Source: a virus (taxonomy: Duplodnaviria; Caudoviricetes). From it: a stretch of 64,000 nt of DNA. The DNA lies in IMG/VR virus record IMGVR_UViG_3300020450_000008. The stretch is one strand, 5' to 3'. Position 1 is the first letter of the stretch; every line of letters begins with the position of its first letter. The notes beneath the pieces were generated by a model. It made no database searches. It saw nothing but the letters and a program-made list of their open reading frames with translations, and was not told where the DNA came from. Shown here piece after piece: positions 1 to 64,000 of the stretch. A program made the translations under genes and the position numbers.

Positions 1-2
1 AG

Positions 3-3000
3 GGTGCATTTAGAATGCATCTACCAACTCAATTCTTCATAGGTGAGAAAAACTTTGACTCAAATGTTGAAAGAGTTATTGATTCAGATTATGTTGCCGC
101 AAGGACAACTCATTTAAATATTTGGAATCAAGGAAATCTTGCCGGTGACGGTATACCAGGTGATGGATTAGAGTACGATTTTGTAAATTATGCAGGTGGT
201 GGCGCAGTCATAATAGGTTCACCTAGTGAACTTCAAGCTGGAGACAGTGATACTAAATTCATAGTAGATCGCGGAAACGTTTTATTTAAAGATGGCGGAT
301 CTTGGGATGGAAGCGGTATTGCTGATCCAAATAACTGGAATGCATCTTATGACAGAATTCCAAACTTAGGTGCTGGCGCACGAATGATGTTCATTCCAAA
401 GCGTGGAGCTTTCAGAGTTGGTGCAGTATCGGATGATCAATGGAGTGATGATAATGTTGGTGTAGGTTCTGTAGGAATTGGATATAATACAGAAGCATCT
501 AAATTATCTGTAGCTATTGGTACAAATGTTAAGTCTGGTAATAGATCAGTTTATGGATTAAATAATGCTTCAGAAAGATATGTAAAAACAAAAGCAACTT
601 CTATCGGTTTTGATATTAACAATTATATTCAAGAAGGTGTTGCTGTTGGTTACGATATTAATCATTCAACATCGTTTACTGGAACATATGGTAATCAAAC
701 AAGAAACGTTTCTTTTGGTCATACAATCAATGCAACTAACTCATCAGATGCAGTTTCAATTGGAAGAAATATATTCCAAAACAACGGAGGAGTTGTTGTA
801 GGTAAAAATGCTCGAGCTGGTGCTACTAGTCAAGGTAGTGGAGTTGCGATAGGACAAGATGTAGACGCAAGATATAGTGGTACCGCAATAGGTAGAAATG
901 TCACGGCTAGTTCTTCTTCAACTTCTGTTGGAATTGGTATTTCTAATACAGCAACATCAGGTGGTGTTGTAATTGGTAAAAGTAGCAGCACTTCAACATC
1001 AGGCGGTGTTGCTGTTGGTAGTAGTGTAAGGGCATCTACTGGTTCTGGAGTCGTTGTAGGTTCTTCTTCAACGGTTTCATATGGAGGAGTTGTACTAGGT
1101 TCAAACAATAGTAGCTCAGGTAATACTATTATTGGAACTGGAAACACATCAGGTGGTTCTTATTACAGAGGTGCAATAATTGGTACAAACAATAGCTCTA
1201 CGTATGGTGGAGTTATAATAGGTGTTGGTAATGAAAATAATGTTCGTTCTGGAATATCCATTGGATATTACAATTACCAAAATGATTATTACATTTATGC
1301 TATAGGTGAAAGAAATTATAATAACAATCGAAGCATTAATATATTTGGAAGACAAAACTATAATAACAGTGGTTATTCTACGAGTTCTAGAGATCAAATC
1401 TTTGGTAATTATAACCAATACAACACATACTCAAGTACTGATCAAGCTGTTAGTTACAGATCCATATTTGGACATGAAAACAAATATAACTACAGTGGTA
1501 CAATAATAGGAAATTATAACGAGTATAATAGTGGTCTTAACATATACGGTGATAATAATACTAACAACTTAAAAGGTGCTGGTAGTGCTACATATGGTGG
1601 CGCTGGATACATTTATGGTCGCCAAACTATAGTTAAAGATGGTGGTATGGCATTTGGCCACGGAAATATTGCTGAATATAATGGGTTTGTATTTGGTTCT
1701 GGAAATACTTCAATACGAGAAGGTTATAGCTATGGTACTGGAAACCGAGCTGTTCTAAAAGGTTATGCCTTTGGATACGATAATACTTTATTAGGTGATA
1801 GTAATGCTATAGGAACTACTGAATTTCCAATGACATTTGGTAGGGATAACATCGCTACAAATGGTGGTATAGCATTTGGTGAAACAAATACAGTATCAAA
1901 TAGAGGTATTGCGCTAGGTGGTGGAAACACATCTTCTGGTACACGTTCAGTGGTTATAGGTTCAGCTATGACAGTATCAGGTAACTATTCTGTTGGAATA
2001 GGTCTTGATGATAATTTTTCTGGAACTGTAACCGCAAATAATACAATGGCAATTGTCGGAGGTGGGGTTGCGATAGGAAATACCTCGGTGTCAGGAGCAG
2101 TAGGTAACACTTTACTCGAAGTTTCTGGTAATGTAAATGTAGTTGGACCTTATGATTACTATAGACATGGTAAAGTATTATCTAGTTACATAACAGATGA
2201 TGTTATCAATAATAACTATATTTTAAATATTGTAGATTCAGATTATGTTAAATCAGCCGCTGATGTAGCGCATTTACGTAATATCATGACATCGCAGTAT
2301 TTCTTCCAAAGTAATTTAAGTAATAATAACTTAACATATGCTGGAACGGGTCGTGTTGGAATCGGCAGAGATCCTATAGCGATACCAGGTCATAACGATC
2401 CTATGCTAGATGTTGATGGTAATCTATCATTATCAGGAGAAATTTTTATCAATGGTGTAAGAGTCGTTCCAAGGATTGACAATGTGGATTCATTTGTGGC
2501 AGAATATCATAATGATCCATTGTACATTGGTACTGAAAGTGCAGAAGTTTACTTTGATTCGGCTTATGTAATTCTCAGAGCTCAGGCTGCAATCGATGCA
2601 GGAGTAGCAAGAGTTGATGAACAGTATATAGAAGATAGAATTGATCCATTAATGTTCTTAGACTCAAATCAGGCTTTGATATTAGTTGACGAAAGAATGG
2701 ATCAAAGACAAGTATTTCAGTTTGATGGTACAAAAAGAACTCAATTAACAACAGCAGAAACTGGTGGATTTCCTGTAAGAGTTGGTCTTGGTACCGCACC
2801 TGATCCTACATCAGGTACTGATCCTAGCGTTTTAAAAGTTGGCGGTAATACAACAATTGACGGTCAATTAAAAATCAATGGTAATAACGCTGGAATAATA
2901 ATTAATGGAACTCTTTTCGAACCAACCGAACCTGGATTTAAACTTAACAATCTTGGAGATTTAGAAATAAATCCAACTTATGGTTCTGTTGATGTTGGAA

Positions 3001-4529
3001 TAGGAATATCTGGAGTTGCTTCAGCAAAACTAGATGTTGGTGGTGCTGTAAATGCCACAGATCTTAAAATTAGTGGACAAAGTATAGACGATAGATTTAA
3101 TGCAGCTTACGTACAAGCAAATCAGCTATTAATTGACTCGGAATCAATTATACAATTAATCGATTCTGATTATGTAAAATTTATTGCTGACAGTAACTAC
3201 ATTTTATCTGCAGCAGATTCACAACATATCCAGACTTATGCTGACATATTCTGGATTAGAGAAAATGCCGATAGTAATTATATTAGGACTGCAGCTGATA
3301 GTTCATATATTAAACCAATAATTGATCAACACTACATACAGTTTAATGCAGATTCAGCTTATATAAGATCTGCTGCTGATAGTGATTACATCCACACTGC
3401 CGCTGACTCTTCTTACTTAAAACCAATAATTGATCAAAAATATATTAGATTTAATGCCGATAGTAATTATATTAGATCAGCAACTGATAGTGCATATCTC
3501 AAACCTATTATAGATGAAACATACATAAGAGGTCATGCAGATTCAGAATGGATTCTTTCAATAGCGGATTCTTTACATGTAAGAAGGATAATGGATTCTG
3601 CATTTGTTGGTTCAATAACTGGAATTGGAAATAGAAGTGTAAGTTTTGGTCAACACAATATTGAATTTCAAAATCAAGCTTCTACTCCGATAGGATTTCC
3701 AAATGCTACCAATAACACTGGTAATGTTTATGTTGCCCTTAATGACAATAAGCCATATGTTTCTGCAGCAGGTCAATGGAATAGATTTCCAATTGTTGAT
3801 GATATTCCAAATATTGTAGATTCAGATTATGTTCAAGCTAGACAAAAACTATTAGATTCCGCAGCTGTTCTTGGTTTGATCGACTCAGATTATGTTCTTG
3901 GAATAACAGCACAACAAATTGCAAATTCTTTAAGTTCAGGTATTGGTGGACAAACAGTAGTACGTGCACATAATTATACAGCTACACAAGGACAAACAAT
4001 ATTCGAGGGTGCTGATTTATCTGGTATAACGTTGTCATACATCATTGGTTCAGTTATAGTAACCGTGAATGGTGTAACAATGACAAATGGCGTTGATTAT
4101 AACGCAACTACCGGAACAAGAATAACATTTACATCAGCACTTGACGCACAAGATGACGTGACAGTCTATTCCACAGTTCATGCTGGAGGCGGTGAAAACA
4201 TTGCGGATTCCTCAGTTGTATCAACTGGAACAGAAGTTATTATTGATCAGTTTGCGCATCTAGGTAAAATGAGATCAGCCGATTATATCATTCACATGGA
4301 TGATTCATCTGCATCTGGTTCTCATTCAAGAGTGAGTAGAATACATTTAACATATAACAGATCAGTTGTAAATATGACTGAATTTGGTGTGGTTACAACC
4401 TTTGAAACTAAAGACAGTGACATGGGTACATTAGCCGCTGATGAAAATGCTGGAGTGATTAGACTTAAATTTACAAGATCATACGGTAGAGGTGATGTTA
4501 CTGTGAAGACTAATAAGACTATTATATAA
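3..4529 (+). CDS. Long tail-fibre/adhesin-like virion protein, 5'-truncated: YadA-like beta-roll head, 9-aa repeat stalk, C-terminal phage structural domain
   Basis: Frame is open from nt 3 (GAFR before the Met at 15, the same motif as internal GAFRV), so the gene starts upstream of the window. Many ~14-aa G-x-[AV]-[IV]-G repeats; DSxY repeats; located in the structural module. Confidence 0.8.
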   Translation, partial: GAFRMHLPTQFFIGEKNFDSNVERVIDSDYVAARTTHLNIWNQGNLAGDGIPGDGLEYDFVNYAGGGAVIIGSPSELQAGDSDTKFIVDRGNVLFKDGGSWDGSGIADPNNWNASYDRIPNLGAGARMMFIPKRGAFRVGAVSDDQWSDDNVGVGSVGIGYNTEASKLSVAIGTNVKSGNRSVYGLNNASERYVKTKATSIGFDINNYIQEGVAVGYDINHSTSFTGTYGNQTRNVSFGHTINATNSSDAVSIGRNIFQNNGGVVVGKNARAGATSQGSGVAIGQDVDARYSGTAIGRNVTASSSSTSVGIGISNTATSGGVVIGKSSSTSTSGGVAVGSSVRASTGSGVVVGSSSTVSYGGVVLGSNNSSSGNTIIGTGNTSGGSYYRGAIIGTNNSSTYGGVIIGVGNENNVRSGISIGYYNYQNDYYIYAIGERNYNNNRSINIFGRQNYNNSGYSTSSRDQIFGNYNQYNTYSSTDQAVSYRSIFGHENKYNYSGTIIGNYNEYNSGLNIYGDNNTNNLKGAGSATYGGAGYIYGRQTIVKDGGMAFGHGNIAEYNGFVFGSGNTSIREGYSYGTGNRAVLKGYAFGYDNTLLGDSNAIGTTEFPMTFGRDNIATNGGIAFGETNTVSNRGIALGGGNTSSGTRSVVIGSAMTVSGNYSVGIGLDDNFSGTVTANNTMAIVGGGVAIGNTSVSGAVGNTLLEVSGNVNVVGPYDYYRHGKVLSSYITDDVINNNYILNIVDSDYVKSAADVAHLRNIMTSQYFFQSNLSNNNLTYAGTGRVGIGRDPIAIPGHNDPMLDVDGNLSLSGEIFINGVRVVPRIDNVDSFVAEYHNDPLYIGTESAEVYFDSAYVILRAQAAIDAGVARVDEQYIEDRIDPLMFLDSNQALILVDERMDQRQVFQFDGTKRTQLTTAETGGFPVRVGLGTAPDPTSGTDPSVLKVGGNTTIDGQLKINGNNAGIIINGTLFEPTEPGFKLNNLGDLEINPTYGSVDVGIGISGVASAKLDVGGAVNATDLKISGQSIDDRFNAAYVQANQLLIDSESIIQLIDSDYVKFIADSNYILSAADSQHIQTYADIFWIRENADSNYIRTAADSSYIKPIIDQHYIQFNADSAYIRSAADSDYIHTAADSSYLKPIIDQKYIRFNADSNYIRSATDSAYLKPIIDETYIRGHADSEWILSIADSLHVRRIMDSAFVGSITGIGNRSVSFGQHNIEFQNQASTPIGFPNATNNTGNVYVALNDNKPYVSAAGQWNRFPIVDDIPNIVDSDYVQARQKLLDSAAVLGLIDSDYVLGITAQQIANSLSSGIGGQTVVRAHNYTATQGQTIFEGADLSGITLSYIIGSVIVTVNGVTMTNGVDYNATTGTRITFTSALDAQDDVTVYSTVHAGGGENIADSSVVSTGTEVIIDQFAHLGKMRSADYIIHMDDSSASGSHSRVSRIHLTYNRSVVNMTEFGVVTTFETKDSDMGTLAADENAGVIRLKFTRSYGRGDVTVKTNKTII
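3132..3617 (+). repeat. 18 consecutive in-frame 27-nt (9-aa) repeats, consensus [AI]-D-S-x-Y-I-x-x-x
   Basis: Translation reads IDSESIIQL IDSDYVKFI ADSNYILSA ... MDSAFVGSI with no phase slip; 18x27 nt = 486 nt. Confidence 0.9.
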
Positions 4530-4532
4530 ATA
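4525..4532 (+). promoter_or_regulatory. T4-type late promoter TATAAATA
   Basis: Exact gp55 consensus, 35 nt upstream of the 4567 start; gp55 is encoded in the window. Confidence 0.85.
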
Positions 4533-4566
4533 GAAAAATAAACTAACGCCACGGGGAAAGTGAACT

Positions 4567-7500
4567 ATGGCAGATAAAGATTTTAAGGTCAAACGCGGCC
4601 TTGAAGTACAAGATAACGCATTAGTTAGAGGTAACATACAAGTTGTTAGTTCTACTGGTGTAGTTTCAGATCTAGTAGATTCTAATAATAACATTGTTGT
4701 TGTTTCTAATATAAGAGGGCCATCAACACTTGTAATAGATCCGGCTGCTCATGATTCGAATTCTGGTACTGTACGCATACTTGGAAATTTACAAGTTGAA
4801 GGTACAACAACTACAATAAATTCTGCCACAGTTAGTTTAAATGATAAGAATTTAGTTCTTGCTGATTCTGCAGCTAATGCTGCAGCTGCTGACGGCGCCG
4901 GGATTACCATAAATGGTGCCAACGCGACTTTAACATACAACGCAGCTGGCGATAAATTTGTATTCAATAAACCTATCGAAACTAGCGCTCTTACAGGAAA
5001 TATAACTGGTACTGTATCAAGTATTGCTAATCATAGTACTGATGATTTAAGCGAAGGTAGTAGTAATTTATATTATACAGATGGTAGAGTTGCAACAGCA
5101 ATTCCAACTACAGTTACTTCTTCTTATGTTCAAGCTCGAGCTGATAGCGATTATATTAAAACTGCTGCAGATTCAGATTATATTAAAACCGCGATAACAG
5201 CATCTTATATTCAAGCAAATCAAACACCTTCAGATGTTGTTTCTGATACGACACCTCAGTTAGGCGGAAACTTAGATTTAAACAGTAAAAACATTACAGG
5301 TACTGGTAATATAGACATTACAGGTACTTCAGCAGTTAGTGGACTTAATACTCTTGGCGGGGCCCAATTCACAGGAAACATAACACCTACTACTGGAGCA
5401 GGTGTTGAAATATTTGCTCCTAATTCTTCAACAGGTCAAGTACAAGCATTTAACAGAGGTGGGGCCGCCTTTAATAAACTAATAGTCAAAGGTGATCCAG
5501 TCGAAATCTATGATGGGTCTACAAAGAGAATAGAAACAACGGGTTCTGGTGTTACAGTATCTGGAACTCTTACTGCTACGTCATTCTCTGGAGATGGATC
5601 TAATTTAACAAATCTTCCTACTGGTGGTTTACTATCAAATATTGTAGAAGATACAACTCCTCAACTTGGTGGCAACTTAGATTTAAATAGCAAAAATATT
5701 ACAGGCACTGGTAAAATACAGATCACAGGTAACATAGAATTACCTGATAATTATGAAGTAAGACTTGGAACCGGACTTGATTTAACTTTTGCTCACTATG
5801 GTGGAAATTCTGAAATAAGAAACAGAACTGGTGAACTTAAAATCTTAGGCGATAATATAAAAATCAGAAATGACGCTAACAGTGAAGTATATATTTCTGC
5901 TGTTAACAATGGCGCTGTAGAACTTTATCATAACAACATTAAGAAATTAGAAACAACATCCGGTGGTACTACAGTAACTGGAACAGTAACAGCTACAGCA
6001 TTTTCAGGAGATGGTTCTAATTTAACAGGCTTGAATATAGTAACAGACACTTCACCTCAACTTGGTGGTGATCTGGCCAGTAATGGAAATAATATTAACA
6101 TTGCTGATGGTGACTTTATTAAAGTAGGTACTGGAAATGATTTAGAAATATACCATCAGTCAAACGTATCTTATTTAAAATCTACAAACACGGCAGCACC
6201 TATAAGACTACAAGCTCCTGCTGGTGAAATAATGGCAAATTTTGCGCCTAATGCTGGCGTTGAGATATACTATGATGGAACAAAGAAATTTGAAACGACA
6301 TCAGCGGGTGCAACAGTAACTGGAACTCTCAATGCAGATACCTTTTCGCTTGCTGATAATGCAAAAATTAATGTTGGTGCTGGTAATGATCTACAAATCT
6401 ATCATGATGGATCTCACAGTCGTATTGAAGATGTAGGAACCGGATATTTAATAATAAAATCCAGTGAGGTACAAATACAATCTTCAAATGGTGAAGATAT
6501 GGCTAAATTTGAGCCAGATGGAGCAGTAAGACTTTATCACGACAATATAGAAAAAATCACGACAACTTCAGGTGGTGCTACAGTAGCTGGTAATATAGTT
6601 GTCTCTGGAACAGTTGATGGTAGAGATATTGCAACAGATGGTACCAAGTTAGATGGGATTGATGTTAGTGCTACAGCCAATCCTATAACAGGTGCACAGG
6701 CCGATAGAATAATAACATCAGGTGGTGGTAAGGCGTTAACTGCTCAGGCTGACTTTCAATTTGATGGTACTAACTTATTCATTCCAGCAGAAATGCGGCA
6801 TCTTGGAGATCCAGATACTAAACTAGGATTTACTACTGATACGATTACATTAACTGCTGGTGGAGTTGCAGCGCAAACCATTACTGCAACTAGTACAACC
6901 ATAGCTGGTAACTTAATAGTTAATGGTACAACCACAACAATTAACAGTTCAACACTGGATGTAGATGATCTCAATATTACTGTTGCAAAAGGTGCGGGAT
7001 CTGCTGCAGCGGCTAATGGTGCAGGACTTACTGTTGACGGTGCCAGTGCAACTTTATTATATCAAAATACTGGAGATAAATGGGTATTTAATAAACCACT
7101 TGAAGCAACATCGTTTACTGGTAACGTAACTTCAACTAGTGTTAATATAGACGGTGGCGCGATTGATGGTACAAATATTGGAGCTACTACACCAGGTACA
7201 GGTGCTTTTACAACATTAACTGGAAATACGATAGGTGGGTTTAGTCACTTAAGTGCTGTTGGTGGAGGTAGCACTGTTGAAATTGTCGTCACTGTTGCTT
7301 CAAAAACTGCAGCTCATAGATATAACGGATCTGGTTCTGGACTTGGTTATGTTCTTGATGGAGTTCAAGCTCCTTATCTTACACTCACACCAGGTAGAAC
7401 ATATAGGTTTAAACAAGATGACGGATCAAACTCTGGTCATCCTTTTAGATTTTATTACGATGCTGCAAAGACTACAGCTTATACTACAAACGTAACTACT

Positions 7501-10500
7501 AATTTATCTGCAGGACAAACAGGTTCATATACGCAGATAGTGGTTGATGAAAATACTCCAGCTGTATTACACTATCAGTGTTCTGCTCATGGATTAATGG
7601 GTAATGCGGCTAGAATGGGAACTCGAAACTTTACTGGTTTTACTACAGATAATGTTACTGAAGGTTCAACAAATCTTTATTATACAGATGCTCGTGTGCA
7701 AGCAGTATCAATTAACAATGTTGTTGAAGATACAAGCCCATCTCTTGGTGGGACTCTAGATGCTAATGGTAATACAATTGATATGGGTACAAATGTTTTA
7801 TCCGATACCAATTTAGGCCAGTTTATTACAGCTTATGGCTGGGGAAATCATGCCAGTGTAGGTTACCTAACAGGAATAACTGGACAATCAATAAATCAAT
7901 TATCAGATGTCAATACAGCTGGAATTGCAACGGGAAATATTCTTAAATGGAATGGTAGTGCTTTCACCGCTCAAGCTGATGCGGGCGGTTTAGATTCAGC
8001 CCTTATAACTCAATTAGTCGACTCAGCTTATGTACAATCTAGACAAACTTCTGGCGGAGGTGGTGGTGGTTCGCTTTCTATTAAAGATGAAGGTTCTGCA
8101 CTATCTTCAGCCGCTACTACACTTAACTTTGTTGGTGCTGGAGTTGTAGCTTCAGGTACAGGTGCGGAGAAAACAATTACAATATCTGGCGGCGGTAGTG
8201 GTATTACAGTACAAGATGAAGGTTCATCACTATCTACAGTTGGAACAACTCTTAACTTTGTAGGTTCTGGTGTTACTGCATCAGGTACAGGATCGACAAA
8301 GACTATTACTATCTCAGGTGGAGGCGGCGGAGGAGGTAGTGGTACAGTTGACTCTGCAGCCACAATTACTCTTATACAAAGTACAGTAGATTCAGCTTAT
8401 GTACAAGCTAGACAAACTTCTGGAGGAGGTGGAGGAGCTAGCGGAGTGGATTCTGCCGCAGTAACAGCATTAATTAATAATGCTTATATTCAAACAAGAG
8501 TTGATCTTGTTGATTCATCTGAAATACTTAATCTAGTCGATTCCGATTACATACAATCAAGAATACTTGGAATTAACGCAAGTAAGATCACAGAATTTAA
8601 GTACATTGCCGATTCAGGTCAGACTGTATTTTCTGGAAATGATGAGAATGGAAATCCTTTAGCGATCACAGCATCAAACCATGAAGTCTACTTAAATGGT
8701 ATAAGACTCTTAAATGCAGATTTTGCAACAGACGCAAGTGCAAATAGTGTTACTTTAGCTCAAGGATTAGATAGTGCAGATGAACTCGTAATAGTTACTC
8801 AAGGTTCTGTTACAACAAATGACAGATTTGTAGTAGGAGCAGGAACACAAAGATTTTTCTACAATACTGATTCTGGTCAATCTTTATTTTTTGGAAATGA
8901 TAAGCATGGAAATTCTTTAACATTTGACTCAGGACAGATCGATGTATATTTAAACGGTATACTATTAACAAATGATGACTTTCATGGAAATGCAGTTACA
9001 AATAGACTTCACTTGTCATCACCTGCTGATAGTGGAGACGATTTAGCTGTAATTGCTTACAATGCCACACTTGCTGCAGAATTTACGGCTGGTACAGGAA
9101 CTCTTAATACATTTAAGTTTACTTTATCAAACGCTCAAACACTTGTTGAGGGAGGTGACCAAAAAGGTAACACACTCGCGTACATTCCAGGCAATGAATT
9201 AGTATTCTTAAACGGTTTATTGTTACAAGACAGTGATGATTATGCAAGAACTTCGACCACAGTAATTACTCTAACAACAGGCGCAAATCCTGGTGATGAA
9301 TTAGTAATTCAAGATTACTCATCAAAATTTTCTGGTAATACTGCTGGAATAATAAATCCTGAATTTAAAGAGTTCAAATACATTGCTGACTCTGGTGATG
9401 CAACATTTTCAGGGGCTGACGCTAATGGTAATACCTTATCACTTACAACAGCCAATCAAGAAGTATTTTTAAATGGAATCAGACTTTTAGCTTCAGATTA
9501 TACAGCTAATACTTCTACTAATACAATAACATTAAATGGATTTACTGCAGTTGATAGTGATGAAATTGTAATTAGTACTTTAGTAGGAAACGTTAGATTT
9601 AATGGTGCACAAACAGTAAGTCAAATCGTTGACTCAGCATATATTGCGGCAAGAACGGAAGCTGGAACTGATTCTTCAACTGTATTAGCACTTATTCAAA
9701 ATACAGTAAATGGAGCTTATGTACAAGCAAGGCAAGTCGATGCTGTTAGAGATTCAGCTTTTATAACTGGTTTAATTGATTCAGCATATATCAATGCTAG
9801 AGTTTCTACAGTTGATTCAGCGCAAGTATTAGGAATTGTAGATAGTGATTATATAAATCTTGTAACTGGAATAGGTCAAAGAGATGTAGACTTTGGCACA
9901 AATAAAATACTCTATTCAAACAACTATGCAAATCTTGCAGCCTTACCAAGTGCTAGCACATATCATGGAATGTTTGCACATGTGCATGGTCAAGGAAAAG
10001 CTTACTACGCGCACGCTGGGAACTGGGTACAATTAGCTGATAAATCGGAAACATTAGATTCATATTACACTTCAGCACTTATTGATTCAGCTTATGTAAA
10101 CTCTAAGTTTGATGGAACAGTTGATCCAAAGTTTACGGACTTCTTGTTTACAGTTGATTCTGGAACAACAACCATAACTGGATTAAGTGATGCTGGAGAT
10201 TCATTAAGTATTGGGACAAATAACTTTGCAGTATTCCTAAATGGTATTAAATTACAAGACATAGACTTTACCGATAGTTCTGCTAATAATAGAATAACAT
10301 TAAATAATCCTCTTGATAGTGCTGATGAAATACTTGTTCAAACGGTTACTTCAACAAGAACTTCATCATTGCCAGCTATATTAGGAACTGTTGATTCGGC
10401 ATACATTCAACAAAGACTTACTGAAATGACTCCTGCTACATCTACGTTCTCGACGTTTAGATATGTGGCAACTGAAGGACAAAGGCTGTACACTGGCAAT

Positions 10501-11043
10501 GATGCTAATGGCAATAGTTTATCAATTGATTCAAATGCAGTACAAGTATTTGCAAATGGGCTTCTTCTTACTCGAAATGAAGACTTTGTTGACAGCACAA
10601 CAACTAATAGATTAACGCTGCTCGATTCAATCAACGCTGGTTCAGAAATTGTAATTAATAATTATGCGACTAGTTTTAGAGCAAAGCAGATTAGCACAGA
10701 AGTTGTTACTGAGATAGTTGATTCAGATTATGTTCAAGCGAGAGCATTAGGAGGTCAAACTTATAATGCTACTTCAAGTAATATAACATTAGCAAAAGCA
10801 AATGCATATATAGTAGATACATCATCGGCAAGAACACTAACTTTACCAGCAACTGCTACTTTAGGTGATGAGATAAAAATCATAGACGGGACAGGTCAAG
10901 CTAACACTAATAACATAACTATAAATAGAAACGGTCATAAGATACAAGGATTGACTGATAATCTAGTAATTAATATAAGTCGAGCCGCAACTGGTTTGGT
11001 TTATTATAATGCAGCTCAAGGCTGGATACTAACTGAAAATTAA
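4567..11043 (+). CDS. Very long tail-fibre protein (2158 aa), modular
   Basis: N-terminal MADKDFKVKRGL anchor motif; repeated DTTPQLGGNLDLN and Gly/Thr-rich fibre repeats; six GQTxF...LNG..L..D[FY] modules; C-terminal LTLP...GDEIKIID...NNITINRNG domain typical of T4-like long fibres. Confidence 0.8.
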   Translation: MADKDFKVKRGLEVQDNALVRGNIQVVSSTGVVSDLVDSNNNIVVVSNIRGPSTLVIDPAAHDSNSGTVRILGNLQVEGTTTTINSATVSLNDKNLVLADSAANAAAADGAGITINGANATLTYNAAGDKFVFNKPIETSALTGNITGTVSSIANHSTDDLSEGSSNLYYTDGRVATAIPTTVTSSYVQARADSDYIKTAADSDYIKTAITASYIQANQTPSDVVSDTTPQLGGNLDLNSKNITGTGNIDITGTSAVSGLNTLGGAQFTGNITPTTGAGVEIFAPNSSTGQVQAFNRGGAAFNKLIVKGDPVEIYDGSTKRIETTGSGVTVSGTLTATSFSGDGSNLTNLPTGGLLSNIVEDTTPQLGGNLDLNSKNITGTGKIQITGNIELPDNYEVRLGTGLDLTFAHYGGNSEIRNRTGELKILGDNIKIRNDANSEVYISAVNNGAVELYHNNIKKLETTSGGTTVTGTVTATAFSGDGSNLTGLNIVTDTSPQLGGDLASNGNNINIADGDFIKVGTGNDLEIYHQSNVSYLKSTNTAAPIRLQAPAGEIMANFAPNAGVEIYYDGTKKFETTSAGATVTGTLNADTFSLADNAKINVGAGNDLQIYHDGSHSRIEDVGTGYLIIKSSEVQIQSSNGEDMAKFEPDGAVRLYHDNIEKITTTSGGATVAGNIVVSGTVDGRDIATDGTKLDGIDVSATANPITGAQADRIITSGGGKALTAQADFQFDGTNLFIPAEMRHLGDPDTKLGFTTDTITLTAGGVAAQTITATSTTIAGNLIVNGTTTTINSSTLDVDDLNITVAKGAGSAAAANGAGLTVDGASATLLYQNTGDKWVFNKPLEATSFTGNVTSTSVNIDGGAIDGTNIGATTPGTGAFTTLTGNTIGGFSHLSAVGGGSTVEIVVTVASKTAAHRYNGSGSGLGYVLDGVQAPYLTLTPGRTYRFKQDDGSNSGHPFRFYYDAAKTTAYTTNVTTNLSAGQTGSYTQIVVDENTPAVLHYQCSAHGLMGNAARMGTRNFTGFTTDNVTEGSTNLYYTDARVQAVSINNVVEDTSPSLGGTLDANGNTIDMGTNVLSDTNLGQFITAYGWGNHASVGYLTGITGQSINQLSDVNTAGIATGNILKWNGSAFTAQADAGGLDSALITQLVDSAYVQSRQTSGGGGGGSLSIKDEGSALSSAATTLNFVGAGVVASGTGAEKTITISGGGSGITVQDEGSSLSTVGTTLNFVGSGVTASGTGSTKTITISGGGGGGGSGTVDSAATITLIQSTVDSAYVQARQTSGGGGGASGVDSAAVTALINNAYIQTRVDLVDSSEILNLVDSDYIQSRILGINASKITEFKYIADSGQTVFSGNDENGNPLAITASNHEVYLNGIRLLNADFATDASANSVTLAQGLDSADELVIVTQGSVTTNDRFVVGAGTQRFFYNTDSGQSLFFGNDKHGNSLTFDSGQIDVYLNGILLTNDDFHGNAVTNRLHLSSPADSGDDLAVIAYNATLAAEFTAGTGTLNTFKFTLSNAQTLVEGGDQKGNTLAYIPGNELVFLNGLLLQDSDDYARTSTTVITLTTGANPGDELVIQDYSSKFSGNTAGIINPEFKEFKYIADSGDATFSGADANGNTLSLTTANQEVFLNGIRLLASDYTANTSTNTITLNGFTAVDSDEIVISTLVGNVRFNGAQTVSQIVDSAYIAARTEAGTDSSTVLALIQNTVNGAYVQARQVDAVRDSAFITGLIDSAYINARVSTVDSAQVLGIVDSDYINLVTGIGQRDVDFGTNKILYSNNYANLAALPSASTYHGMFAHVHGQGKAYYAHAGNWVQLADKSETLDSYYTSALIDSAYVNSKFDGTVDPKFTDFLFTVDSGTTTITGLSDAGDSLSIGTNNFAVFLNGIKLQDIDFTDSSANNRITLNNPLDSADEILVQTVTSTRTSSLPAILGTVDSAYIQQRLTEMTPATSTFSTFRYVATEGQRLYTGNDANGNSLSIDSNAVQVFANGLLLTRNEDFVDSTTTNRLTLLDSINAGSEIVINNYATSFRAKQISTEVVTEIVDSDYVQARALGGQTYNATSSNITLAKANAYIVDTSSARTLTLPATATLGDEIKIIDGTGQANTNNITINRNGHKIQGLTDNLVINISRAATGLVYYNAAQGWILTEN

Positions 11044-11061
11044 TAAGAGAGGTAATTAATA

Positions 11062-11322
11062 ATGGCGGAAAATAATGAAAATGTAACACCTGTTACTACA
11101 CCAATCAATATCACTATAAATGATTTGATTGTCGTGAGAAGCGTGATAGATGCTGCTACTCGTGGAGGAGTTTTGACTGCACAAGATTTAAGTGTTGTAG
11201 GTACAGTGCATGATAAAATACACGGTGTTGTAGAAGATTTTTTAGCAAAACAAAAAGAAGCGGAAGCTGAAGGTCAAGTTGATGCTGCACCTAAAACAGA
11301 AACTGGAGAAGTAAAAAAGTAA
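11062..11322 (+). CDS. Small conserved phage hypothetical protein (paralog of 47058..47273)
   Basis: RBS gagagg; core VIDAATRGG...DLSVVG matches VIDTVTQRGG...ELSTIG of the 47058 ORF. Confidence 0.65.
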   Translation: MAENNENVTPVTTPINITINDLIVVRSVIDAATRGGVLTAQDLSVVGTVHDKIHGVVEDFLAKQKEAEAEGQVDAAPKTETGEVKK

Positions 11323-11323
11323 A

Positions 11324-14300
11324 ATGACAATATCTAAAGGAAGAGCTTTATCAGCAACAGTAAATAGTGCAACATCAATAATTAAATCGTCTATTGATGG
11401 TACTGCAACTATTGCAACTCTTGAGCAATCTGCTCAGCAGTACGCTAGTGCTGAAGCTCTTCCTAGTGTTGGTAATACTTTTGGAGAAATGGCACTTGTG
11501 CAGTCTACAAACAGAATGTATGTTTGGAATGGATCAGGCTGGTACAACGTAGCTTTAATCAATACGAATCCAACATTTACTACTTCACCAGATACAAATT
11601 ATACGTTTGATGGTGATTCTCCGAGAAGCAATATTACTATTGCTGTTGCAGCTTCTGACCCTGAAAGCTTAGGAGTATCATTTACTTTTGAGACTGGTGG
11701 TAGTATGGATTCTATGGCTAGTGTTACTCAAGACTCGAGTATCTTCACTTTAGTTCCTAAAGGAAATGATAGTCTGACTGAAGGTGCAAGTTTAACTGGA
11801 TCTTTAACAATTAAGGCAAGTGATGGAGTTAACATAGTTCCGGCAGTTTCTCAATTTACATTGACTTTTGTTTTAACAGTTGCAGGCTCTTCTGGAAATA
11901 GATTTTTATTAAAAGCTAACGGAACGGGCAATAATACAACGCCTACAGATGCATCTACAAGTAATCATTCATTGACAATGGCTGGTGCCACTGCATCACT
12001 AGGTACATTCAGTCCTTATCGTCATGGAGGATACAGCCATCTCTTTGATGGTAGTGGTGATTATTTAAGAGATGATACTATAGCAGATGCCTTTGATTCG
12101 AATGGACACTGCGATAACTTCACGATTGAGATGTGGGTATGGAACAATGATGCCACATCAGAATCTAATTACGTTATAGGCTCTAATGCAGTTTCAAATG
12201 GTGCAAATGATTTTCTTTTGGGTACTAGGAAAGTATATTGGAATGCAGCAGAGTTATCAGATTATGGTGATGAGCGTACTAATCAATACGAATGGTTTCA
12301 TCTAGTTTGTGTTCATGAACATGATCCTACTGGTCCTAATAATGAGACATTATCTGTTTGGATAAATGGAAGGCGAACAGGTAGACATACCGGTCTAGCT
12401 AGAATAAGTTTTGCTAATAATACTTGGGCTTTTGGTACAGAAGCGGATGCAGGAAGCTTTGGTTCTTTAGGTAACTATCACAATGGTTTCATACATGATG
12501 TAAAGATAACTAAAGCTGTACTGTATGGAGATACAGCAGTCATACCCGTACCAACAGAACCGAGCACACCACATGCAACCGCTAACATTTTTCATGGATT
12601 TCAAAAAGGATTCATAGATCCAAGATTTACTATAGGTGGAGACGTTTCTATTGACGAATGGACACCTCTTGATTATAGTGGATTAAAAGAAGAAAATGGT
12701 GGATCTGCTAGTTTTCCAGGAACATCTGATGAAATCAAAACTACAGATGGATCGACAAACACGATTGGTTTAGGAAGTGGTGATTTTACTGTAGAGTTTT
12801 GGATCTATAAAAATAATGCAACTTCTGCAACATGGGAAGCATTGATAAGTCAAAAGTATGGTTCCACCGGTGGTTGGAGAATATATAAATCTACTGGTAA
12901 TGGACGATTGAGATGGTATGCTGGTTCGACAGATACTTTGCTATCAAACTCTACTAATCCAATTAGACAAAATTGTTGGTGTCATGCGGCAATAGTAAGA
13001 TCCAGTGGAACATTGACTTGGTATATTAATGGAAAAAATTCAGGATCTACTTCGTCCCATACGTACAATTATACTGGCGGTGGAGCTGAGGTTGAAATAG
13101 GAAAAGGAACAGTCGGCTCAACTTATCCAACAGATGCACATTTTTCAGACGTAAGAATAGTAAATGGAACTGCTGTTTACACAGGAGATTTTACACCACC
13201 TAGTGGTCCCCTTACTACAACTGGTGGTACATATCCATCAACAACAAATGTTAATACATCAATTCCTTCAGGACACACTAAGCTGCTGTTAAACATGACT
13301 CAAGCAAAAATAGTTGATAAAAGTCAGAGTCGTAATATTCCACTTATAGGAAATGTTGCGGCTTCATCCGCACAGCAACATTATGGAGAAAACACATTGG
13401 CCTTTGATGGAAATGGCGATCGCATAAAAATTGAAAGAGTCATTCCGCTTGGAGATGACATTGATTGGACAATTGAAACTTGGGTTCGGTCACCAAGTGC
13501 TGATGGCTCAAGAGTAGATTTAATTAGTCAATACGAAGCGTCTCCTGCAGCTGGAAGAATGGGAATATATTTTCTTAATGGTAAACTTTCATATTTTCAA
13601 AGCAATCTTAGTCCTACTTCAGTGGCAGGTACTACCAATGTTGTTAATAATCAATGGCATCATGTTGCAGCTACTAATCATGAAGGAATTAGAAGAATTT
13701 ATTTAGACGGAAACTTTGAAGGATCTACCAGCGGTACTGGTCATATATTAGCCACTGATACTGTAATAGGAGATCTTGGAGATGGATTGAGTAATGGTGC
13801 TGAATTAAATGGATATCTGCATGATTTAAGAATCACTCAAGGTTTAGTTCGTTATCCTTACATTGCAAAGCCTAAAATATTATCTCAGACTAATTCTAAT
13901 ATGGAAAAACCAGGTGGAACATTTCCTACTGTTTCGAACGCAAGTAATACGTTATTTTTAATTGGACATACCAATTCAATAGTTGATGGAAGTTCTAATA
14001 GCACTTCGATTACAACCCATGGAAATACTCAGATGTCAGCAGGTCTTGTTCCAAACGGTGCCGAGGTTGGAATGAACTCTATTCATTTTGATGGAACTGG
14101 TGATTACTTATCAGCGACAACAGCTTCTGCTCTTGGAACTGGTGACTGGACTGTAGAGTATTGGGTATGGCATGATGAGTTTGGTTCGAATCAAATACAT
14201 TTAGCCTTTGGTGCTTATGAACCGGCCTTTTATTATAGGCATTCAAGTAGTACGTTTAAATTTTCATTTTATCAATCAGGCGCAGGTTTATCAGGCAACG

Positions 14301-14566
14301 TATGGACAACTTACGCTCCTACTCCTAACAAATGGTATCACCTAGCTTGGGTTCATGATGATTCAGAAAACAAATTAGCATTGTTTGTAAACGGAGCTTT
14401 CTGGGGTGATGTTACATATACAGGCAATACTACTTCTACTAGTTTGAGAGTTGGTGACGATACTACGAGTGCATGGATGGATGGAAATATATCAAACTTA
14501 AGAATTGTTAAAGAAAAACTCTATACCCATAACTTTACGCCTTCAACAAGCGCTATTGTTGCTTAG
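11324..14566 (+). CDS. Virion structural protein with multiple LamG/concanavalin-A-like lectin domains
   Basis: Repeated FTIEMW / FTVEFWIY / WTIETWV / WTVEYWV ... W.H.A ... G.I.D.RI motifs characteristic of LamG domains. Confidence 0.8.
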   Translation: MTISKGRALSATVNSATSIIKSSIDGTATIATLEQSAQQYASAEALPSVGNTFGEMALVQSTNRMYVWNGSGWYNVALINTNPTFTTSPDTNYTFDGDSPRSNITIAVAASDPESLGVSFTFETGGSMDSMASVTQDSSIFTLVPKGNDSLTEGASLTGSLTIKASDGVNIVPAVSQFTLTFVLTVAGSSGNRFLLKANGTGNNTTPTDASTSNHSLTMAGATASLGTFSPYRHGGYSHLFDGSGDYLRDDTIADAFDSNGHCDNFTIEMWVWNNDATSESNYVIGSNAVSNGANDFLLGTRKVYWNAAELSDYGDERTNQYEWFHLVCVHEHDPTGPNNETLSVWINGRRTGRHTGLARISFANNTWAFGTEADAGSFGSLGNYHNGFIHDVKITKAVLYGDTAVIPVPTEPSTPHATANIFHGFQKGFIDPRFTIGGDVSIDEWTPLDYSGLKEENGGSASFPGTSDEIKTTDGSTNTIGLGSGDFTVEFWIYKNNATSATWEALISQKYGSTGGWRIYKSTGNGRLRWYAGSTDTLLSNSTNPIRQNCWCHAAIVRSSGTLTWYINGKNSGSTSSHTYNYTGGGAEVEIGKGTVGSTYPTDAHFSDVRIVNGTAVYTGDFTPPSGPLTTTGGTYPSTTNVNTSIPSGHTKLLLNMTQAKIVDKSQSRNIPLIGNVAASSAQQHYGENTLAFDGNGDRIKIERVIPLGDDIDWTIETWVRSPSADGSRVDLISQYEASPAAGRMGIYFLNGKLSYFQSNLSPTSVAGTTNVVNNQWHHVAATNHEGIRRIYLDGNFEGSTSGTGHILATDTVIGDLGDGLSNGAELNGYLHDLRITQGLVRYPYIAKPKILSQTNSNMEKPGGTFPTVSNASNTLFLIGHTNSIVDGSSNSTSITTHGNTQMSAGLVPNGAEVGMNSIHFDGTGDYLSATTASALGTGDWTVEYWVWHDEFGSNQIHLAFGAYEPAFYYRHSSSTFKFSFYQSGAGLSGNVWTTYAPTPNKWYHLAWVHDDSENKLALFVNGAFWGDVTYTGNTTSTSLRVGDDTTSAWMDGNISNLRIVKEKLYTHNFTPSTSAIVA

Positions 14567-14582
14567 TTCTGCATATTTTCTA

Positions 14583-14590
14583 TATAAATA
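14583..14590 (+). promoter_or_regulatory. T4-type late promoter TATAAATA
   Basis: Exact consensus upstream of the neck gene. Confidence 0.85.
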
Positions 14591-14616
14591 GTAAAAAACT
14601 ATTTGTGGAATGAAAA

Positions 14617-15372
14617 ATGGCTACAGTAAATTCAAGAGATACATTATCTGAATATTCTTTAAGAAAGCTTGGAGCGCCTGTGATTGATATTAATGTCGAT
14701 CAAGATCAAATAGATGATCGTATAGACGAAGCATTACAAACATTTCAAGAATTTCATAGTGATGCTACTCATAGAACGTATCTTAAACATAAAGTTACAG
14801 AAACAGATTTGACAAACAATTATATTACTGTTCCAGATTCTGTTCATATTGTAACTAGATTATTACCTTTATCAAACGCAATCAATAGTTCAACTAACAT
14901 GTTTAGTGTTAAGTATCAAATGATGTTGAATGATATTGCAGACTTACAAAATTTTGCTGGTGATTTAGCATATTATAATCAAATGCAACAATATTTAACT
15001 TTGATTGATATGCAACTTAATGGAAAACCATTGGTACAATTTGCAAGACACCAACACAGATTACATATACTTGGAGACTTAAATGATGGTGATATTCAAA
15101 AAGATGATTTTATAATTGCTGAAGTGTATCAATTAATAGATCCTGAAGCCTTCACAAGTGTATACAATGATAGGTTTGTAAAAGCATACACAACAGCGTT
15201 GATAAAGCAGCAATGGGGTATGAATTTAATTAAGTTCGAAGGAATGCAACTTCCTGGTGGGGTTACTTTAAATGGAAGACAATTATATGATGATGCAACT
15301 CAAGAACTAGAAAGATTAAAAGAAGATCTAAGGTTAGAACACGAAATGCCTCCAGATTTTTTTGTGGGGTGA
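14617..15372 (+). CDS. gp13: Neck protein gp13
   Basis: LRKLGAPVIDINV, QWGMNLIKFEGMQLPGGVTLNG motifs; first gene of the gp13-14-15 block. Confidence 0.92.
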   Translation: MATVNSRDTLSEYSLRKLGAPVIDINVDQDQIDDRIDEALQTFQEFHSDATHRTYLKHKVTETDLTNNYITVPDSVHIVTRLLPLSNAINSSTNMFSVKYQMMLNDIADLQNFAGDLAYYNQMQQYLTLIDMQLNGKPLVQFARHQHRLHILGDLNDGDIQKDDFIIAEVYQLIDPEAFTSVYNDRFVKAYTTALIKQQWGMNLIKFEGMQLPGGVTLNGRQLYDDATQELERLKEDLRLEHEMPPDFFVG

Positions 15373-15375
15373 TCC

Positions 15376-16350
15376 ATGGCTACAAACCATTACTTCAGTC
15401 AAAAGGTTCGATCAGAGCAGCAACTCTATGAAGACATTGTTATAGAGTCACTGAAGATATATGGTCAAGATGTTTATTACCTTCCAAGAACATTAGTAAA
15501 CGAAGATAGACTTTTAGGCGAAGATATTCCTTCTAAGTTTGGAAATGCTTATAAGATTGAAATGTACATTGAAAACATTGAAGGATTTGACGGTGAAGGA
15601 GATATATTTACTAGGTTTGGCGTTGAAATAAGAGATGAAGCTACATTTGTTGTTTCACGAAGAAGATGGAATCATGTTTTTTCTCAGGTCGATCCTGATA
15701 TAGACATACAAAGACCTAAAGAAGGAGATATAATTTATTTAACTCTTTCTAATAAGATGTTTAAAATCATGCATGTAGAGCATGAGCAACCATTTTATCA
15801 ATTAAGTAATGTTCCAACTTTTAAAATGCGTTGTGAGCTCTTTTCTTATTCAGATGAAGACTTTGATACAGGAATTGAAGCTATTGATGGCGTTGAAGGA
15901 GAAGGTTATAAACTATCATTAAGATTAAATGTTGGCATAGACAGCCAAGTTCCAGATTTCTTTAAAGGTGAAATTGTTCATCAAAGAAGAGCTGATGGTG
16001 TAACTATGAGAGGTGAAATATTATCTTATAATAGAACAACAAATATTGTGGAGCTTGTACATATTGGACCAGATAGTGGTGGCTTTGGTGCTTTCCAAAT
16101 AAGTAAAACTGTACCTGATAGCAACTTCAATACTTGGTTAATAAATGATAGATTAGAAACTCCGTTCCAAGGAGTTAGTGGCGATTCAGATCCAAGAAGA
16201 CAAATACTTTCAATAGCTGAAAGTACAAATGAATTATTAATAGGAGCGCAAAATAGCGTATTTGATGCAGCTGATGGAAATAGTTTATTTGATTTTAATT
16301 TCTTAGACTTTACTGAGAGAAATCCATTTGGTGATGCGGAGGATAATTAA
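15376..16350 (+). CDS. gp14: Neck protein gp14
   Basis: ESLKIYGQDVYYLPR, GFDGEGD, C-terminal FDFTERNPFG-like motif; synteny. Confidence 0.92.
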   Translation: MATNHYFSQKVRSEQQLYEDIVIESLKIYGQDVYYLPRTLVNEDRLLGEDIPSKFGNAYKIEMYIENIEGFDGEGDIFTRFGVEIRDEATFVVSRRRWNHVFSQVDPDIDIQRPKEGDIIYLTLSNKMFKIMHVEHEQPFYQLSNVPTFKMRCELFSYSDEDFDTGIEAIDGVEGEGYKLSLRLNVGIDSQVPDFFKGEIVHQRRADGVTMRGEILSYNRTTNIVELVHIGPDSGGFGAFQISKTVPDSNFNTWLINDRLETPFQGVSGDSDPRRQILSIAESTNELLIGAQNSVFDAADGNSLFDFNFLDFTERNPFGDAEDN

Positions 16351-17210
16351 TGTTTGAATATTTTTATCATCAAAAAATTAGAAAAGCTGTTGCTATGTTT
16401 GGTACGATGTTTAATAATATTAATATTGTTAGACAAAATGCAAGTGGTGCAACAGTAAGTCAGATAAGAGTACCTCTTGCATATGCACCTAGAGAAAAAT
16501 ATTTAGCTAGAATACAATCTGATCCAGATCTTAGAAGAGATCAAAAAATAGCTCTTAAGCTTCCAAGACTTTCTTTTGAAATTACATCAATTCAATACGA
16601 TCCTAATAGAAAAGTACCTAAGCTTAATAAGTTTAGTGTGGCAAAAGCTGGACAAACAAATTCTGGATTAAGAGGCCAATTATATTCTCCAGTGCCTTAT
16701 ATTATTAGTTTTCAATTAAATGCTTTCACAAAAAATCAAGATGATGCATTACAAATAGTAGAACAAATTATTCCGTATTTTTCACCACAATATACTTTGA
16801 CAATAAAACCTTTTGAAGAATATCCAAGTATAAAAGAAGATGTTCCAATAACTATTCAAAGCGTAAACTTTCAAGATGATTTTGAAGGGCCTTTGGAACA
16901 AAGAAGAACTATCATTTATACACTTGATTTTACCATGAATATCAATTTTTATGGCCCAATAAGAGAGAATGCGCTTATAAATAGAGCTATAGCCAATGTT
17001 GAATTCCCAGGAGATTCTGCATCAGCACCGAATCAAATTGTTACACAAACAGTAGTAACACCGAATCCAGCTGATGCATCTCCTGATGAAACATTTGGTT
17101 TTGCTGTAGAGTTCTTGGATGACTTTACAGAAGATAAGACTGAGTTAGGTAAGTACGTAAAACCTGGTTATTTAACACCAAAGTATGTTGAAGATAAAAC
17201 AGTTAGTTAA
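16350..17210 (+). CDS. gp15: Tail sheath stabiliser / tail terminator gp15
   Basis: YFYHQKIRKAVAMFGTMFN, VPLAYAPREK, LPRLSFE, QIVEQIIPYF motifs; synteny. Confidence 0.92.
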   Translation: MFEYFYHQKIRKAVAMFGTMFNNINIVRQNASGATVSQIRVPLAYAPREKYLARIQSDPDLRRDQKIALKLPRLSFEITSIQYDPNRKVPKLNKFSVAKAGQTNSGLRGQLYSPVPYIISFQLNAFTKNQDDALQIVEQIIPYFSPQYTLTIKPFEEYPSIKEDVPITIQSVNFQDDFEGPLEQRRTIIYTLDFTMNINFYGPIRENALINRAIANVEFPGDSASAPNQIVTQTVVTPNPADASPDETFGFAVEFLDDFTEDKTELGKYVKPGYLTPKYVEDKTVS

Positions 17211-17223
17211 GGAGCAAGAATAG

Positions 17224-19728
17224 ATGGTAATTGTATTAAGAAGCAGTAAAGATAGTGCTTTATCTTTTGCGGAAATGGATGGGAATTTTACGGACCTGGA
17301 CACACGAATTAGTGCAATCGATTCAGCTCATATAAAACAAATTGCTGGAACTGATTCAGCAAACATGAGATTAGTTATTCAAGATCATGCTGATTCAACT
17401 TATGTCAAAGGATTTATAAGTCAATCTTATGTAAGAGATTTTATTGACTCGAATTATATAGCAAAATTTTCTTTGGATTCTGATGAGGTAATTAAATCAA
17501 TAGTTGATTCTGATTATGTACAGGCTAGACAAGGTGGACAGCCTTTATTTAATCATATCAGAGTAAAACATGATGCTAATATTCAGTCATTTATGGTAAC
17601 TATTGATACTAAAAATGCTGAACATAGATATAATGGTTCAGGTGCAGCTGATGGATATAAAATAGGTGGTATCTTTTCTCCACATATTCAATTAGTACCA
17701 GGTAGATCTTATAGGTTTGATCAGTCAGATACAACAAACACAGGACGTTTATTAAAATTTTATTATGAAGCTAATAAAACTACACCTTACACCACAGGTG
17801 TTACAGTAAACGGAACAGCAGGAAGTGCTGGAGCATACACTCAAATAGATGTTGGTGATAACACACCTAAAGTGTTACACTATATGGATTCATCAGCTAA
17901 CTTTGTAGGAAATCAAATAAGCACTGATACAAGAAACTTTACAGGTTTTACTACAGGAGATTTAGTTGAAGGTTCAAATCTTTACTATACGACAGCAAGA
18001 GTTGATACAAGAATTCAAACAATAGTTGATGCTAATTATATACAAGCAAGACAAAATTTTAGAGATTCTGAATTTGTTACAAGCATAGTTGATTCAGCTT
18101 ATGTTCTTGGAATACAAGACATGACTGATGTTAAGACTGATATTATTCCAAACGCTGATAGTGCTTTTGATCTAGGAAGTCCTACAAAAAGATTTAAAGA
18201 TTTACATTTAAGTGGAAGTACAATAAATCTTGGATCACTTAAATTAAAAGATAGTGGCGGATCCCTTTCACTAACAGATTCTACTGGTGATCTAAAACAA
18301 ATGAAGTTTAAAGATCAGTTTGATTCATCAACTACTGTTGGTGTAATAAATTCAACAGTTGATAACTCTTATGTTCAAGCACGACAAGATAAAAATTATG
18401 CATCGCTTGTTGGTGCACCCACAATACCAGATGCTCACAGAATACTTGCAGGAAATACTGACATATCAATTACCGATATTGGAACAGGAAAGATACAAGT
18501 TGTAACAGATGGTGTTAATCGATTTACTATTGAAGGAAATGATTTAAAACCTAATGCCAATAATGGAATCAATATAGGTGGTACTTCAAATAGAATTAAT
18601 GATATACAAACAACTGATATTGCGGCGACTGGAACAGCAACTCTTTCAGGTACGGTAAATTTTGGAGGAGCCACAATACAAGGATTAGATGTAGTTGATT
18701 CAGCTTCTATAGTTCAATTGATAGATTCAGCATACGTGCAGTCGAGAGAAACCGTTTATGGCAATGCTGAAGTAACTGCTTTAGTAGACGCCGCATATGT
18801 ACAGGCAAGACAATTAAACTTTGATGCACTGTTAGACTCATCTGAAGTAATACAACTTATTGACTCAAATTATGTTAGTGGTAGAGTTGATCGTGGACTT
18901 TTTGTAGATTCAGAAGAAGTAAAAGGATTTATTGACTCAGACTATATTCAATTACATCAAAAGCCAGAACAAGACACATTAACAACAATTACAGGAAGAG
19001 GCGCATCTACTTCAAATGCAATAACATTAACTGGTGGATTATCAGTTACAGGAATTCTTACAACAGATTCAATACAAAATGCTGGAATAGGATTTGGAAC
19101 ACTAACAAGTGGTAGTGACATTCAACTTAATGCTGTCGGAGATGTTAATGTACTTAGTAGTAAGATAACAAATGTTGGAGCTCCAGTGGCCAATACTGAT
19201 GCGGCTACAAAATTATATGTAGATAGTAATGCTGCTGTTCAAGGTGTAAATGATTTCTTTGTAGCAAAACTAGCGGCACAAACTACAACCACAACAACAG
19301 CCTCACCTCTTAATTTTGATAATACGCCACTCATGGACTATAGTCCTTCAATTGGTTATTCATTTTCAGGTACTAATGCTGTTGCAACTGATACTCCTGG
19401 ATACTATAAGATTGAAGGAGATGTGACTTGGTATAAAGCAGCGGGTGAAGGTGAGCTTAAAATAATAATTGAAAAAGGATCAGGCGGTAGTTTTTCTGAA
19501 ATTCCGGGAGCAAGAGCTGTCATATTCCTTCCAAATGGTGCTGGACATGGATCAAGTCATGTTCAAGGTATGGTTCAAATGGCGGCAAATGATGCCGTTA
19601 GATTAGTAGTTGATCAAGTAAGTTATGGATCAACATCTAATACTGGAAACTATGTATCATCTAATACAATATCTGGTTCAGCCAGTTTTCCAGGAGCCAC
19701 TACATTTACGATAATGAAAGTTGGATAA
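17224..19728 (+). CDS. Fibre-like virion structural protein with DS-rich stalk and C-terminal beta-sandwich (C1q-like) domain
   Basis: N-terminal LRSSKDSALSFAEMDGNF anchor motif; shares a domain with the 4567 protein; C-terminal YYKIEG.V.W ... MAANDAVRL pattern. Confidence 0.7.
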   Translation: MVIVLRSSKDSALSFAEMDGNFTDLDTRISAIDSAHIKQIAGTDSANMRLVIQDHADSTYVKGFISQSYVRDFIDSNYIAKFSLDSDEVIKSIVDSDYVQARQGGQPLFNHIRVKHDANIQSFMVTIDTKNAEHRYNGSGAADGYKIGGIFSPHIQLVPGRSYRFDQSDTTNTGRLLKFYYEANKTTPYTTGVTVNGTAGSAGAYTQIDVGDNTPKVLHYMDSSANFVGNQISTDTRNFTGFTTGDLVEGSNLYYTTARVDTRIQTIVDANYIQARQNFRDSEFVTSIVDSAYVLGIQDMTDVKTDIIPNADSAFDLGSPTKRFKDLHLSGSTINLGSLKLKDSGGSLSLTDSTGDLKQMKFKDQFDSSTTVGVINSTVDNSYVQARQDKNYASLVGAPTIPDAHRILAGNTDISITDIGTGKIQVVTDGVNRFTIEGNDLKPNANNGINIGGTSNRINDIQTTDIAATGTATLSGTVNFGGATIQGLDVVDSASIVQLIDSAYVQSRETVYGNAEVTALVDAAYVQARQLNFDALLDSSEVIQLIDSNYVSGRVDRGLFVDSEEVKGFIDSDYIQLHQKPEQDTLTTITGRGASTSNAITLTGGLSVTGILTTDSIQNAGIGFGTLTSGSDIQLNAVGDVNVLSSKITNVGAPVANTDAATKLYVDSNAAVQGVNDFFVAKLAAQTTTTTTASPLNFDNTPLMDYSPSIGYSFSGTNAVATDTPGYYKIEGDVTWYKAAGEGELKIIIEKGSGGSFSEIPGARAVIFLPNGAGHGSSHVQGMVQMAANDAVRLVVDQVSYGSTSNTGNYVSSNTISGSASFPGATTFTIMKVG

Positions 19729-19730
19729 TA

Positions 19731-21311
19731 ATGAGTACAGAAGATCAAAAGGCGTCCACCGTTACTTTATGTAAAGGTGTTGATACTACAAAATTCATGG
19801 AAGATATGGCTAAAGGTGGCTATGAGCTTCACGATGAAAATGTACCAAGCCTAAGAAATTTTGATTATGTATTATCACCAACTCAAATAAACACTTTAAA
19901 ATCAGATTCAAGAATAATTGATATACGATATGGTACTCAAGAAGAGAATGGAATAAAATTACTTCCTAGTGCTCTTAGAGCTCCATTTGATTTTAAAAAA
20001 GATGGAACACTTTCTGGTGGTAACTGGGGTCTGCCTGCATGTATAGACAATAGTGATTTATGGTCTGGTGTTGCAGGAACTTTAAATAATTATAGAGCAC
20101 CATTTACATTAACAGGAGCTAATGTGGATGTTGTCGTACAAGATAGTGGAATACAAACTGATCACCCAGAATGGAAAGATACTCCAAGAGAAGGAAACGT
20201 GGTTGGTGGTTCTTCATTTGGAACATCAAGGTATCAAACAGTCGACTGGCCAACTATAAGTGGACAACAAGCTTTTTATACACAAGATGCAAACTTTCAT
20301 AGAGATTTAGATGGGCATGGGACTCATGTTGCATCTATAATTGCTGGGAAACTGTATGGTTGGGCTAATGAAGCAAAAATTTATAGTTTAAAACTTAAAA
20401 ATTTATCTGATACTACTGGATTCGAAACAAATCATTCTTTAACAATGTTAAGGCATTGGCATAATTCAAAATCAGGTTCAAGACCAACTATTTGTAATAT
20501 GAGCTGGACTACAGTTTCTACGTATGCAAACATTGCTGGTGGAGTTTATAGAGGATCAAACTTTTCAGGAAGCAAAGGTGATGTAGCAAATGGTTCTTTA
20601 CAACAGTATGGAATAGTCCCAATAACAGCAGATGGTAGTGGTGATTATTTTGTTCCTATAAGAGATGCTTCAATTGATGCAGATATAGAAGATTGTATAG
20701 ATGCAGGTGTAATAATGGTAGGCGCTGCCGGAGATTATAGAATGCGAATGGATATTTTTGGTGGTGCAGATTATGATAATTATTTTAATTACACTGACAT
20801 AAGTGGTTTAGCGCAAACAAGAAGATATCATAGAGGTGGAACACCAGGTGCAACTGATAGCGTTATATGTGTTGGAGCAATAGGAGCTTCATATAATTCA
20901 GGAAAAGAAAATATTTGGGAAAATGGAAATAGAGGTCCAAGAATTGATGTATTTGCACCAGGTCAATATATCATGGGTGCCTTATCAACTTCACATTCAT
21001 CAAATAATGCAGCTGGTAATTCTAATTATCCTTTAGATTCTAATACATTTAAATCAAATGGTTTTACAGGATCAAGTTTTGCAGCTGCTCAAGTGACAGG
21101 TTTATTAGCCTGTTTATTACAAATAAGACAAAATTTAACACAAGCTGAATGTTTACAATTTTTAAAAGATAATGCACAAAATAATAGATTACAAGACGAT
21201 ACTACAGGAACACCTGCAAATGATTATGCTAATGGAACAGCATTACATGGTGCAGCTAATAGATTTTTAAAACAACCATTTAATGGTTCAATAGCTTTTG
21301 GATTTAGATAA
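19731..21311 (+). CDS. Subtilisin-like (S8) serine peptidase with N-terminal prodomain
   Basis: Catalytic triad motifs VVVQDSG, HGTHVASI, GSSFAAAQVTG; also IDVFAPG. Confidence 0.88.
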   Translation: MSTEDQKASTVTLCKGVDTTKFMEDMAKGGYELHDENVPSLRNFDYVLSPTQINTLKSDSRIIDIRYGTQEENGIKLLPSALRAPFDFKKDGTLSGGNWGLPACIDNSDLWSGVAGTLNNYRAPFTLTGANVDVVVQDSGIQTDHPEWKDTPREGNVVGGSSFGTSRYQTVDWPTISGQQAFYTQDANFHRDLDGHGTHVASIIAGKLYGWANEAKIYSLKLKNLSDTTGFETNHSLTMLRHWHNSKSGSRPTICNMSWTTVSTYANIAGGVYRGSNFSGSKGDVANGSLQQYGIVPITADGSGDYFVPIRDASIDADIEDCIDAGVIMVGAAGDYRMRMDIFGGADYDNYFNYTDISGLAQTRRYHRGGTPGATDSVICVGAIGASYNSGKENIWENGNRGPRIDVFAPGQYIMGALSTSHSSNNAAGNSNYPLDSNTFKSNGFTGSSFAAAQVTGLLACLLQIRQNLTQAECLQFLKDNAQNNRLQDDTTGTPANDYANGTALHGAANRFLKQPFNGSIAFGFR

Positions 21312-21691
21312 TGACAGACAAACCTGATGAAAATGTAGAAAACGACTATGAATATTCTAAAAGAACATATTACGATCTTATAGAAAAAGGTCAAAATGCT
21401 TTAGATGATATGATAGACGTTGCAAGAAACTTAGAACACCCACGAGCGTACGAAGTACTATCAGGTATGATTAAAAACGTATCTGATGTAAATGACAGAT
21501 TGATGGATTTAAATAAAAAGAAAAAAGATTTTTATAAGAACGACACGAAACAAATTGAAGGTAATACTACTAATAATAATCTCTTTGTTGGATCAACGAC
21601 TGATCTGCAAAGAATGCTAAAGAATGTAAGCGATAACGATAATGTTATCGATATAAATGAGAGAAAACCTTCTGATGATGAAAATAGTTGA
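21311..21691 (+). CDS. gp16: Terminase small subunit gp16
   Basis: EHPRAYEV and NNNLFVGSTTDLQ motifs; directly upstream of the large subunit. Confidence 0.9.
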   Translation: MTDKPDENVENDYEYSKRTYYDLIEKGQNALDDMIDVARNLEHPRAYEVLSGMIKNVSDVNDRLMDLNKKKKDFYKNDTKQIEGNTTNNNLFVGSTTDLQRMLKNVSDNDNVIDINERKPSDDENS

Positions 21692-23264
21692 TGCATATCT
21701 TGGCAACCCAAACGTAAAGAAAGATGGTGTTGTACAAACTTGGACCAATGAAGAAGTTCAAGAATATGCTCGATGTATGAATGATCCTGCTTATTTTGCC
21801 AGAAAATATTGTAAAATAATATCTCTTGATGAAGGATTAGTAGACTTCAATCTATATCCATACCAAGAAAAAATGTTTAAAGCTTTTAATACTAACAGGT
21901 TTAATATAGTATTAGCTTGTCGTCAATCGGGTAAATCCATCTCTTCAGTTGCGTATCTTTTGTGGTTTGTATTATTTCATCCAGAAAGAATAGTAGCTAT
22001 TATGGCTAACAAAGGAGCTACTGCTCGTGAGATGTTAGGGCGTGTGACATTAATGTTAGAGAACTTGCCTTTCTTCCTTCAACCTGGCTGTAAAGCTTTG
22101 AACAAAGGTTCGATCGAGTTTTCAAATAACTCTCGGATTGTGGCAGCTGCAACGAGCGGGTCATCAATTCGTGGTATGTCAGTTTCACTCCTGTATTTAG
22201 ATGAGTTTGCTTTTGTGGAAAGAGCGTCTGAGTTTTATACATCTACATATCCTGTTATTTCATCGGGTAAAGAGACTAAAGTTATTATTACATCTACTGC
22301 AAATGGTATTGGTAATGTATTCCATAAACTTTGGGAAGGAGCCACTCAAGGAGTAAATGAATATAACGCTTTTAGAGTTGATTGGTGGGACGTTCCAGGT
22401 CGAGATGACAAGTGGAAAGCGCAAACAATAGCTAATACGTCGCAACTTCAGTTTGATCAAGAATTTGGAAATACGTTTTTTGGAACTGGCGATACACTTA
22501 TTCATGCTGAAACATTATTAAATTTAAGAAGAAGAGAACCAATAAAGATCTCTAATGATCAAGTTAAAATTTACAAAGAACCAATAAAAGGTCATCAATA
22601 CACTATGACCGTAGATGTAGCAAGGGGAAGAGGACAGGATTATTCAACTTTTAATTTAATCGATATAAGTACGAACCCCTTTGAGCAAGTAGCTGTATAT
22701 CGCAACAACACTATCTCTCCATTACTCTTCCCTAATATTATATATAAGTATGCAAATCTTTACAACCAAGCATTAGTTGTTATTGAATCAAATGATGCTG
22801 GACAGGTTGTATGTAATGGACTGTATCATGATTTAGAATATGAGAACATGTTTGTTGAATCCACTATTAAAAATTCTGGATTAGGTTTGAATATGACAAG
22901 AAAGGTCAAACGAATTGGTTGTTCTGCATTTAAAGATTTAATAGAACATGGAAAAATTAATATATGCGATGAAGACACTATATTAGAAATATCAACTTTT
23001 GTCGCAAAGGGGCAGTCATACGAAGCGTCAGAAGGAAACCATGATGATCTAGTTATGAATTACATTCTTTTTGGATTCTTTGTAGGTACAACTTATTTTA
23101 GCGAACTTACAGATATTAGTATAAAGAAACTTATGTTTGAACAAAGAATGCTAGAAATAGAAAACGATGTTGTACCTTTTGGAATAATAGATGATGGTCT
23201 AGAAGATACTTATGAAAAGACTGAAGATGGTTGGGCCATAGAACATACTAATCAAAATTTTTAA
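21657..23264 (+). CDS. gp17: Terminase large subunit gp17 (true start may be 21675 or 21678)
   Basis: Walker A RQSGKS, Walker B LYLDEFAF, IITSTANG, nuclease motifs VDVARG and HDDLVM. Confidence 0.97.
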   Translation: MRENLLMMKIVDAYLGNPNVKKDGVVQTWTNEEVQEYARCMNDPAYFARKYCKIISLDEGLVDFNLYPYQEKMFKAFNTNRFNIVLACRQSGKSISSVAYLLWFVLFHPERIVAIMANKGATAREMLGRVTLMLENLPFFLQPGCKALNKGSIEFSNNSRIVAAATSGSSIRGMSVSLLYLDEFAFVERASEFYTSTYPVISSGKETKVIITSTANGIGNVFHKLWEGATQGVNEYNAFRVDWWDVPGRDDKWKAQTIANTSQLQFDQEFGNTFFGTGDTLIHAETLLNLRRREPIKISNDQVKIYKEPIKGHQYTMTVDVARGRGQDYSTFNLIDISTNPFEQVAVYRNNTISPLLFPNIIYKYANLYNQALVVIESNDAGQVVCNGLYHDLEYENMFVESTIKNSGLGLNMTRKVKRIGCSAFKDLIEHGKINICDEDTILEISTFVAKGQSYEASEGNHDDLVMNYILFGFFVGTTYFSELTDISIKKLMFEQRMLEIENDVVPFGIIDDGLEDTYEKTEDGWAIEHTNQNF

Positions 23265-23276
23265 AAAACTTTTTAT

Positions 23277-23284
23277 TATAAATA
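23277..23284 (+). promoter_or_regulatory. T4-type late promoter TATAAATA
   Basis: Exact consensus in the gp17-gp18 intergenic region. Confidence 0.85.
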
Positions 23285-23358
23285 TAGTATAATTGAACAT
23301 AACCGTATCATGATTTTTAAAAACTTATAATTAATCACTTGGAAAAAGGAAACGAGAC

Positions 23359-25110
23359 ATGGCTTTATTCGCACCATCAGAGTCTCCGGCCGTCGTAGTT
23401 AAGGAAATAGACCTTACGAGTAGTGTCCCAAATGTTCAGTCATCGACTGGCGCAATTGTAATGACATCTCGTTGGGGACCTGTTGACGAGCCAAGACTAG
23501 TAGCCAATGAGCAAGGACTCATTGACATTTACGCATCTCCCGACGATGCGCACGCAATCGACTTTCACAACGCAAGTTATTTTCTAAGATATTCTAATGC
23601 ATTACAAATAGTTAGAATGTGTGGTACAGGAGCAACTAACGCACATAGTGGCGATAGCGCAACTCTTGCACTAAAAATAGATAACGAAGATGACTTTAAC
23701 GCTTCACTAGCAGCATTAGATTCCGATAATGTAGGTGTCTTAGCTAAATATCCTGGAGCACTAGGAAACTCACTTAAATTGGAAACATTTGCCGCTGACG
23801 CGTCAGGTGCCACAGGTGACTTTGCTTCATGGCCCTTCAAAGCTTTCTTTGATGCCGCACCAGGAACCAGTGCATCAGCAACCGCAGATGGATCAACTCA
23901 CGACGAAGTACACGTGGCAGTTGTAGATCAAGACGGTTTAATCACTGGTACTAAAGGTGAAGTATTAGAAACTTATGCATATGTATCCGTTGCTGAAAAT
24001 GCAAAGAATACAGATGGAACATCAAACTATCTAAAAGATGTGATCAATAGACAATCCAGATATATTTGGATTCCTGATATCACACAAGTAGGTGGAGCAA
24101 ATGGTTTAGGTAATGCCGCTGGTACTGCCACTTCCACAGGTAAAAACTATGGAACAGGTAGAACTTCTCAGCGACAGCAAATTTCTCTAACAGACGGTGC
24201 TGACGGCGCCGCTCTAACTACAGGGCAAATTGCTACTGGTTTCGACCATTTTGAAGATCCAGATACTATAGAAGTTGATTTTTTGATTGCACCAGGAATG
24301 GGAACATCATCAGATCAAGTTACTGTAGTAAATGATCTAGTTGCCACAGCTTCCTCTCTTAGAAAAGACTGTGTAGTAGTTACATCACCAAACAGAGCTG
24401 CAGTTGTTAATAACGCTGCAAGTGCAGTAGCTGACGTTGCTACGGCTGTAACTAATTTTACTAAAAGTTCTTATCTAATCGTAGACAATAATTATCTTAA
24501 AGTCTATGATAAATTTAATGATAAGTTCATTTTCATACCGGCAGCATCTTCTACAGCTGGTATTATGGCCGCAACAGATAGAACAGCCGCTCCGTTCTTC
24601 TCACCGGCTGGAAGTAGAAGAGGCCAATACCTTGGCGTAACCTCTCTAGCATATAATCCAAAAAAATCTGATAGAGATACTCACTACAAGATTGGAGTCA
24701 ATCCTGTAGCAAATCTTCCTGGTCAGGGAATATTACTATTTGGTGATAAAACCCACCAGAGCCGACCATCAGCTTTTGACAGAATAAATGTTAGAAGACT
24801 ATTCTTAGTTATCGAAAGAGCAATATCAACAGCTGCAAAAGCTACGATTTTTGAATTCAACGATGAATTTACGAGATCAGAGTTTGTGGCTATCGTTGAA
24901 CCAGTTCTTCGAAACATAAAGGGTAGACGTGGAATTACAGACTTTAAAGTAGTATGTGATGACACAAACAATGGTCCAGAGATCATTGACACAAATCAAT
25001 TTGTTGCTAACATCTTCATCAAACCTGCAAGATCTGTCAACTTCATAACACTTAACTTTGTTGGTGTTAGATCAGGCGTAGAGTTCAGTGAAGTTGTTGG
25101 AACAGTATAA
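23359..25110 (+). CDS. gp18: Tail sheath protein gp18
   Basis: SPAVVVKEID, WGPVDEP, YPGALGN, FSPAG, FDRINVRRLF, IKPARSVNFI motifs. Confidence 0.96.
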   Translation: MALFAPSESPAVVVKEIDLTSSVPNVQSSTGAIVMTSRWGPVDEPRLVANEQGLIDIYASPDDAHAIDFHNASYFLRYSNALQIVRMCGTGATNAHSGDSATLALKIDNEDDFNASLAALDSDNVGVLAKYPGALGNSLKLETFAADASGATGDFASWPFKAFFDAAPGTSASATADGSTHDEVHVAVVDQDGLITGTKGEVLETYAYVSVAENAKNTDGTSNYLKDVINRQSRYIWIPDITQVGGANGLGNAAGTATSTGKNYGTGRTSQRQQISLTDGADGAALTTGQIATGFDHFEDPDTIEVDFLIAPGMGTSSDQVTVVNDLVATASSLRKDCVVVTSPNRAAVVNNAASAVADVATAVTNFTKSSYLIVDNNYLKVYDKFNDKFIFIPAASSTAGIMAATDRTAAPFFSPAGSRRGQYLGVTSLAYNPKKSDRDTHYKIGVNPVANLPGQGILLFGDKTHQSRPSAFDRINVRRLFLVIERAISTAAKATIFEFNDEFTRSEFVAIVEPVLRNIKGRRGITDFKVVCDDTNNGPEIIDTNQFVANIFIKPARSVNFITLNFVGVRSGVEFSEVVGTV

Positions 25111-25113
25111 ATA
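25106..25113 (+). promoter_or_regulatory. T4-type late promoter TATAAATA
   Basis: Exact consensus overlapping the gp18 stop codon, upstream of gp19. Confidence 0.8.
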
Positions 25114-25131
25114 ACGTTAAGGAGATAAAAA

Positions 25132-25749
25132 ATGGCCGTATTAGGTATTAATGATTTTAAATCTGCCTTATCTGGAGGTGGCGCACGTCCTAATCTGTAT
25201 AAGGTGACTGTTACTGCTCCTCTAACGCTTGGAGTTATTGAAGGTATCGGCGGAGCCGATGCTGCAAATTTCTCTTTCATGTGTAGAGCCGCTCAGCTAC
25301 CAGCCTCAATAATGGGAGTCGCACCGGTTCCTTTTAGAGGAAGAGTACTGCAAGTGGCAGGGGACAGAGTATTCGAACCATGGATTGTTACTGTTTATAA
25401 CGACACTAACTTCAAAATTCGTTCAGGTTGTGAAGCCTGGATGAATGCTATAAACGCACATGAAGATAATGTTGGAGTAACAAATCCTGCAGACTATCAA
25501 TCTGATTTAATTGTTGAACAGCTCGATAAGAGCGGTAAGCAAATTTACAGATATGATTTCCGCGGAACTTTCCCAACAAATATTTCTGATATTCCACTAG
25601 CATATGATGCTAATGATGTAATTGAAGAATTTACCATTGAATTTCAAGTTCAGTATTGGGAAAGCTTTAAAGGAACCTTAGGTCCTGCTGGAGGAAGAGG
25701 CACACAAGTTGCTGGAGCCGAAGGCGCTGGACTTTTACAAGGTCCTTAA
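25132..25749 (+). CDS. gp19: Tail tube protein gp19
   Basis: GGGARPNLY, FRGRVLQVAGDRVFEPW, FPTNISDIPL motifs. Confidence 0.95.
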   Translation: MAVLGINDFKSALSGGGARPNLYKVTVTAPLTLGVIEGIGGADAANFSFMCRAAQLPASIMGVAPVPFRGRVLQVAGDRVFEPWIVTVYNDTNFKIRSGCEAWMNAINAHEDNVGVTNPADYQSDLIVEQLDKSGKQIYRYDFRGTFPTNISDIPLAYDANDVIEEFTIEFQVQYWESFKGTLGPAGGRGTQVAGAEGAGLLQGP

Positions 25750-25764
25750 TATTGAATAAATAAA

Positions 25765-25790
25765 TGTGGGGGGCAGAAATGCCCCTCATA
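25765..25790 (+). promoter_or_regulatory. GC-rich hairpin (GAAA loop) between gp19 and gp20; possible terminator or mRNA stability element
   Basis: Stem ggggca-gaaa-tgcccc, extendable with G-U pairs; no U-tract follows. Confidence 0.5.
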
Positions 25791-25807
25791 ATTAGAAAAG
25801 GATTGTA

Positions 25808-27352
25808 ATGGCGGAAGAAAATGCAATAAAGCTTTTTGGTTTTGAAATCAAAAGAGCAAATAAAAATAAAAGTGAAAAACTAAGATCTGTAGTTCCTCCA
25901 GCTGGCGATGATGGTGCTGGATACGTTACCGCAAACGCTAGTTATTATGGGCAATACGTCGATATTGATGGTAACAATGCTAAAGATAACTATTCATTAA
26001 TAATGAAATATAGAGGAGTCGCCACTCATCCGGAAGTGGACGCGGCAATAGAGGATATTGTCAATGAAGCAATAGTAGTTGATGATGAAGCCGATGTGGT
26101 TTCATTAGCGTTAGATGACATAGAAGCTACTGATCAAATAAAAGAATCAATAAAAGAAGAATTTAAAAACATTTTATCCATGCTTAATTTTAATGAGCTG
26201 GGACATGATATATTTAAAAGATGGTACACAGATGGAAGACTTTATCATCATTTAGTACTTCCTGATGGTAATGAAAAAGGTGGTATTCAAGAAATACGTT
26301 TTATCGACGCTCTTAAGATGAGAAAAGTAAGAGAAGTCAAGAAAGAAAAAGATCCTAAGACAAATACAGATATTGTAAAAGAAGTAAAAGAGTATTATAT
26401 ATTTCAAGAGAAACCAGGTGTAAGTGCATTAAATAACGCGGTAAAGTTTCATCTTGATTCGATAAGTTACGTAACATCTGGTTTGTTAGATGAAAAAAGA
26501 GCCAAAGTTGTTTCACATTTACATAAGGCAATAAAGCCTATAAACCAACTGAGAATGATGGAAGACTCTCTTGTTATTTACAGATTAGCAAGAGCCCCGG
26601 AAAGAAGAATATTCTATGTTGATGTTGGTAACCTTCCAAAAGGTAAAGCCGAAGAGTACATGAAAAGTATAATGACTAAGTTTCGAAACAAACTTGTTTA
26701 TGATGCTAACACTGGTGAACTTAAAGATGACAGAAAACATATGTCAATGCTTGAAGATTTTTGGCTACCAAGAAGAGAAGGTGGTAGAGGTACCGAAGTA
26801 TCTGCATTACCAGGTGGTGAAAATCTTGGACAAATAGATGATATAGTATATTTTCAAAAAAGAGTTTACAGAGCTCTTAATGTTCCCATAAACAGATTAG
26901 AACAAGAAGCTCAGTTCTCACTTGGTAGAAGTACAGAAATATCTCGTGATGAAGTTAAATTTCAAAAATTTATCGATAGATTAAGAAACAAATTTTCTTC
27001 ATTGTTTATGGATATTCTTAAAAAACAACTGATACTTAAAAAAGTTATTACTGAGGCAGATTGGGATTCTTGGAAAGAAGATATAACTGTTGAATATGCT
27101 CGAGATAATTACTTTAGCGAGCTTAAAGAAAGCGAATTATTAAAGGAAAGAATACAGACATTAGATATGATTCAACCTCATGTTGGAGAATACTTCACAA
27201 AAGACTGGGTTATGAAAAATGTTCTTAAACTCAGTGAAGAAGATACCAAAGAACTTGATAAAGAAGTTGATGATGAAAATCAAGATGAAGTTGATAAAGC
27301 TGAAAAAGGTGCACCTGCTAAAGAAGTAGATAAAGATTCAGATGAAGCATAA
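25808..27352 (+). CDS. gp20: Portal protein gp20
   Basis: NQLRMMEDSLVIYRLARAPERRIFYVDVGNLPK, MLEDFWLPRREGGRGTE motifs. Confidence 0.97.
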   Translation: MAEENAIKLFGFEIKRANKNKSEKLRSVVPPAGDDGAGYVTANASYYGQYVDIDGNNAKDNYSLIMKYRGVATHPEVDAAIEDIVNEAIVVDDEADVVSLALDDIEATDQIKESIKEEFKNILSMLNFNELGHDIFKRWYTDGRLYHHLVLPDGNEKGGIQEIRFIDALKMRKVREVKKEKDPKTNTDIVKEVKEYYIFQEKPGVSALNNAVKFHLDSISYVTSGLLDEKRAKVVSHLHKAIKPINQLRMMEDSLVIYRLARAPERRIFYVDVGNLPKGKAEEYMKSIMTKFRNKLVYDANTGELKDDRKHMSMLEDFWLPRREGGRGTEVSALPGGENLGQIDDIVYFQKRVYRALNVPINRLEQEAQFSLGRSTEISRDEVKFQKFIDRLRNKFSSLFMDILKKQLILKKVITEADWDSWKEDITVEYARDNYFSELKESELLKERIQTLDMIQPHVGEYFTKDWVMKNVLKLSEEDTKELDKEVDDENQDEVDKAEKGAPAKEVDKDSDEA

Positions 27353-30300
27353 TGGCAGACATATTAAAATACAGATTACCAGATGGAACAGAGGCAGAAG
27401 TAACATCTAACACTTCTAGTGTAACTCTTCCTTTCACAACTCCACATTTAGACTTTACTGTAATACTCGATCAACTTGCTGTTAATCCAGGTGAGGTTCG
27501 TGGTTGGTATGTTTCGTCAAGTACTTACTTTTCTCCTACATTATCAGGCAATTACAATTATAGACTTGAACTTATTGAGGGACAAACTAGAACAGTTACT
27601 ATACAAACTGTTGATGCTAAGAATACTTCTGATTTAAATTCAGGAAGATTTAGTTCTTTTAGAGATAACTTTTCTATAACAGTAACAAGAGGATCTGCTC
27701 CAGCAGATTCATCTGCTGATTCAACTACTCAATCATTTTTAACTTTTCCAGATAGTGATGCAAGGTTAACAATTGAAGGAAATCAGATTGTTTTAACTGA
27801 TAGTAATTTTCAGTTTAATATTTCTGCACTTGATGTTATTGATTCTGCATACATTCAAGCCCGACAAGCATTTAGTACTTTTGATTCAAATGAAGTTGTT
27901 GCATTAATAAATGCAAATACACCTACTTTAATTGAAAATTCAGTTCCTCTGGATTCTTCTACTGTAAGTGCCATAATAAACAATCAAGTAGATTCTAACT
28001 ATGTATCAGGAAGACAAATAATAGGAAGTGATTCAGCTTCTATAATTACTATTGTCAATAGCATAGTTGATTCAGCATATGTTTCACTAAGAGATAGAGT
28101 ACAGGATTCTGGGTTTGTAACTGGAATCGTAGATGCTGCATATGTCCAAGCAAGAGATAGAATAAGAGACTCTGGTTTTGTAACAAATGTAATTGATTCA
28201 AATTATATCATATCTATACTTGACGACAGTTCATTAACTATTGATGGTAATGGCTTAAATAACGGTGTAACTATATCGGATGGTTCTATTGTTATGAGAA
28301 CAGGAACTGGAAGTGTTGCCGCTATTGATATGTATTGTGAAGTTAATAATATACATAGAGTAAGATTAAAGGCACCTTCACATTCTAACTTCAGTGGTAA
28401 TCCAGATGTCATATTACCAAACACTTCCGGAACTATTGCTCTTACATCAGATATTACCGGAACCGTAACAGCTTCTTACATTCAAGCAAACCAAACAAAA
28501 TTTTTAGATTCATCTCTTGCAACTCAACTTATAGATGCTTCTTACATTCAAGCCCGACAGCTTTTTGATTCAGATACTTTAAGAGACTCTGGTTTTATAA
28601 CTGGAATAATAACTCCAGAATATATTCAAGCAAGACAAATGTTTGACTCAGATACTTTAAGAGATTCTGGATTTATAACTGGAATTATAGATTCAGACTA
28701 TATTAATAATAGAACCGCTTCTGGAACTGATTCTACAGCTGTATTAGCAATGATAACCACAACAATTACTCCAGGTTATATTCAGGCAAGACAGCTTTTT
28801 GACTCAGATACTAAAGTAGATTCGGCCTTTGTAACTAGTATAGTTGATGCCGCTTATGTTCAAGCAAGAGATAGAATAAGAGACTCTGGTTTTGTAACTG
28901 ATATTTTATTACCTAATGAGTTTGCAAAAGATAGTGCAGTAAAATTATACTTTGCTGGTACCAAAAAATTTGAAACAACAGACTCAGGCGTTGATGTTCA
29001 AGGTGATCTTACACTTGTACAAAATAATGCTAGAATTAAACTCGGTGGACTGATACTTAGAGATAGTAATGGAGCACTTGCAATAAAAGATTCAGCAGGA
29101 ATTGCAACCTCAATAACTTTTTCAAATCAGTTTGATTCTTCAACAGCATTATCTTTAATTGACTCTGCGTATGTACAGGCAAGACAAGTTGATCTTCAAA
29201 GAGAGTCTGGTTTTATAATTGGTATTGTGGATACAGCATATGTTCAAGCAAGACAGAGTTTTGGCGCTGCTGGTGATTCCACGAGCACGATTGCTATTAT
29301 ACAAAGCGTTGTTAATAATTCTTATGTTCAGGCTAGACAAACTAATTTTGATTTTTTAGATTCAGGAGAAGTTATAAATCTTATAGATTCTAATTATGTT
29401 CAGGCAAGGCAGGTTGATCTTCAAAGAGACTCTGGATTTGTAACTGGAATAATAACTCCAGAATATATTCAAGCAAGGCAACTATTTGATTCAGATACCG
29501 ATACTTTAAGAGATTCTGGATTTATAACTGGAATAATAGATTCAGATTACATTAACAATAGAACTTCAAGTGGTGTTGATTCTGCTACCGTTTTGTCAAT
29601 TGTTGATTCAGATTATATATCTGCAGTTGCAGGTGGATTTGCTAGTCCTAGATTTAAAGACTTTAAATATATAGCAACAAATGCACAAACTACATTTACT
29701 GGTAACGATGCTAATAGTAAAACACTGGCATTAAAAGATAGCAACTTTGCTGTATATTTAAATGGTATAAGACTATTAAGATCTGATTATACATCAACAA
29801 ATACAAGCGTTGTTTTGGATAGCGCGGCAAGTACTGGAGATGAGATAGTAATTAGTGCAATGACAGCTGATTTTCGTGGTTCAGCTGATCTTATCGATTC
29901 CGCTTATATACAAGAGAGAATTGGAGGAGTTATTTCTCCAATATTTACAAACTTTAAATTTATTGCTGATGGAAATCAAACAGAATTTTTTGGTAACGAT
30001 GCTAATGGAAATGGTCTAACTTTTGATTCACATAACTTTAATGTATTGCTTAATGGTATACAATTAGATAGATCAGATTATCATGCTGATGCTGGTGCTA
30101 ATAAAATATTTTTAGTGTCAGGTGCTACTGCATCTGATGAACTTGTAGTTAATACACTTAAGTCAACCATAACATCAACGTTACAAGCAGTTAAAGATAT
30201 AGTAACTCCAGAATATATTCAAGCAAGACAGCTTTTTGACTCAGATACCGATACCAATCTTTCATCTACTGATAGTTTATCTGAAGGATCAACTAATTTG

Positions 30301-31239
30301 TATTTTACAAATGAAAGAGTTGATGACCGTGTAGGCTCACTAATAACAGCAGGCGTTAATGTTGCAACAACGTATGACGATGCAGCTGGAACACTTGAAA
30401 TAAGAGTCCCATTTGAAAACATTGATGATAGAGTTGGAACTATTTTAACTGCCGGTAACGGTATTAATATTAATTATGACGATCCAAATGCCACAATTAC
30501 AATAACTAACACACTTAATACAAGTGATTTTGCAGATTCAGCAACCGTAATCAGTTTGATCGATTCAGCTTTTGGACAGTTAAATGTTGGAGTTATTGAT
30601 ACTGATAACGTATTTCTTCAAGGTGCGACAGATCACGCAGGTATTGCTTTTGGTAGTACTTCTGTTCTTCCTTTTAGAAACGGCAATTATTCAAACGCTA
30701 CTACTGACTTAGGTCACTCTGTTGCCGGCGCTTTCAAAGACGCTTACTTATCGGGTGGACTATACGTTGGTGGAACTGGGTCGGCAAACTATTTAGATGA
30801 CTATGAAGAAGGAACATGGACTCCTACGATTGTTGGTACTTCTAATACTCCTACCTTTTATAATCGAGTTGGAAGATACACAAAAATAGGTAGGTTAGTA
30901 ACACTTCAATGTTTTTTGCAAACTAATGTAGCTCCAACATATTCAAATGCTAATACTCAATTTAAAATATCAGGAGTTCCTTTTAATCTTCTAGCTATTG
31001 GTTATACAGGTGCTCAAGGAACTGTAAATTCACAAGCATTAAGATATGTTTCTGGTGACAACGACCAAAATGCTGGTGCTAGTACTGGTGGTGGTCATCT
31101 AACTTGTGGTATACATGCTGATGAACAATTAATATTTCATGTTACTGGTAGTGGTCAATCAAGAGGTTTTGTTGAAAATAGTGGCACAACTTCAGGATTT
31201 ATTCTTGAAGCAACAATAAGTTATTTTACAGATGCGTAG
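27352..31239 (+). CDS. Long fibre-like virion protein with DS-rich repeat stalk and C-terminal receptor-binding-type domain
   Basis: About 47 Asp-Ser dipeptides in YIQAR/RDSGF repeats; two GQT-type modules; C-terminal YLDDYEEGTWTP...GRYTKIGRLV fibre-tip motif. Confidence 0.75.
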   Translation: MADILKYRLPDGTEAEVTSNTSSVTLPFTTPHLDFTVILDQLAVNPGEVRGWYVSSSTYFSPTLSGNYNYRLELIEGQTRTVTIQTVDAKNTSDLNSGRFSSFRDNFSITVTRGSAPADSSADSTTQSFLTFPDSDARLTIEGNQIVLTDSNFQFNISALDVIDSAYIQARQAFSTFDSNEVVALINANTPTLIENSVPLDSSTVSAIINNQVDSNYVSGRQIIGSDSASIITIVNSIVDSAYVSLRDRVQDSGFVTGIVDAAYVQARDRIRDSGFVTNVIDSNYIISILDDSSLTIDGNGLNNGVTISDGSIVMRTGTGSVAAIDMYCEVNNIHRVRLKAPSHSNFSGNPDVILPNTSGTIALTSDITGTVTASYIQANQTKFLDSSLATQLIDASYIQARQLFDSDTLRDSGFITGIITPEYIQARQMFDSDTLRDSGFITGIIDSDYINNRTASGTDSTAVLAMITTTITPGYIQARQLFDSDTKVDSAFVTSIVDAAYVQARDRIRDSGFVTDILLPNEFAKDSAVKLYFAGTKKFETTDSGVDVQGDLTLVQNNARIKLGGLILRDSNGALAIKDSAGIATSITFSNQFDSSTALSLIDSAYVQARQVDLQRESGFIIGIVDTAYVQARQSFGAAGDSTSTIAIIQSVVNNSYVQARQTNFDFLDSGEVINLIDSNYVQARQVDLQRDSGFVTGIITPEYIQARQLFDSDTDTLRDSGFITGIIDSDYINNRTSSGVDSATVLSIVDSDYISAVAGGFASPRFKDFKYIATNAQTTFTGNDANSKTLALKDSNFAVYLNGIRLLRSDYTSTNTSVVLDSAASTGDEIVISAMTADFRGSADLIDSAYIQERIGGVISPIFTNFKFIADGNQTEFFGNDANGNGLTFDSHNFNVLLNGIQLDRSDYHADAGANKIFLVSGATASDELVVNTLKSTITSTLQAVKDIVTPEYIQARQLFDSDTDTNLSSTDSLSEGSTNLYFTNERVDDRVGSLITAGVNVATTYDDAAGTLEIRVPFENIDDRVGTILTAGNGININYDDPNATITITNTLNTSDFADSATVISLIDSAFGQLNVGVIDTDNVFLQGATDHAGIAFGSTSVLPFRNGNYSNATTDLGHSVAGAFKDAYLSGGLYVGGTGSANYLDDYEEGTWTPTIVGTSNTPTFYNRVGRYTKIGRLVTLQCFLQTNVAPTYSNANTQFKISGVPFNLLAIGYTGAQGTVNSQALRYVSGDNDQNAGASTGGGHLTCGIHADEQLIFHVTGSGQSRGFVENSGTTSGFILEATISYFTDA
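28130..30260 (+). repeat. Dispersed near-identical coding repeats inside the 27352 fibre gene
   Basis: caagcaagagatagaataagagactctggttttgtaac at ~28147 and ~28861; a ~115-nt block at ~28602-28716 recurs at ~29443-29564; ccagaatatattcaagcaag at ~28615, ~29458 and ~30208. Confidence 0.8.
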
Positions 31240-31254
31240 TAAGGAGAGGATAAA

Positions 31255-31512
31255 ATGGCAATAACAAAAGAAGTAGTACAAGATAAAATAGAGATAGTGG
31301 GAGAGTTTAAAAAAATTCATGTACGAACTGCTACTGTAATAAAAGAAGACGGTGTAGAGTTGTCACGATCTTTCCATCGTCATGTTGTAGGACCAGATAG
31401 CGATATTTCAGGCGAAAGCGCAGAAGTACAAGCAATTTGTAATGTAGTACACACTGACGCAGTAAAGTCTGCATATGCTACATATAAAGCTGCGCTTGAA
31501 GGAGGGGGATAG
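31255..31512 (+). CDS. Small protein of the type found after marine phage fibre genes; putative fibre assembly chaperone
   Basis: Strong RBS aggagagg; VRTATVIKEDGVELSRSFHRHV motif; position directly after a fibre gene. Confidence 0.65.
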   Translation: MAITKEVVQDKIEIVGEFKKIHVRTATVIKEDGVELSRSFHRHVVGPDSDISGESAEVQAICNVVHTDAVKSAYATYKAALEGGG

Positions 31513-32405
31513 TGAGTAGAGCAAGAAATTTTGCAGATTTAATAAACGGAATCGCTGCTAATAAGATTACAAGTGGCTCATTAGATGCTGCCCGTATACC
31601 AGACTTACCGACTTCTAAAATTACATCTGGAACTTTTGCCGATGCTAGACTTTCTTCTAGTTCTGTTACCCAACATGTTGATTTAACTGCACTATCAGCA
31701 AGCAATCTTACATCTGGTACTGTACCATCTGCACGATTATCATTATCTGCTAGTGATGTTCCAAATTTAGCTACATCAAAAATTACAAGTGGTACGTTTG
31801 ATGATGCTCGAATAAGTTCCTCGTCTGTTACTGCTCATGTAGATTTATCAAATCTTAACGCAAGTAATCTAACATCTGGTACAGTTCCAAACGCTAGATA
31901 CGGAACTCCTACATTTTCTGCGGCAAACTTAACAAGTGTTCCAGCGGCATCTGCTGTAACTGGCACTTGGACACCTGGAGTTAGTTCTGGTTCTATTACT
32001 AGTATTTCTGGTAAGTATCAAAAATTTGGACAAGTTGTATATGCTCAAGCTTCATGGAAATGGAGTTCAGGTCCAGCGGTTTCAACACATGGAGAAAGGT
32101 CTACTTACTGGTATATGACAGGACTACCATTTACATCAATTAACATTGGTTCTGATTGGTTGATAGGCGATGTTCGCTATACCGGTCCAGATGGTGCAAA
32201 AATGAATGGACAATATGGTTGGTTTGTTGAGCAAAATAATACTCGTCTTAATATTGTTAGAGCATTAGGAAGCACACGTTCTGCAATAGATGGATATGAT
32301 GGCTATGGTTATGCTGAAGCGATGAATAATAACGAAGCTGATGATTTGCGAACAAATTATAATGCGTATAACTACATTTCACTTTATTACTTAGCTGCTA
32401 GTTAA
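31512..32405 (+). CDS. Short fibre / receptor-binding protein, paralog A (GTG start)
   Basis: N-terminal MSRARNFADLING; repeated SKITSGTFADARLSSSSV; C-terminal GTWTP...GKYQKFGQVV tip domain. Confidence 0.7.
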   Translation: MSRARNFADLINGIAANKITSGSLDAARIPDLPTSKITSGTFADARLSSSSVTQHVDLTALSASNLTSGTVPSARLSLSASDVPNLATSKITSGTFDDARISSSSVTAHVDLSNLNASNLTSGTVPNARYGTPTFSAANLTSVPAASAVTGTWTPGVSSGSITSISGKYQKFGQVVYAQASWKWSSGPAVSTHGERSTYWYMTGLPFTSINIGSDWLIGDVRYTGPDGAKMNGQYGWFVEQNNTRLNIVRALGSTRSAIDGYDGYGYAEAMNNNEADDLRTNYNAYNYISLYYLAAS

Positions 32406-32418
32406 AAGGATTAAATAA

Positions 32419-33318
32419 ATGAGTAGAACAAGAGATTTTGCAAATTTAATAAATGGAATATCAGCCACTAAGATTACCAGTGGTACGTTTGCTGATGCTC
32501 GTATACCAAACTTAGCAACTTCTAAAATTACTACCGGGACATTTGCTGATGCTCGTTTGTCAAGCTCATCGGTCTCACAACATGTAGACTTATCAAGTAT
32601 TGATTCTGATTACGTTCAAGCACGTCAAGCGACAGCAGATCTCTCTAATTTAAATGCTTCTAATTTGACTTCTGGGACAATACCGAATGCTAGAATAACT
32701 TTAGATGCTAATGAAATACCAAGCTTACCAGCTTCGAAGATAACAAGTGGAACATTTGCTGATGGAAGAATTAGCTCTTCTTCTGTTACTGCCCATGTAA
32801 GTGCTGTTACTAGTACTTCAGGAAGTTGGACACCATCTTTTTCTAGTGGAGCAATTCGTGGTGCCTGGGGTTATTATTATAAAATTGGTAATCTCGTACA
32901 CTGTGTAGGTGGTTGGGAAATGGATGGAGGAGCTAACAGTGGAAATCAAATAGGTGCAGGCGAAAATAATAATATATGGTATGTGAATGGATTGCCTTTT
33001 ACATCAAACAGCAATGGGAAAGCGGCAGGTGGAGGTATTTGTTATCCTAATGGAAGAAACTTTGCCGCACAAGCAAATCACCAAGCAGTAATAAAAGCTA
33101 ATTCAACAAGTATATACATATACACTGCTGGCTCTGATGGAGCAGGAATTACTGGTTATGGTGGTGAAAATCCTGATGCTGCAGGTTCATCAAATTTTAG
33201 TGGTTATAATTCTTTTTACACTAATAATAACGCTCACATGTCGTGGAACGAGTGGAGTAGATACCAAGGTTCAGATAGCCGCGGGTTTGGGTGGGTTTCA
33301 GTACAATACTATGTTTAA
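32419..33318 (+). CDS. Short fibre / receptor-binding protein, paralog B
   Basis: N-terminal half is highly similar to paralog A (MSRTRDFANLING, SKITSGTFADAR); divergent C-terminal GSWTP...GYYYKIGNLV domain. Confidence 0.7.
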   Translation: MSRTRDFANLINGISATKITSGTFADARIPNLATSKITTGTFADARLSSSSVSQHVDLSSIDSDYVQARQATADLSNLNASNLTSGTIPNARITLDANEIPSLPASKITSGTFADGRISSSSVTAHVSAVTSTSGSWTPSFSSGAIRGAWGYYYKIGNLVHCVGGWEMDGGANSGNQIGAGENNNIWYVNGLPFTSNSNGKAAGGGICYPNGRNFAAQANHQAVIKANSTSIYIYTAGSDGAGITGYGGENPDAAGSSNFSGYNSFYTNNNAHMSWNEWSRYQGSDSRGFGWVSVQYYV

Positions 33319-33333
33319 CAGGAGAAAAATTAA

Positions 33334-33621
33334 ATGAGTTACACAACAACAAAGCTTCAGTATTCAATAGATATAATGAGAACAACTGATAATCATGCCT
33401 GTGGATTTATGGCAAAAAATATGAATTTTGAGGGTGACACAATAGATTCATCTGGTAATGTCATAAAAACCGGAGCAGGTTGGATAGAATCTGATTGGAA
33501 CTGGGATACTGAACTACAAAGAGTTTTTGGAGAGGTAAACACCGATCTTAAAACAACAATAGAAAACCATTTCACAGACAGCTGCAAAGCAGCTTATGCG
33601 ACTTACGTAAAAGGTGGATAA
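33334..33621 (+). CDS. Small protein, putative second fibre chaperone (distant paralog of 31255)
   Basis: RBS aggag; C-terminal TDSCKAAYATYVKGG versus TDAVKSAYATYKAALEGGG in 31255. Confidence 0.55.
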   Translation: MSYTTTKLQYSIDIMRTTDNHACGFMAKNMNFEGDTIDSSGNVIKTGAGWIESDWNWDTELQRVFGEVNTDLKTTIENHFTDSCKAAYATYVKGG

Positions 33622-33636
33622 TTAAATAATTAATCT

Positions 33637-33665
33637 CAAGTTAGAAAACCTAACTTGTATAAATA
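33637..33665 (+). promoter_or_regulatory. Inverted repeat (caagttag/ctaacttg) abutting late promoter TATAAATA (33658-33665)
   Basis: 8-bp perfect stem with a 5-nt loop, followed immediately by the exact late consensus upstream of the prohead genes. Confidence 0.8.
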
Positions 33666-33684
33666 AACTAAAATATGGAGAACA

Positions 33685-34065
33685 ATGATGGAAAATGAAA
33701 TAATTGAAAACAGTGACGAAATTGATACAGAAGAAGATCAAGTTACAGATGCATTGGAAGACCAAGAAGAAGAAGATCTAGCTGATGGAGAGGAAGCCGA
33801 TACCGAAGAAGTAGAGACAAATCCTGTTAGTGATTTAATCAATTCTATCGAGAATAAAGATTATGTTACATCAGCAAATATATTTAATGATATAGTAGGT
33901 TCTCGATTGCAAACCGCTTTGGAAGACGAAAAAGTTGCAATAGCTAATAAATTATACAACGATACACCAGAAGATACTACAGACGAAATTTCAGACGAAG
34001 AATTAATAGATACTGAAGAAGATATTACAGCAGAAAATGAAGAAGAATCTGTAGCCGCAGCATGA
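33685..34065 (+). CDS. Acidic prohead core protein (gp67-like)
   Basis: Very Glu/Asp-rich; located upstream of the prohead protease as in T4-like head modules. Confidence 0.6.
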   Translation: MMENEIIENSDEIDTEEDQVTDALEDQEEEDLADGEEADTEEVETNPVSDLINSIENKDYVTSANIFNDIVGSRLQTALEDEKVAIANKLYNDTPEDTTDEISDEELIDTEEDITAENEEESVAAA

Positions 34066-34256
34066 AATTCACAGATTTAAGAACCTCTCTAACTGAGAAT
34101 AAAAAACTCAGATTAAAGGGAGTTACGATTGAAGTAAAGAAAATCGGTCGTAAGTTTCGTGCTATGGTAGACGGCGAAAAGTTAGATGATTATGCAACTG
34201 AAATGCAGGCCATGAAAATGGCAAAAGAATTTATAAAGCAATATAAGGGAAGATAG
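34062..34256 (+). CDS. Small basic prohead core protein (gp68-like position)
   Basis: Overlapping start/stop coupling with both neighbours; position before gp21. Confidence 0.5.
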   Translation: MKFTDLRTSLTENKKLRLKGVTIEVKKIGRKFRAMVDGEKLDDYATEMQAMKMAKEFIKQYKGR

Positions 34257-34913
34257 ATGAAACTAATTACCGAATATACTGAAAATGACATCCAGTGCAT
34301 GGTCACCGAAGAAAAAGGCGGAAAGAAGAATTACGTCATCGAAGGCGTATTTGCACAGGCTGAAAAAGCAAATCGAAACAAAAGGTTCTATCCTAAAGAG
34401 GTTTTAGAATCTGCTGTTGATAAGTTCGTAAAAGAACAAGTAACTACAAATAGAGCTGTTGGAGAATTAAATCATCCAGAAGGTCCAACAGTTAATCTGG
34501 ATAAGGTTTCACATCGCATTACCGACATGAATTGGGAAGGTAATAACGTGATGGGAAAGGCGCTTGTATTAGACACACCAATGGGAAATATCGTAAAAGG
34601 TCTCCTTGAAGGCGGTTGTCAACTAGGCGTTTCAACTCGTGGTATGGGAAGTCTTGAGGATCGGAATGGAACAGCGCATGTGAAAAATGATTTTCACTTA
34701 GCGACTGTAGACGTTGTACAAGATCCATCTGCACCAGACGCTTTTGTTAATGGAATAATGGAAGGTGTAGAATGGGTTTGGAATAACGGTGTTATACAAC
34801 CTCAAGTCATTGAAAAGATTGAGACTGAAATTAAAAAAGCTCCAAGTGCGAACTTAAAGTACGTACAGGAACGTGAGTGGCAGAATTTCCTCTCGTTGTT
34901 AAAAACTAAATAA
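34257..34913 (+). CDS. gp21: Prohead protease gp21
   Basis: MKLITE, GELNHPEGP, LGVSTRGMGSL, VDVVQDPSAPDAFV motifs. Confidence 0.96.
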   Translation: MKLITEYTENDIQCMVTEEKGGKKNYVIEGVFAQAEKANRNKRFYPKEVLESAVDKFVKEQVTTNRAVGELNHPEGPTVNLDKVSHRITDMNWEGNNVMGKALVLDTPMGNIVKGLLEGGCQLGVSTRGMGSLEDRNGTAHVKNDFHLATVDVVQDPSAPDAFVNGIMEGVEWVWNNGVIQPQVIEKIETEIKKAPSANLKYVQEREWQNFLSLLKTK

Positions 34914-34924
34914 GGGAGTCAAAC

Positions 34925-36058
34925 ATGACTGATCAAATCGAACAGGATGTTGAGCTTACCAATGAAACAGAGGAAGCTCTATCCGAAAAGAAACATGGCA
35001 AAGTTAACGCTGGCCATGATCCAAAAAATGCTGAAGCTCAGTCAGCAGCATCTGTAAAAGCTGCAGGTGGTGCAACTGGTACAGCAAAATTACCGGATAT
35101 GGGAACTGCAGTTAATAATAAAAACGCAGATCCTATGCCAAAAATGACTAAAGCTGGTATGGTCAACGCTATGAACAAAATGCTAAAGAGTATGAAGAAG
35201 CCTGAAATGGAAAAATTATACCAAGGTATGTATGGTGAAAGCGTTGAGATGGAAGATGAAGCAGTAATTACTTCAAATCATGACGAAGATCTCGATGTTC
35301 TTATCAAGAGCGAAGAGTCTCTATCTGAAGGATTTAAAGAAAGAGCCGCGGTTATCTTTGAATCAGCTGTAAATTCTAAAGTTGCAGAAGCTGTGAAAGC
35401 TAAAGACGCTGAAATTGAAGCGGAATTAGCTGAAAGAGTAGAAGCAATGGAAGAGCAATATAAGACAGATATCGAGGAAGGTCTTAACGAAGCCCGTGAA
35501 GGTTTAGTTGACAAAATCGATAACTATCTCAATTACGTAGTTGAAACATGGATGGAAGAAAACAAGCTTGCTGTCGAAAAAGGCTTGAGAACTGAAATCG
35601 CTGAGACATTTATGAATAATCTAAAAGATCTATTCAAAGAGTCTTATATCTCAGTTCCAGAATCCAAAGTGGATCTAGTTGATGATCTAGTAGAGCAAGT
35701 TGAAGAACTTGAAGGTCAGCTTAACAAATCAACTGAACAAGCTATGGCTATGAAAACAGAAACTGAAAACTTAAGACGTGACGCAATTATTCGCGACGCT
35801 TCTAAGGATTTAGCAGAAACTCAAGTAGCTAAACTCGAAAAACTTGCCGAGGGTATTAGTTTCGAAGACGAAGAAACATTCAAGAAAAAAGTTGCAACTT
35901 TAAAAGATTCATACTTTTCAAAAAATGCTGATGAAGCTGTAGAAGCTACTGAAGTACCTGTTGAAAAAATTGATGAAGCTACCGAAGAAGCAACTGATGA
36001 AACTGAAGTTTCTAGTGCGATGGAACAGTACATCAAAGCAATACGTCAATCAAATTAA
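34925..36058 (+). CDS. gp22: Prohead scaffold/core protein gp22
   Basis: Acidic coiled coil; LSEGFKERAAVIFE, DNYLNYVVETWMEEN motifs; located between gp21 and gp23. Confidence 0.93.
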   Translation: MTDQIEQDVELTNETEEALSEKKHGKVNAGHDPKNAEAQSAASVKAAGGATGTAKLPDMGTAVNNKNADPMPKMTKAGMVNAMNKMLKSMKKPEMEKLYQGMYGESVEMEDEAVITSNHDEDLDVLIKSEESLSEGFKERAAVIFESAVNSKVAEAVKAKDAEIEAELAERVEAMEEQYKTDIEEGLNEAREGLVDKIDNYLNYVVETWMEENKLAVEKGLRTEIAETFMNNLKDLFKESYISVPESKVDLVDDLVEQVEELEGQLNKSTEQAMAMKTETENLRRDAIIRDASKDLAETQVAKLEKLAEGISFEDEETFKKKVATLKDSYFSKNADEAVEATEVPVEKIDEATEEATDETEVSSAMEQYIKAIRQSN

Positions 36059-36069
36059 GGGAGACTTAA

Positions 36070-37401
36070 ATGTCAAATTTTTATAAAAATTTAACCGAAA
36101 AGTGGGCTCCTGTTCTTAACGAAGAATCCGCTGGTGAAATCAAGGACTCATACAGAAAGTCTGTGACTGCTGTTATTCTTGAAAACCAAGAGGCTGCTTT
36201 AAAAGAGCAGAGACAATCACTAACAGAAGCTGGTCCTGCTAATGCTATCTCATCTATCGATCGTTGGGATCCAGTTCTTATTTCACTCGTAAGACGTGCG
36301 TTACCAAACATGATGGCGTATGATGTCTGCGGTGTGCAGCCAATGACTGGTCCAACAGGACTCATCTTCGCGATGAAATCACGATTCAATGGAGGTTCAA
36401 CATCAAATACTGAAGCTCTATTTAACGAAGCTGATACACAATTCTCAGGTGACTCAGCAACAGCACAACCATCTAACTCATCAGGTCTTAATGACTCAGG
36501 TACTGGTAACCTAGTCGGTGGAATTGATGACGACAGAACAACAGCTCTATTTGCTGGCGGTATGCCAACAGGAGACGCTGAAGGTCTTGGGTCTGCTGCT
36601 GGTAGTGGTGATCCAAACTCTACTTTCAATGAGATGGGATTCACAATTGAGAAAGCTACTGTGACTGCAAAGTCAAGAGCGCTCAAGGCTGAATACAGCT
36701 TAGAACTAGCACAAGACCTTAAAGCGATTCATGGTCTTGACGCTGAGCAGGAATTATCAAACATTCTTTCTGCTGAAATTCTAGCTGAAATCAACAGAGA
36801 AGTCATCAGAACAATCAACTCACAAGCTAAAACTGGTGCATCAACAGCAAATACCGCTCTAAACGGTATATTCAACCTTGCTTCAGATGCTGATGGTAGA
36901 TGGTCAGTTGAAAAGTTCAAAGGCCTAATGGTACAAATCGATCGTGAAGCAAACACAATCGCAAAGCAGACCAGACGTGGACGAGGTAACTTCATCATAA
37001 CATCATCTGATGTTGCAAGTGCATTATCCGCAACAGGAATGTTAGATTACGCACCTGCATTATCAACAGCACTAAATGTTGATGACACAGGTAATACATT
37101 TGCTGGTGTTCTTAACGGAAGAACAAGAGTTTACATCGACCCATATGCAACTGTAGACTACGTAACAGTAGGATACAAAGGAACTAATGCATACGATGCT
37201 GGACTGTTCTATTGCCCATACGTACCACTAACAATGGTCAGAGCCGTTGCTGAAGATACATTCCAACCAAAAATTGGTTTCAAAACCAGATATGGAATGG
37301 TATCAAACCCATTTGTAGGTGCAACACCTTCAAACGGTCTAGCTGCAGCGAAGACCAACCAGTACTACAGAATCTTCAGAGTAGACAACATACTCGCATA
37401 A
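36070..37401 (+). CDS. gp23: Major capsid protein gp23
   Basis: KWAPVL, GVQPMTGPTGLIFAM, SRALKAEYSLELAQDLKAIHG, FQPKIGFKTRYG motifs. Confidence 0.98.
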   Translation: MSNFYKNLTEKWAPVLNEESAGEIKDSYRKSVTAVILENQEAALKEQRQSLTEAGPANAISSIDRWDPVLISLVRRALPNMMAYDVCGVQPMTGPTGLIFAMKSRFNGGSTSNTEALFNEADTQFSGDSATAQPSNSSGLNDSGTGNLVGGIDDDRTTALFAGGMPTGDAEGLGSAAGSGDPNSTFNEMGFTIEKATVTAKSRALKAEYSLELAQDLKAIHGLDAEQELSNILSAEILAEINREVIRTINSQAKTGASTANTALNGIFNLASDADGRWSVEKFKGLMVQIDREANTIAKQTRRGRGNFIITSSDVASALSATGMLDYAPALSTALNVDDTGNTFAGVLNGRTRVYIDPYATVDYVTVGYKGTNAYDAGLFYCPYVPLTMVRAVAEDTFQPKIGFKTRYGMVSNPFVGATPSNGLAAAKTNQYYRIFRVDNILA

Positions 37402-37423
37402 GAAGATATTCACCTCTACACTC

Positions 37424-37448
37424 AGGGGCCTTCGGGCCCCTTTTTTTT
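37424..37448 (+). terminator. Rho-independent terminator after gp23
   Basis: aggggcc-TTCG-ggcccct stem with a cUUCGg loop, followed by a T run. Confidence 0.95.
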
Positions 37449-37460
37449 ATTTTCGATATA

Positions 37461-37468
37461 TATAAATA
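37461..37468 (+). promoter_or_regulatory. T4-type late promoter TATAAATA
   Basis: Exact consensus just after the gp23 terminator. Confidence 0.85.
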
Positions 37469-37499
37469 ATAGTACAAATCAAATTATAGGAGAACACAA

Positions 37500-37655
37500 A
37501 TGAGTGATGATTTAATTGCTGAAACAGCAGATGGTAAAAAAGTAAAATGTAAAGGCGATGGCACTTGGGAATATGTGATTGATTTAGATCATGTACAAGG
37601 CGATGGCGAAGCAGAAGGTGGCGATGGAAAAGAGCCAGATCAAGGAAAATACTAA
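37500..37655 (+). CDS. Small acidic protein (51 aa, not in ORF track): MSDDLIAETADGKKVKCKGDGTWEY...
   Basis: Late promoter plus RBS aggag; its stop abuts the gp3 TTG start; the AETADGKKV..KGDGTWEY motif resembles the DUF3157-type beta-hairpin motif as I recall it. Confidence 0.7.
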   Translation: MSDDLIAETADGKKVKCKGDGTWEYVIDLDHVQGDGEAEGGDGKEPDQGKY

Positions 37656-38144
37656 TTGGCTGAAGAGTTTACAAATTATAACTATTTTCAACCTTCTCAG
37701 TTTAAGGTTAACATCGATAGTAAAAAGTATCCTAACTTAGAGTTTTATTGTCAAAATGTATCTCATCCGGGTATTGCTGTCAGTGGTGCTATTGTTCCTG
37801 TATCTAGACTATCAACGATATCAGTACCTGGTGATACATTAAACTATGATGAACTTGTGTTAGATATTATTGCTGATGAAAACTTTAAAGCGTATGATGA
37901 ATTTTATACTTGGTTACAGTCTCTTACTCAAGAAAGATCTGAACCTACTGATAAGTTTATTGAAACAGATATAATTTTGTCGATATTATCTAGTGCCAAT
38001 AATATTATTAAACAGTTTAAATATATAAATTGTGTACCTACAAGTCTTGGAGCAGTACAGTTTCAAGCTACAGTAGCTGATACAGACATAATAACATTTC
38101 CAATAACATTTAAAATAGATACGTTTGAATCTTTAACAGTATAA
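37656..38144 (+). CDS. gp3: Tail completion / tube terminator gp3 (TTG start)
   Basis: FKVNID...LEFYCQNVSHPGI, GDTLNYDELVLDIIADENFKAY, CVPTSLGAVQF motifs. Confidence 0.85.
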   Translation: MAEEFTNYNYFQPSQFKVNIDSKKYPNLEFYCQNVSHPGIAVSGAIVPVSRLSTISVPGDTLNYDELVLDIIADENFKAYDEFYTWLQSLTQERSEPTDKFIETDIILSILSSANNIIKQFKYINCVPTSLGAVQFQATVADTDIITFPITFKIDTFESLTV

Positions 38145-38145
38145 T

Positions 38146-39003
38146 ATGATAAATCCAAAAGAGGTGCCTTCTCAAAAAGGTTATTTGAAGGCTCCAAAAC
38201 CAATACCAAAAACGGAATATAGAGGTATCATAATTTTTTCAAATAAAAATTGTGGATCAAAAGGTGTGGTGCGATTTTTGACTTATCAAATATATGAGCA
38301 AATACCATATCAAGAAATGTATGATACACTTGAATCTATGGGTTATAAGGTAAACAAAAATTTAAAATGGGACGACAAATATTGTGATGGTGATGGTATA
38401 TTTGATGATGTCATAAAACAATTTCAAGAAGATAATGACTTAGAGAAAGCAAGAGTTGCCATAAGAACTGTTCTATCTTTTAGACCTATCATGAGAGTAT
38501 TGACTGAAAATGTACCACATGTATTATTGCTTGAAATGCTTCAGTGTTTAAACTATTATCAGGTAAGCGCATTATTAGTCTATAGAAGAAGCTCTGTTGA
38601 AAGACTTTTACAAAACCATGATGATAATAACGATATAGATAAACTAATTGAAGATGAAAAGAAATGTCGTGAAGCCAATCTTTATACGTGGAAATATTTA
38701 CAGAAATATAATTCTATATTTGCATCTGTTACTTCTGAAGATCTTTATTTTATTCAATGTACGCCAATACTAATGATGACGTTTCAATGGATATGCGCTT
38801 CATATATACCATTTATGGACTATCATGTGAATTTTAGATTTACTTTTATTAGAGAACATGATATAATAATAAATAAGAGTTATTTAAATGATGACGCTAT
38901 ACTTATAAGTAGAAAATTAGAAGAATTAGGAGAAAGACCAACTTTTGCTAATATGCACATTCTTACAAGTAAGTATTTTAGACAACTAGGCAAAGTGGGA
39001 TAA
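38146..39003 (+). CDS. Hypothetical protein, possibly a degenerate sulfotransferase-fold (Stf0-like) protein
   Basis: IIFSNKNCGSKGV resembles the PAPS loop (xxRSGST); also LLVYRR and VTSEDL (cf. VxYEDL). Key residues are diverged. Confidence 0.35.
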   Translation: MINPKEVPSQKGYLKAPKPIPKTEYRGIIIFSNKNCGSKGVVRFLTYQIYEQIPYQEMYDTLESMGYKVNKNLKWDDKYCDGDGIFDDVIKQFQEDNDLEKARVAIRTVLSFRPIMRVLTENVPHVLLLEMLQCLNYYQVSALLVYRRSSVERLLQNHDDNNDIDKLIEDEKKCREANLYTWKYLQKYNSIFASVTSEDLYFIQCTPILMMTFQWICASYIPFMDYHVNFRFTFIREHDIIINKSYLNDDAILISRKLEELGERPTFANMHILTSKYFRQLGKVG

Positions 39004-39452
39004 TGATGTTAAATTTAGAAGACATACTTAATAAATGGGAAGAAGATAGTAAAATAAATCAAACAGATCTTAGTCATGCATCTATTGAAACAGCAATGGC
39101 ACATTCAAGATATTTGAAATTATTATCGCTAGGAAAATTACAACTTAAAAAATCTCAATTGAATCAAAAAAGTTTATTAAAAGATAAGTGGTTATATTAT
39201 AATAATAAAATGTCAAAAGAAGAAATAGATGAAAAAGGTTGGGATTATGATCCTTTTAAAGGATTAAAGGTTATGAAAACTGACATGAATTACTATTATG
39301 ATTCAGATATAGATATACAAAAGAGCGAAGAAAAAATAGCATATCATAAAACTATAGTTGAAACTCTTCAGGAAATAGTAGAAACTTTAAGATGGCGTCA
39401 TCAAAGTATTAGTAATATTATAAAATGGAAGCAATTTGAATCAGGCGGATAA
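39003..39452 (+). CDS. uvsY: Recombination mediator UvsY
   Basis: WEEDSKI, KWLYY, WDYDPF, LRWRHQSISNIIKWKQF motifs; directly before uvsW. Confidence 0.9.
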   Translation: MMLNLEDILNKWEEDSKINQTDLSHASIETAMAHSRYLKLLSLGKLQLKKSQLNQKSLLKDKWLYYNNKMSKEEIDEKGWDYDPFKGLKVMKTDMNYYYDSDIDIQKSEEKIAYHKTIVETLQEIVETLRWRHQSISNIIKWKQFESGG

Positions 39453-40950
39453 AATAATAATACAGAAAAAGTCTCATAGTTCTATGTTTTTAGGCTGTGA
39501 TTTTGGAGTTGCTGCCGAACTTAGTGATTTCTTTTCCTTTTTTGTTCCAGGATATAAGTACATGCCTTTATACCGTAACAGAGTATGGGACGGTAAAGTA
39601 AGGTTGTTTAATGCTCAAACAAAAGAGCTACCATGTGGTTTATTGCCATACGTTCAAGAATTTGCTGAAAAAAGAAGATATGCTATAGATTATGAGAATA
39701 GCGACTATGGTCCTCCAGAATCTTTTAATGACGTAGATCCTAATGAAATAATGGACTTTATAAAAGATTTAGATCTTCATAATGGAGGACAACCTATTGA
39801 AATAAGAGATTATCAGTTTAACGCGATATGTGAAAGTATTAAAAGAAAAAGAGCCATAATGTTATCACCCACTGGTTCTGGTAAGTCACTGATAATATAT
39901 GTATTGATGAGGTGGTATTTAGAAAACTTTGATGAAAAAGTACTAATAATAGTTCCAACAACTTCTTTAGTAGAACAGATGTTTGGAGATTTTAAAGACT
40001 ATTCATCTAATGATAATTATTGGAATGCTGATGAGGAATGCCATGTGATATATTCTGGAAAACCTAAAACAAGTATACAAGAAAGAATCTTTATTAGTAC
40101 TTGGCAATCTATATACAAACTACCGTACACTTGGTTTGAGCAGTTTGGTATAACCTTTGGCGATGAATGCCATGGCTTTAAATCAAAATCTTTAACTAAT
40201 ATAATGAATAAGGCAAGACTTTCTGAGTATAGGTTTGGAACGACTGGGACTCTGGACGGCACACAAACTCATCAATTAGTTTTAGAAGGATTATTTGGAA
40301 AGGTTATGAAAGTAACCTCAACAAAAGACTTGCAAGATAAAGACACATTAGCTCCTTTAGATATATTTTTATTAGAGTTGAATTACCCTGATGAAGTAAG
40401 AAAAATGTGCACGGGCTTAAAATATCAAGATGAAGTTGACTTTATCGTAAAATATCAGAAGAGAAATAATTTCATACGTAATTTAGCTCTAGATCAAAAA
40501 GGTAATACATTAGTTCTATTTCAATTTGTCGAGAAGCACGGAAAGGTACTATTTGACTTGATAAATAGTAAGGCTAATGAGAAAAGAAAAGTTTTCTTTG
40601 TTAGTGGTGCTACCGAAACATCTGATAGAGAAGCTATTAGAAAAATAACGGAGGGACAAAAAGATGCTATCATCGTGGCTAGCTTGGGTACTTTTTCCAC
40701 TGGGATTAATATTCGTAATCTCCACAACATCATCTTTGCATCGCCGTCTAAAAGCCAGATTCGAGTTTTACAATCGATTGGAAGAGGACTCCGTAAAACA
40801 GAAGATGGAAGAACCACCAAACTCTACGACATTGCGGATAATCTCCAGCATAAATCGAGAAAAAATTACGCGCTCTCTCATGCAGAGGAAAGATTAAAAA
40901 TTTATAGAAAAGAAAAATTTAATTACAAGGTTGTTAAAGTTAAATTATGA
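39436..40950 (+). CDS. uvsW: DNA helicase UvsW
   Basis: SPTGSGKS, IVPTTSLVEQM, GDECH, GTTGTLDG, QSIGRGLR SF2 helicase motifs. Confidence 0.96.
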   Translation: MNQADKIIIQKKSHSSMFLGCDFGVAAELSDFFSFFVPGYKYMPLYRNRVWDGKVRLFNAQTKELPCGLLPYVQEFAEKRRYAIDYENSDYGPPESFNDVDPNEIMDFIKDLDLHNGGQPIEIRDYQFNAICESIKRKRAIMLSPTGSGKSLIIYVLMRWYLENFDEKVLIIVPTTSLVEQMFGDFKDYSSNDNYWNADEECHVIYSGKPKTSIQERIFISTWQSIYKLPYTWFEQFGITFGDECHGFKSKSLTNIMNKARLSEYRFGTTGTLDGTQTHQLVLEGLFGKVMKVTSTKDLQDKDTLAPLDIFLLELNYPDEVRKMCTGLKYQDEVDFIVKYQKRNNFIRNLALDQKGNTLVLFQFVEKHGKVLFDLINSKANEKRKVFFVSGATETSDREAIRKITEGQKDAIIVASLGTFSTGINIRNLHNIIFASPSKSQIRVLQSIGRGLRKTEDGRTTKLYDIADNLQHKSRKNYALSHAEERLKIYRKEKFNYKVVKVKL

Positions 40951-42311
40951 TCGTCTTAGGACTTAGTGAAGGATACCATGACGCAGGAGCTTGTCTTATC
41001 GAAGATGGAGAGATACTTAGCGCCACTCATGCAGAAAGATTATCACGTAAAAAGAATGATAGATGGCTACATCCAAAACAAAAGTATCTTGAAAATCTAG
41101 CTCATAAAGTTTCTTTCTTTGAAAAGAATTGGCTAAAATTTTCTAGGCAATGGTATTCTGGCCAAAAAGAACTGGCAGACTTTAGATTAAGTAAATATGA
41201 GCACTCCCACTATCATCATGAGTCCCATGCCGCTGCTGGATTTTATACATCTAAATTTGATAAGTGTAACATATTAGTTATAGATGCGATAGGTGAATGG
41301 GATACTGTTTCTGTCTGGGAAGGCTGGATGCATAGAAACAAGCCTAAAATGAAAAAAGTATGGAGTAGAAAATATCCATATTCAATAGGGTTATTTTATT
41401 CAGCTATAACAAAGGCTGTAGGTTTAAAACCACAAGAAGATGAATATATTACTATGGGAATGGCCGCTTATGGAGAGCCTAAATACTACGATGAATATAA
41501 AGAAATATTAGATAATCATAATTGCCATAAGGGTATGCCAAAAGTTTTAAAAGGTTACCCCAATGACATAGCAGCATCAGCGCAACTTTTAGTAGAAGAG
41601 GAAATAATTAAAATAGTTAAAAATCATTGCCATAGTAAAAATTTAGTAATGATGGGTGGAGTTGCTTTAAATTGTGTTGCTAATAGTAGAGTCGCTAAGT
41701 TAGGGAAAAAAATATGGATAATGCCAAATCCTGGAGACTGCGGTTCTGCTCTTGGCGCAGCAGCTTTGACATACGGAAAGAAAATTAATTGGGAACATCC
41801 ATATCTTGGAACAGAAATAAAAGGCAAAATAAATGTTAAAGAAGTTGTGCGCCATCTTCTTAAATACAAATACTGTGGTATTGCTAATGGTTGTGCAGAG
41901 TTTGGTCCTCGCGCTCTTGGTAATAGAAGCCTTATCGCAGATCCTAGAGAAGATATTAAAGACACTGTAAATAAAATTAAACGTAGACAACCATTTAGAC
42001 CGTTTGCGCCCGCGATTTTGGAAGAATACGTAGATGAATATTTTGAAGGCCCGATGAATGAATATATGCAATTTGTAGCTATGGCTAAGCATGATCATTA
42101 TTCTGTTACGCATATTGATGGCTCAGCAAGAGTTCAAATTGTAAAAAGAGATTGTAAGTCAATAATAAGACCATTATTAGAAAGTTGGTATGACAAAACT
42201 AAATGTCCGATGCTACTTAATACGAGCCTAAATATAAAAGGACAACCTATGGTTGACAACGAAAATGATAAACAACAATTCATGAAAGAGTATAAAGTAA
42301 AGGTTTTTTAA
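40947..42311 (+). CDS. Carbamoyltransferase (NodU/CmcH/TobZ family)
   Basis: GYHDAGACL, HHESHAAAG, VIDAIGEW, EDEYITMGMAAYG, GGVALNCVAN, EFGPRALGNRS, RRQPFRPFAP, LLNTSLN motifs. Confidence 0.93.
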   Translation: MIVLGLSEGYHDAGACLIEDGEILSATHAERLSRKKNDRWLHPKQKYLENLAHKVSFFEKNWLKFSRQWYSGQKELADFRLSKYEHSHYHHESHAAAGFYTSKFDKCNILVIDAIGEWDTVSVWEGWMHRNKPKMKKVWSRKYPYSIGLFYSAITKAVGLKPQEDEYITMGMAAYGEPKYYDEYKEILDNHNCHKGMPKVLKGYPNDIAASAQLLVEEEIIKIVKNHCHSKNLVMMGGVALNCVANSRVAKLGKKIWIMPNPGDCGSALGAAALTYGKKINWEHPYLGTEIKGKINVKEVVRHLLKYKYCGIANGCAEFGPRALGNRSLIADPREDIKDTVNKIKRRQPFRPFAPAILEEYVDEYFEGPMNEYMQFVAMAKHDHYSVTHIDGSARVQIVKRDCKSIIRPLLESWYDKTKCPMLLNTSLNIKGQPMVDNENDKQQFMKEYKVKVF

Positions 42312-42785
42312 ATGGAAGATATAAAACAATTAAAGCTTAGCGATGGTGAAGAAATAATAGCAGAGATTCTAGAAGAAGTCGATGACGAACTTTTGGTCCG
42401 CTTACCATTAAGAATAATAAAGGTAGATTTATCTATTGATCGCACTCTCTTTACATTTAAATCTTATATGACATACTCTGAATTTACAGATCAAATAGTT
42501 TCAATAAATTTGTACCACATTATTGCTATTTCAATTCCTCACGAAGATTTATTAGAACAATACGACCGGGCGAAGGAAAAAATTAAAGAATATAAATTAG
42601 AATCTCGTGATCTCAGTATTTACGATACCACAGATTCAGCATTAAAAGACGCATTTAGTACGGTAAAAACAAAAATAAAGAGTGATTTAAAAGACTTTAG
42701 TAAGATTCCTGGAGAAGAGATGGATTCAGCATCATCTAATGTAATATATGTACCGTTTTCTACAGATAAAGACAAGATGCATTAA
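42312..42785 (+). CDS. Conserved T4-like hypothetical protein (Sm-like beta fold)
   Basis: KQLKLSDGEEIIAEI...LPLRI N-terminus is typical of the gene preceding gp55 in marine T4-like phages. Confidence 0.55.
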   Translation: MEDIKQLKLSDGEEIIAEILEEVDDELLVRLPLRIIKVDLSIDRTLFTFKSYMTYSEFTDQIVSINLYHIIAISIPHEDLLEQYDRAKEKIKEYKLESRDLSIYDTTDSALKDAFSTVKTKIKSDLKDFSKIPGEEMDSASSNVIYVPFSTDKDKMH

Positions 42786-42819
42786 CGTATACTCCTCCCA
42801 CTCCAAAAAACCTCTATTA

Positions 42820-42848
42820 ATTATACCATATTTTTAACAGTTTGTAAA
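42820..42848 (-). promoter_or_regulatory. Antisense sigma70-type promoter TTTACA-N17-(TG)-TATAAT
   Basis: + strand ATTATA at 42820-42825 and TGTAAA at 42843-42848, 17-nt spacing, extended -10 TG; same consensus as seven + strand promoters. Confidence 0.75.
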
Positions 42849-42880
42849 CGTTTTTTTTCACATTTTAATTATTTTTTTAG

Positions 42881-42909
42881 TTTACTTTTAGGTGAAAATA
42901 GATTATAAT
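42881..42909 (+). promoter_or_regulatory. Early/middle promoter TTTACT-N17-TATAAT for gp55-47-46
   Basis: -35 at 42881-42886, -10 at 42904-42909. Confidence 0.8.
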
Positions 42910-42933
42910 ATTATTATTGAAAGGTAAAATAGT

Positions 42934-43524
42934 ATGGCGAAACGCAGTAAAAATGTTCATTACGTAAACAATCAAGAGTTTTCTCAAGCTGTTGTTAGTT
43001 ATGTAGGAACTGTAAGAGAAGCAAAAGACGCAAATAAACCAATCCCTGTAGTTACAGATTATGTGGCTACATGTTTTTTAAGAATAGCAGAAAATCTTTC
43101 TCATAAGTCTAACTTTATAAGATACACTTACAGAGAAGAAATGGTTATGGATGCTGTAGAAAACTGCTTGAAAGCTATTGAAAACTACGATATCAATGCT
43201 TCAACTAGAACAGGCAAACCAAATGCTTTTGCGTATTTTACACAAATTATCTGGTACGCGTTTTTGAGAAGGATTTCAAAAGAAAAGAAACAACAAGATA
43301 TTAAAGAAAAGTATCTTTCACAATCAGGTATAGAAGCCTTCCTTCAAGCAGAAGGTGGCGATATGTCTACATCAGTTGTTACTAATTTTGTTGATACACT
43401 TAAAGATAGAATCGATAAAGTTAAGAATTATGATGCTGATTTAAAAGCCTTTGCTCAAAAACAAAAAACTAGAAAAAAGAGAGCGGTAAACGTTGACTCA
43501 GATTTAACTGATTTTTTAAAGTAG
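42934..43524 (+). CDS. gp55: Late transcription sigma factor gp55
   Basis: HYVNNQEF, NFIRYTYREEMVMDAVENC, NAFAYFTQIIWYAFLRRI motifs. Confidence 0.96.
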   Translation: MAKRSKNVHYVNNQEFSQAVVSYVGTVREAKDANKPIPVVTDYVATCFLRIAENLSHKSNFIRYTYREEMVMDAVENCLKAIENYDINASTRTGKPNAFAYFTQIIWYAFLRRISKEKKQQDIKEKYLSQSGIEAFLQAEGGDMSTSVVTNFVDTLKDRIDKVKNYDADLKAFAQKQKTRKKRAVNVDSDLTDFLK

Positions 43525-43539
43525 TAATAGGAAGGAAGA

Positions 43540-44601
43540 ATGAAAGTTGCAATACTGAATGATACCCATTGTGGTATCAGAAACAGTTCTGATGTTTTTT
43601 TAAATAACTCTGCTGATTTTTACGATAAGGTATTTTTTCCTTATTGTCAAGAACACGATATAAAGCAGATAGTACACTTAGGCGATGTATACGATCATCG
43701 TAAGTTTATAAACTTCAGAGCGTTAAATCATTATAGAAAACATTTCTTAAATAAGATTAGAGAATATGGTATGATCATGGACGTTATTCCAGGCAATCAT
43801 GATACGTATTATAAAAATACTAATGAACTGAATTCATTAAAAGAATTGTTAGGTCATTTTATGAATGAGATTCATATCATAATGGAACCTAAAGTTATGG
43901 AATATGGTTCATTAAAAATGGCTTTACTCCCTTGGATAAACGGAGAAAACTATGATAGGTCTATAAACTTTATAAAAGATTGTAAAGCAGACTGGTTAGG
44001 TGGTCATTTAGAACTTAGCGGTTTTGAGATAATGCGCGGTGTTACTCAAATGCATGGAATGGATCATAAATTATTTCAAAAATTTGAATTAGTAATGTCT
44101 GGTCATTATCATGTATCATCTAAAAGAGATAATGTCTGGTATCTTGGAAGTCAAATGGAATTCTTTTGGTCAGATGTAAACGATCCGAAATACTTTCATG
44201 TGATGGATACTGAAACTCGTGAAGTTAAAATGATAAGAAATCCATATACGATGTTTGAAAAAATTCTATATGATGATTCCAAAGAAGACTATACACAAAA
44301 AGACGTAAGCTTTGTTGATAATAAATTTGTTAAAATAGTTGTGATAAATAGAAAAGACTTGTTTACATTTGACTCATTTGTTGATAAAATACAAAATAGG
44401 CCAATACATGATTTAAAGATCGCAGAAAACTTTGATGAGTATCTTGGTGAAAATGTAGAAGACGAATCAATATCTCTTGAGGATACTAGTACTTTACTCG
44501 ATAGTTACGTAGATGCTGTTGATACAGAACTAGACAAGGATAAGATAAAAGTATCTATGAGACAACTATTAAGTGAAGCACAGGCAATGGAAATAGCATG
44601 A
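43540..44601 (+). CDS. gp47: Recombination endonuclease subunit gp47 (Mre11/SbcD-like)
   Basis: Phosphoesterase motifs DTHCG, GDVYD, GNHD, GHLE, SGHYH. Confidence 0.95.
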   Translation: MKVAILNDTHCGIRNSSDVFLNNSADFYDKVFFPYCQEHDIKQIVHLGDVYDHRKFINFRALNHYRKHFLNKIREYGMIMDVIPGNHDTYYKNTNELNSLKELLGHFMNEIHIIMEPKVMEYGSLKMALLPWINGENYDRSINFIKDCKADWLGGHLELSGFEIMRGVTQMHGMDHKLFQKFELVMSGHYHVSSKRDNVWYLGSQMEFFWSDVNDPKYFHVMDTETREVKMIRNPYTMFEKILYDDSKEDYTQKDVSFVDNKFVKIVVINRKDLFTFDSFVDKIQNRPIHDLKIAENFDEYLGENVEDESISLEDTSTLLDSYVDAVDTELDKDKIKVSMRQLLSEAQAMEIA

Positions 44602-46316
44602 TAATATTTGAAGCCATACGTTGGAAAAACTTTCTATCTACTGGAAACAACTGGACTGAAATTAATTTAATAAAATCTAAATCGACTCTTGTCATAGGAC
44701 AAAACGGTGCTGGTAAATCTACAATGTTAGATGCTATATCGTTTGCCTTGTTTGGAAGAGCACATCGTAATATAACTAAATCACAACTCATCAATAGTAT
44801 TAATAATAAAAATTGTGAGGTTGAAGTAAAATTTACCATAGGAAAATCTAAGTTTAGAGTCCTACGTGGAATCAAACCAAACACATTTGAGATTTGGAAG
44901 AATGGCGATATGATAAATCAATCGTCGCATTCCAAAGAGTACCAGAAGATTCTCGAACAGAACATCATAAAGCTTAATCACAAAAGCTTTCATCAGATTG
45001 TTGTGCTGGGATCTTCTTCCTTCATTCCTTTCATGCAACTCTCAGCTCAACATAGGAGAGATGTTATAGAGGATCTTCTGGATATTAATATATTTTCAAA
45101 GATGAATACTATTTTAAAAGAAAAGAACCTTGAAGTTAAAAACAAATTAAAAGAAAATGCACATCAAATAGATCTTATAAAGAATAGTTTAGACTCTCAA
45201 AGAAAATATATTAGAGATATTACTCAAATAAATGAAGATGAAATAAGAGATAGAAATAGAAAAATAGATGAACTTCATGATGAAATACAACTTTTAAATA
45301 CTAAAAATGGAGAACATAGCTTATTCTTAGAAGAAAATTCTGCTATTATAACAAGTAAGTTAAAAGAATATAACGATAAAAAAACTTCTATTCTTCATAA
45401 CAAATCCACCATGGAATCTCAAATCAAATCAATTGTAAAAGATTCTAAGTTCTATGAAGATAACGATAACTGTCCTACATGTTCTCAACCTATTGAACCT
45501 GAGTTTAAAAAACAAAAGATCCAAGAGTGTAAAGCAGAAGCTACTTCTATAAAAACACAATACGATAATATGTTAACTGAATCTCAAGATGTTTTAGATC
45601 TAATAGAAGAATGGAATGGAAAGGCAGAAGAGATACGTAATCGTCAGTCAGAAATAAATGGTAACAATAAAACTATTGAAAGTTTACAGAATCAAGTCAA
45701 CAAGACTCAAGAAGAAATTAAAAAACTTACTTCAAGAGAAGGTGATCTTGGAAAAGCAAATGAAGAACTACAAGACATGATAAATAATCGTGATACTCTT
45801 TTAGAAGATAAACTTACCTTAAATGAAGAACTTGCGTACAACGGAGTTATGGGTGAACTATTAAAAGATACTGGAATCAAAACAAAAGTCATCAAACAAT
45901 ACGTTCCAGTAATTAATAAGTTGGTAAATCAGTATTTACAAGTCTTAGATTTCTTTGTACATTTTAACTTAGATGAAAGTTTTAATGAAACAATAAGATC
46001 AAGACATAGAGATGCTTTCTCATATGACTCTTTTTCCGAAGGTGAAAAACAAAGAATTGACTTGGCTTTATTATTTACTTGGAGACAGATAGCAAAAATG
46101 AAAAACTCTGTTGCTACTAATCTTCTTCTACTCGACGAAACTTTTGATTCATCTCTTGATCATGATGGAGTAGAAAACTTAATGAAGATATTACATACAC
46201 TTGATAATAGTACTAACGTATTTGTAATATCTCACAAAGGAGAAATCCTAGACAGCAAATTCAAAGAAAAGCTTGAGTTTGTAAAAGAGAGAAACTTTAG
46301 TAAATTAATTGCATAA
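44598..46316 (+). CDS. gp46: Recombination endonuclease ATPase subunit gp46 (Rad50/SbcC-like)
   Basis: GQNGAGKST, CPTC zinc hook, FSEGEKQRID signature, LLDE, VISH. Confidence 0.96.
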   Translation: MIIFEAIRWKNFLSTGNNWTEINLIKSKSTLVIGQNGAGKSTMLDAISFALFGRAHRNITKSQLINSINNKNCEVEVKFTIGKSKFRVLRGIKPNTFEIWKNGDMINQSSHSKEYQKILEQNIIKLNHKSFHQIVVLGSSSFIPFMQLSAQHRRDVIEDLLDINIFSKMNTILKEKNLEVKNKLKENAHQIDLIKNSLDSQRKYIRDITQINEDEIRDRNRKIDELHDEIQLLNTKNGEHSLFLEENSAIITSKLKEYNDKKTSILHNKSTMESQIKSIVKDSKFYEDNDNCPTCSQPIEPEFKKQKIQECKAEATSIKTQYDNMLTESQDVLDLIEEWNGKAEEIRNRQSEINGNNKTIESLQNQVNKTQEEIKKLTSREGDLGKANEELQDMINNRDTLLEDKLTLNEELAYNGVMGELLKDTGIKTKVIKQYVPVINKLVNQYLQVLDFFVHFNLDESFNETIRSRHRDAFSYDSFSEGEKQRIDLALLFTWRQIAKMKNSVATNLLLLDETFDSSLDHDGVENLMKILHTLDNSTNVFVISHKGEILDSKFKEKLEFVKERNFSKLIA

Positions 46317-46321
46317 AACTG

Positions 46322-46350
46322 TTTACATTTGTGAAAAAATTTGATATAAT
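46322..46350 (+). promoter_or_regulatory. Early/middle promoter TTTACA-N17-TATAAT for gp45
   Basis: -35 at 46322-46327, -10 at 46345-46350. Confidence 0.8.
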
Positions 46351-46365
46351 AATACTATATAATGA

Positions 46366-47052
46366 TTGGAGTATATAATGGAACTGAATGAAGACACACT
46401 TCAGATATTAAAGAACTTTGCTAGTATCAACTCAAACATAGTGTTTGATGAAGGTAGTACAATTAAAACTATATCTGAAGCAAAAAATATATTATCGGAA
46501 GCTACTATATCAGAAAGCTTTCCACAAAAGTTTGGTGTGTACGATTTAAATGAATTCTTAGGAGTACTTGGTTTAGTTGACAAACCTTCATTAAAGTTTG
46601 AAAAAGACTATGCTACTATTAATGACTCAACTGGTCGTTCAAAAGTAAAATATTTCTTTTCTGATACAGAAATGTTGACCACACCTTCTAAAACAATTAC
46701 AATGCCAGAAGCTGATGTATCTTTTAGTCTTGATGCCGATACACTTGGTAAGATAAGAAGAGCGGCTGGTGCTTTAGGACACAAAGAACTTAAGGTAGAA
46801 CCAAGTGGTGGAGCTGTATCTCTTACCGTTACATCCACAGAAAATTCAACAGCAAATACCTTCTCAATTGATGTAGATGGTACAGCAAACGTTGACAAAT
46901 ACAATTTTATTTTTAATATAAGTAATCTCAAGATGTTATCCGGAGATTATAATGTTGAAATATCTAAGAAACTAATATCTAAATTTACAAATTCTCAAAG
47001 CAATGTAAGTTATTGGATAGCCCTTGAAAAAACATCAACCTATGGAGTATAA
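46366..47052 (+). CDS. gp45: Sliding clamp gp45 (start probably 46378)
   Basis: LQILKNFASINSNI, FGVYDLNEFL, YWIALE motifs; RBS ggag precedes the 46378 ATG. Confidence 0.94.
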   Translation: MEYIMELNEDTLQILKNFASINSNIVFDEGSTIKTISEAKNILSEATISESFPQKFGVYDLNEFLGVLGLVDKPSLKFEKDYATINDSTGRSKVKYFFSDTEMLTTPSKTITMPEADVSFSLDADTLGKIRRAAGALGHKELKVEPSGGAVSLTVTSTENSTANTFSIDVDGTANVDKYNFIFNISNLKMLSGDYNVEISKKLISKFTNSQSNVSYWIALEKTSTYGV

Positions 47053-47057
47053 TAGTT

Positions 47058-47273
47058 ATGGCTGAAGAAGCAAAAACAGAAAACGAACAAGAGAAAAAAG
47101 CTATGGAGCTTTTAAATCAAATATCAAGATCTGCCATTGCAGTGATTGATACCGTAACTCAACGTGGTGGATTCCGCGGTGAAGAACTTTCTACTATTGG
47201 TAACCTACGTGATCAATGTACACAAGGTGTTCAAATAGTCGAAGCATGGAAGCAGGAACAGGCTGAAGCCTAA
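47058..47273 (+). CDS. Small conserved hypothetical protein (paralog of 11062)
   Basis: AVIDTVTQRGGFRGEELSTIGNLRD motif. Confidence 0.65.
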   Translation: MAEEAKTENEQEKKAMELLNQISRSAIAVIDTVTQRGGFRGEELSTIGNLRDQCTQGVQIVEAWKQEQAEA

Positions 47274-47291
47274 TATTGGATAAATTATATT

Positions 47292-48230
47292 ATGAATGAA
47301 ACTTTTTTGTGGGTTGAAAAATATCGACCACAGACTGTTGCTGACACTATCCTATCAGATAATTTAAAATCGACTTTTCAAAAGATCGTTGAATCCAAAG
47401 AGATTCCAAACATGTTATTTACTGGTACTGCAGGTACTGGTAAAACTACTGTTGCGAGAGCTTTATGTAATGAACTCGATTTAGATTATATTTTGATAAA
47501 TGGTTCTGAGGAAGGCAACATTGATACACTTAGAACTAAAATAAAACAATTTGCATCGTCTGTATCTCTACAAGGTGGATACAAAGTAGTTATACTCGAT
47601 GAAGCAGATTATCTTAATGCACAATCAACCCAGCCAGCACTTCGTGGATTCATAGAAGAATTTTCGAATAATTGTAGGTTTATTCTTACTTGTAATTTTA
47701 AAAATCGTATTATTGAGCCTCTACATTCAAGATGTTCTGTATATGAATTTAACACTTCTAAAAAAGATTTACAAGGTCTTTGTGCTCAATTTCTTAAACA
47801 CATACAAAAAATTCTTGATAAAGAAAATATTGGTTATGATCAAATGGTCATAGTTGACCTAATTATGAAATATGTACCAGATTGGCGTAGGGTGTTAAAT
47901 GAATTACAAAGATACTCTATCAGCGGTAAAATCGATGCTGGTATCTTAGTTAATCTTAGTGATAAATCTTTTGATGATTTGTTTGGTTATTTAAAATCAA
48001 AAGAATTTAAAAAGATGAGACAATGGGTTGTCAACAATATTGATACAGATGCTTCTTCTATATTTAGAGGAATATATGATAGAATGATTGATAAAGTAAA
48101 ACCACAATCTGTTCCACAATTGGTTTTAATACTTGCTGACTATCAATATAAAAATGCCTTTGTTGCTGATATGGAACTTAACGTTGTAGCATGTATGACA
48201 GAAATAATGGCAAATGTGGAACTTATATAA
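47292..48230 (+). CDS. gp44: Clamp loader large subunit gp44
   Basis: LWVEKYRP, GTGKTT, ILDEAD, SRC motifs. Confidence 0.96.
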   Translation: MNETFLWVEKYRPQTVADTILSDNLKSTFQKIVESKEIPNMLFTGTAGTGKTTVARALCNELDLDYILINGSEEGNIDTLRTKIKQFASSVSLQGGYKVVILDEADYLNAQSTQPALRGFIEEFSNNCRFILTCNFKNRIIEPLHSRCSVYEFNTSKKDLQGLCAQFLKHIQKILDKENIGYDQMVIVDLIMKYVPDWRRVLNELQRYSISGKIDAGILVNLSDKSFDDLFGYLKSKEFKKMRQWVVNNIDTDASSIFRGIYDRMIDKVKPQSVPQLVLILADYQYKNAFVADMELNVVACMTEIMANVELI

Positions 48231-48384
48231 AATATGGCTATATTCTCTGGGATCATACTCAGATGATAAAACAAAACCTTTTGATAACTATATCATATTA
48301 GTTAGAACATCATGGGTTTTGTTACACATCTGTACTTGTCTCATGATTATAGCTGGCAACGGAAAATTATTAGGGTGGTGGTAA
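48214..48384 (+). CDS. Small putative membrane protein (56 aa, not in ORF track): MWNLYKIWLYSLGSYSDD...
   Basis: Overlaps the gp44 stop and abuts the next ATG (TAAATG); hydrophobic C-terminal half; IW..SLG pattern seen in small marine myophage proteins. Confidence 0.6.
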   Translation: MWNLYKIWLYSLGSYSDDKTKPFDNYIILVRTSWVLLHICTCLMIIAGNGKLLGWW

Positions 48385-48783
48385 ATGTTTAAGACTGGAG
48401 CAAACTTATTTACATCAGGTGACTTTATAAGTCATGCTGGTTTACCTTTAAAATGGAAAATAGAATGTGATGCAATCAGACCAGAAGAATGGGATTGTTT
48501 AGCACAAATGATAATGGATTATGAAAAATTTCCGTTTAGAGAAGTAAAAGGAATTCCTACTGGTGGACGGTCTTTAGCTTCTGCTTTGGATAAATATAAG
48601 AGTCCTGATGCTGATGATTTAGTAATGGTAGTTGACGATGTATGGACTACTGGTACGAGCATGCGGGAATTTGTAAAAGATAACTATCCAGGCTATCTTA
48701 GTGCTCAAGTAAAAAAATGGGTTGTATTTGCTAGAAGACCACCTGACGATGGGACAAGAGCTCTATTCACTATGCCTGGTTAA
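48385..48783 (+). CDS. Type I phosphoribosyltransferase, orotate PRTase-like
   Basis: PRPP-binding loop [11 protein letters not shown]; FISHAG, GIPTGG motifs. Confidence 0.75.
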
Positions 48784-48797
48784 CAAAGGAGAATCCA

Positions 48798-49853
48798 GTG
48801 CGTATAGAAAATGAACAAAAATTAGACTATGGTAATGTTCTTATAAGACCTAAACGATCAACTGCGGGTAGTAGAAAAGAAGTTGAACTTAAAAGAAAAT
48901 TTTCATTTAAATATTCAAATGTTAATGAAGAGTATGATTATACTGGTATTCCTATTATAGCAAGCAATATGGATGGAGTAGGCACTTTTAAAATGGCAGA
49001 TGCTTTAGCTAAACTAGGCTTGATGACTTGTTTAGTAAAAACATATTCAGTAACTGATTTAGTTAATTACTATGATAATAGATTAGATGATTTTGAATTA
49101 AGAACTAATAACGTTATATATTCTATGGGAATAAGTAATAATGATTATGAAAAGTTTGAAAAGGTTTATGAACAGACTGGTAATAATATTAAGTATGTTT
49201 GTATAGACGTTGCAAATGGATATAGTGAAAGATTTTTAAACTTTTGTAAGAAATTTAGAGACACATATCCAGACTTAGTACTTATGGCTGGTAATGTAGT
49301 AACAGGTGAAATGACAGAGGAGTTAATATTAAATGGTACAGATATTGTCAAAGTTGGGATTGGTCCGGGTTCTGTTTGCACGACACGGATTAAAACTGGT
49401 GTTGGTTACCCTCAGCTTAGTGCTGTTATTGAATGCGCTGATGCTGCACATGGTCTTGGAGGACACATCATTGCTGATGGAGGATGTAATTCGCCAGGAG
49501 ATGTTGCTAAAGCTTTTGCAGGAGGAGCTGACTTCGTAATGCTTGGAGGAATGTTAGCAGGACATGACGAAGGTGGCGGTGTTATCAGCACTATCGAAAA
49601 GACTGTTCAATTTTATGGAATGAGTTCTGAAACAGCAAATGAAAAACATTTTGGTGGTCTTAATGACTATAGGGCAGCCGAAGGAAAAGTTGTTGAAATT
49701 CCGTACAAAGGAAAGGTTACTAATACCGTTCAAGAAATACTTGGAGGAATCAGATCAGCTTGCACTTACACTGGAGCAATAAAATTAAAACAATTAAGTA
49801 AATGTACAACTTTTATTAGATGTCATGATACACACAATAGAGTTTACGAATAA
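48798..49853 (+). CDS. guaC: GMP reductase (GTG start)
   Basis: [64 protein letters not shown] motifs; no CBS domains. Confidence 0.9.
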
Positions 49854-49871
49854 CAAAAAATATGGTATAAT
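49843..49871 (+). promoter_or_regulatory. Early/middle promoter TTTACG-N17-(TG)-TATAAT
   Basis: -35 at 49843-49848, -10 at 49866-49871; ATG only 6 nt downstream. Confidence 0.75.
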
Positions 49872-49876
49872 ATATT

Positions 49877-50470
49877 ATGAAACATGCAAGAAATATAATT
49901 TATGATTTTGAAACATTATCTCAAGAGCCTAATGGTGTAGTTACATGCTGCGCTCTTTTAATTTTTGATGAAAAGAAGTTTGACGTCAATAATGATCCAT
50001 ACACGTTTAAAGAACTTGTCGATTCTGCTAAAGTAATTAAACTTGATGTAGAGGATCAAGTAAAAAATTATAAGAGAATAATAACACAAGAAACTTTGGA
50101 TTGGTGGAAATCACAAGGATCTGAAGCTCAGAAATGGATAACACCTTCTGACGAAGATCAAAAGATCTCTAAATTGTACGATTGGTTTTGGGAAAATAAT
50201 CCTACAGATATAAAAAGCTTTTACACCAGAGGAAATACGTTTGATCCTATATTTCTTCAATCACTAATGGAAGCTACAGACAGACCAATGCCATATAATT
50301 GGTGGCAAATAAGAGATACTCGATCTTACATAGAAGGTTTAGCTTGGGGATCAGAATTAATACATGATTATATACCTCCAGGTTGCGAAGGATTTACAAA
50401 ACATGATCCAAAACATGATATAGCGTTAGACGTAATGAGAATGCAAACAATAGCAAGAGCAATAGTATGA
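49877..50470 (+). CDS. dexA: 3'-5' exonuclease, DexA-like (DEDDh)
   Basis: IYDFETL, RGNTFDPIFL, WQIRDTRSYI, HDPKHDIALD motifs. Confidence 0.8.
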   Translation: MKHARNIIYDFETLSQEPNGVVTCCALLIFDEKKFDVNNDPYTFKELVDSAKVIKLDVEDQVKNYKRIITQETLDWWKSQGSEAQKWITPSDEDQKISKLYDWFWENNPTDIKSFYTRGNTFDPIFLQSLMEATDRPMPYNWWQIRDTRSYIEGLAWGSELIHDYIPPGCEGFTKHDPKHDIALDVMRMQTIARAIV

Positions 50471-51219
50471 AACTAACTTTGATAGGCTATGGCTTTGTTG
50501 GAAAAGCAATGCATCATGTTTTAAACAAGTGGCATGATATTAAAATTGTAGATCCAGAATATACAATTCAAGAAATAGAAAATGATTCAGATGGATATAT
50601 TGTTTGTGTACCAACACCAAGTTCGCATGATGGTTCATGTGACTTTTCAATAGTTGAAGATGTAGTAAAACAATGTCCAAAAGATAAACCAATTTTAATA
50701 AAGAGCACTATTAGTTTGGAAGGATGGAGAAACTTACATCAGTATGAAAAGAGTTTAAATTTTAGTCCAGAATTTTTAACAGCAGCAAATTCTATATTAG
50801 ATGCCGAAAGTAAAGAGCATATGTTATTAGGTGGTCCAGATGCTGATTTTTGGAGCGACGTATTTTTAATGTATAAAAAAGTCTTAGCTCCAATTGAAGA
50901 GTTGATATTAACTAAGTATATAATAAATTGTTTTCTTGCGTCAAAGGTTTCTTTCTTTAACGATATATATAAATTATGCAAAAACACCAATATTGATTAT
51001 GATAAAGTATGTGAACTTGTACAGACTGATGATAGGATAGGATCAAGTCATATGCAAGTACCAGGACCAGACGGTCAAATGGGATTTGGTGGTATGTGCT
51101 TTCCTAAAGATACAAAAGCATTAATTCATACTGGAATGCATTTTAGAAGTCCATTGACTTTGTTAAATGAAGTGGTGGCTTTAAACAATTTAGTAAGAGA
51201 AGACGATGAATCACTTTGA
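50467..51219 (+). CDS. UDP-glucose/GDP-mannose dehydrogenase family protein
   Basis: GYGFVG Rossmann motif, VCVPTP, IKST, FSPEFL, KY..NCFLASKVSFFN, GFGGMCFPKD; lacks the C-terminal UDP-binding domain. Confidence 0.9.
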   Translation: MKLTLIGYGFVGKAMHHVLNKWHDIKIVDPEYTIQEIENDSDGYIVCVPTPSSHDGSCDFSIVEDVVKQCPKDKPILIKSTISLEGWRNLHQYEKSLNFSPEFLTAANSILDAESKEHMLLGGPDADFWSDVFLMYKKVLAPIEELILTKYIINCFLASKVSFFNDIYKLCKNTNIDYDKVCELVQTDDRIGSSHMQVPGPDGQMGFGGMCFPKDTKALIHTGMHFRSPLTLLNEVVALNNLVREDDESL

Positions 51220-51586
51220 TTATTTAAAAAGTATAACTGATTCCAAAGAAGACATCATGGTTGATGATCTTGCAGAAAAAGATTATAATGCATTTATGGT
51301 TAACAGAGGGCTATCATATTATAATGATACTGTCATATATGCAAATGAAATGAATAAGAATTCTCATATAGATTCCAGATTACAATTTGATTTCTTAAAA
51401 CAAATAATAAGAAAAAGAAAAAGATTCTCTAAATGGAATAAAGCAGATAAATTAGCTGATATAGAAGTTATTAAAGAATATTACGGTTATTCGAGAGATA
51501 AAGCTTATCAAGTTCTTCCTTTATTATCTAAAGATAAAATTGATCATCTTCGAAAGAAGATCAGTAAAGGTGGTAGAAATCCGTAG
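51206..51586 (+). CDS. gp62: Clamp loader small subunit gp62
   Basis: YNAFMVNRGLS, QFDFL...RKRKRFSKW, IKEYYGYS motifs. Confidence 0.93.
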   Translation: MNHFDYLKSITDSKEDIMVDDLAEKDYNAFMVNRGLSYYNDTVIYANEMNKNSHIDSRLQFDFLKQIIRKRKRFSKWNKADKLADIEVIKEYYGYSRDKAYQVLPLLSKDKIDHLRKKISKGGRNP

Positions 51587-51605
51587 ATTTATAAATAGAT
51601 CTACG
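51582..51605 (+). promoter_or_regulatory. Late promoter TATAAATA (51590-51597) enclosed by inverted repeat cgtagat/atctacg
   Basis: Direct reading of the sequence upstream of regA. Confidence 0.7.
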
Positions 51606-51625
51606 AACAATATAATAAAATAACC

Positions 51626-52051
51626 GTGAGTTTTAAAATGGAAGAACAACAGACTCTTATTGAGTGGAAGCCGGAAGAAATGTTAGAAGTTTCCCTCAAT
51701 GAACCTGACGATTTTTTAAAGGTCAGAGAAACACTTACCAGAATCGGTGTAGCATCAAGAAAAGACAAAAAGCTTTATCAATCTTGCCATATACTACATA
51801 AGCAAGGTCGATATTTTATCGTGCATTTTAAAGAACTTTTTTTATTAGATGGAAAAAAATCTAATTTAGAAGAATCAGATATAGCTAGAAGAAATACAAT
51901 AGCAACTCTTATGAGTGATTGGGGCTTAGTAACAGTAGATAATTTAGATAATCTCGCACCACTAGCGCCCTTAAGACAAATTAAAATTATATCATTTAGA
52001 GATAAAAACGCATGGGAACTTTGTCCGAAGTACAACATCGGGAAAAAGTAA
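51626..52051 (+). CDS. regA: Translational repressor RegA
   Basis: DDFLKVRETLTRIGVAS, LYQSCHILHKQGRYFIVHFKELF motifs. Confidence 0.97.
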   Translation: MSFKMEEQQTLIEWKPEEMLEVSLNEPDDFLKVRETLTRIGVASRKDKKLYQSCHILHKQGRYFIVHFKELFLLDGKKSNLEESDIARRNTIATLMSDWGLVTVDNLDNLAPLAPLRQIKIISFRDKNAWELCPKYNIGKK

Positions 52052-52917
52052 GATTTTACATTTGGACAGATAATAGGTTAACGTATGACTATTATCTGTT
52101 CGATGAAAAATTTACTAATTGCTTTACATCAGTTGAAACAATATTCAGAGATGTTAACGTAGATTATTTTTCAAAATTCAATCCTTCTGAATATAACTTA
52201 ATAGTACTTCCTGTGTGGGATATGGATTCATATTATCATTTGATATACAATATGTCAGATAATTTAAGATCTTTCGCGGTATCAAAAAATATACCAATAG
52301 TACTAGCGGCAGGTGATTCAAATATTTTAGAGGGTAAAGAATTTGATAAACTAAAAACTTGCGGCATACCTTCAAAAAGTTTAAAAATACTAGTAAATGA
52401 ATCTGAAATAAAAAATGATTACATAATATCAATAAATGCTTTTCCTGCAAAGCTTTATAATTTTTTTGGATGGAAACTTCATTATGATTATTTTGAAGCG
52501 TTTAATGTACTACAGCCATTAGATAAAGACTATTATGTTTCAAAAGATGATACGGTGTCTCAATGGTTTGAAACATGGCAGATTAGAAGTTCTGCAATAT
52601 CAGTTTTAGATAAAAAAGTTGAGTATTGGAAAGCTTTAATGTTAGGTGCTCCTTTTATATGGAATTCAGATAAAAAATTAAAAACTTACTTTGAATCATT
52701 TGGTTTTAAAATGTATCCATGGATTGATTACTCGTTTGATGGAGATCCAAAGAAAGTAAAAAAAGAATTAAAAAGACTTTTAAATATCGATAATATTAGA
52801 CTATTTGTTAAAAAAAATTCTTATTATATTAATTTACATAATAAAAGATTATTTCATAAGATAGCATTAAAAGATGATAACTATTCATTTTTTGCAAAAC
52901 AGGTATTTACTTTTTGA
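52012..52917 (+). CDS. Hypothetical protein; C-terminal part resembles GT-B/GT10-like glycosyltransferase segments
   Basis: WKALMLGAPFIW...YFESFGFKMY.WIDYSFD...ELKRL...HN pattern resembles the (TEK).K....PFI..G...L...GF..F...IDESYD family; the TEK motif itself is not conserved. Confidence 0.35.
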   Translation: MGTLSEVQHREKVRFYIWTDNRLTYDYYLFDEKFTNCFTSVETIFRDVNVDYFSKFNPSEYNLIVLPVWDMDSYYHLIYNMSDNLRSFAVSKNIPIVLAAGDSNILEGKEFDKLKTCGIPSKSLKILVNESEIKNDYIISINAFPAKLYNFFGWKLHYDYFEAFNVLQPLDKDYYVSKDDTVSQWFETWQIRSSAISVLDKKVEYWKALMLGAPFIWNSDKKLKTYFESFGFKMYPWIDYSFDGDPKKVKKELKRLLNIDNIRLFVKKNSYYINLHNKRLFHKIALKDDNYSFFAKQVFTF

Positions 52918-52934
52918 ATAAATTATGGTATAAT
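52906..52934 (+). promoter_or_regulatory. Early/middle promoter TTTACT-N17-(TG)-TATAAT
   Basis: -35 at 52906-52911, -10 at 52929-52934, upstream of Hsp20. Confidence 0.8.
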
Positions 52935-53006
52935 AATATTATATATAGTTATAGGCGCTGAATAATCAGGCCTTAAATTTTAACCTTGCTAAATTAGGAG
53001 GCAACA

Positions 53007-53465
53007 ATGACTGGTACTTTTATGTTCCCTAGGAACGCTTTTTTAGGTTTCGACCATCTTTTTGACGAACTCGAAAAAATCACAAATCACGCAAATGACT
53101 CATACCCACCTCACAATGTAATTAAACATGGTGATCACAAGTATGATATAGAATTAGCGATTGCTGGATTCTCTAAGGACGATATTAATATCGAACTAAA
53201 AGAACACGTATTAACGATTAAAGGTGATAGTGGTAAAGAGAAAGATAAAAAATATGTCCACAAAGGCATATCAGGTCGAAAGTTCTATAAATCGTTCAGG
53301 TTATCAGAGTACGCAGAAGTCAGTGGTGCAGATCTAACGGATGGAATCTTAACTGTCAGTATCGAAGTTATTCTACCGAAAGAGAAGCGACCCCAACTTA
53401 TTGAAATAGGAACGGGGAGAAAAACCAATGGCAGTAGTGCTCAATTACTTAATGAAGATCTTTAA
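53007..53465 (+). CDS. Small heat-shock protein Hsp20 (IbpA-like)
   Basis: FLGFDHLFD, YPPHNV, ELAIAGF, HKGISGRKF, DGILTV alpha-crystallin motifs. Confidence 0.95.
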   Translation: MTGTFMFPRNAFLGFDHLFDELEKITNHANDSYPPHNVIKHGDHKYDIELAIAGFSKDDINIELKEHVLTIKGDSGKEKDKKYVHKGISGRKFYKSFRLSEYAEVSGADLTDGILTVSIEVILPKEKRPQLIEIGTGRKTNGSSAQLLNEDL

Positions 53466-53589
53466 TTCAACTAAACTAAATGCTCAGGAGAGATTTCTTT
53501 CACTATCGAAAGATACTGCTGATCTTGAAAGAAGAACTAAAGAACTTATACATTCAACTAAAATACCTACATACAGGTATTGGATTTAA
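53428..53589 (+). CDS. Small protein (53 aa, not in ORF track), DUF3563-like: MAVVLNYLMKIF...ERFLSLSKDTADLERRTKEL
   Basis: RBS ggggag; E.FL..S.D.ADLERR motif; ends just before a hairpin. Confidence 0.6.
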   Translation: MAVVLNYLMKIFNSTKLNAQERFLSLSKDTADLERRTKELIHSTKIPTYRYWI

Positions 53590-53595
53590 TCTAGG

Positions 53596-53615
53596 GAGCG
53601 GGCTTCGGCCCGCTC
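53596..53615 (+). terminator. cUUCGg hairpin, probable terminator
   Basis: gagcgggc-TTCG-gcccgctc perfect 8-bp stem; weak U-tract. Confidence 0.75.
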
Positions 53616-53640
53616 TAAACTTTTAAAAGAGGATAGAACA

Positions 53641-53916
53641 ATGTCAGCTATAGCAACAGCTTTTTTAGAAAGAACCTGTCATATATGCGATGCCGTAAAT
53701 CTTTTTGTATATAAGTTATACATAAAAGCAAAGTGGAGTAAAGAACTTCGTAGAAACTATAATGCGTTTGAAAACCTACTTAGTAAATACGATAGTGAAG
53801 CAGGTTATCATTTAACAAGAATGAACGAAGCAACTAACGAAAAATATCAAAACAAATTAAATGCAACTAAACTAAAACCTTTTAAGTGGGGTTGGGAAGA
53901 TAATGGAGATGACTAA
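53641..53916 (+). CDS. Hypothetical protein
   Basis: RBS gagga; 91-aa ORF coupled to the next gene. Confidence 0.55.
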   Translation: MSAIATAFLERTCHICDAVNLFVYKLYIKAKWSKELRRNYNAFENLLSKYDSEAGYHLTRMNEATNEKYQNKLNATKLKPFKWGWEDNGDD

Positions 53917-54352
53917 TATGAAAAACTTTTATTTAATTCTGATAACAATGTGTTTTATGGGTGGTATGTTTTTATCTGCGAATGCTGCAGATATGTCAAT
54001 AGATATGCTGAACAAACAAGGTAAAGAAAAAATGTTATACAGTGTTAACGTAGCTGAAGTTGACGTTGGAGACACTATTACCTGGCAGCCAAAAGATAAA
54101 GGACATAACGTACAGTTTATCGCTGGTCCTGATGGATGGAAACTTCCAAAGAAGTCTAAGATGAATGCTGTAGTTGAAATTACTTTTGATACTCCAGGTA
54201 TGTATCTTTATCAGTGTACACCACACGCAACAATGGGCATGATCGGCGTTGTAATAGTTGGTGGTGACGTATCTAATAAAGATGCTATTGCTAAAGTTAA
54301 AATTAGAGGCAAAAGTAAAAAGAAACTGAAGAAAATACTGAAAGATATTTAA
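53903..54352 (+). CDS. Pseudoazurin-like blue copper protein with signal peptide (start probably 53917)
   Basis: Type-1 Cu ligands intact: GHNVQF and YQCTPHATMGM; GDTITW; hydrophobic leader ending ANA-A. Confidence 0.9.
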   Translation: MEMTNMKNFYLILITMCFMGGMFLSANAADMSIDMLNKQGKEKMLYSVNVAEVDVGDTITWQPKDKGHNVQFIAGPDGWKLPKKSKMNAVVEITFDTPGMYLYQCTPHATMGMIGVVIVGGDVSNKDAIAKVKIRGKSKKKLKKILKDI

Positions 54353-54367
54353 ACTATAAATTATATT

Positions 54368-54790
54368 ATGAAAATGAAAATACCCGAATTTTGTTTATCA
54401 CAGTGGCTATTAAGACTACCCTTAGCCATTGTGTTCATTCAACAAGGACTTGACAAGATTCCTGTTGATATTGAAACCGCAGAATCATTTGAACTATCCT
54501 ACTTAGTATGGTGGTTTGTAGCTTATGGAGAACTGTTAGCTGGAATCGGATTACTAGTAGGAGGTTTGATGACCAAACCCTACCTTCCAATATTAAATAG
54601 ATGTTATATACCTGACATTGGCGATATGTTAACACGATTTAGTGGTATCACGATGTGTTGTATAATGACTGGTGTCATATGGATTGGCGAGCCAGCAAGC
54701 TTTATGGACGTTCTTCTCTATGATAACCTACATGTCTTTTTATGGGTAGGTGGAACATTTTTTGCTCTACGTGGTAACAGAGCAAAGTAA
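54368..54790 (+). CDS. DoxX-family membrane protein
   Basis: LLRLPLAIVFIQQGLDK, AYGELLAGIGLLVG; multiple transmembrane segments. Confidence 0.8.
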   Translation: MKMKIPEFCLSQWLLRLPLAIVFIQQGLDKIPVDIETAESFELSYLVWWFVAYGELLAGIGLLVGGLMTKPYLPILNRCYIPDIGDMLTRFSGITMCCIMTGVIWIGEPASFMDVLLYDNLHVFLWVGGTFFALRGNRAK

Positions 54791-54808
54791 CACACACAGG
54801 AGGACAAT

Positions 54809-55042
54809 ATGTCTAAAAACCCGTACGAGATACGTCTCGAAACACTTCGCATGGCGAAAGAAATGCTTGATAGATCATTTGAAATGAAATACGATTTCAT
54901 GCGTGAAATGATTGAGCAAGCCAAAGAAACTAATCAACCTATTAAAGATGCATACGACAAGTATGTACCTGATATGTTTAAACCAGAAGAGGTTGTCAAA
55001 AAAGCTGATGAACTCTATAACTATGTGTCAGCCAAAAAATAG
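54809..55042 (+). CDS. Conserved small phage hypothetical protein
   Basis: RBS aggagg; KNPYEIRLETLRMAK...A.ELY.YV motif. Confidence 0.7.
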   Translation: MSKNPYEIRLETLRMAKEMLDRSFEMKYDFMREMIEQAKETNQPIKDAYDKYVPDMFKPEEVVKKADELYNYVSAKK

Positions 55043-55043
55043 G

Positions 55044-55072
55044 TTTACAATTCAACTAAATTATGATATAAT
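55044..55072 (+). promoter_or_regulatory. Early/middle promoter TTTACA-N17-(TG)-TATAAT for gp43
   Basis: -35 at 55044-55049, -10 at 55067-55072; predicted +1 coincides with the ATG at 55079. Confidence 0.8.
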
Positions 55073-55078
55073 TACAGT

Positions 55079-57610
55079 ATGAAATCTTTTTATACTTCCG
55101 TAAATCGCTATGGCAATTCTATACTTTATCGTGGTTACAACGAAAATGGAGCTGCCATAGCTCAAAGATATAAATTTTCACCTACACTCTATACACCATC
55201 AAAGAAACCTACCAAGTTTAAAGGCTTTGATAGTGGATATGTTGCACCATTAAGTTTTCCAACTATGAGGGATGCTAAAGAATGGCTGGAACAATATCAA
55301 GAGATGGAAGGTGTAAATATATTTGGCACAAAAAATTATATACATCAGTTTATTACAGAAAAATTTCCTGATAAAATAGACTTTGAGCCAAATGCTATCA
55401 ATGTTGTTAACTTCGATATAGAAGTTGCATCTGATTCTGGATTTCCAGTTCCGGAACAAGCGGCATATCCAATCACAGCAATCACAGTTAAATCAAGTCA
55501 ATCTTCAGTATATCAAGTCTGGGGTTGTGGCGAATACAGCTCAGAAAAATGTGAAATAGAACTATATGGAAATCTGATTCAATATCACAAGTGTAAGAAT
55601 GAAACAGAATTACTTGCTAAGTTTCTTGGTTATTGGATAAAAAATTATCCTGATGTTATAACAGGTTGGAATACTCGATTCTTTGATATTCCATACATTG
55701 TAAATCGTATAAAAAATGTTGGTGGTGAAGCAGCTGCTAATAGATTATCTCCTTGGAAATTAGTAAGTGAAAGAAACCTAATGATTGGCGGCCGTATGAA
55801 TTATGGCTATGACATAACTGGCATTCAACAAGCAGACTATTTAGAATTATTTAGAAAGTTTGGATATTCATATGGTCCACAAGAATCATATCGTCTTGAT
55901 CATATCGGTCATGTTGTACTTGGTGAACGCAAACTTTCTTTTGAAGAACATGGTAGCTTATTAAATCTGTATAAAAATGATCATCAAAAATTTATTGATT
56001 ATAATATTAAAGATGTTCAATTAGTAGATCGAATCGATCAGAAGATGGGACTTATTAATCTAGTATTTACTATGGCTTATAGAGCTGGTGTTAATGTTAC
56101 AGATACATTTGGCACTACAGCAATATGGGAATCAATCATTTATCGTAGATTACAGAAAAATAATATCATAAGCCCTATTGATCAAATTAAAAAAGTCATT
56201 TATCAAAATAAATCAAATGCAAATGTTATTGAAGGTGGCTATGTTAAGGAACCTCAAGTTGGTGCACATGACTGGGTGGTATCATTTGATCTAAACTCTC
56301 TATATCCAAACATAATAGTTCAGTCTAATATATCACCCGAAACTTTAATTAAAGATAAATCATTCGGTCATTACGAACAAGATGTCCAACACTATCTTAA
56401 CAGTAAAGATAAAACGTCAAAAGAATATTCTATATGTGCAAGTGGTGTTCCTTTCTCTCATGAAAAACAAGGTATCATACCAGAGTTAATTGTTGAATAT
56501 TATGCAGAACGTACACAAATTAAAAAGAAAATGTTAGAAGCTAAATCTGCATATGAAAAAGAAAAGTCTCGCCAACTTGAAGCAGAAATTAATCAACTTG
56601 AAAATAATCAAATGGCCATCAAGATCTTATTGAACTCTCTTTATGGCGCATTGGCCAATAAGTACTTTAAGTATTTTGATAATGCTCTTGCCGAAAGTGT
56701 TACACTTACTGGTCAGCTTTCGATTAAATGGGCAGAAAAAGCTATCAATCAAGAGATGAATAAAGTTCTTAAGACTGGTAATAAAGACTATGTTATAGCA
56801 ATCGATACCGATTCTTTATACATTAACTTTGGTCCACTTGTGCAAAAGCTAAATCCAAAAGATCCAGTTGCGGCTATTGATAAACTATGCCAAACACATT
56901 TTGAAAAGAAACTTGCTGAGGCTTATGATAAACTATTTAATAACTTAAATGGTTATACACCTAGAATGGAAATGGGTAGGGAGGTTATTGCTGATCGTGG
57001 AATCTGGACAGCTAAGAAAAGATATATTCTTAACGTACATAACTCAGAAGGCGTACAATATGCTGAACCTAAACTTAAGATTATGGGTATTGAAGCTATC
57101 AAATCTTCTACACCAGAAGTTGTTCGTAATAAATTTAAAGAGGCATTCAAGATTATAGTGTCAGGTGATGAGTTAAAAACTCGTCAGTTTATTAATGATT
57201 TTAAAGAAGAGTTTAAACTACTTTCTCCAGAGATGGTATCATTTCCAAGAAGTGTACAAAATGTCGGTAAGTGGAAAGATAGAATACACATTTATTCTAA
57301 AGGTACTCCAATTCATGTTCGTGGCGCGCTTTTATATAATCATCATGTATCAGATCTTTTCCTCGATAAAAAATATTCTCAAATCAGCTCAGGCGATAAG
57401 ATAAAATTTTCTTATCTCAGATTACCAAATCCTATCAAAGAAAATGTTATATCGTTTCCTGACTTCTTACCACAAGAATTCAAGCTTCATAAATATATCG
57501 ATTATGATACTCAATTTGATAAAACATTTATCGAGCCACTCAATCCAATACTTGAAGCGGTTGGGTGGTCAGTAAAAGAACAAGCAACCTTAGAGGAGTT
57601 TTTTGGATGA
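55079..57610 (+). CDS. gp43: Family B DNA polymerase gp43
   Basis: Exo motifs FDIEV, TGWNTRFFD; Pol motifs SFDLNSLYP, KILLNSLYGA, IDTDS, KKRY; uninterrupted. Confidence 0.98.
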   Translation: MKSFYTSVNRYGNSILYRGYNENGAAIAQRYKFSPTLYTPSKKPTKFKGFDSGYVAPLSFPTMRDAKEWLEQYQEMEGVNIFGTKNYIHQFITEKFPDKIDFEPNAINVVNFDIEVASDSGFPVPEQAAYPITAITVKSSQSSVYQVWGCGEYSSEKCEIELYGNLIQYHKCKNETELLAKFLGYWIKNYPDVITGWNTRFFDIPYIVNRIKNVGGEAAANRLSPWKLVSERNLMIGGRMNYGYDITGIQQADYLELFRKFGYSYGPQESYRLDHIGHVVLGERKLSFEEHGSLLNLYKNDHQKFIDYNIKDVQLVDRIDQKMGLINLVFTMAYRAGVNVTDTFGTTAIWESIIYRRLQKNNIISPIDQIKKVIYQNKSNANVIEGGYVKEPQVGAHDWVVSFDLNSLYPNIIVQSNISPETLIKDKSFGHYEQDVQHYLNSKDKTSKEYSICASGVPFSHEKQGIIPELIVEYYAERTQIKKKMLEAKSAYEKEKSRQLEAEINQLENNQMAIKILLNSLYGALANKYFKYFDNALAESVTLTGQLSIKWAEKAINQEMNKVLKTGNKDYVIAIDTDSLYINFGPLVQKLNPKDPVAAIDKLCQTHFEKKLAEAYDKLFNNLNGYTPRMEMGREVIADRGIWTAKKRYILNVHNSEGVQYAEPKLKIMGIEAIKSSTPEVVRNKFKEAFKIIVSGDELKTRQFINDFKEEFKLLSPEMVSFPRSVQNVGKWKDRIHIYSKGTPIHVRGALLYNHHVSDLFLDKKYSQISSGDKIKFSYLRLPNPIKENVISFPDFLPQEFKLHKYIDYDTQFDKTFIEPLNPILEAVGWSVKEQATLEEFFG

Positions 57611-58338
57611 CAAATTATGTTTTCGATGTGGATGGAACACTTACACGTAGTAGGGGAAGAATAAATGAAGGATTTAGAAGATTCTTCTTAAAATTTATTC
57701 AAGATCATAAAGTATATCTTGTTACTGGAAGTGACTACTATAAGACAGTAGAACAAGTTAGTCGTGAGGTCACTGAATCAGTTGAAAAGGTATTTAATTG
57801 TTCTGGGAATAGTGTTTGGAGAAAAGGTTTAAATATTCAAAAAACGGATTGGAGTATTCCTATGGAAGTAAAGGACTGGCTTAAAAAGAAACTTAATGAA
57901 AGTAAGTTTGATTTAAGAACTGGAAATCATATAGAAGAGCGACCAGGACTTGTAAACTTTAGTACCATAGGTAGAGGCTGCAACTTAGAACAAAGACAAT
58001 CGTATGTAAAGTTTGATAGCATACATGAAGAAAGAGAAAAGATTACAAAAGAATTTAATGATAAATTTAAAGATATTACTGCTCAGGTTGCTGGAGAAAC
58101 TGGGATAGATATTATACCAGCTGGAAAAGATAAAAGACAAGTAGCATTTATGATTGATGGACCTATAACATTTTTTGGTGATAAAATGAAATATGGAGGA
58201 AATGATTATCCATTGAAATTTGCCATAGAAGGTCGTGCTGATTCAGGTGCTATAGAAGTTAAAGATTGGGAACAAACGCATAGATACTTACAACAAATAC
58301 AAATTTTCAGTTTACAAGAAGCTGTCGGTATGGTATAA
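57565..58338 (+). CDS. HAD-IIB phosphatase/phosphomannomutase-like protein (start probably 57608)
   Basis: FDVDGTL, LVTGSD, IEERPGLVNFS..GR, FFGDKM..GGNDY motifs of eukaryote-type PMM. Confidence 0.8.
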   Translation: MVSKRTSNLRGVFWMTNYVFDVDGTLTRSRGRINEGFRRFFLKFIQDHKVYLVTGSDYYKTVEQVSREVTESVEKVFNCSGNSVWRKGLNIQKTDWSIPMEVKDWLKKKLNESKFDLRTGNHIEERPGLVNFSTIGRGCNLEQRQSYVKFDSIHEEREKITKEFNDKFKDITAQVAGETGIDIIPAGKDKRQVAFMIDGPITFFGDKMKYGGNDYPLKFAIEGRADSGAIEVKDWEQTHRYLQQIQIFSLQEAVGMV

Positions 58339-58339
58339 T
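58311..58339 (+). promoter_or_regulatory. Early/middle promoter TTTACA-N17-(TG)-TATAAT
   Basis: -35 at 58311-58316, -10 at 58334-58339. Confidence 0.8.
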
Positions 58340-58359
58340 ATACTTGGAAGGATAAAATT

Positions 58360-58773
58360 ATGAGTACACATTGGTCAAAAGATATTAGTGATATGCATCA
58401 AAAGTTTGGTGTTAATAAATGGTTTACTAAAAATAAATCAAACAAAGAGATTATGAAAAAATATCTTATGTTTCGAATGCTTATGTTAAATGAAGAACTA
58501 CATGAAACGATGCAAGCTGTAAATAGTGAAAACCCAGAAGAAATAGTAGATGGTTTGATAGACATATGTGTATTTGCAATAGGTACTCTCAATGTTTTAG
58601 AAGTTGATGCTGATAAAGCTTGGGATGCCATACATAATGCAAACATGGCAAAAGAACCTGGCGTAAAAGCTGGTAGACCTAATCCTTTCGGTATGCCAGA
58701 TCTATTAAAGCCAGAAGGTTGGAAAGGACCTGATCATAGCGACAATCATGGAAGTATCAGCGACATTCTTTAA
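58360..58773 (+). CDS. All-alpha NTP pyrophosphohydrolase (MazG-like), candidate dCTPase
   Basis: EELHE...EIVDGLID metal-binding motif; ANMAK, KPEGW. Confidence 0.8.
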   Translation: MSTHWSKDISDMHQKFGVNKWFTKNKSNKEIMKKYLMFRMLMLNEELHETMQAVNSENPEEIVDGLIDICVFAIGTLNVLEVDADKAWDAIHNANMAKEPGVKAGRPNPFGMPDLLKPEGWKGPDHSDNHGSISDIL

Positions 58774-59677
58774 ATCAATATACGATAATAAAACACATCG
58801 TAGAATGGATTTCCCAAACTTTCCTAAGTTTGAGGAGTTCCTATATAAATTATCTGAAAGAAAACTTGGAGGCAAAAATGATGCAGAACTTATGTGTCCA
58901 GCTACGTTCACTAAAGATACTACCCGAGCCAATAGAAACGTATTGGATTGGGCAGGCTGGGCTGCTGTTGATGTTGACGATTATGAATTCAAAGGGGATA
59001 TAAAAGATGCTTTACGCGATACAATTGGCTCTTTCCATTACATTTGTTATAGTACTGCTAGCAGCCGAGAAAGTCTTCCAAAGTTTCGTATTGTCTTTCC
59101 AACTCGAGAAAGAATTGGAGCAGGCAACATCAGAGCTTTCTGGTATGCTCTCAACTCAAAGCTCGAGTCAATTGGTGATAAACAAACTAAGGACCTCTCA
59201 CGCATGTATTATACTCCTGCTACGTATAATGGCGCTTTCAACTTTATCTTTACTAATGCTGGCTCTATTTTAAATCCAGCTGATCTAATAGAAAAATATC
59301 CATACGTTGAGAAAAATACAGGTAAAACATTCTTGGATAGATTACCCGAAGCTTTACAAAAGCAAATAATACAACATCGTAAAGATAAAGCTGAAAATAG
59401 AGATATACGATGGAATCATTACAGTGATTGTCCGTTCTGGCCACAAAGACTCGCATCAGAATACAAAGTAATAAGTAACACAGGTTGGTATCATAAGATG
59501 TATCAAATTATGGTTGCCACTGCAAGTAAAGCAATTCAAAGAGAATATCCTATTACATCTACAGAGATATCAGAAATGTGTAAAGCATTTGATGCTGATA
59601 ATGGTAATTGGTACCAGAATAGACCTATTGATAAAGAAGCGGATAGAGCAATTGAATATGCATATAAAAATATGTAA
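58748..59677 (+). CDS. Archaeo-eukaryotic primase (AEP/PrimPol)-like protein with helical C-terminal domain
   Basis: AAVDVDD (motif I DxD), YSTASS..PKFRIVFP (motif II region), DKQTKDLSRMYY (motif III). Confidence 0.7.
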   Translation: MEVSATFFKSIYDNKTHRRMDFPNFPKFEEFLYKLSERKLGGKNDAELMCPATFTKDTTRANRNVLDWAGWAAVDVDDYEFKGDIKDALRDTIGSFHYICYSTASSRESLPKFRIVFPTRERIGAGNIRAFWYALNSKLESIGDKQTKDLSRMYYTPATYNGAFNFIFTNAGSILNPADLIEKYPYVEKNTGKTFLDRLPEALQKQIIQHRKDKAENRDIRWNHYSDCPFWPQRLASEYKVISNTGWYHKMYQIMVATASKAIQREYPITSTEISEMCKAFDADNGNWYQNRPIDKEADRAIEYAYKNM

Positions 59678-59684
59678 AAAAGTA

Positions 59685-59713
59685 TTTACTTTTGTCAAAA
59701 AGTTTGTTATAAT
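59685..59713 (+). promoter_or_regulatory. Early/middle promoter TTTACT-N17-(TG)-TATAAT
   Basis: -35 at 59685-59690, -10 at 59708-59713. Confidence 0.8.
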
Positions 59714-59735
59714 AGAATTAGAATGGAGGTAAAAA

Positions 59736-60104
59736 ATGAAAGAATCAGTTAAAGTTTTACAAGAATGCGCTCAAATGCAAACTAAAAAATCAGCTGACTA
59801 TCAAAGCGATGAGTCAAGTGTATTACAAGCAATGCACTATCGTCGTGGCGTTGATACAATACACGATATTATAGTTGGCAAACTTATGCGTGCTACATCA
59901 TTACTTGAATCAGGCAACTCACCAAACTTTGAATCACTTGAAGATAGTTATAAAGATATGATTAATTATGCATCATTTGCAGTATCTTATATGCGTGGTA
60001 AGATGGAAGGCCAAAGACAAGATCGTGATATGTTTAATAAACCAATTGACCCATCAGCGACAGTTGAAATTGTTGAAGAACCAATTGAGGCGCATGACGA
60101 ATAA
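59736..60104 (+). CDS. Nucleotide-modification-associated domain 1 (Nmad1/DUF1599-like) protein
   Basis: Q.KKSADY ... K..R ... ESLEDSYKDMINYA pattern. Confidence 0.7.
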   Translation: MKESVKVLQECAQMQTKKSADYQSDESSVLQAMHYRRGVDTIHDIIVGKLMRATSLLESGNSPNFESLEDSYKDMINYASFAVSYMRGKMEGQRQDRDMFNKPIDPSATVEIVEEPIEAHDE

Positions 60105-60337
60105 TGGCCGGAGCAATCAATACACCTTTAAGACAACTTATTATGGATTGGAGTGCATGCCAATTGTTAGAGAAAGATCCTGATAATATTGTTCTTAAAA
60201 AACTTAGATCTTGGGAGCATCCTGAAACAATAGAACTAAATAAACTATTAACACAATTTGAAAAAGATGGAAAATATCCAGAACACTATAATTTAGACTG
60301 GGGTTCAATTAATTATGAAGAGTTTATAAAAGAATGA
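60104..60337 (+). CDS. Hypothetical protein
   Basis: Translationally coupled on both sides (TAATG, ATGA). Confidence 0.55.
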   Translation: MAGAINTPLRQLIMDWSACQLLEKDPDNIVLKKLRSWEHPETIELNKLLTQFEKDGKYPEHYNLDWGSINYEEFIKE

Positions 60338-60681
60338 AAGCTGGAAAGATATGGGGTCAAACAGAACTAATCCATGCAAATGGTGTTCTAGAGTTTCATC
60401 GCATTGAATATAAAAAAGGCTTTAAATGTTCAGAGCATGAACATCAATTTAAATGGAATGGATTCTATGTTGAGTCCGGACAAATGCTTGTAAGAGTCTG
60501 GCAAGACGATCAAGAAGGATTAGTTGATGAAACTATATTAAATCCTGGAGACTTTACGCAAGTGAAACCTGGCAAGATTCATCAGTTCGAAGGACTTGAA
60601 GATGGAATTGCATTTGAACTTTATTGGGCTGAATTCAATCACAACGATATAGTTCGAAGAACTGTAGGAACAAAAGTATGA
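60334..60681 (+). CDS. Cupin-fold protein (sugar isomerase/epimerase-like)
   Basis: GKIWG, CSEHEHQFKWNGFYVESG, VKPGKIHQF cupin metal motifs. Confidence 0.8.
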   Translation: MKAGKIWGQTELIHANGVLEFHRIEYKKGFKCSEHEHQFKWNGFYVESGQMLVRVWQDDQEGLVDETILNPGDFTQVKPGKIHQFEGLEDGIAFELYWAEFNHNDIVRRTVGTKV

Positions 60682-60869
60682 TATATGGTTGGATATTGAT
60701 AATGATAACTCTACATCCTGATGGATCATTAGACGGTGGAGCAATAGATTATTTTAACACTTACCCAGAGTGTTTTGAAGTAATGAAAGAAATGTCGGTT
60801 ACAGGTCAAGGAACAGGTTATACCTGTGTAGATGACTATGTAGATATGAGTGGAGATATAGAACAGTGA
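60678..60869 (+). CDS. Small hypothetical protein
   Basis: Coupled overlaps; hydrophobic N-terminus; two Cys residues. Confidence 0.5.
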   Translation: MIYGWILIMITLHPDGSLDGGAIDYFNTYPECFEVMKEMSVTGQGTGYTCVDDYVDMSGDIEQ

Positions 60870-61282
60870 GAATTGGATTTACCTGCAGTACCTTTGATTT
60901 ACTTCATGCAGGCCATGTCATGATGTTAAGAGAAGCGAAAGCCCAATGTGATTATTTAATATGCGGACTGCAGGTAGATCCAAGTATAGACAGGCCAGAA
61001 AAGAATTCTCCTATACAATCTATTGTAGAAAGAGAAGCTCAATTATCAGCAATAAAATATGTTGATGAGGTGATTATTTATTGTACAGAAGATGATTTAT
61101 GTGATATAATTAATATGTACCCAATTGATATTAGAATATTAGGCGAAGAGTATAGAGATAGAGACTTTACTGGTAAAGATGAATGTAAGAAAAGAGGTAT
61201 TCAACTTTATTTCAATAAAAGAGAACATAGGTTTAGTACTTCAGATTTAAGGAAAAGAGTGTGCGAAAAGACGACATTATAG
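60866..61282 (+). CDS. Cytidylyltransferase (TagD/glycerol-3-phosphate CT-like; GTG start)
   Basis: STFDLLHAGH (HxGH), YVDEV, GEEY, RFSTSDLR motifs. Confidence 0.9.
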   Translation: MRIGFTCSTFDLLHAGHVMMLREAKAQCDYLICGLQVDPSIDRPEKNSPIQSIVEREAQLSAIKYVDEVIIYCTEDDLCDIINMYPIDIRILGEEYRDRDFTGKDECKKRGIQLYFNKREHRFSTSDLRKRVCEKTTL

Positions 61283-61470
61283 ATCTAGGCATAGACTTAG
61301 GCGAACCAGACTTTACAACTAAAAATGATAGGCCAGGATTTATTAGTAGCAGTGGTTGGCCAGTTCGTAGAGAAATAACAAAGTTAAATGACAATATGAA
61401 AATTATGGTCAAGCAAATGAGTAAATTAAAAAAACAAATAAGTAAACTAGAGAAGAAACTAAATGGATAA
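61261..61470 (+). CDS. Small hypothetical protein with C-terminal coiled coil
   Basis: Fills the gap between the cytidylyltransferase and gp42-like genes, with overlaps at both ends. Confidence 0.45.
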   Translation: MRKDDIIDLGIDLGEPDFTTKNDRPGFISSSGWPVRREITKLNDNMKIMVKQMSKLKKQISKLEKKLNG

Positions 61471-62170
61471 TATTGTGGAAAATTTAACATGGGCAAAAGT
61501 AAAACATATTCGTCAGCATTTTAGAGATGAATTAAACAAAGAAGTATTTACTATTGATAAAACTGGTCAAAAGACTATTGAAATGATTGGTGCATCTTTT
61601 GTTGCTGATGAATCAGCAATATTTGGTACTCCTAATCGAGAATATATTGATGCAGAAATAGATTGGTACAATAGTAGATCTACAAATATAAATGAAATAT
61701 TTGGAATCACAAAAGCACCACCACAAGCTTGGCAATATTCAGCTAATAAGTTTGGTGAGATCAACTCTAATTATGGCCACTTAATCTTTAGTGAAAAATT
61801 TTATAATCAATATTTACATGTTGTAGAAGAATTAATAAATAATCCTGATAGTCGTAGAGCCGCAATGATTTACAATCGTCCTTCAATATGGCTTGAATAT
61901 AATGAAGACGGTAAGAATGATTTTATCTGTACTAATGCTGTTACATACTATATACGTAATAGAAGATTAGATGCTGTAGTTCAAATGAGATCTAACGATG
62001 TGGTATATGGCTATAAAAATGATTATGCCTGGCAACAATACGTTATGAAACAACTTATTGAAGATATAAATGTTCAAAGACCCGATGATGATCAAGTCTT
62101 TAAAGGTTTTATGCATTGGCAGGTTCAAAACTTACATGTGTATGAAAGGCACTTTGATTTAGTACAATGA
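61463..62170 (+). CDS. gp42: dCMP hydroxymethylase (T4 gp42-like, thymidylate synthase fold)
   Basis: DKTGQKTIEMIGASFVADE, EINSNYG, NPDSRR, DFICTN (catalytic Cys), MRSNDVVYGYKNDYAWQ with Asp at the dCMP-specificity position (Asn in thymidylate synthase); closely follows the T4 gp42 sequence as I recall it. Confidence 0.9.
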   Translation: MDNIVENLTWAKVKHIRQHFRDELNKEVFTIDKTGQKTIEMIGASFVADESAIFGTPNREYIDAEIDWYNSRSTNINEIFGITKAPPQAWQYSANKFGEINSNYGHLIFSEKFYNQYLHVVEELINNPDSRRAAMIYNRPSIWLEYNEDGKNDFICTNAVTYYIRNRRLDAVVQMRSNDVVYGYKNDYAWQQYVMKQLIEDINVQRPDDDQVFKGFMHWQVQNLHVYERHFDLVQ

Positions 62171-62715
62171 GTCAATTATTTAAAGATCCAAAAAAACCAG
62201 CATTATTTGCAGATATGAATGATCCTGTTCTTAACGCGACATATAAAACAATGAATATTATTGGAGTCGATCCTGAAAAGAAATGGGATGTAAGATATAT
62301 TGAACTAGCCTACAAAGTAAGTGAATGGTCAAAAGATCCATCAACAAAGATAGGATGTGTGGTTGTAGGAAATAAGGGACAGGTATTGACTCAAGGATAC
62401 AACGGTTTTCCTCGTGGTATTGATGACTCAAATGAAAGACTTACAGATAGAGAAACTAAATTGAAATACGTTGTTCATGGAGAAATGAACGCGATATATA
62501 ATGCTTGTTATAATGGAATATCTCTTGAAGGAAGTACCATGTATGTTACTGGTCTTCCAACATGCTCTGATTGCGCCAAGGGTGTAATACAAGTAGGTGT
62601 TAAAAGAGTTGTCTGGCCTAAAGAACTTGAAAATGTTGAAGACAGATGGAAAGAATCTGTTAAATTAACTATGTCTATGTTCGATGAAGCTGGAGTAGAG
62701 TATGAGTTCATCTAA
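62167..62715 (+). CDS. cd: dCMP deaminase
   Basis: SKDPSTKIGCV, GYNGFPRG, HGEMNA, PTCSDC zinc motifs. Confidence 0.92.
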   Translation: MSQLFKDPKKPALFADMNDPVLNATYKTMNIIGVDPEKKWDVRYIELAYKVSEWSKDPSTKIGCVVVGNKGQVLTQGYNGFPRGIDDSNERLTDRETKLKYVVHGEMNAIYNACYNGISLEGSTMYVTGLPTCSDCAKGVIQVGVKRVVWPKELENVEDRWKESVKLTMSMFDEAGVEYEFI

Positions 62716-63619
62716 TGCTCAAACAAATTTAAGTCGACTTAAATTAGCAGCAGATAAACCTAAAACTGTTGTAGCTTCTGATTGGAAAAGGTATTATAGT
62801 CGGTATGTTGACAGGGCTTTCGCAAGAACAATCAATATTGATACATCTACACGTTGCTTGATGCAATGTCCTTTTTGCTCTCGCCAAAATTTTGCAACTG
62901 GTAAACTGCACATCAAAACAAATAGAACGTTTTATGGAGATTTAACTCCAGAAAATGCTTTACAAATGGCTGATGCATTTGATCGTATAAGTTTTTGTGG
63001 TCAAATATCAGATCCAATATTTCATAAAAATTTATTCTCTATATTTGAAGCCTTAGATCAAGGTGCTGCTATTAGAACACTTGAGTTTCATACAGTTGCC
63101 TCTGGAAAAAAAATGGCTTGGTGGGAAAGAGTTTTCTCATATATGGAGAATGCAAAATATAAAACTGATTTTATCATAGGTATTGATGGAATTGATCAGA
63201 AAACAGCTTCTCATAGAATAGGACAAAACTTTGAAGAAGCATGGGAAGTCTTACGATATTTTGCTGATAATAAAAGAGATAATATAGATATCACCTGGCA
63301 GTTCATACCCTTTTTATATAATGAAGATGAAGTGTTAACTGCGGCAGAAACTGCTGTTTCATTAGGGATAAATTTATTACTTCTCAAATCATCTCGTCAC
63401 GTTGGAGAGTATAAGACAAATACTGGAGATAAAAAATATGCTATAGGAGCTGATTTATACACTCAAGAAGAATTTGAAAAAAAATTTCAAGGTCATTTAC
63501 CATTAGCTCCAACGAAATCATTTTTAAAATCAAATAATGGTATAACAAGTTTTAATGATGGATATATAAAAACAAAGGAAGATATAAAAGAATTAGAAAG
63601 AGTTTTAAATGAATCCTAA
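62702..63619 (+). CDS. Radical SAM protein
   Basis: CLMQCPFC (CxxxCxxC), SFCGQISDP, IGIDG, WQFIPF.YNE motifs. Confidence 0.88.
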   Translation: MSSSNAQTNLSRLKLAADKPKTVVASDWKRYYSRYVDRAFARTINIDTSTRCLMQCPFCSRQNFATGKLHIKTNRTFYGDLTPENALQMADAFDRISFCGQISDPIFHKNLFSIFEALDQGAAIRTLEFHTVASGKKMAWWERVFSYMENAKYKTDFIIGIDGIDQKTASHRIGQNFEEAWEVLRYFADNKRDNIDITWQFIPFLYNEDEVLTAAETAVSLGINLLLLKSSRHVGEYKTNTGDKKYAIGADLYTQEEFEKKFQGHLPLAPTKSFLKSNNGITSFNDGYIKTKEDIKELERVLNES

Positions 63620-64000
63620 ACCTATTAGTTTTGAAATTGATCCAGTGTGTGTACCATTTGATAAAAATGGAGAAGAAAGAGAACAACAAAATTGCGTAGC
63701 CTTCGGTTCTCATGGTTGGTACATGCCATGCTGTTGGTGTGATCAGTTTCAAGATACTCGAAATAATTATATGGATATGTATTCTAAACATTTACATGCT
63801 TCAACTGGAATTACACCAAGAGAAGTCCTTGAATCTCCAGAATGGCAAAATTTCTTTAAAGTTATTTTTGAAGACCCACAAAACTCTTCTCATGTTTGTC
63901 AAAAATATTGTGGTGTCATAAATTATGATGATGGTACAAAAAGAAATGTCGTAGGATTTACTGATCAAGAAAGAAGAGATATGGGAAAAGATCTTGAATT
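63609..64000 (+). CDS. Stand-alone SPASM/twitch-like Fe-S domain protein, 3'-truncated (not in ORF track)
   Basis: Open frame MNPKPISFEIDPVCVP...GWYMPCCWCD...EWQNFF...VCQKYCG runs to the window end; overlaps the radical SAM stop. Confidence 0.7.
   Translation, partial: MNPKPISFEIDPVCVPFDKNGEEREQQNCVAFGSHGWYMPCCWCDQFQDTRNNYMDMYSKHLHASTGITPREVLESPEWQNFFKVIFEDPQNSSHVCQKYCGVINYDDGTKRNVVGFTDQERRDMGKDLE

Follow-up and report, generated by a model that had tools for sequence, protein, structure and literature searches.

The gene at 40947-42311 (+) of the window, the whole 64-kb stretch of DNA analysed here, encodes a compact two-domain carbamoyltransferase (CT), and the reading that we prefer, at a probability of about 0.5, is that this auxiliary enzyme O-carbamoylates a glycan or a small molecule. 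The initial annotation had proposed that CT caps 5-hydroxymethylcytosine (hmC) in the phage DNA, and had kept decoration of a glycan as a fallback; the fallback is the better fit to the evidence.

The carbamoyltransferase gene and its locus

CT (P0001) is intact, with 454 codons and no internal stop. Its Kae1-like N-terminal and YrdC-like C-terminal domains match Carbam_trans_N (PF02543; 128.9 bits, cut-off 24) and Carbam_trans_C (PF16861; 151.1 bits, cut-off 27) in a Pfam scan, in agreement with its first description as an intact NodU/TobZ-type carbamoyltransferase, and its PHROG match is phrog_1601, 'Nol-like carbamoyltransferase' (E 7.5e-85). The AlphaFold model (pLDDT 90, pTM 0.90) aligns in Foldseek with GdmN, NovN, TobZ and VtdB (TM 0.82-0.85, E 2e-35 to 1e-31). 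These are the best structural matches, at 22-26% identity, and share the EFGPRALGNRS motif and the metal site with CT, but CT is shorter by about 110-230 residues and has Ile in place of Trp408 of TobZ. In an alignment of 34 sequences from two clades, the CT residues H90, H94, D113, D264, E318, G320, R322, N326, R347, H389, R395 and N425-T426-S427-N429 are invariant. The first four, kept in all 34 sequences, belong to H-x-x-x-H, Asp and G-D elements that we take to be the His/His/Asp/Asp metal site of TobZ. The motifs of the YrdC-like domain (EFGPRALGNRS, RRQPFRPFAP, HIDGSARVQ and LLNTSLN) align with NovN and VtdB, and their key residues are invariant. By domains, motifs and fold, CT is a member of the NodU/CmcH/TobZ O-carbamoyltransferases (PF02543 plus PF16861), and the best reading of the sequence is that it encodes a working O-carbamoyltransferase. 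By analogy with TobZ and GdmN, the YrdC-like domain would make carbamoyl-AMP from carbamoyl phosphate and ATP, and the Kae1-like domain, with its metal site, would then move the carbamoyl group to an acceptor hydroxyl.

The source phage is uncultured, marine and T4-like. CT follows the uvsW helicase gene (39436-40950, +; UvsW_N, ResIII, DEAD and Helicase_C matches), whose TGA stop overlaps the CT start by 4 nt (ATGA), so that the coupling to uvsW claimed initially is borne out. A conserved 157-aa ORF (42312-42785, +; phrog_527/471) begins 1 base past the CT stop, and the gp55 late sigma factor gene lies at 42934-43524 (+), its product having the C-terminal peptide DLTDFLK. We read CT as an auxiliary gene that was inserted at the uvsW/gp55 junction. 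The CT gene of cyanophage S-SSM7 (gp153) occupies the identical uvsW/gp55 site with the same 4-nt overlap, and since S-SSM7 has this uvsW-CT-ORF-gp55 layout in a genome that lacks a TS-fold gene or any hydroxymethylase, the coupling to uvsW is uninformative on hmC. The 157-aa ORF holds the position of the S-SSM7 ORF annotated 'methylamine utilization protein', a likeness of position. The T4 late-promoter consensus TATAAATA occurs at nine sites in the window, where chance alone would give 10.7; every site is on the + strand, and the closest one 5' of CT is at 37461. This pattern is only suggestive of late co-transcription.

Relatives and gene neighbourhoods of the compact clade

In the ML tree, which leaves out the AbmE, SxtI, NodU and CmcH sequences, CT falls in a clade of ~450-aa enzymes, with an enzyme of Streptomyces parvus JCM 4069 (L187:6001-7314) nested among the phage members (90/90). 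A C48C1-type branch also lies inside this compact clade, with weaker support (85/97, 82/96) and a long branch. The clade has more than 8000 database matches. The closest phage kin of CT are 85-96% identical to it, and CT stands alone in them as it does in this phage. The S. parvus enzyme shares 59% identity with CT from end to end and has the same compact size and C-terminal end, but its gene is a bacterial chromosomal one in 64% GC DNA and in a secondary-metabolite setting, lying between a pair of NRPS genes and a type II thioesterase gene.

SGNH-hydrolase-like genes, in one to six copies, come directly after CT in 62 of the 73 relatives with downstream sequence. Their products are ~270 aa long and carry the blocks G-x-S-x-T-D, G-x-G-N and D-x-H-P. 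This two-gene module, usual in the relatives, is absent from the window, where an HMM from 102 members finds no SGNH-like gene in six-frame translation. Radical SAM genes lie just 5' of CT in 21 of 80 loci, and a small partner protein ending in PFIY is seen in none of 74 loci and not in the window.

The same SGNH family adjoins the CTs of pelagiphage Mosig and Ralstonia phage RsoM2USA. The CTs of cultured marine phages have annotated sugar genes around them: ArnB-like aminotransferase, epimerase and MoaA-like radical SAM genes in Mosig, a UDP-glucose dehydrogenase gene in HTVC008M and, between tail-fibre genes, those for a nucleotidyltransferase, carbohydrate kinase, phosphoheptose isomerase and epimerase in P-SSM2. 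A TS-fold gene is missing from all three genomes, and the complete genome of C48C1 contains no PF00303 gene. 'Nol-like carbamoyltransferase' has been tabulated as a sporadic auxiliary gene in cyanophages (Sullivan et al. 2010, PMC3037559), and the phrog_1601 CTs of the marine T4-like phages (S-SSM7 gp153, P-SSM2 gp308, HTVC008M and Mosig) resemble the present one in being sporadic auxiliary genes. They share only 26-32% identity with it, however, and it belongs to a separate, abundant compact clade whose usual partner is SGNH-like; it also occurs in an hmC-making phage.

Homologues of three genes of the window flank CT in loci L011, L012, L014 and L020. These window genes encode a cytidylyltransferase-like nucleotidyltransferase (60866-61282, +), a phosphomannomutase (PMM)-like HAD enzyme (57565-58338, +) and a UDP-glucose/GDP-mannose dehydrogenase-like protein (50467-51219, +); homologues of the last lie no more than 10 kb from CT in 17 of the 80 loci.

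Relatives and sequence signatures point to a sugar-type or other small-molecule hydroxyl as the most likely acceptor, for example that of a phage-made nucleotide-sugar or of a virion or host-envelope glycan, with the 5-hydroxymethyl of cytosine as a less likely candidate. Several observations weigh against this reading. Since CT stands alone in this phage and its closest kin, the cassette logic of the relatives may not transfer, and no glycosyltransferase or SGNH partner for CT is found in the 64-kb window. The genome also makes hmC, with no other hmC-capping enzyme in the window, and two relatives with a stand-alone CT have gp42 3-8 kb away. Family members can carbamoylate primary alcohols, so that hmC is chemically plausible as an acceptor.

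Hydroxymethylcytosine synthesis and a possible role in DNA hypermodification

The gene at 61463-62170 (+), 19.2 kb downstream of CT, matches the T4 dCMP hydroxymethylase (PDB 1b49, E 1e-70), and the gp42-like gene that had been placed about 20 kb from CT is therefore real. The catalytic Cys and the specificity Asp (the Asp179 equivalent) align with 1b49 and with the D179N mutant 6l18, the FICTN, RSND and KNDYAWQ blocks align with T4 gp42, and Asp occupies the positions of L143, D169 and N177 of E. coli ThyA. Among TS-fold enzymes, the residues diagnostic of a gp42-type dCMP hydroxymethylase are the catalytic Cys, Asp at ThyA N177, an acidic residue at L143 and Asp at D169, which is replaced by Asn in 5-hydroxy-dCMP synthases (PMC13326640). 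Judged by these residues, the protein is a true gp42-type, cytosine-specific dCMP hydroxymethylase, and the genome is predicted to make hmC. The window also encodes a dCMP deaminase (cd; 62167-62715, +), a MazG/PRA-PH-type nucleotide pyrophosphohydrolase that is a candidate dCTPase (58360-58773, +), a radical SAM enzyme (62702-63619, +) with at most 34% identity to those whose genes precede CT in relatives, and a small cupin protein (60334-60681, +) whose gene accompanies the cytidylyltransferase-like one. In Pfam scans, 50 ORFs of the window, the four giant structural ORFs at 15-4529, 4567-11043, 11324-14566 and 27352-31239 not among them, show no member of the alpha- or beta-glucosyltransferase families, and tblastn with the AGT-like protein of relative L079 gives no match in the window, consistent with the initial remark that no T4-type glucosyltransferase is recognisable there.

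Less probable than action on a glycan or small molecule is that the compact clade, which is abundant in marine T4-like phages, was recruited into DNA hypermodification independently of the known hmC-CT clade, either capping hmC or carbamoylating a sugar or cyclitol attached to it. AbmE, a carbamoyltransferase to which N4-carbamoylation of the albomycin cytidine moiety is attributed (PMC9032320), offers by its description a precedent for an annotated carbamoyltransferase acting on a cytosine nucleoside; the S. parvus locus, with its two NRPS genes and type II thioesterase, is unlike the abm cluster.

A more specific proposal, to which we give roughly one chance in five, is that CT serves in the cytosine hypermodification pathway of the phage without acting on bare hmC: its substrate would be a sugar, cyclitol or other moiety that hmC-DNA bears, or the nucleotide-activated form from which that moiety comes. 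The family members TobZ, NovN and NodU work on sugar hydroxyls. In the window, as in six relatives, the cytidylyltransferase-like gene lies directly 5' of the TS-like one, and a homologue is directly 5' of CT in five other loci. However, this gene is also present in the TS-less genomes G046 and G048, and a homologue adjoins the CT of TS-less P-SSM2. The radical SAM gene of the window and the next ORF follow gp42-cd, and a pair 26-34% alike comes after CT in L036, but Mosig has the same CT/SGNH/radical SAM cassette in a genome without a TS-fold gene. In L079, gp42, cd and genes for an AGT-like DNA glucosyltransferase, epimerase and cupin form a single block with CT, all on one strand. Against this, no AGT match was found in the long CT-bearing contigs, in a search without a positive control (PF11440 matched neither 14 related contigs nor the control genomes), and none of 17 related records has an Inos-1-P-synthase family gene (PF01658) over the cut-off.

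The C-terminal ends of the proteins also count against this proposal and for the preferred reading. In relatives, a clamp-peptide-like tail, such as T-L-E-E-F-F, ends gp43, gp55, a C5-methylase-like protein and the AGT-like DNA glucosyltransferase, whereas the members of the CT clade, including the Streptomyces enzyme, all end at the family terminal strand (...Y-x-V-x-V-F). A clamp-docking tail on CT was considered and rejected, as it is missing from all clade members.

Comparison with the characterised hmC carbamoyltransferases

The enzyme found by MetaGPA is a 5hmC carbamoyltransferase that depends on ATP and carbamoyl phosphate and co-occurs with TS-fold genes (Yang et al., eLife 2021, PMC8670742), as the initial annotation had correctly presumed of phage hmC carbamoyltransferases. 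The Pfam families that co-occur with it are those of the MazG-like, dCMP deaminase and TS-fold genes (PMC8670742). CT resembles this enzyme in superfamily, two-domain plan and invariant catalytic residues, and TS-fold, PRA-PH and dCMP deaminase genes are present in its genome too. Together with the true hydroxymethylase and the apparent lack of AGT/BGT in the window, these likenesses are what favours direct capping, in which CT would turn 5-hydroxymethylcytosine, in DNA or as 5hmdCTP, into 5-carbamoyloxymethylcytosine in place of T4-type glucosyltransferases. We regard this as improbable.

The hmC-CT clade was sampled as 12 loci, fetched with a short degenerate motif of the assayed enzyme. CT is 22-26% identical to these 12 members, and in the ML tree it falls outside a 100/100 clade made up of ten relatives of the assayed enzyme, the longest and deepest branch separating the two. 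Tree placement had been set in advance as a test of the capping claim, and most of what was to count against that claim is what the tree gave. At the positions of TobZ residues 408, 421 and 423 (numbering checked against the TobZ chain ranges), the residues are respectively Ile/Thr, Cys and Thr in the hmC-CT clade, and Ile312, Gly325 and Arg327 in CT. Cys and Thr at 421 and 423 are found in all 12 clade members and in the assayed enzyme, where CT keeps the generic Gly and Arg. The Ile at 408 is shared by CT and the characterised enzyme in place of Trp, but Ile or Val at this position is common to the Streptomyces NRPS-cluster homologue as well, and a non-Trp residue there is therefore not specific to hmC enzymes. 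The MetaGPA enzyme is also larger (63 kDa, the fetched relatives being mostly 490-580 aa, versus 454 aa), and a TS-like gene lies within about 1-2 kb of CT in 10 of the 12 hmC-CT loci, versus 19 kb here, beyond a limit of about 3 kb for such linkage. Among the 80 relatives of the present CT, only two have a gp42 homologue within 10 kb of it.

The association with TS-fold genes adds little to the case for capping. Of the five long contigs that carry this CT clade, four have a TS-fold gene of the cytosine type, its specificity residue being Asp; the seven gp23-sampled and cultured relatives have no TS-fold gene. All TS-positive genomes form one lineage of the gp23 tree, and the co-occurrence is for this reason largely inherited with the phage lineage. 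The association looked significant but was rejected as independent support, given this single lineage and the existence of gp42-bearing contigs without this CT clade (G051, G052 and G053). Contig G003, which is 64% complete, has CT and no TS-fold gene. PF00303 occurs in 3 of 40 shorter contigs, which at 10-35% completeness are too fragmentary for this comparison. The claim that CT caps hmC thus fares poorly: CT is split from the hmC-CT clade at 100/100, lacks its Cys/Thr pair, and has as kin a Streptomyces NRPS-cluster enzyme and phage CTs from TS-less complete genomes.

Least probable of all is that CT carbamoylates a hydroxyl or amine of an amino acid or peptide, for instance on hydroxylated virion-protein residues; its closest cellular homologue sits among NRPS and thioesterase genes, Asp/Asn beta-hydroxylase-like and radical SAM/SPASM genes occur near CT in relatives, and the S-SSM5 CT adjoins 2OG oxygenases and a leprecan-like gene near a fibre gene, but no hydroxylase or peptide substrate is identified in the window, sugar-pathway neighbours are commoner than protein-modifying ones, and the Streptomyces enzyme could itself act on a sugar or nucleoside part of a hybrid product.

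Implications

If CT capped hmC, a DNA base so far known from one sewage-derived enzyme would be present in abundant ocean phages, and if the compact clade had been recruited independently, it would yield a carbamoylated cytosine adduct as yet undescribed for ocean phages. Carbamoyl-hmC DNA in these phages is unlikely. A carbamoyltransferase and gp42 in one genome are insufficient to predict such DNA; the validated hmC carbamoyltransferases are told apart from look-alikes by their clade, their Cys/Thr signature and a closely linked TS-like gene. The compact clade to which CT belongs is uncharacterised and very abundant in phages. Its usual companions are SGNH-like and radical SAM genes, and a Streptomyces NRPS cluster contains a close relative.

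Genomic context of the carbamoyltransferase

The window comes from an uncultured marine T4-like myovirus, with all long ORFs on the + strand and a major capsid protein no more than 64% identical to those of catalogued phages (C48C1, Melnitz and HTVC008M). The carbamoyltransferase gene (40947-42311, + strand) encodes a 454-aa protein, P0001, with PF02543 and PF16861 domains (128.9 and 151.1 bits, Pfam) and a PHROG match to phrog_1601, 'Nol-like carbamoyltransferase'. Locally, the genes run in the order gp23, tail tube, an unknown ORF, uvsY, uvsW, carbamoyltransferase, a 157-aa ORF, gp55, gp47, gp46, gp45 and gp44. The gene's start overlaps the uvsW stop in ATGA, and the following ORF starts on the very next base past its own stop. 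Both domains and the overlap confirm the initial annotation of an intact gene coupled to uvsW. The cultured phage S-SSM7 has the same arrangement, with uvsW (4-nt overlap), carbamoyltransferase, an ORF annotated 'methylamine utilization protein', gp55, gp47 and gp46, but its enzyme is only 30% identical to P0001. Since the complete S-SSM7 genome has no PF00303 (thymidylate-synthase-like, TS) gene, the coupling to uvsW marks an insertion hot spot and not a link to 5-hydroxymethylcytosine (hmC).

The replication module of the window also holds auxiliary genes (48798-49853, 53007-53465, 53903-54352 and 54368-54790), whose products are an IMPDH/GMP-reductase family protein, Hsp20, a plastocyanin/azurin-like copper protein and a DoxX membrane protein. 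A subtilase-family peptidase (19731-21311, + strand; PF00082, 93.7 bits) is encoded between a small terminase-like ORF and an 834-aa ORF (17224-19728) that has no Pfam match and comes after a gp15-like tail sheath stabiliser gene. The motif TATAAATA has nine matches, all on the + strand within the first 52 kb (for example 37461-37468); several lie just 5' of structural genes, and the overall number is not above chance.

Fold and relatives of P0001

The AlphaFold model of P0001, from a 34-sequence alignment (pLDDT 90, pTM 0.90), has the O-carbamoyltransferases GdmN, NovN, TobZ and VtdB as its top structural matches (TM 0.82-0.85). The metal-site residues H90, H94, D113 and D264 are invariant across two distant clades, as are the residues of the carbamoyl-phosphate/ATP motifs. 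Judging from sequence and model, P0001 is a genuine O-carbamoyltransferase and probably active.

Relatives of P0001 are found in 181 IMG/VR contigs, the best 80 being 55-96% identical; one contig (L006) is of the same species as the window. A large protein collection contains at least 8000 matches, the top 120 of which measure 441-468 aa and share 60-91% identity with P0001, except for one partial 320-aa entry (97% identical). Directly 3' of the carbamoyltransferase, 62 of the 73 loci with downstream sequence encode one to six copies of a ~270-aa family that has no Pfam or PHROG match. It carries SGNH-hydrolase blocks (G-x-S-x-T-D, G-x-G-N and D-x-H-P) and is akin to SGNH/GDSL clusters in the ESM Atlas. 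Of 80 loci, 21 have radical SAM genes just 5' of the carbamoyltransferase. The closest syntenic relative (carbamoyltransferase 72% identical, gp23 87%) has the order uvsW, radical SAM, carbamoyltransferase, three SGNH-like ORFs, a 144-aa ORF and gp55; compared with this fuller cassette, the window and its nearest kin carry a reduced, carbamoyltransferase-only version. An HMM of the SGNH-like family has no match in the window; it has matches beside the carbamoyltransferases of pelagiphage Mosig and Ralstonia phage RsoM2USA. Members of the family stand in tandem, as many as six to a locus, at L077:11272-15403 (five directly after the carbamoyltransferase), L072:11344-13718 and many other loci, and the copies are mutually only about 17-31% identical.

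In cultured marine phages, the P-SSM2 gene lies between tail-fibre genes and adjoins a nucleotidyltransferase, carbohydrate kinase, phosphoheptose isomerase and epimerase. The neighbors in HTVC008M and Mosig include UDP-glucose dehydrogenase, an ArnB-like aminotransferase, methyltransferases, MoaA-like radical SAM enzymes and an epimerase. A TS-fold gene was not found in C48C1, HTVC008M, Mosig or Melnitz.

A scan of species genomes identified a chromosomal relative, 59% identical to P0001 across its full length, in Streptomyces parvus JCM 4069 (L187:6001-7314). This identity between marine phage and actinomycete enzymes is unusually high. The gene lies in 64% GC DNA, flanked by two NRPS genes (one of them C-A-T-C) and a type II thioesterase gene, and in an ML tree its product is nested among phage sequences (90/90). 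The P0001 clade thus has a member in a secondary-metabolite setting. Relatives 46-48% identical occur in 4 of 150 other sampled Streptomyces genomes. The usual company of the clade (SGNH-like, radical SAM and sugar-nucleotide genes), together with this NRPS cluster, favors a sugar-type or small-molecule acceptor, and a non-DNA glycan or small molecule is given a probability of about 0.5 as the target.

A possible role in DNA modification

The gp42-like gene (61463-62170, + strand) matches T4 gp42 (PDB 1b49) with an E value of 1e-70 and, aligned with wild-type T4 gp42 and its D179N mutant, retains the catalytic Cys and specificity Asp. Some gp42 homologues are reported to produce 5-hydroxy-dCMP and to have Asn at the ThyA D169 position (PMC13326640, a 2026 study). 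The window protein has Asp at this position and at the L143 position and is therefore predicted to be a true dCMP hydroxymethylase, as initially annotated. Its gene is flanked by a cytidylyltransferase-like gene (60866-61282, + strand), a small cupin (60334-60681, + strand), a dCMP deaminase and a radical SAM gene, with a MazG-like gene farther upstream. The reported lack of a T4-type glucosyltransferase holds for 50 scanned ORFs, which contain no alpha- or beta-glucosyltransferase family, and for tblastn with the AGT-like protein described below.

The carbamoyltransferase may act on a group attached to hmC, or on a precursor of that group, a distinctly less probable target than a non-DNA glycan or small molecule. 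Some evidence could speak for a DNA role of any kind. Long contigs with a P0001-clade enzyme carry gp42 (G002, G004 and G005), and among them only G003 (64% complete) is missing a TS-fold gene. Two relatives with a stand-alone carbamoyltransferase have gp42 3-8 kb away. However, a gp23 tree puts every TS-positive genome in one lineage, so this co-occurrence is largely inherited, and the P0001-clade enzyme is absent from the gp42-bearing contigs G051, G052 and G053. G051 and G052 encode ~300-aa proteins (G051:C1:97990-98856 and G052:C1:18087-18827) that are 38-42% identical to the N-terminal, Kae1-like half, with no C-terminal domain attached.

In the complete 146-kb genome G001, which also has a P0001-clade enzyme, a very divergent TS-fold gene (L087:1105-1893; PF00303, 31 bits; Asp at the D169 and N177 positions) replaces gp42 in the cupin/cytidylyltransferase/TS position. 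An asparagine-synthase-like amidotransferase (L087:1893-3188) directly follows, and by sequence the pair suggests a different cytosine adduct.

In the window and in six relatives, the cytidylyltransferase-like gene, sometimes preceded by the cupin, adjoins the TS-like gene on its 5' side; in five other loci it precedes the carbamoyltransferase, there with PMM-like and UDPG-dehydrogenase-like homologues. It is also present in TS-less G046 and G048, however, and a homologue adjoins the carbamoyltransferase of TS-less P-SSM2. L079 (IMGVR_UViG_3300012953_005164) is one of the two relatives with a stand-alone carbamoyltransferase near gp42, and its same-strand block adds an epimerase, a C5-methylase-like gene, a cupin and, just after gp42-cd, a T4 AGT-like DNA alpha-glucosyltransferase (2984-4249; PF11440, 102.8 bits). 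The latter ends in STLEEFFA, almost identical to the ATLEEFFG of the window gp43, and T-L-E-E-F-F-type C-terminal peptides, which are candidate clamp tails, also occur in gp55 and the C5-methylase-like protein. In contrast, all P0001-clade enzymes and the Streptomyces enzyme end at the family's own Y-x-V-x-V-F. The case for a DNA role is weak.

Direct capping of hmC, which the initial annotation favored, is unlikely. The assayed 5hmC carbamoyltransferase requires ATP and carbamoyl phosphate, co-occurs with PF00303, PF01503, PF00383 and PF14437, and is distinguished at three positions, TobZ W408, G421 and R423 (PMC8670742). Twelve IMG/VR relatives were fetched with a short degenerate motif from its printed sequence; in 10 of these loci a TS-like gene lies about 1-2 kb away or closer, which confirms the clade as hmC type. 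All 12 carry EFGPRALCNTT, with Cys at 421 and Thr at 423, whereas P0001 is 22-26% identical to them and retains Gly325 and Arg327. Position 408 is Ile312 in P0001 and Val in the Streptomyces homologue, so Ile312 is not specific to hmC enzymes. The longest branch of the ML tree (100/100) parts the hmC-type clade from every marine T4-like phage carbamoyltransferase, and by sequence P0001 is outside the validated clade. A peptide or amino acid is the least probable target.

With a glycan or small molecule as the preferred acceptor, P0001 is a further member of an already known kind of phage auxiliary gene, and its clade is very abundant.

Follow-up and report, generated by a model that had tools for sequence, protein, structure and literature searches.

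A predicted cytosine-replacement module in an uncultured marine T4-like phage, with hmC probably further modified by tail-bearing island enzymes

An uncultured marine T4-like (Kyanoviridae-like) phage probably carries a cytosine-replacement module, in which the predicted base hmC would be further modified by enzymes that are encoded in a variable island and end in a polymerase-type tail. The analysed window, a stretch of 64,000 nucleotides (Table 1), was compared with 80 IMG/VR relatives and with C48C1, the nearest genome without gp42, which shares 54% identity in gp43 and 74% in UvsX with this phage. Since the island runs past the window end, it was followed in locus L082, which is 100% identical to window positions 51463-64000 and then continues; the island genes located there are given as gene calls with Pfam labels. 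All genes named in a first-pass annotation of this DNA were found again at the given coordinates, on the + strand and 3' of gp43.

Table 1 Features of the module and its surroundings (window coordinates unless a locus is named)
Feature	Position	Strand	Match or remark
Carbamoyltransferase, 454 aa	40947-42311	+	PF16861 E 2.8e-44; PF02543 E 3.9e-37
gp45 sliding clamp, presumed docking partner of C-terminal tails	46378-47052	+	PF09116 gp45-slide_C
gp43 DNA polymerase, C-terminus ...TLEEFFG	55079-57610	+	Pfam DNA_pol_B; 54% identity to C48C1 polymerase
Phosphomannomutase (PMM)-like HAD-IIB hydrolase, accessory gene	57607-58338	+	PF03332 PMM E 1e-25
Sigma70-like promoter match before MazG-like gene	58311-58339	+	TTTACA-17-TATAAT with TG (extended -10), 11/12
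MazG/HisE-type all-alpha NTP pyrophosphohydrolase, core gene	58360-58773	+	PF01503 PRA-PH/MazG-like E 1.3e-9
Primase-like protein, 309 aa, BT4734-like_N/PriCT type	58748-59677	+	PHROG 9765 'DNA primase' E 5.5e-43
Sigma70-like promoter match before Nmad1	59685-59713	+	TTTACT-17-TATAAT with TG (extended -10), 10/12
Nmad1 (DUF1599), core gene	59736-60104	+	PF07659, 28.8 bits, cut-off 25
77-aa ORF	60104-60337	+	no Pfam, PHROG or NCBIfam match; 6/80 related loci
Small cupin, possibly sugar-phosphate isomerase	60334-60681	+	Cupin_2 E 8e-8
63-aa ORF	60678-60869	+	no family match; 7/80 related loci
Cytidylyltransferase, TagD/ECT/RfaE-II type, HxGH motif HAGH	60866-61282	+	PF01467 (CTP_transf_like) E 4.7e-13
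69-aa ORF	61261-61470	+	no family match; 2/80 related loci
gp42 orthologue, dCMP hydroxymethylase (predicted)	61463-62170	+	Thymidylat_synt; T4 dCH structure match
dCMP deaminase (cd), core gene	62167-62715	+	PF00383 dCMP_cyt_deam_1 E 3.9e-21
Radical SAM enzyme (CxxxCxxC), first island gene	62702-63619	+	PF04055 E 9e-8
Cys-rich 193-aa ORF, 5' part only	63609-64000	+	always 3' of radical SAM gene
UDG-like	L082 13090-13464		Pfam label
MIPS-like	L082 13511-14806		Pfam label
HAD	L082 14799-15203		Pfam label
HhH/HMUDK_hel protein, 356 aa	L082 15206-16276		PF18723
SGNH protein, 328 aa	L082 16273-17259		SGNH fold
C5-MTase-fold protein	L082 17256-18452		Pfam label
Epimerase	L082 18461-19399		Pfam label
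uvsX	L082 19627-20664		Pfam label
ThyX, downstream of cd	L089 14928-15614		PF02511

By every sequence criterion now available, the TS-fold gene of the module is a true T4 gp42 orthologue encoding a T4-type dCMP-specific hydroxymethylase. Its product matches the T4 dCMP hydroxymethylase structures (1b49, E 1e-70) and shares 53% identity with T4 gp42 over 223 residues, with all catalytic and phosphate-binding residues of the latter retained. The catalytic Cys and the dCMP-specifying Asp previously placed at 61928 and 62021 lie exactly there, as codons of Cys156 and Asp187, and are aligned to T4 Cys148 and Asp179; together with D153 and D179 (T4 D145 and D171), by which hydroxymethylases are told from the recently described 5-hydroxy-dCMP synthases, they are invariant in 83 of 83 aligned sequences. 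The substrate is dCMP where Asp stands at ThyA N177, a hydroxymethyl product is indicated by an acidic residue in place of L143, and an Asn at D169 identifies a 5-hydroxy-dCMP synthase (PMC13326640). All three positions are occupied by Asp in the window gp42 as well as in all 80 relatives, and because the D169 position holds Asp instead of the diagnostic Asn, hmC and not 5hoC is the predicted product, which strengthens the gp42-like dCMP specificity proposed earlier. The gene also occupies the same slot as in T4 (43...42...uvsX), within the order 46-45-44-62-regA-43-...-42-...-uvsX-41 common to both phages.

Across the 80 relatives and C48C1, gp42 belongs to a core of four genes inherited together, the others being those of the MazG-like NTPase, Nmad1 and dCMP deaminase. 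C48C1 lacks the whole core, with the positive control working in each search. The MazG-like gene occurs in 48 related loci and accompanies gp43 in most loci covering that side, while Nmad1 is found in 59 and the deaminase gene in 75 of the 80. In a metagenomic study, TS(Asp), PF01503 and dCMP deaminase were found together specifically on contigs whose cytosine had been shown by experiment to be modified (MetaGPA; PMC8670742). Residues E45, E46, E49, E61, D64 and D68 of the MazG-like protein are invariant in 33 sequences. Its nearest solved relative, DR2231, is a dUTPase-like enzyme, which speaks against a firm dCTP specificity, and the protein is a candidate dCTPase, possibly also a dUTPase. 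As no gp56 homologue was found in ~111 kb of this phage, this candidate would be a reasonable stand-in for gp56. Neither a gp1-type dNMP kinase nor another P-loop kinase was detected in the same ~111 kb or in three relatives (59-83% complete), and no alc- or denB-type functions were identified.

Four small ORFs of the cluster had been put forward as candidates for modification enzymes, a proposal which finds little backing, since one is primase-like and the other three are barely conserved. The 309-aa ORF has Atlas neighbours with PriCT_1 or BT4734-like_N and a 50% homologue in gp42-less C48C1; judged by these matches, it is a primase-like replication gene and no modification enzyme. The PMM-like gene is present in only 4 of the 80 related loci. 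Two dedicated promoters had been described as well. Both sites do exist, in intergenic gaps directly 5' of the MazG-like and Nmad1 starts, but an equal sigma70-like site precedes gp43 (55044), and the count for the region (47) shows no excess over shuffles (46.5). Only their placement favours these two sites, and 'dedicated' is at best a tentative label.

Between cd and uvsX lies a hypervariable 'decorator' island, the positional counterpart of T4 beta-gt. Its radical SAM gene and the following Cys-rich ORF travel together in four related loci, and the candidate decorator genes begin 2.7 kb past the window end. No glucosyltransferase was found in ~111 kb of this phage, whereas 17 relatives have, at the island position, a gene of the T4 alpha-glucosyltransferase family (PF11440, E 3.6e-31). 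The 356-aa HhH protein has HMUDK_hel/ADDT/aGPT-Pplase3 clusters as Atlas neighbours, the 328-aa protein adopts a predicted SGNH fold (pLDDT 81, Foldseek E 3e-6, VIA Z 12.6-12.9) in which the GDSH and DxxH motifs are invariant, and the C5-MTase-fold protein has its PC and ENx motifs intact. All three end in gp43's own tail (...TLEEFFG). Defined as L-[DE]-x-F-[FMLY] at the C-terminus, this tail is present in exactly 4 of 128 ORFs from ~111 kb of this phage, namely gp43 and these three, where ~0.05 would be expected by chance. Clade-wide, 102 tails were counted among 1492 ORFs, 100 of them within six families (gp43, 40/41; AGT homologues, 15/17; C5-MTase-fold, 20/26; HhH, 2/3; SGNH, 13/27; the unassigned family c15, 10/24), while gp42, cd, Nmad1, the cytidylyltransferase and UvsX are without it. 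The C-terminal tail of the T4 and RB69 polymerases binds the gp45 clamp, and by analogy the island enzymes may dock on gp45 in the same way, although the fact that just half of the SGNH homologues bear the tail counts against this. Likely decorators of hmC are hence the AADT/HMUDK-helical-clan, SGNH-fold and C5-methyltransferase-fold proteins past the window, and not the sugar-type genes favoured earlier. Because the HhH protein lacks a kinase domain and ~111 kb of this phage yielded no activating kinase, the known 5-hmU route (phosphorylation, then substitution) cannot simply be copied. A C5-methyltransferase-fold enzyme would be odd if every C5 were substituted, and some cytosines could perhaps be left unmodified.

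In the proposed pathway, the MazG-like pyrophosphohydrolase would lower dCTP and feed dCMP, possibly in cooperation with Nmad1, as both are fused in other phages (PHROG 18404). The gp42 orthologue would, according to its signature residues, convert dCMP into 5-hydroxymethyl-dCMP, which some kinase, a gap in the pathway, would bring to the triphosphate for incorporation by gp43. From the same dCMP pool, dCMP deaminase (supplying dUMP) and ThyX would provide dTMP. On newly replicated DNA, the clamp-docked HhH, SGNH and C5-MTase-fold enzymes would further modify hmC, possibly with a donor from the cupin/cytidylyltransferase pair, the PMM-like gene or the MIPS and HAD (inositol) pair.

The first-pass annotation had traced the hmC group to genes inside the window. 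Under this reading, which now seems unlikely, the cupin and cytidylyltransferase would provide a CDP-activated polyol or sugar, or else a phospho-alcohol, unless the group is carbamoyl. The cupin and cytidylyltransferase genes lie just 5' of gp42 in about half of the clade, the cluster genes overlap operon-like with gp42, and the cytidylyltransferase, absent from gp42-less C48C1, is better conserved than any other cluster protein (45 of 80 loci, median identity 77%). It matches ethanolamine-phosphate cytidylyltransferase (PDB 3elb, E 1.4e-22) as well as TagD, and would yield a phospho-alcohol or sugar in CDP- or ADP-activated form. The cupin is found in 24 of 80 loci, and in another 10 the same place is taken by a second cupin family (c33), which gives weak matches to mannose-6-P isomerase and GPI. 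Moreover, a 5hmC carbamoyltransferase is known from environmental phages (PMC8670742). The role of the pair as donor makers is weakened, however, by its closest cultured cytidylyltransferase homologue (69%), which belongs to Vibrio phage phiKT1024, a phage without gp42, by related cytidylyltransferases that adjoin carbamoyltransferases in gp42-less cyanophages, and by the lack, in ~111 kb of this phage, of any phospho-alcohol transferase or glycosyl transferase using a CDP-alcohol or NDP-sugar. Carbamoyl as hmC group has lost even more ground: the carbamoyltransferase is most similar to that of gp42-less C48C1 (56%, compared with only 37-42% in gp42-positive relatives), carries, like the cytidylyltransferase, no polymerase-type tail, and probably stands outside the hmC system, from which the cupin/cytidylyltransferase pair is untied less clearly.

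It is more doubtful still that hmC is partial or undecorated, with the C5-MTase-fold enzyme methylating the remaining cytosines and the SGNH and HhH proteins acting elsewhere (e.g. on host DNA) or in repair. The intact methyltransferase motifs, a UDG-like gene in the island and the failure to identify gp56, gp1, alc or denB-type functions would agree with this, but the tail of the island enzymes recurs in the bona fide DNA hmC glucosyltransferase homologues found at the same genomic position in relatives, an SGNH-HhH fusion occurs in Aeromonas phages with gp42 and without glucosyltransferase, and MetaGPA contigs that combine TS(Asp), PRA-PH and cd showed the behaviour of fully modified DNA (PMC8670742). 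A flavin-dependent 5-hydroxy-dCMP synthase of the RB69/DLP3 type, yielding 5-hydroxycytosine, is highly improbable: this class, long annotated as gp42, also keeps the catalytic Cys, the Asp at N177 and an acidic residue at L143, yet its diagnostic Asn is Asp throughout the present set, and the identity to T4 gp42 likewise argues against it. Hardly any weight is given to an enzyme acting on dUMP, be it in a 5-hmU pathway or as ordinary thymidylate synthase. Although the nearby AADT/HMUDK-clan protein and radical SAM enzyme are both known from 5-hmU-based thymidine hypermodification, dUMP-specific enzymes have Asn where Asp187 stands here, dTMP can come from a ThyX encoded by the phage itself, and no P-loop 5-HMUDK was found in ~111 kb. 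Preferred is hence hmC that is further modified by the tail-bearing island enzymes.

Among known systems, the MetaGPA contigs (Yang et al., eLife 2021, PMC8670742), from samples that included coastal seawater viromes, share the set of TS with Asp, PF01503 and dCMP deaminase/MafB19. Their carbamoyltransferase (~63 kDa), however, adjoins the TS gene and acts on hmC, whereas the one described here lies 19 kb from it. With the arabinosyl-5-hydroxycytosine system of RB69/DLP3 (Lee et al., NAR 2026, PMC13326640) this phage has in common a TS homologue with Cys and Asp and a clustering of sugar-nucleotide genes and DNA transferases after the polymerase gene, and relatives such as L003 encode a UDP-galactopyranose mutase, as does phage RL38JI; the ThyA D169 position is Asn there and Asp here. 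Thymidine hypermodification by 5-HMUDK and AADT/aGPT-Pplase (M6, ViI, SP10, PhiW-14; PMC5889632, PMC8989533) likewise combines an HMUDK_hel/AADT-clan protein and a radical SAM enzyme with a pyrimidine hydroxymethylase and follows the logic of modifying a 5-hydroxymethyl pyrimidine in the DNA once replication is over, but here the base would be cytosine instead of uracil, the P-loop kinase is missing, the partner is SGNH-fold and a C5-MTase-fold protein is added.

In Aeromonas phage 44RR2.8t, which has no glucosyltransferase (PMC2993671), ORF233c (795 aa) shares 35% identity with the SGNH protein in its N-terminal part (E 1e-48) and 24% with the HhH protein in its C-terminal part (E 1e-28). Homologues occur in phages 31, 25 and phiAS4, and all four phages have gp42, as here; they differ in the fusion into one protein, in a gene far from gp42 and in keeping gp56. 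No report on DNA modification of these phages was found in the literature searched. Serratia phage Muldoon/PS2 carries, in the stretch from gene 43 to uvsX, an Nmad1 homologue (56%) immediately 5' of gp42, but Muldoon has gp56 and alpha/beta-glucosyltransferase genes. The T4 hmC system itself differs in that dTMP is made via td instead of ThyX, that PRA-PH/MazG-like NTPase and Nmad1 are found here in place of gp56 or gp1 homologues, and that glucosyltransferases are confined to relatives of this phage, whose alpha-GT-family genes bear the polymerase-type tail. Shared with T4 are the gp42 orthologue with its catalytic residues, the 43-uvsX slot, cd, and decorator genes where T4 has beta-gt.

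The region belongs to the early/replication block of a T4-like phage, with every gene on the + strand and a GC content of ~33%. Its polymerase gp43 shares 54% identity with that of 'Phage C48C1' (Kyanoviridae) and 46-48% with the polymerases of cyanomyoviruses and Methylophilales phage Melnitz. In T4, the genes are arranged as 46-45-44-62-regA-43-(imm)-42-beta-gt-uvsX-40-41; the order in the present phage is gp46-gp45-gp44-...-gp62-regA-...-gp43-[cluster]-gp42-cd-[island]-uvsX-x-gp41, cd being the dCMP deaminase. Hence, gp42 occupies its ancestral slot, and the island following it takes the place that beta-gt has in T4. Most of this island lies beyond the window end and was read on L082, a contig that continues the window. 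The stretch was recovered in public marine metagenomes of several studies, and the identical gp42 protein is present on at least 15 metagenome contigs, Tara Oceans assemblies included. A scan of IMG/VR yielded at least 563 contigs with gp42 relatives; the best 80 of these 563, with 62-96% identity to the window gp42, were kept for comparison, and all fractions of 80 given below refer to them. In one metatranscriptome, probably of the source sample, short pieces of 99-100% identity cover gp43, the MazG/primase-like junction, Nmad1 and the cytidylyltransferase; DNA carry-over is possible, the contigs carry no level or strand information, and uncovered stretches carry no meaning. Elsewhere in the block, genes for an IMPDH-family protein (351 aa), an Rv2179c-like exonuclease (197 aa) and a short UDP-glucose/GDP-mannose-dehydrogenase-like protein (250 aa) are inserted between the clamp-loader genes gp44 and gp62. 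An Hsp20 gene is also present, and a cupredoxin (plastocyanin/azurin family) with signal peptide, followed by a DoxX membrane protein, is encoded just upstream of gp43. A second dense + strand operon is found in the same genome ~17-26 kb past the window end. Its Asp/Arg-hydroxylase-like, class IV aminotransferase, IMPDH/GuaC-like, methyltransferase, B12-binding radical SAM and AMP-binding enzymes look like a pathway for the biosynthesis of a small molecule or nucleotide derivative.

Positions of the features discussed, in the window or on contigs of the same phage and its relatives
Feature	Sequence	Position	Remark
Carbamoyltransferase gene	window	40947-42311	
Genes inserted between gp44 and gp62	window	48798-51219	
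Stretch shared with L082	window	51463-64000	100% identity
Hsp20 gene	window	53007-53465	
Cupredoxin and DoxX genes	window	53903-54790	
gp43	window	55079-57610	
Promoter site	window	58311	
Primase-like 309-aa ORF	window	58748-59677	
Its overlap with the MazG-like gene	window	58748-58773	
Promoter site	window	59685	
Start of abutting or overlapping genes	window	60104	
gp42	window	61463-62170	
Codon of Cys156	window	61928	T4 Cys148
Codon of Asp187	window	62021	T4 Asp179
UDG-superfamily gene	L082	13090-13464	~1.1 kb past the window end
Second + strand operon	L093	11346-20392	
PF00793 gene	L052	7633-8412	
c15 gene	L038	11155-12303	example of the family
Cytidylyltransferase-like/carbamoyltransferase-like pair	G001	97990-99594	IMGVR_UViG_3300046171_000193

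All genes that the first-pass annotation had named in the cluster were recovered by Pfam, PHROG and NCBIfam scans, i.e. a MazG/PRA-PH-like NTPase, Nmad1/DUF1599, a cupin, a TagD/ECT/RfaE-II-type cytidylyltransferase, a TS-fold protein and a dCMP deaminase; a PMM-like HAD gene precedes the cluster and a radical SAM gene follows it. The TS-fold protein had been taken for a dCMP hydroxymethylase because of a catalytic Cys and a dCMP-specifying Asp. Both codons are exactly where they had been placed, and the identity of the enzyme is well borne out by sequence comparison: the ORF shares 53% identity with T4 gp42 over 223 residues (E 3e-81), matches the T4 structure 1b49 (E 1.1e-70) and contains Cys156, Asp187, Asp153 and Asp179, the first two of which are unvarying across 83 aligned sequences. 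All phosphate-binding and catalytic residues checked are kept in the window gp42 and in the best 80 of 563 relatives. Many 'gp42' homologues with Cys and Asp, e.g. those of RB69 and DLP3, are flavin-dependent 5-hydroxy-dCMP synthases (Lee et al., NAR 2026, PMC13326640), which are recognisable by Asn where E. coli ThyA has Asp169. According to the same study, Asp at the ThyA N177 position (T4 Asp179) determines dCMP specificity, and an acidic residue at the ThyA L143 position, with Asp kept at D169, goes along with water access and a hydroxymethyl product (PMC13326640). In the window gp42, Asp153 is the acidic residue at the L143 position and Asp179 the retained Asp at the D169 position. When aligned with T4 and Muldoon, this protein and the best 80 of 563 IMG/VR relatives display Asp at all three diagnostic positions, and the Asn characteristic of RB69 gp48 and DLP3 gp80 is absent from all of them. 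These three residues make a 5hoC product or a dUMP substrate very unlikely and point to a T4-type hydroxymethylase that would form hm-dCMP from dCMP and methylene-THF.

Several genes travel with gp42. Among the best 80 of 563 loci, cd directly follows gp42 in 75, and the MazG-like gene, the 309-aa ORF and Nmad1 come after gp43 in most loci covering this part. The cytidylyltransferase is frequent, not universal (45/80), the cupin occurs in 24/80 loci with a second cupin family in 10 more, and both the PMM-like gene (4/80) and three tiny ORFs (6/80, 7/80 and 2/80) are rare. In C48C1, the closest complete genome without gp42 (UvsX 74% identical), the MazG-like gene, Nmad1, cd and the cytidylyltransferase were likewise not found, with a relative as positive control in each search; the 309-aa ORF (50%), the carbamoyltransferase (56%), the epimerase and the UDP-glucose-dehydrogenase-like gene are retained there. 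Based on these co-occurrences and absences, the MazG-like gene, Nmad1, gp42 and cd are taken as a co-inherited functional core. This set agrees with the domains TS(Asp), PF01503 and dCMP deaminase, which co-occur specifically on contigs with experimentally modified cytosines (MetaGPA, PMC8670742). The 309-aa ORF encodes a primase-like protein (PHROG 'DNA primase'; Atlas neighbours with BT4734-like_N and PriCT domains) and starts 26 nt within the MazG-like gene. Further downstream, each gene touches the next or shares 1-22 nt with it, as would be anticipated for early genes with coupled translation. Of the two dedicated promoters proposed earlier, both sites are present, and the intergenic stretches that hold them are the only true ones in the cluster, but the number of such sites in the region is not above that in shuffles.

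Regarding the nucleotide pool, the MazG-like protein belongs to the MazG/HisE all-alpha NTP pyrophosphohydrolases: it matches PF01503 with 38.8 bits (cut-off 21.3), and its acidic metal-binding residues E45, E46, E49, E61, D64 and D68 are unvarying. It presumably hydrolyses dCTP, a specificity that we only infer, as the closest solved structure is that of DR2231, which is dUTPase-like. No homology to the T4 dCTPase-dUTPase gp56 was detected for this protein (E 0.7), and the match of Nmad1 to gp56 (E 0.043) extends over 16 residues and was not counted as homology. A gp56 homologue was found neither in ~111 kb of the phage genome nor in three relatives, using a search that did find gp56 in Muldoon. 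The closest cultured Nmad1 homologues (56%), from Serratia phages Muldoon and PS2, are encoded directly upstream of gp42. Nmad1 was not retained as a gp56 substitute, since Muldoon carries both genes together, or as a MazG paralogue, with an hhalign probability of 0.15 against the MazG-like family, best Foldseek matches (DCTPP1, RS21-C6, MazG) all at E > 1, and VIA being unspecific. PHROG 18404 is matched by the MazG-like protein (profile 52-139) and by Nmad1 (193-252) in separate parts and is read as a MazG-like/Nmad1 fusion family. The predicted complex of a gp42 dimer with Nmad1 scored 0.00, which speaks neither for nor against an interaction; no useful literature on Nmad1 function or on C48C1 was found. 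A gp1-type dNMP kinase was found neither in ~111 kb of the phage nor in relatives 59-83% complete, in a search that had no positive control for gp1, and other P-loop kinases were not seen in the same ~111 kb. ThyX is encoded downstream of the cluster, so that cd and ThyX can supply dTMP. The hm-dCTP would presumably be incorporated into DNA.

For the further modification of hmC, the first-pass annotation had favoured either a carbamoyl group or a CDP-activated polyol or sugar made by the cupin and the cytidylyltransferase. The latter enzyme is a genuine member of the CDP-alcohol-forming family, judging from PF01467, a match to 3elb (E 1.4e-22) and to TagD, and the HAGH (HxGH) motif at residues 14-17, and its degree of conservation is striking. 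Among cultured phages, however, the closest homologue (69%) belongs to Vibrio phage phiKT1024, which is devoid of gp42, and no transferase for a CDP- or NDP-activated group was found in ~111 kb of this phage. The carbamoyltransferase has the two domains of the 5hmC carbamoyltransferase from MetaGPA, Carbam_trans_N and Carbam_trans_C; its best homologue resides in the gp42-less C48C1, and it shows no specific linkage to gp42. Hypermodification based on either enzyme is possible, yet not the best supported option. In some relatives, a KDO-8-P/DAHP-synthase-family gene (PF00793, E 5e-52; L052 and 12 other related loci) is placed with the cupin and the cytidylyltransferase between Nmad1 and gp42, which hints at an activated sugar acid there. 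A second, distant cytidylyltransferase-like gene adjoins a carbamoyltransferase-like gene on G001, another IMG/VR contig, and cyanophages S-CAM1 and S-CAM3 are annotated with such a pair as well.

After cd, the island encodes in this order a radical SAM protein, a Cys-rich 193-aa ORF, a 112-aa ORF, a small UDG-superfamily protein, a myo-inositol-1-phosphate-synthase-like protein (MIPS; 431 aa), a small HAD protein, a 356-aa PF18723 protein (HhH protein), a 328-aa protein, a C5-methyltransferase-fold protein (398 aa) and an epimerase, followed by uvsX. Its content varies among relatives: of the best 80 of 563 loci, 17 carry a gene of the T4 alpha-glucosyltransferase family (PF11440, E 3.6e-31), 15 a protein of no known function together with UDP-galactopyranose mutase, and 27 the 328-aa family, and a nucleotidyltransferase-kinase fusion is a further alternative. 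Homologues of the relatives' island families AGT, c25, c72, c15, c38, c24, GLF and KdsA-like were not found in this phage, and neither a T4 alpha nor a beta DNA glucosyltransferase was found in ~111 kb of it, island included. Since sister phages hold true homologues of a DNA hmC glucosyltransferase, there is strong support for hmC in the DNA of the clade. The UDG-superfamily protein (124 aa; PF03167, E 2e-7; motifs GQNPS and HPSPRN) is kept just after cd in 28/80 loci, and could serve in uracil removal, or in an attack on unmodified DNA, in an hmC phage.

The 328-aa protein was initially read as a glycosyltransferase owing to a weak Pfam T4-Gluco-transf match, but its catalytic domain is SGNH-fold. 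The predicted structure (pLDDT 81) yields Z 12.6-12.9, with SGNH proteins as all of the top 50 matches, and Foldseek E 3e-6, and G151 D152 S153 H154 (block I) as well as D201..H204 (block V DxxH) are unvarying. By its modelled fold, it is an SGNH/GDSL-fold enzyme and not a glycosyltransferase; similarity to the N-terminal domain of T4 beta-GT (Pfam E 0.074, BLASTP E 0.011, Foldseek 1nzd E 5.9e-3) is a weak lead to a beta-GT-like N-terminal domain. The match of the 356-aa 'HMUDK_hel' protein to 5-hmdU DNA kinases is confined to their helical domain (PF18723, E 4e-9), and its Atlas feature neighbours are HMUDK_hel clusters plus ADDT and aGPT-Pplase3 clusters at 0.92-0.95, with no Pfam match to the ADDT and aGPT-Pplase profiles at E up to 1. 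As 5-HMUDKs are P-loop kinases (PMC8989533) and no Walker A motif is present in this protein or nearby, a kinase function was dismissed. The C5-methyltransferase-fold protein matches the whole PF00145 profile (E 8.6e-18), with CPC for the catalytic Pro-Cys motif and GENA for the ENV motif; its SAM-binding motif I, PLIGGE, is divergent and SAM use is putative. Homologues of the SGNH and HhH proteins are united in one 795-aa protein of Aeromonas phage 44RR2.8t, the N-terminal part showing 35% identity to the former and the C-terminal part 24% to the latter. This phage carries gp42; it has genes 42 and 56 and no glucosyltransferase, and it has been asked what, if anything, modifies its hmC (Petrov et al., PMC2993671). 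No useful literature on DNA modification of Aeromonas phages was found.

The three island enzymes share a C-terminal feature with the polymerase: gp43 ends in ...TLEEFFG, the HhH protein in ...TLESFMQ, the SGNH protein in ...TLEEFFG and the C5-MTase-fold protein in ...QLDEFMV. These are the only four motif-bearing C-termini among 128 ORFs in ~111 kb, with ~0.05 expected by chance. In T4 and RB69, the C-terminal tail of the polymerase binds the gp45 clamp. Across the clade (best 80 of 563 relatives plus L082), 102 tails were counted among 1492 ORFs, and 100 of them fall into six families: gp43 (40/41), alpha-GT homologues (15/17), C5-MTase-fold (20/26), HhH (2/3), SGNH (13/27) and c15, a family with no assigned function (10/24). 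No tail was found among these 1492 ORFs on gp42, cd, Nmad1, cytidylyltransferase or UvsX. The clamp may thus recruit the island enzymes to freshly replicated DNA through putative gp45-binding tails, which mark them, rather than the genes inside the originally delimited cluster, as probably acting on hmC in DNA. The c15 proteins (340-400 aa; 24 related loci among the best 80 of 563) have no Pfam match and often adjoin the SGNH gene; given the tail in ten members, c15 is probably another DNA-acting enzyme.

Taken together, a kinase-independent, post-replicative hypermodification of cytosine can be envisaged, which we regard as a tentative and, in its entirety, rather unlikely scheme. In this scheme, the SGNH-fold enzyme would O-acylate, or otherwise activate, the 5-hmC hydroxyl in DNA, acylation taking the place of phosphorylation. 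The HhH protein, of the AADT/HMUDK-helical clan, and/or the C5-MTase-fold protein would then swap the activated group for a nucleophile, e.g. phage-made inositol (MIPS and HAD) or an amino acid, with the C5-MTase-fold enzyme possibly providing Cys attack at C6. All three would ride the gp45 clamp via their polymerase-type tails. In vitro, C5-methyltransferases are able to carry out exchange at the 5-hydroxymethyl group. If true, the same chemistry would explain the DNA modification of glucosyltransferase-less gp42 phages of Aeromonas (44RR2.8t, 31, 25). The SGNH and HhH pair, fused in the cultured 44RR2.8t, is a testable candidate in this respect and addresses the fate of hmC in such phages, a question open since 2010.

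To our knowledge, T4-style cytosine replacement has so far been known mostly from enterobacterial phages, and the present comparison extends the predicted trait to a large uncultured aquatic T4-like clade, in which at least 563 IMG/VR contigs carry a gp42 relative. In marine viromics, hmC derivatives present throughout a genome have consequences for restriction and CRISPR targeting, for sequencing and library bias, and for host prediction, and the polymerase-type tail offers a simple sequence marker for enzymes probably acting on new DNA. New are the assignment of the PRA-PH variant to a large clade of marine T4-like phages, the separation, by sequence comparison, of the true gp42 partners (MazG-like, Nmad1, cd) from bystanders, and a glucosyltransferase-free, kinase-free candidate set of decorating enzymes with polymerase-type tails. 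The core itself is of a known kind, the T4 hmC pathway, whose PRA-PH variant has already been associated with modified cytosine (MetaGPA, PMC8670742).
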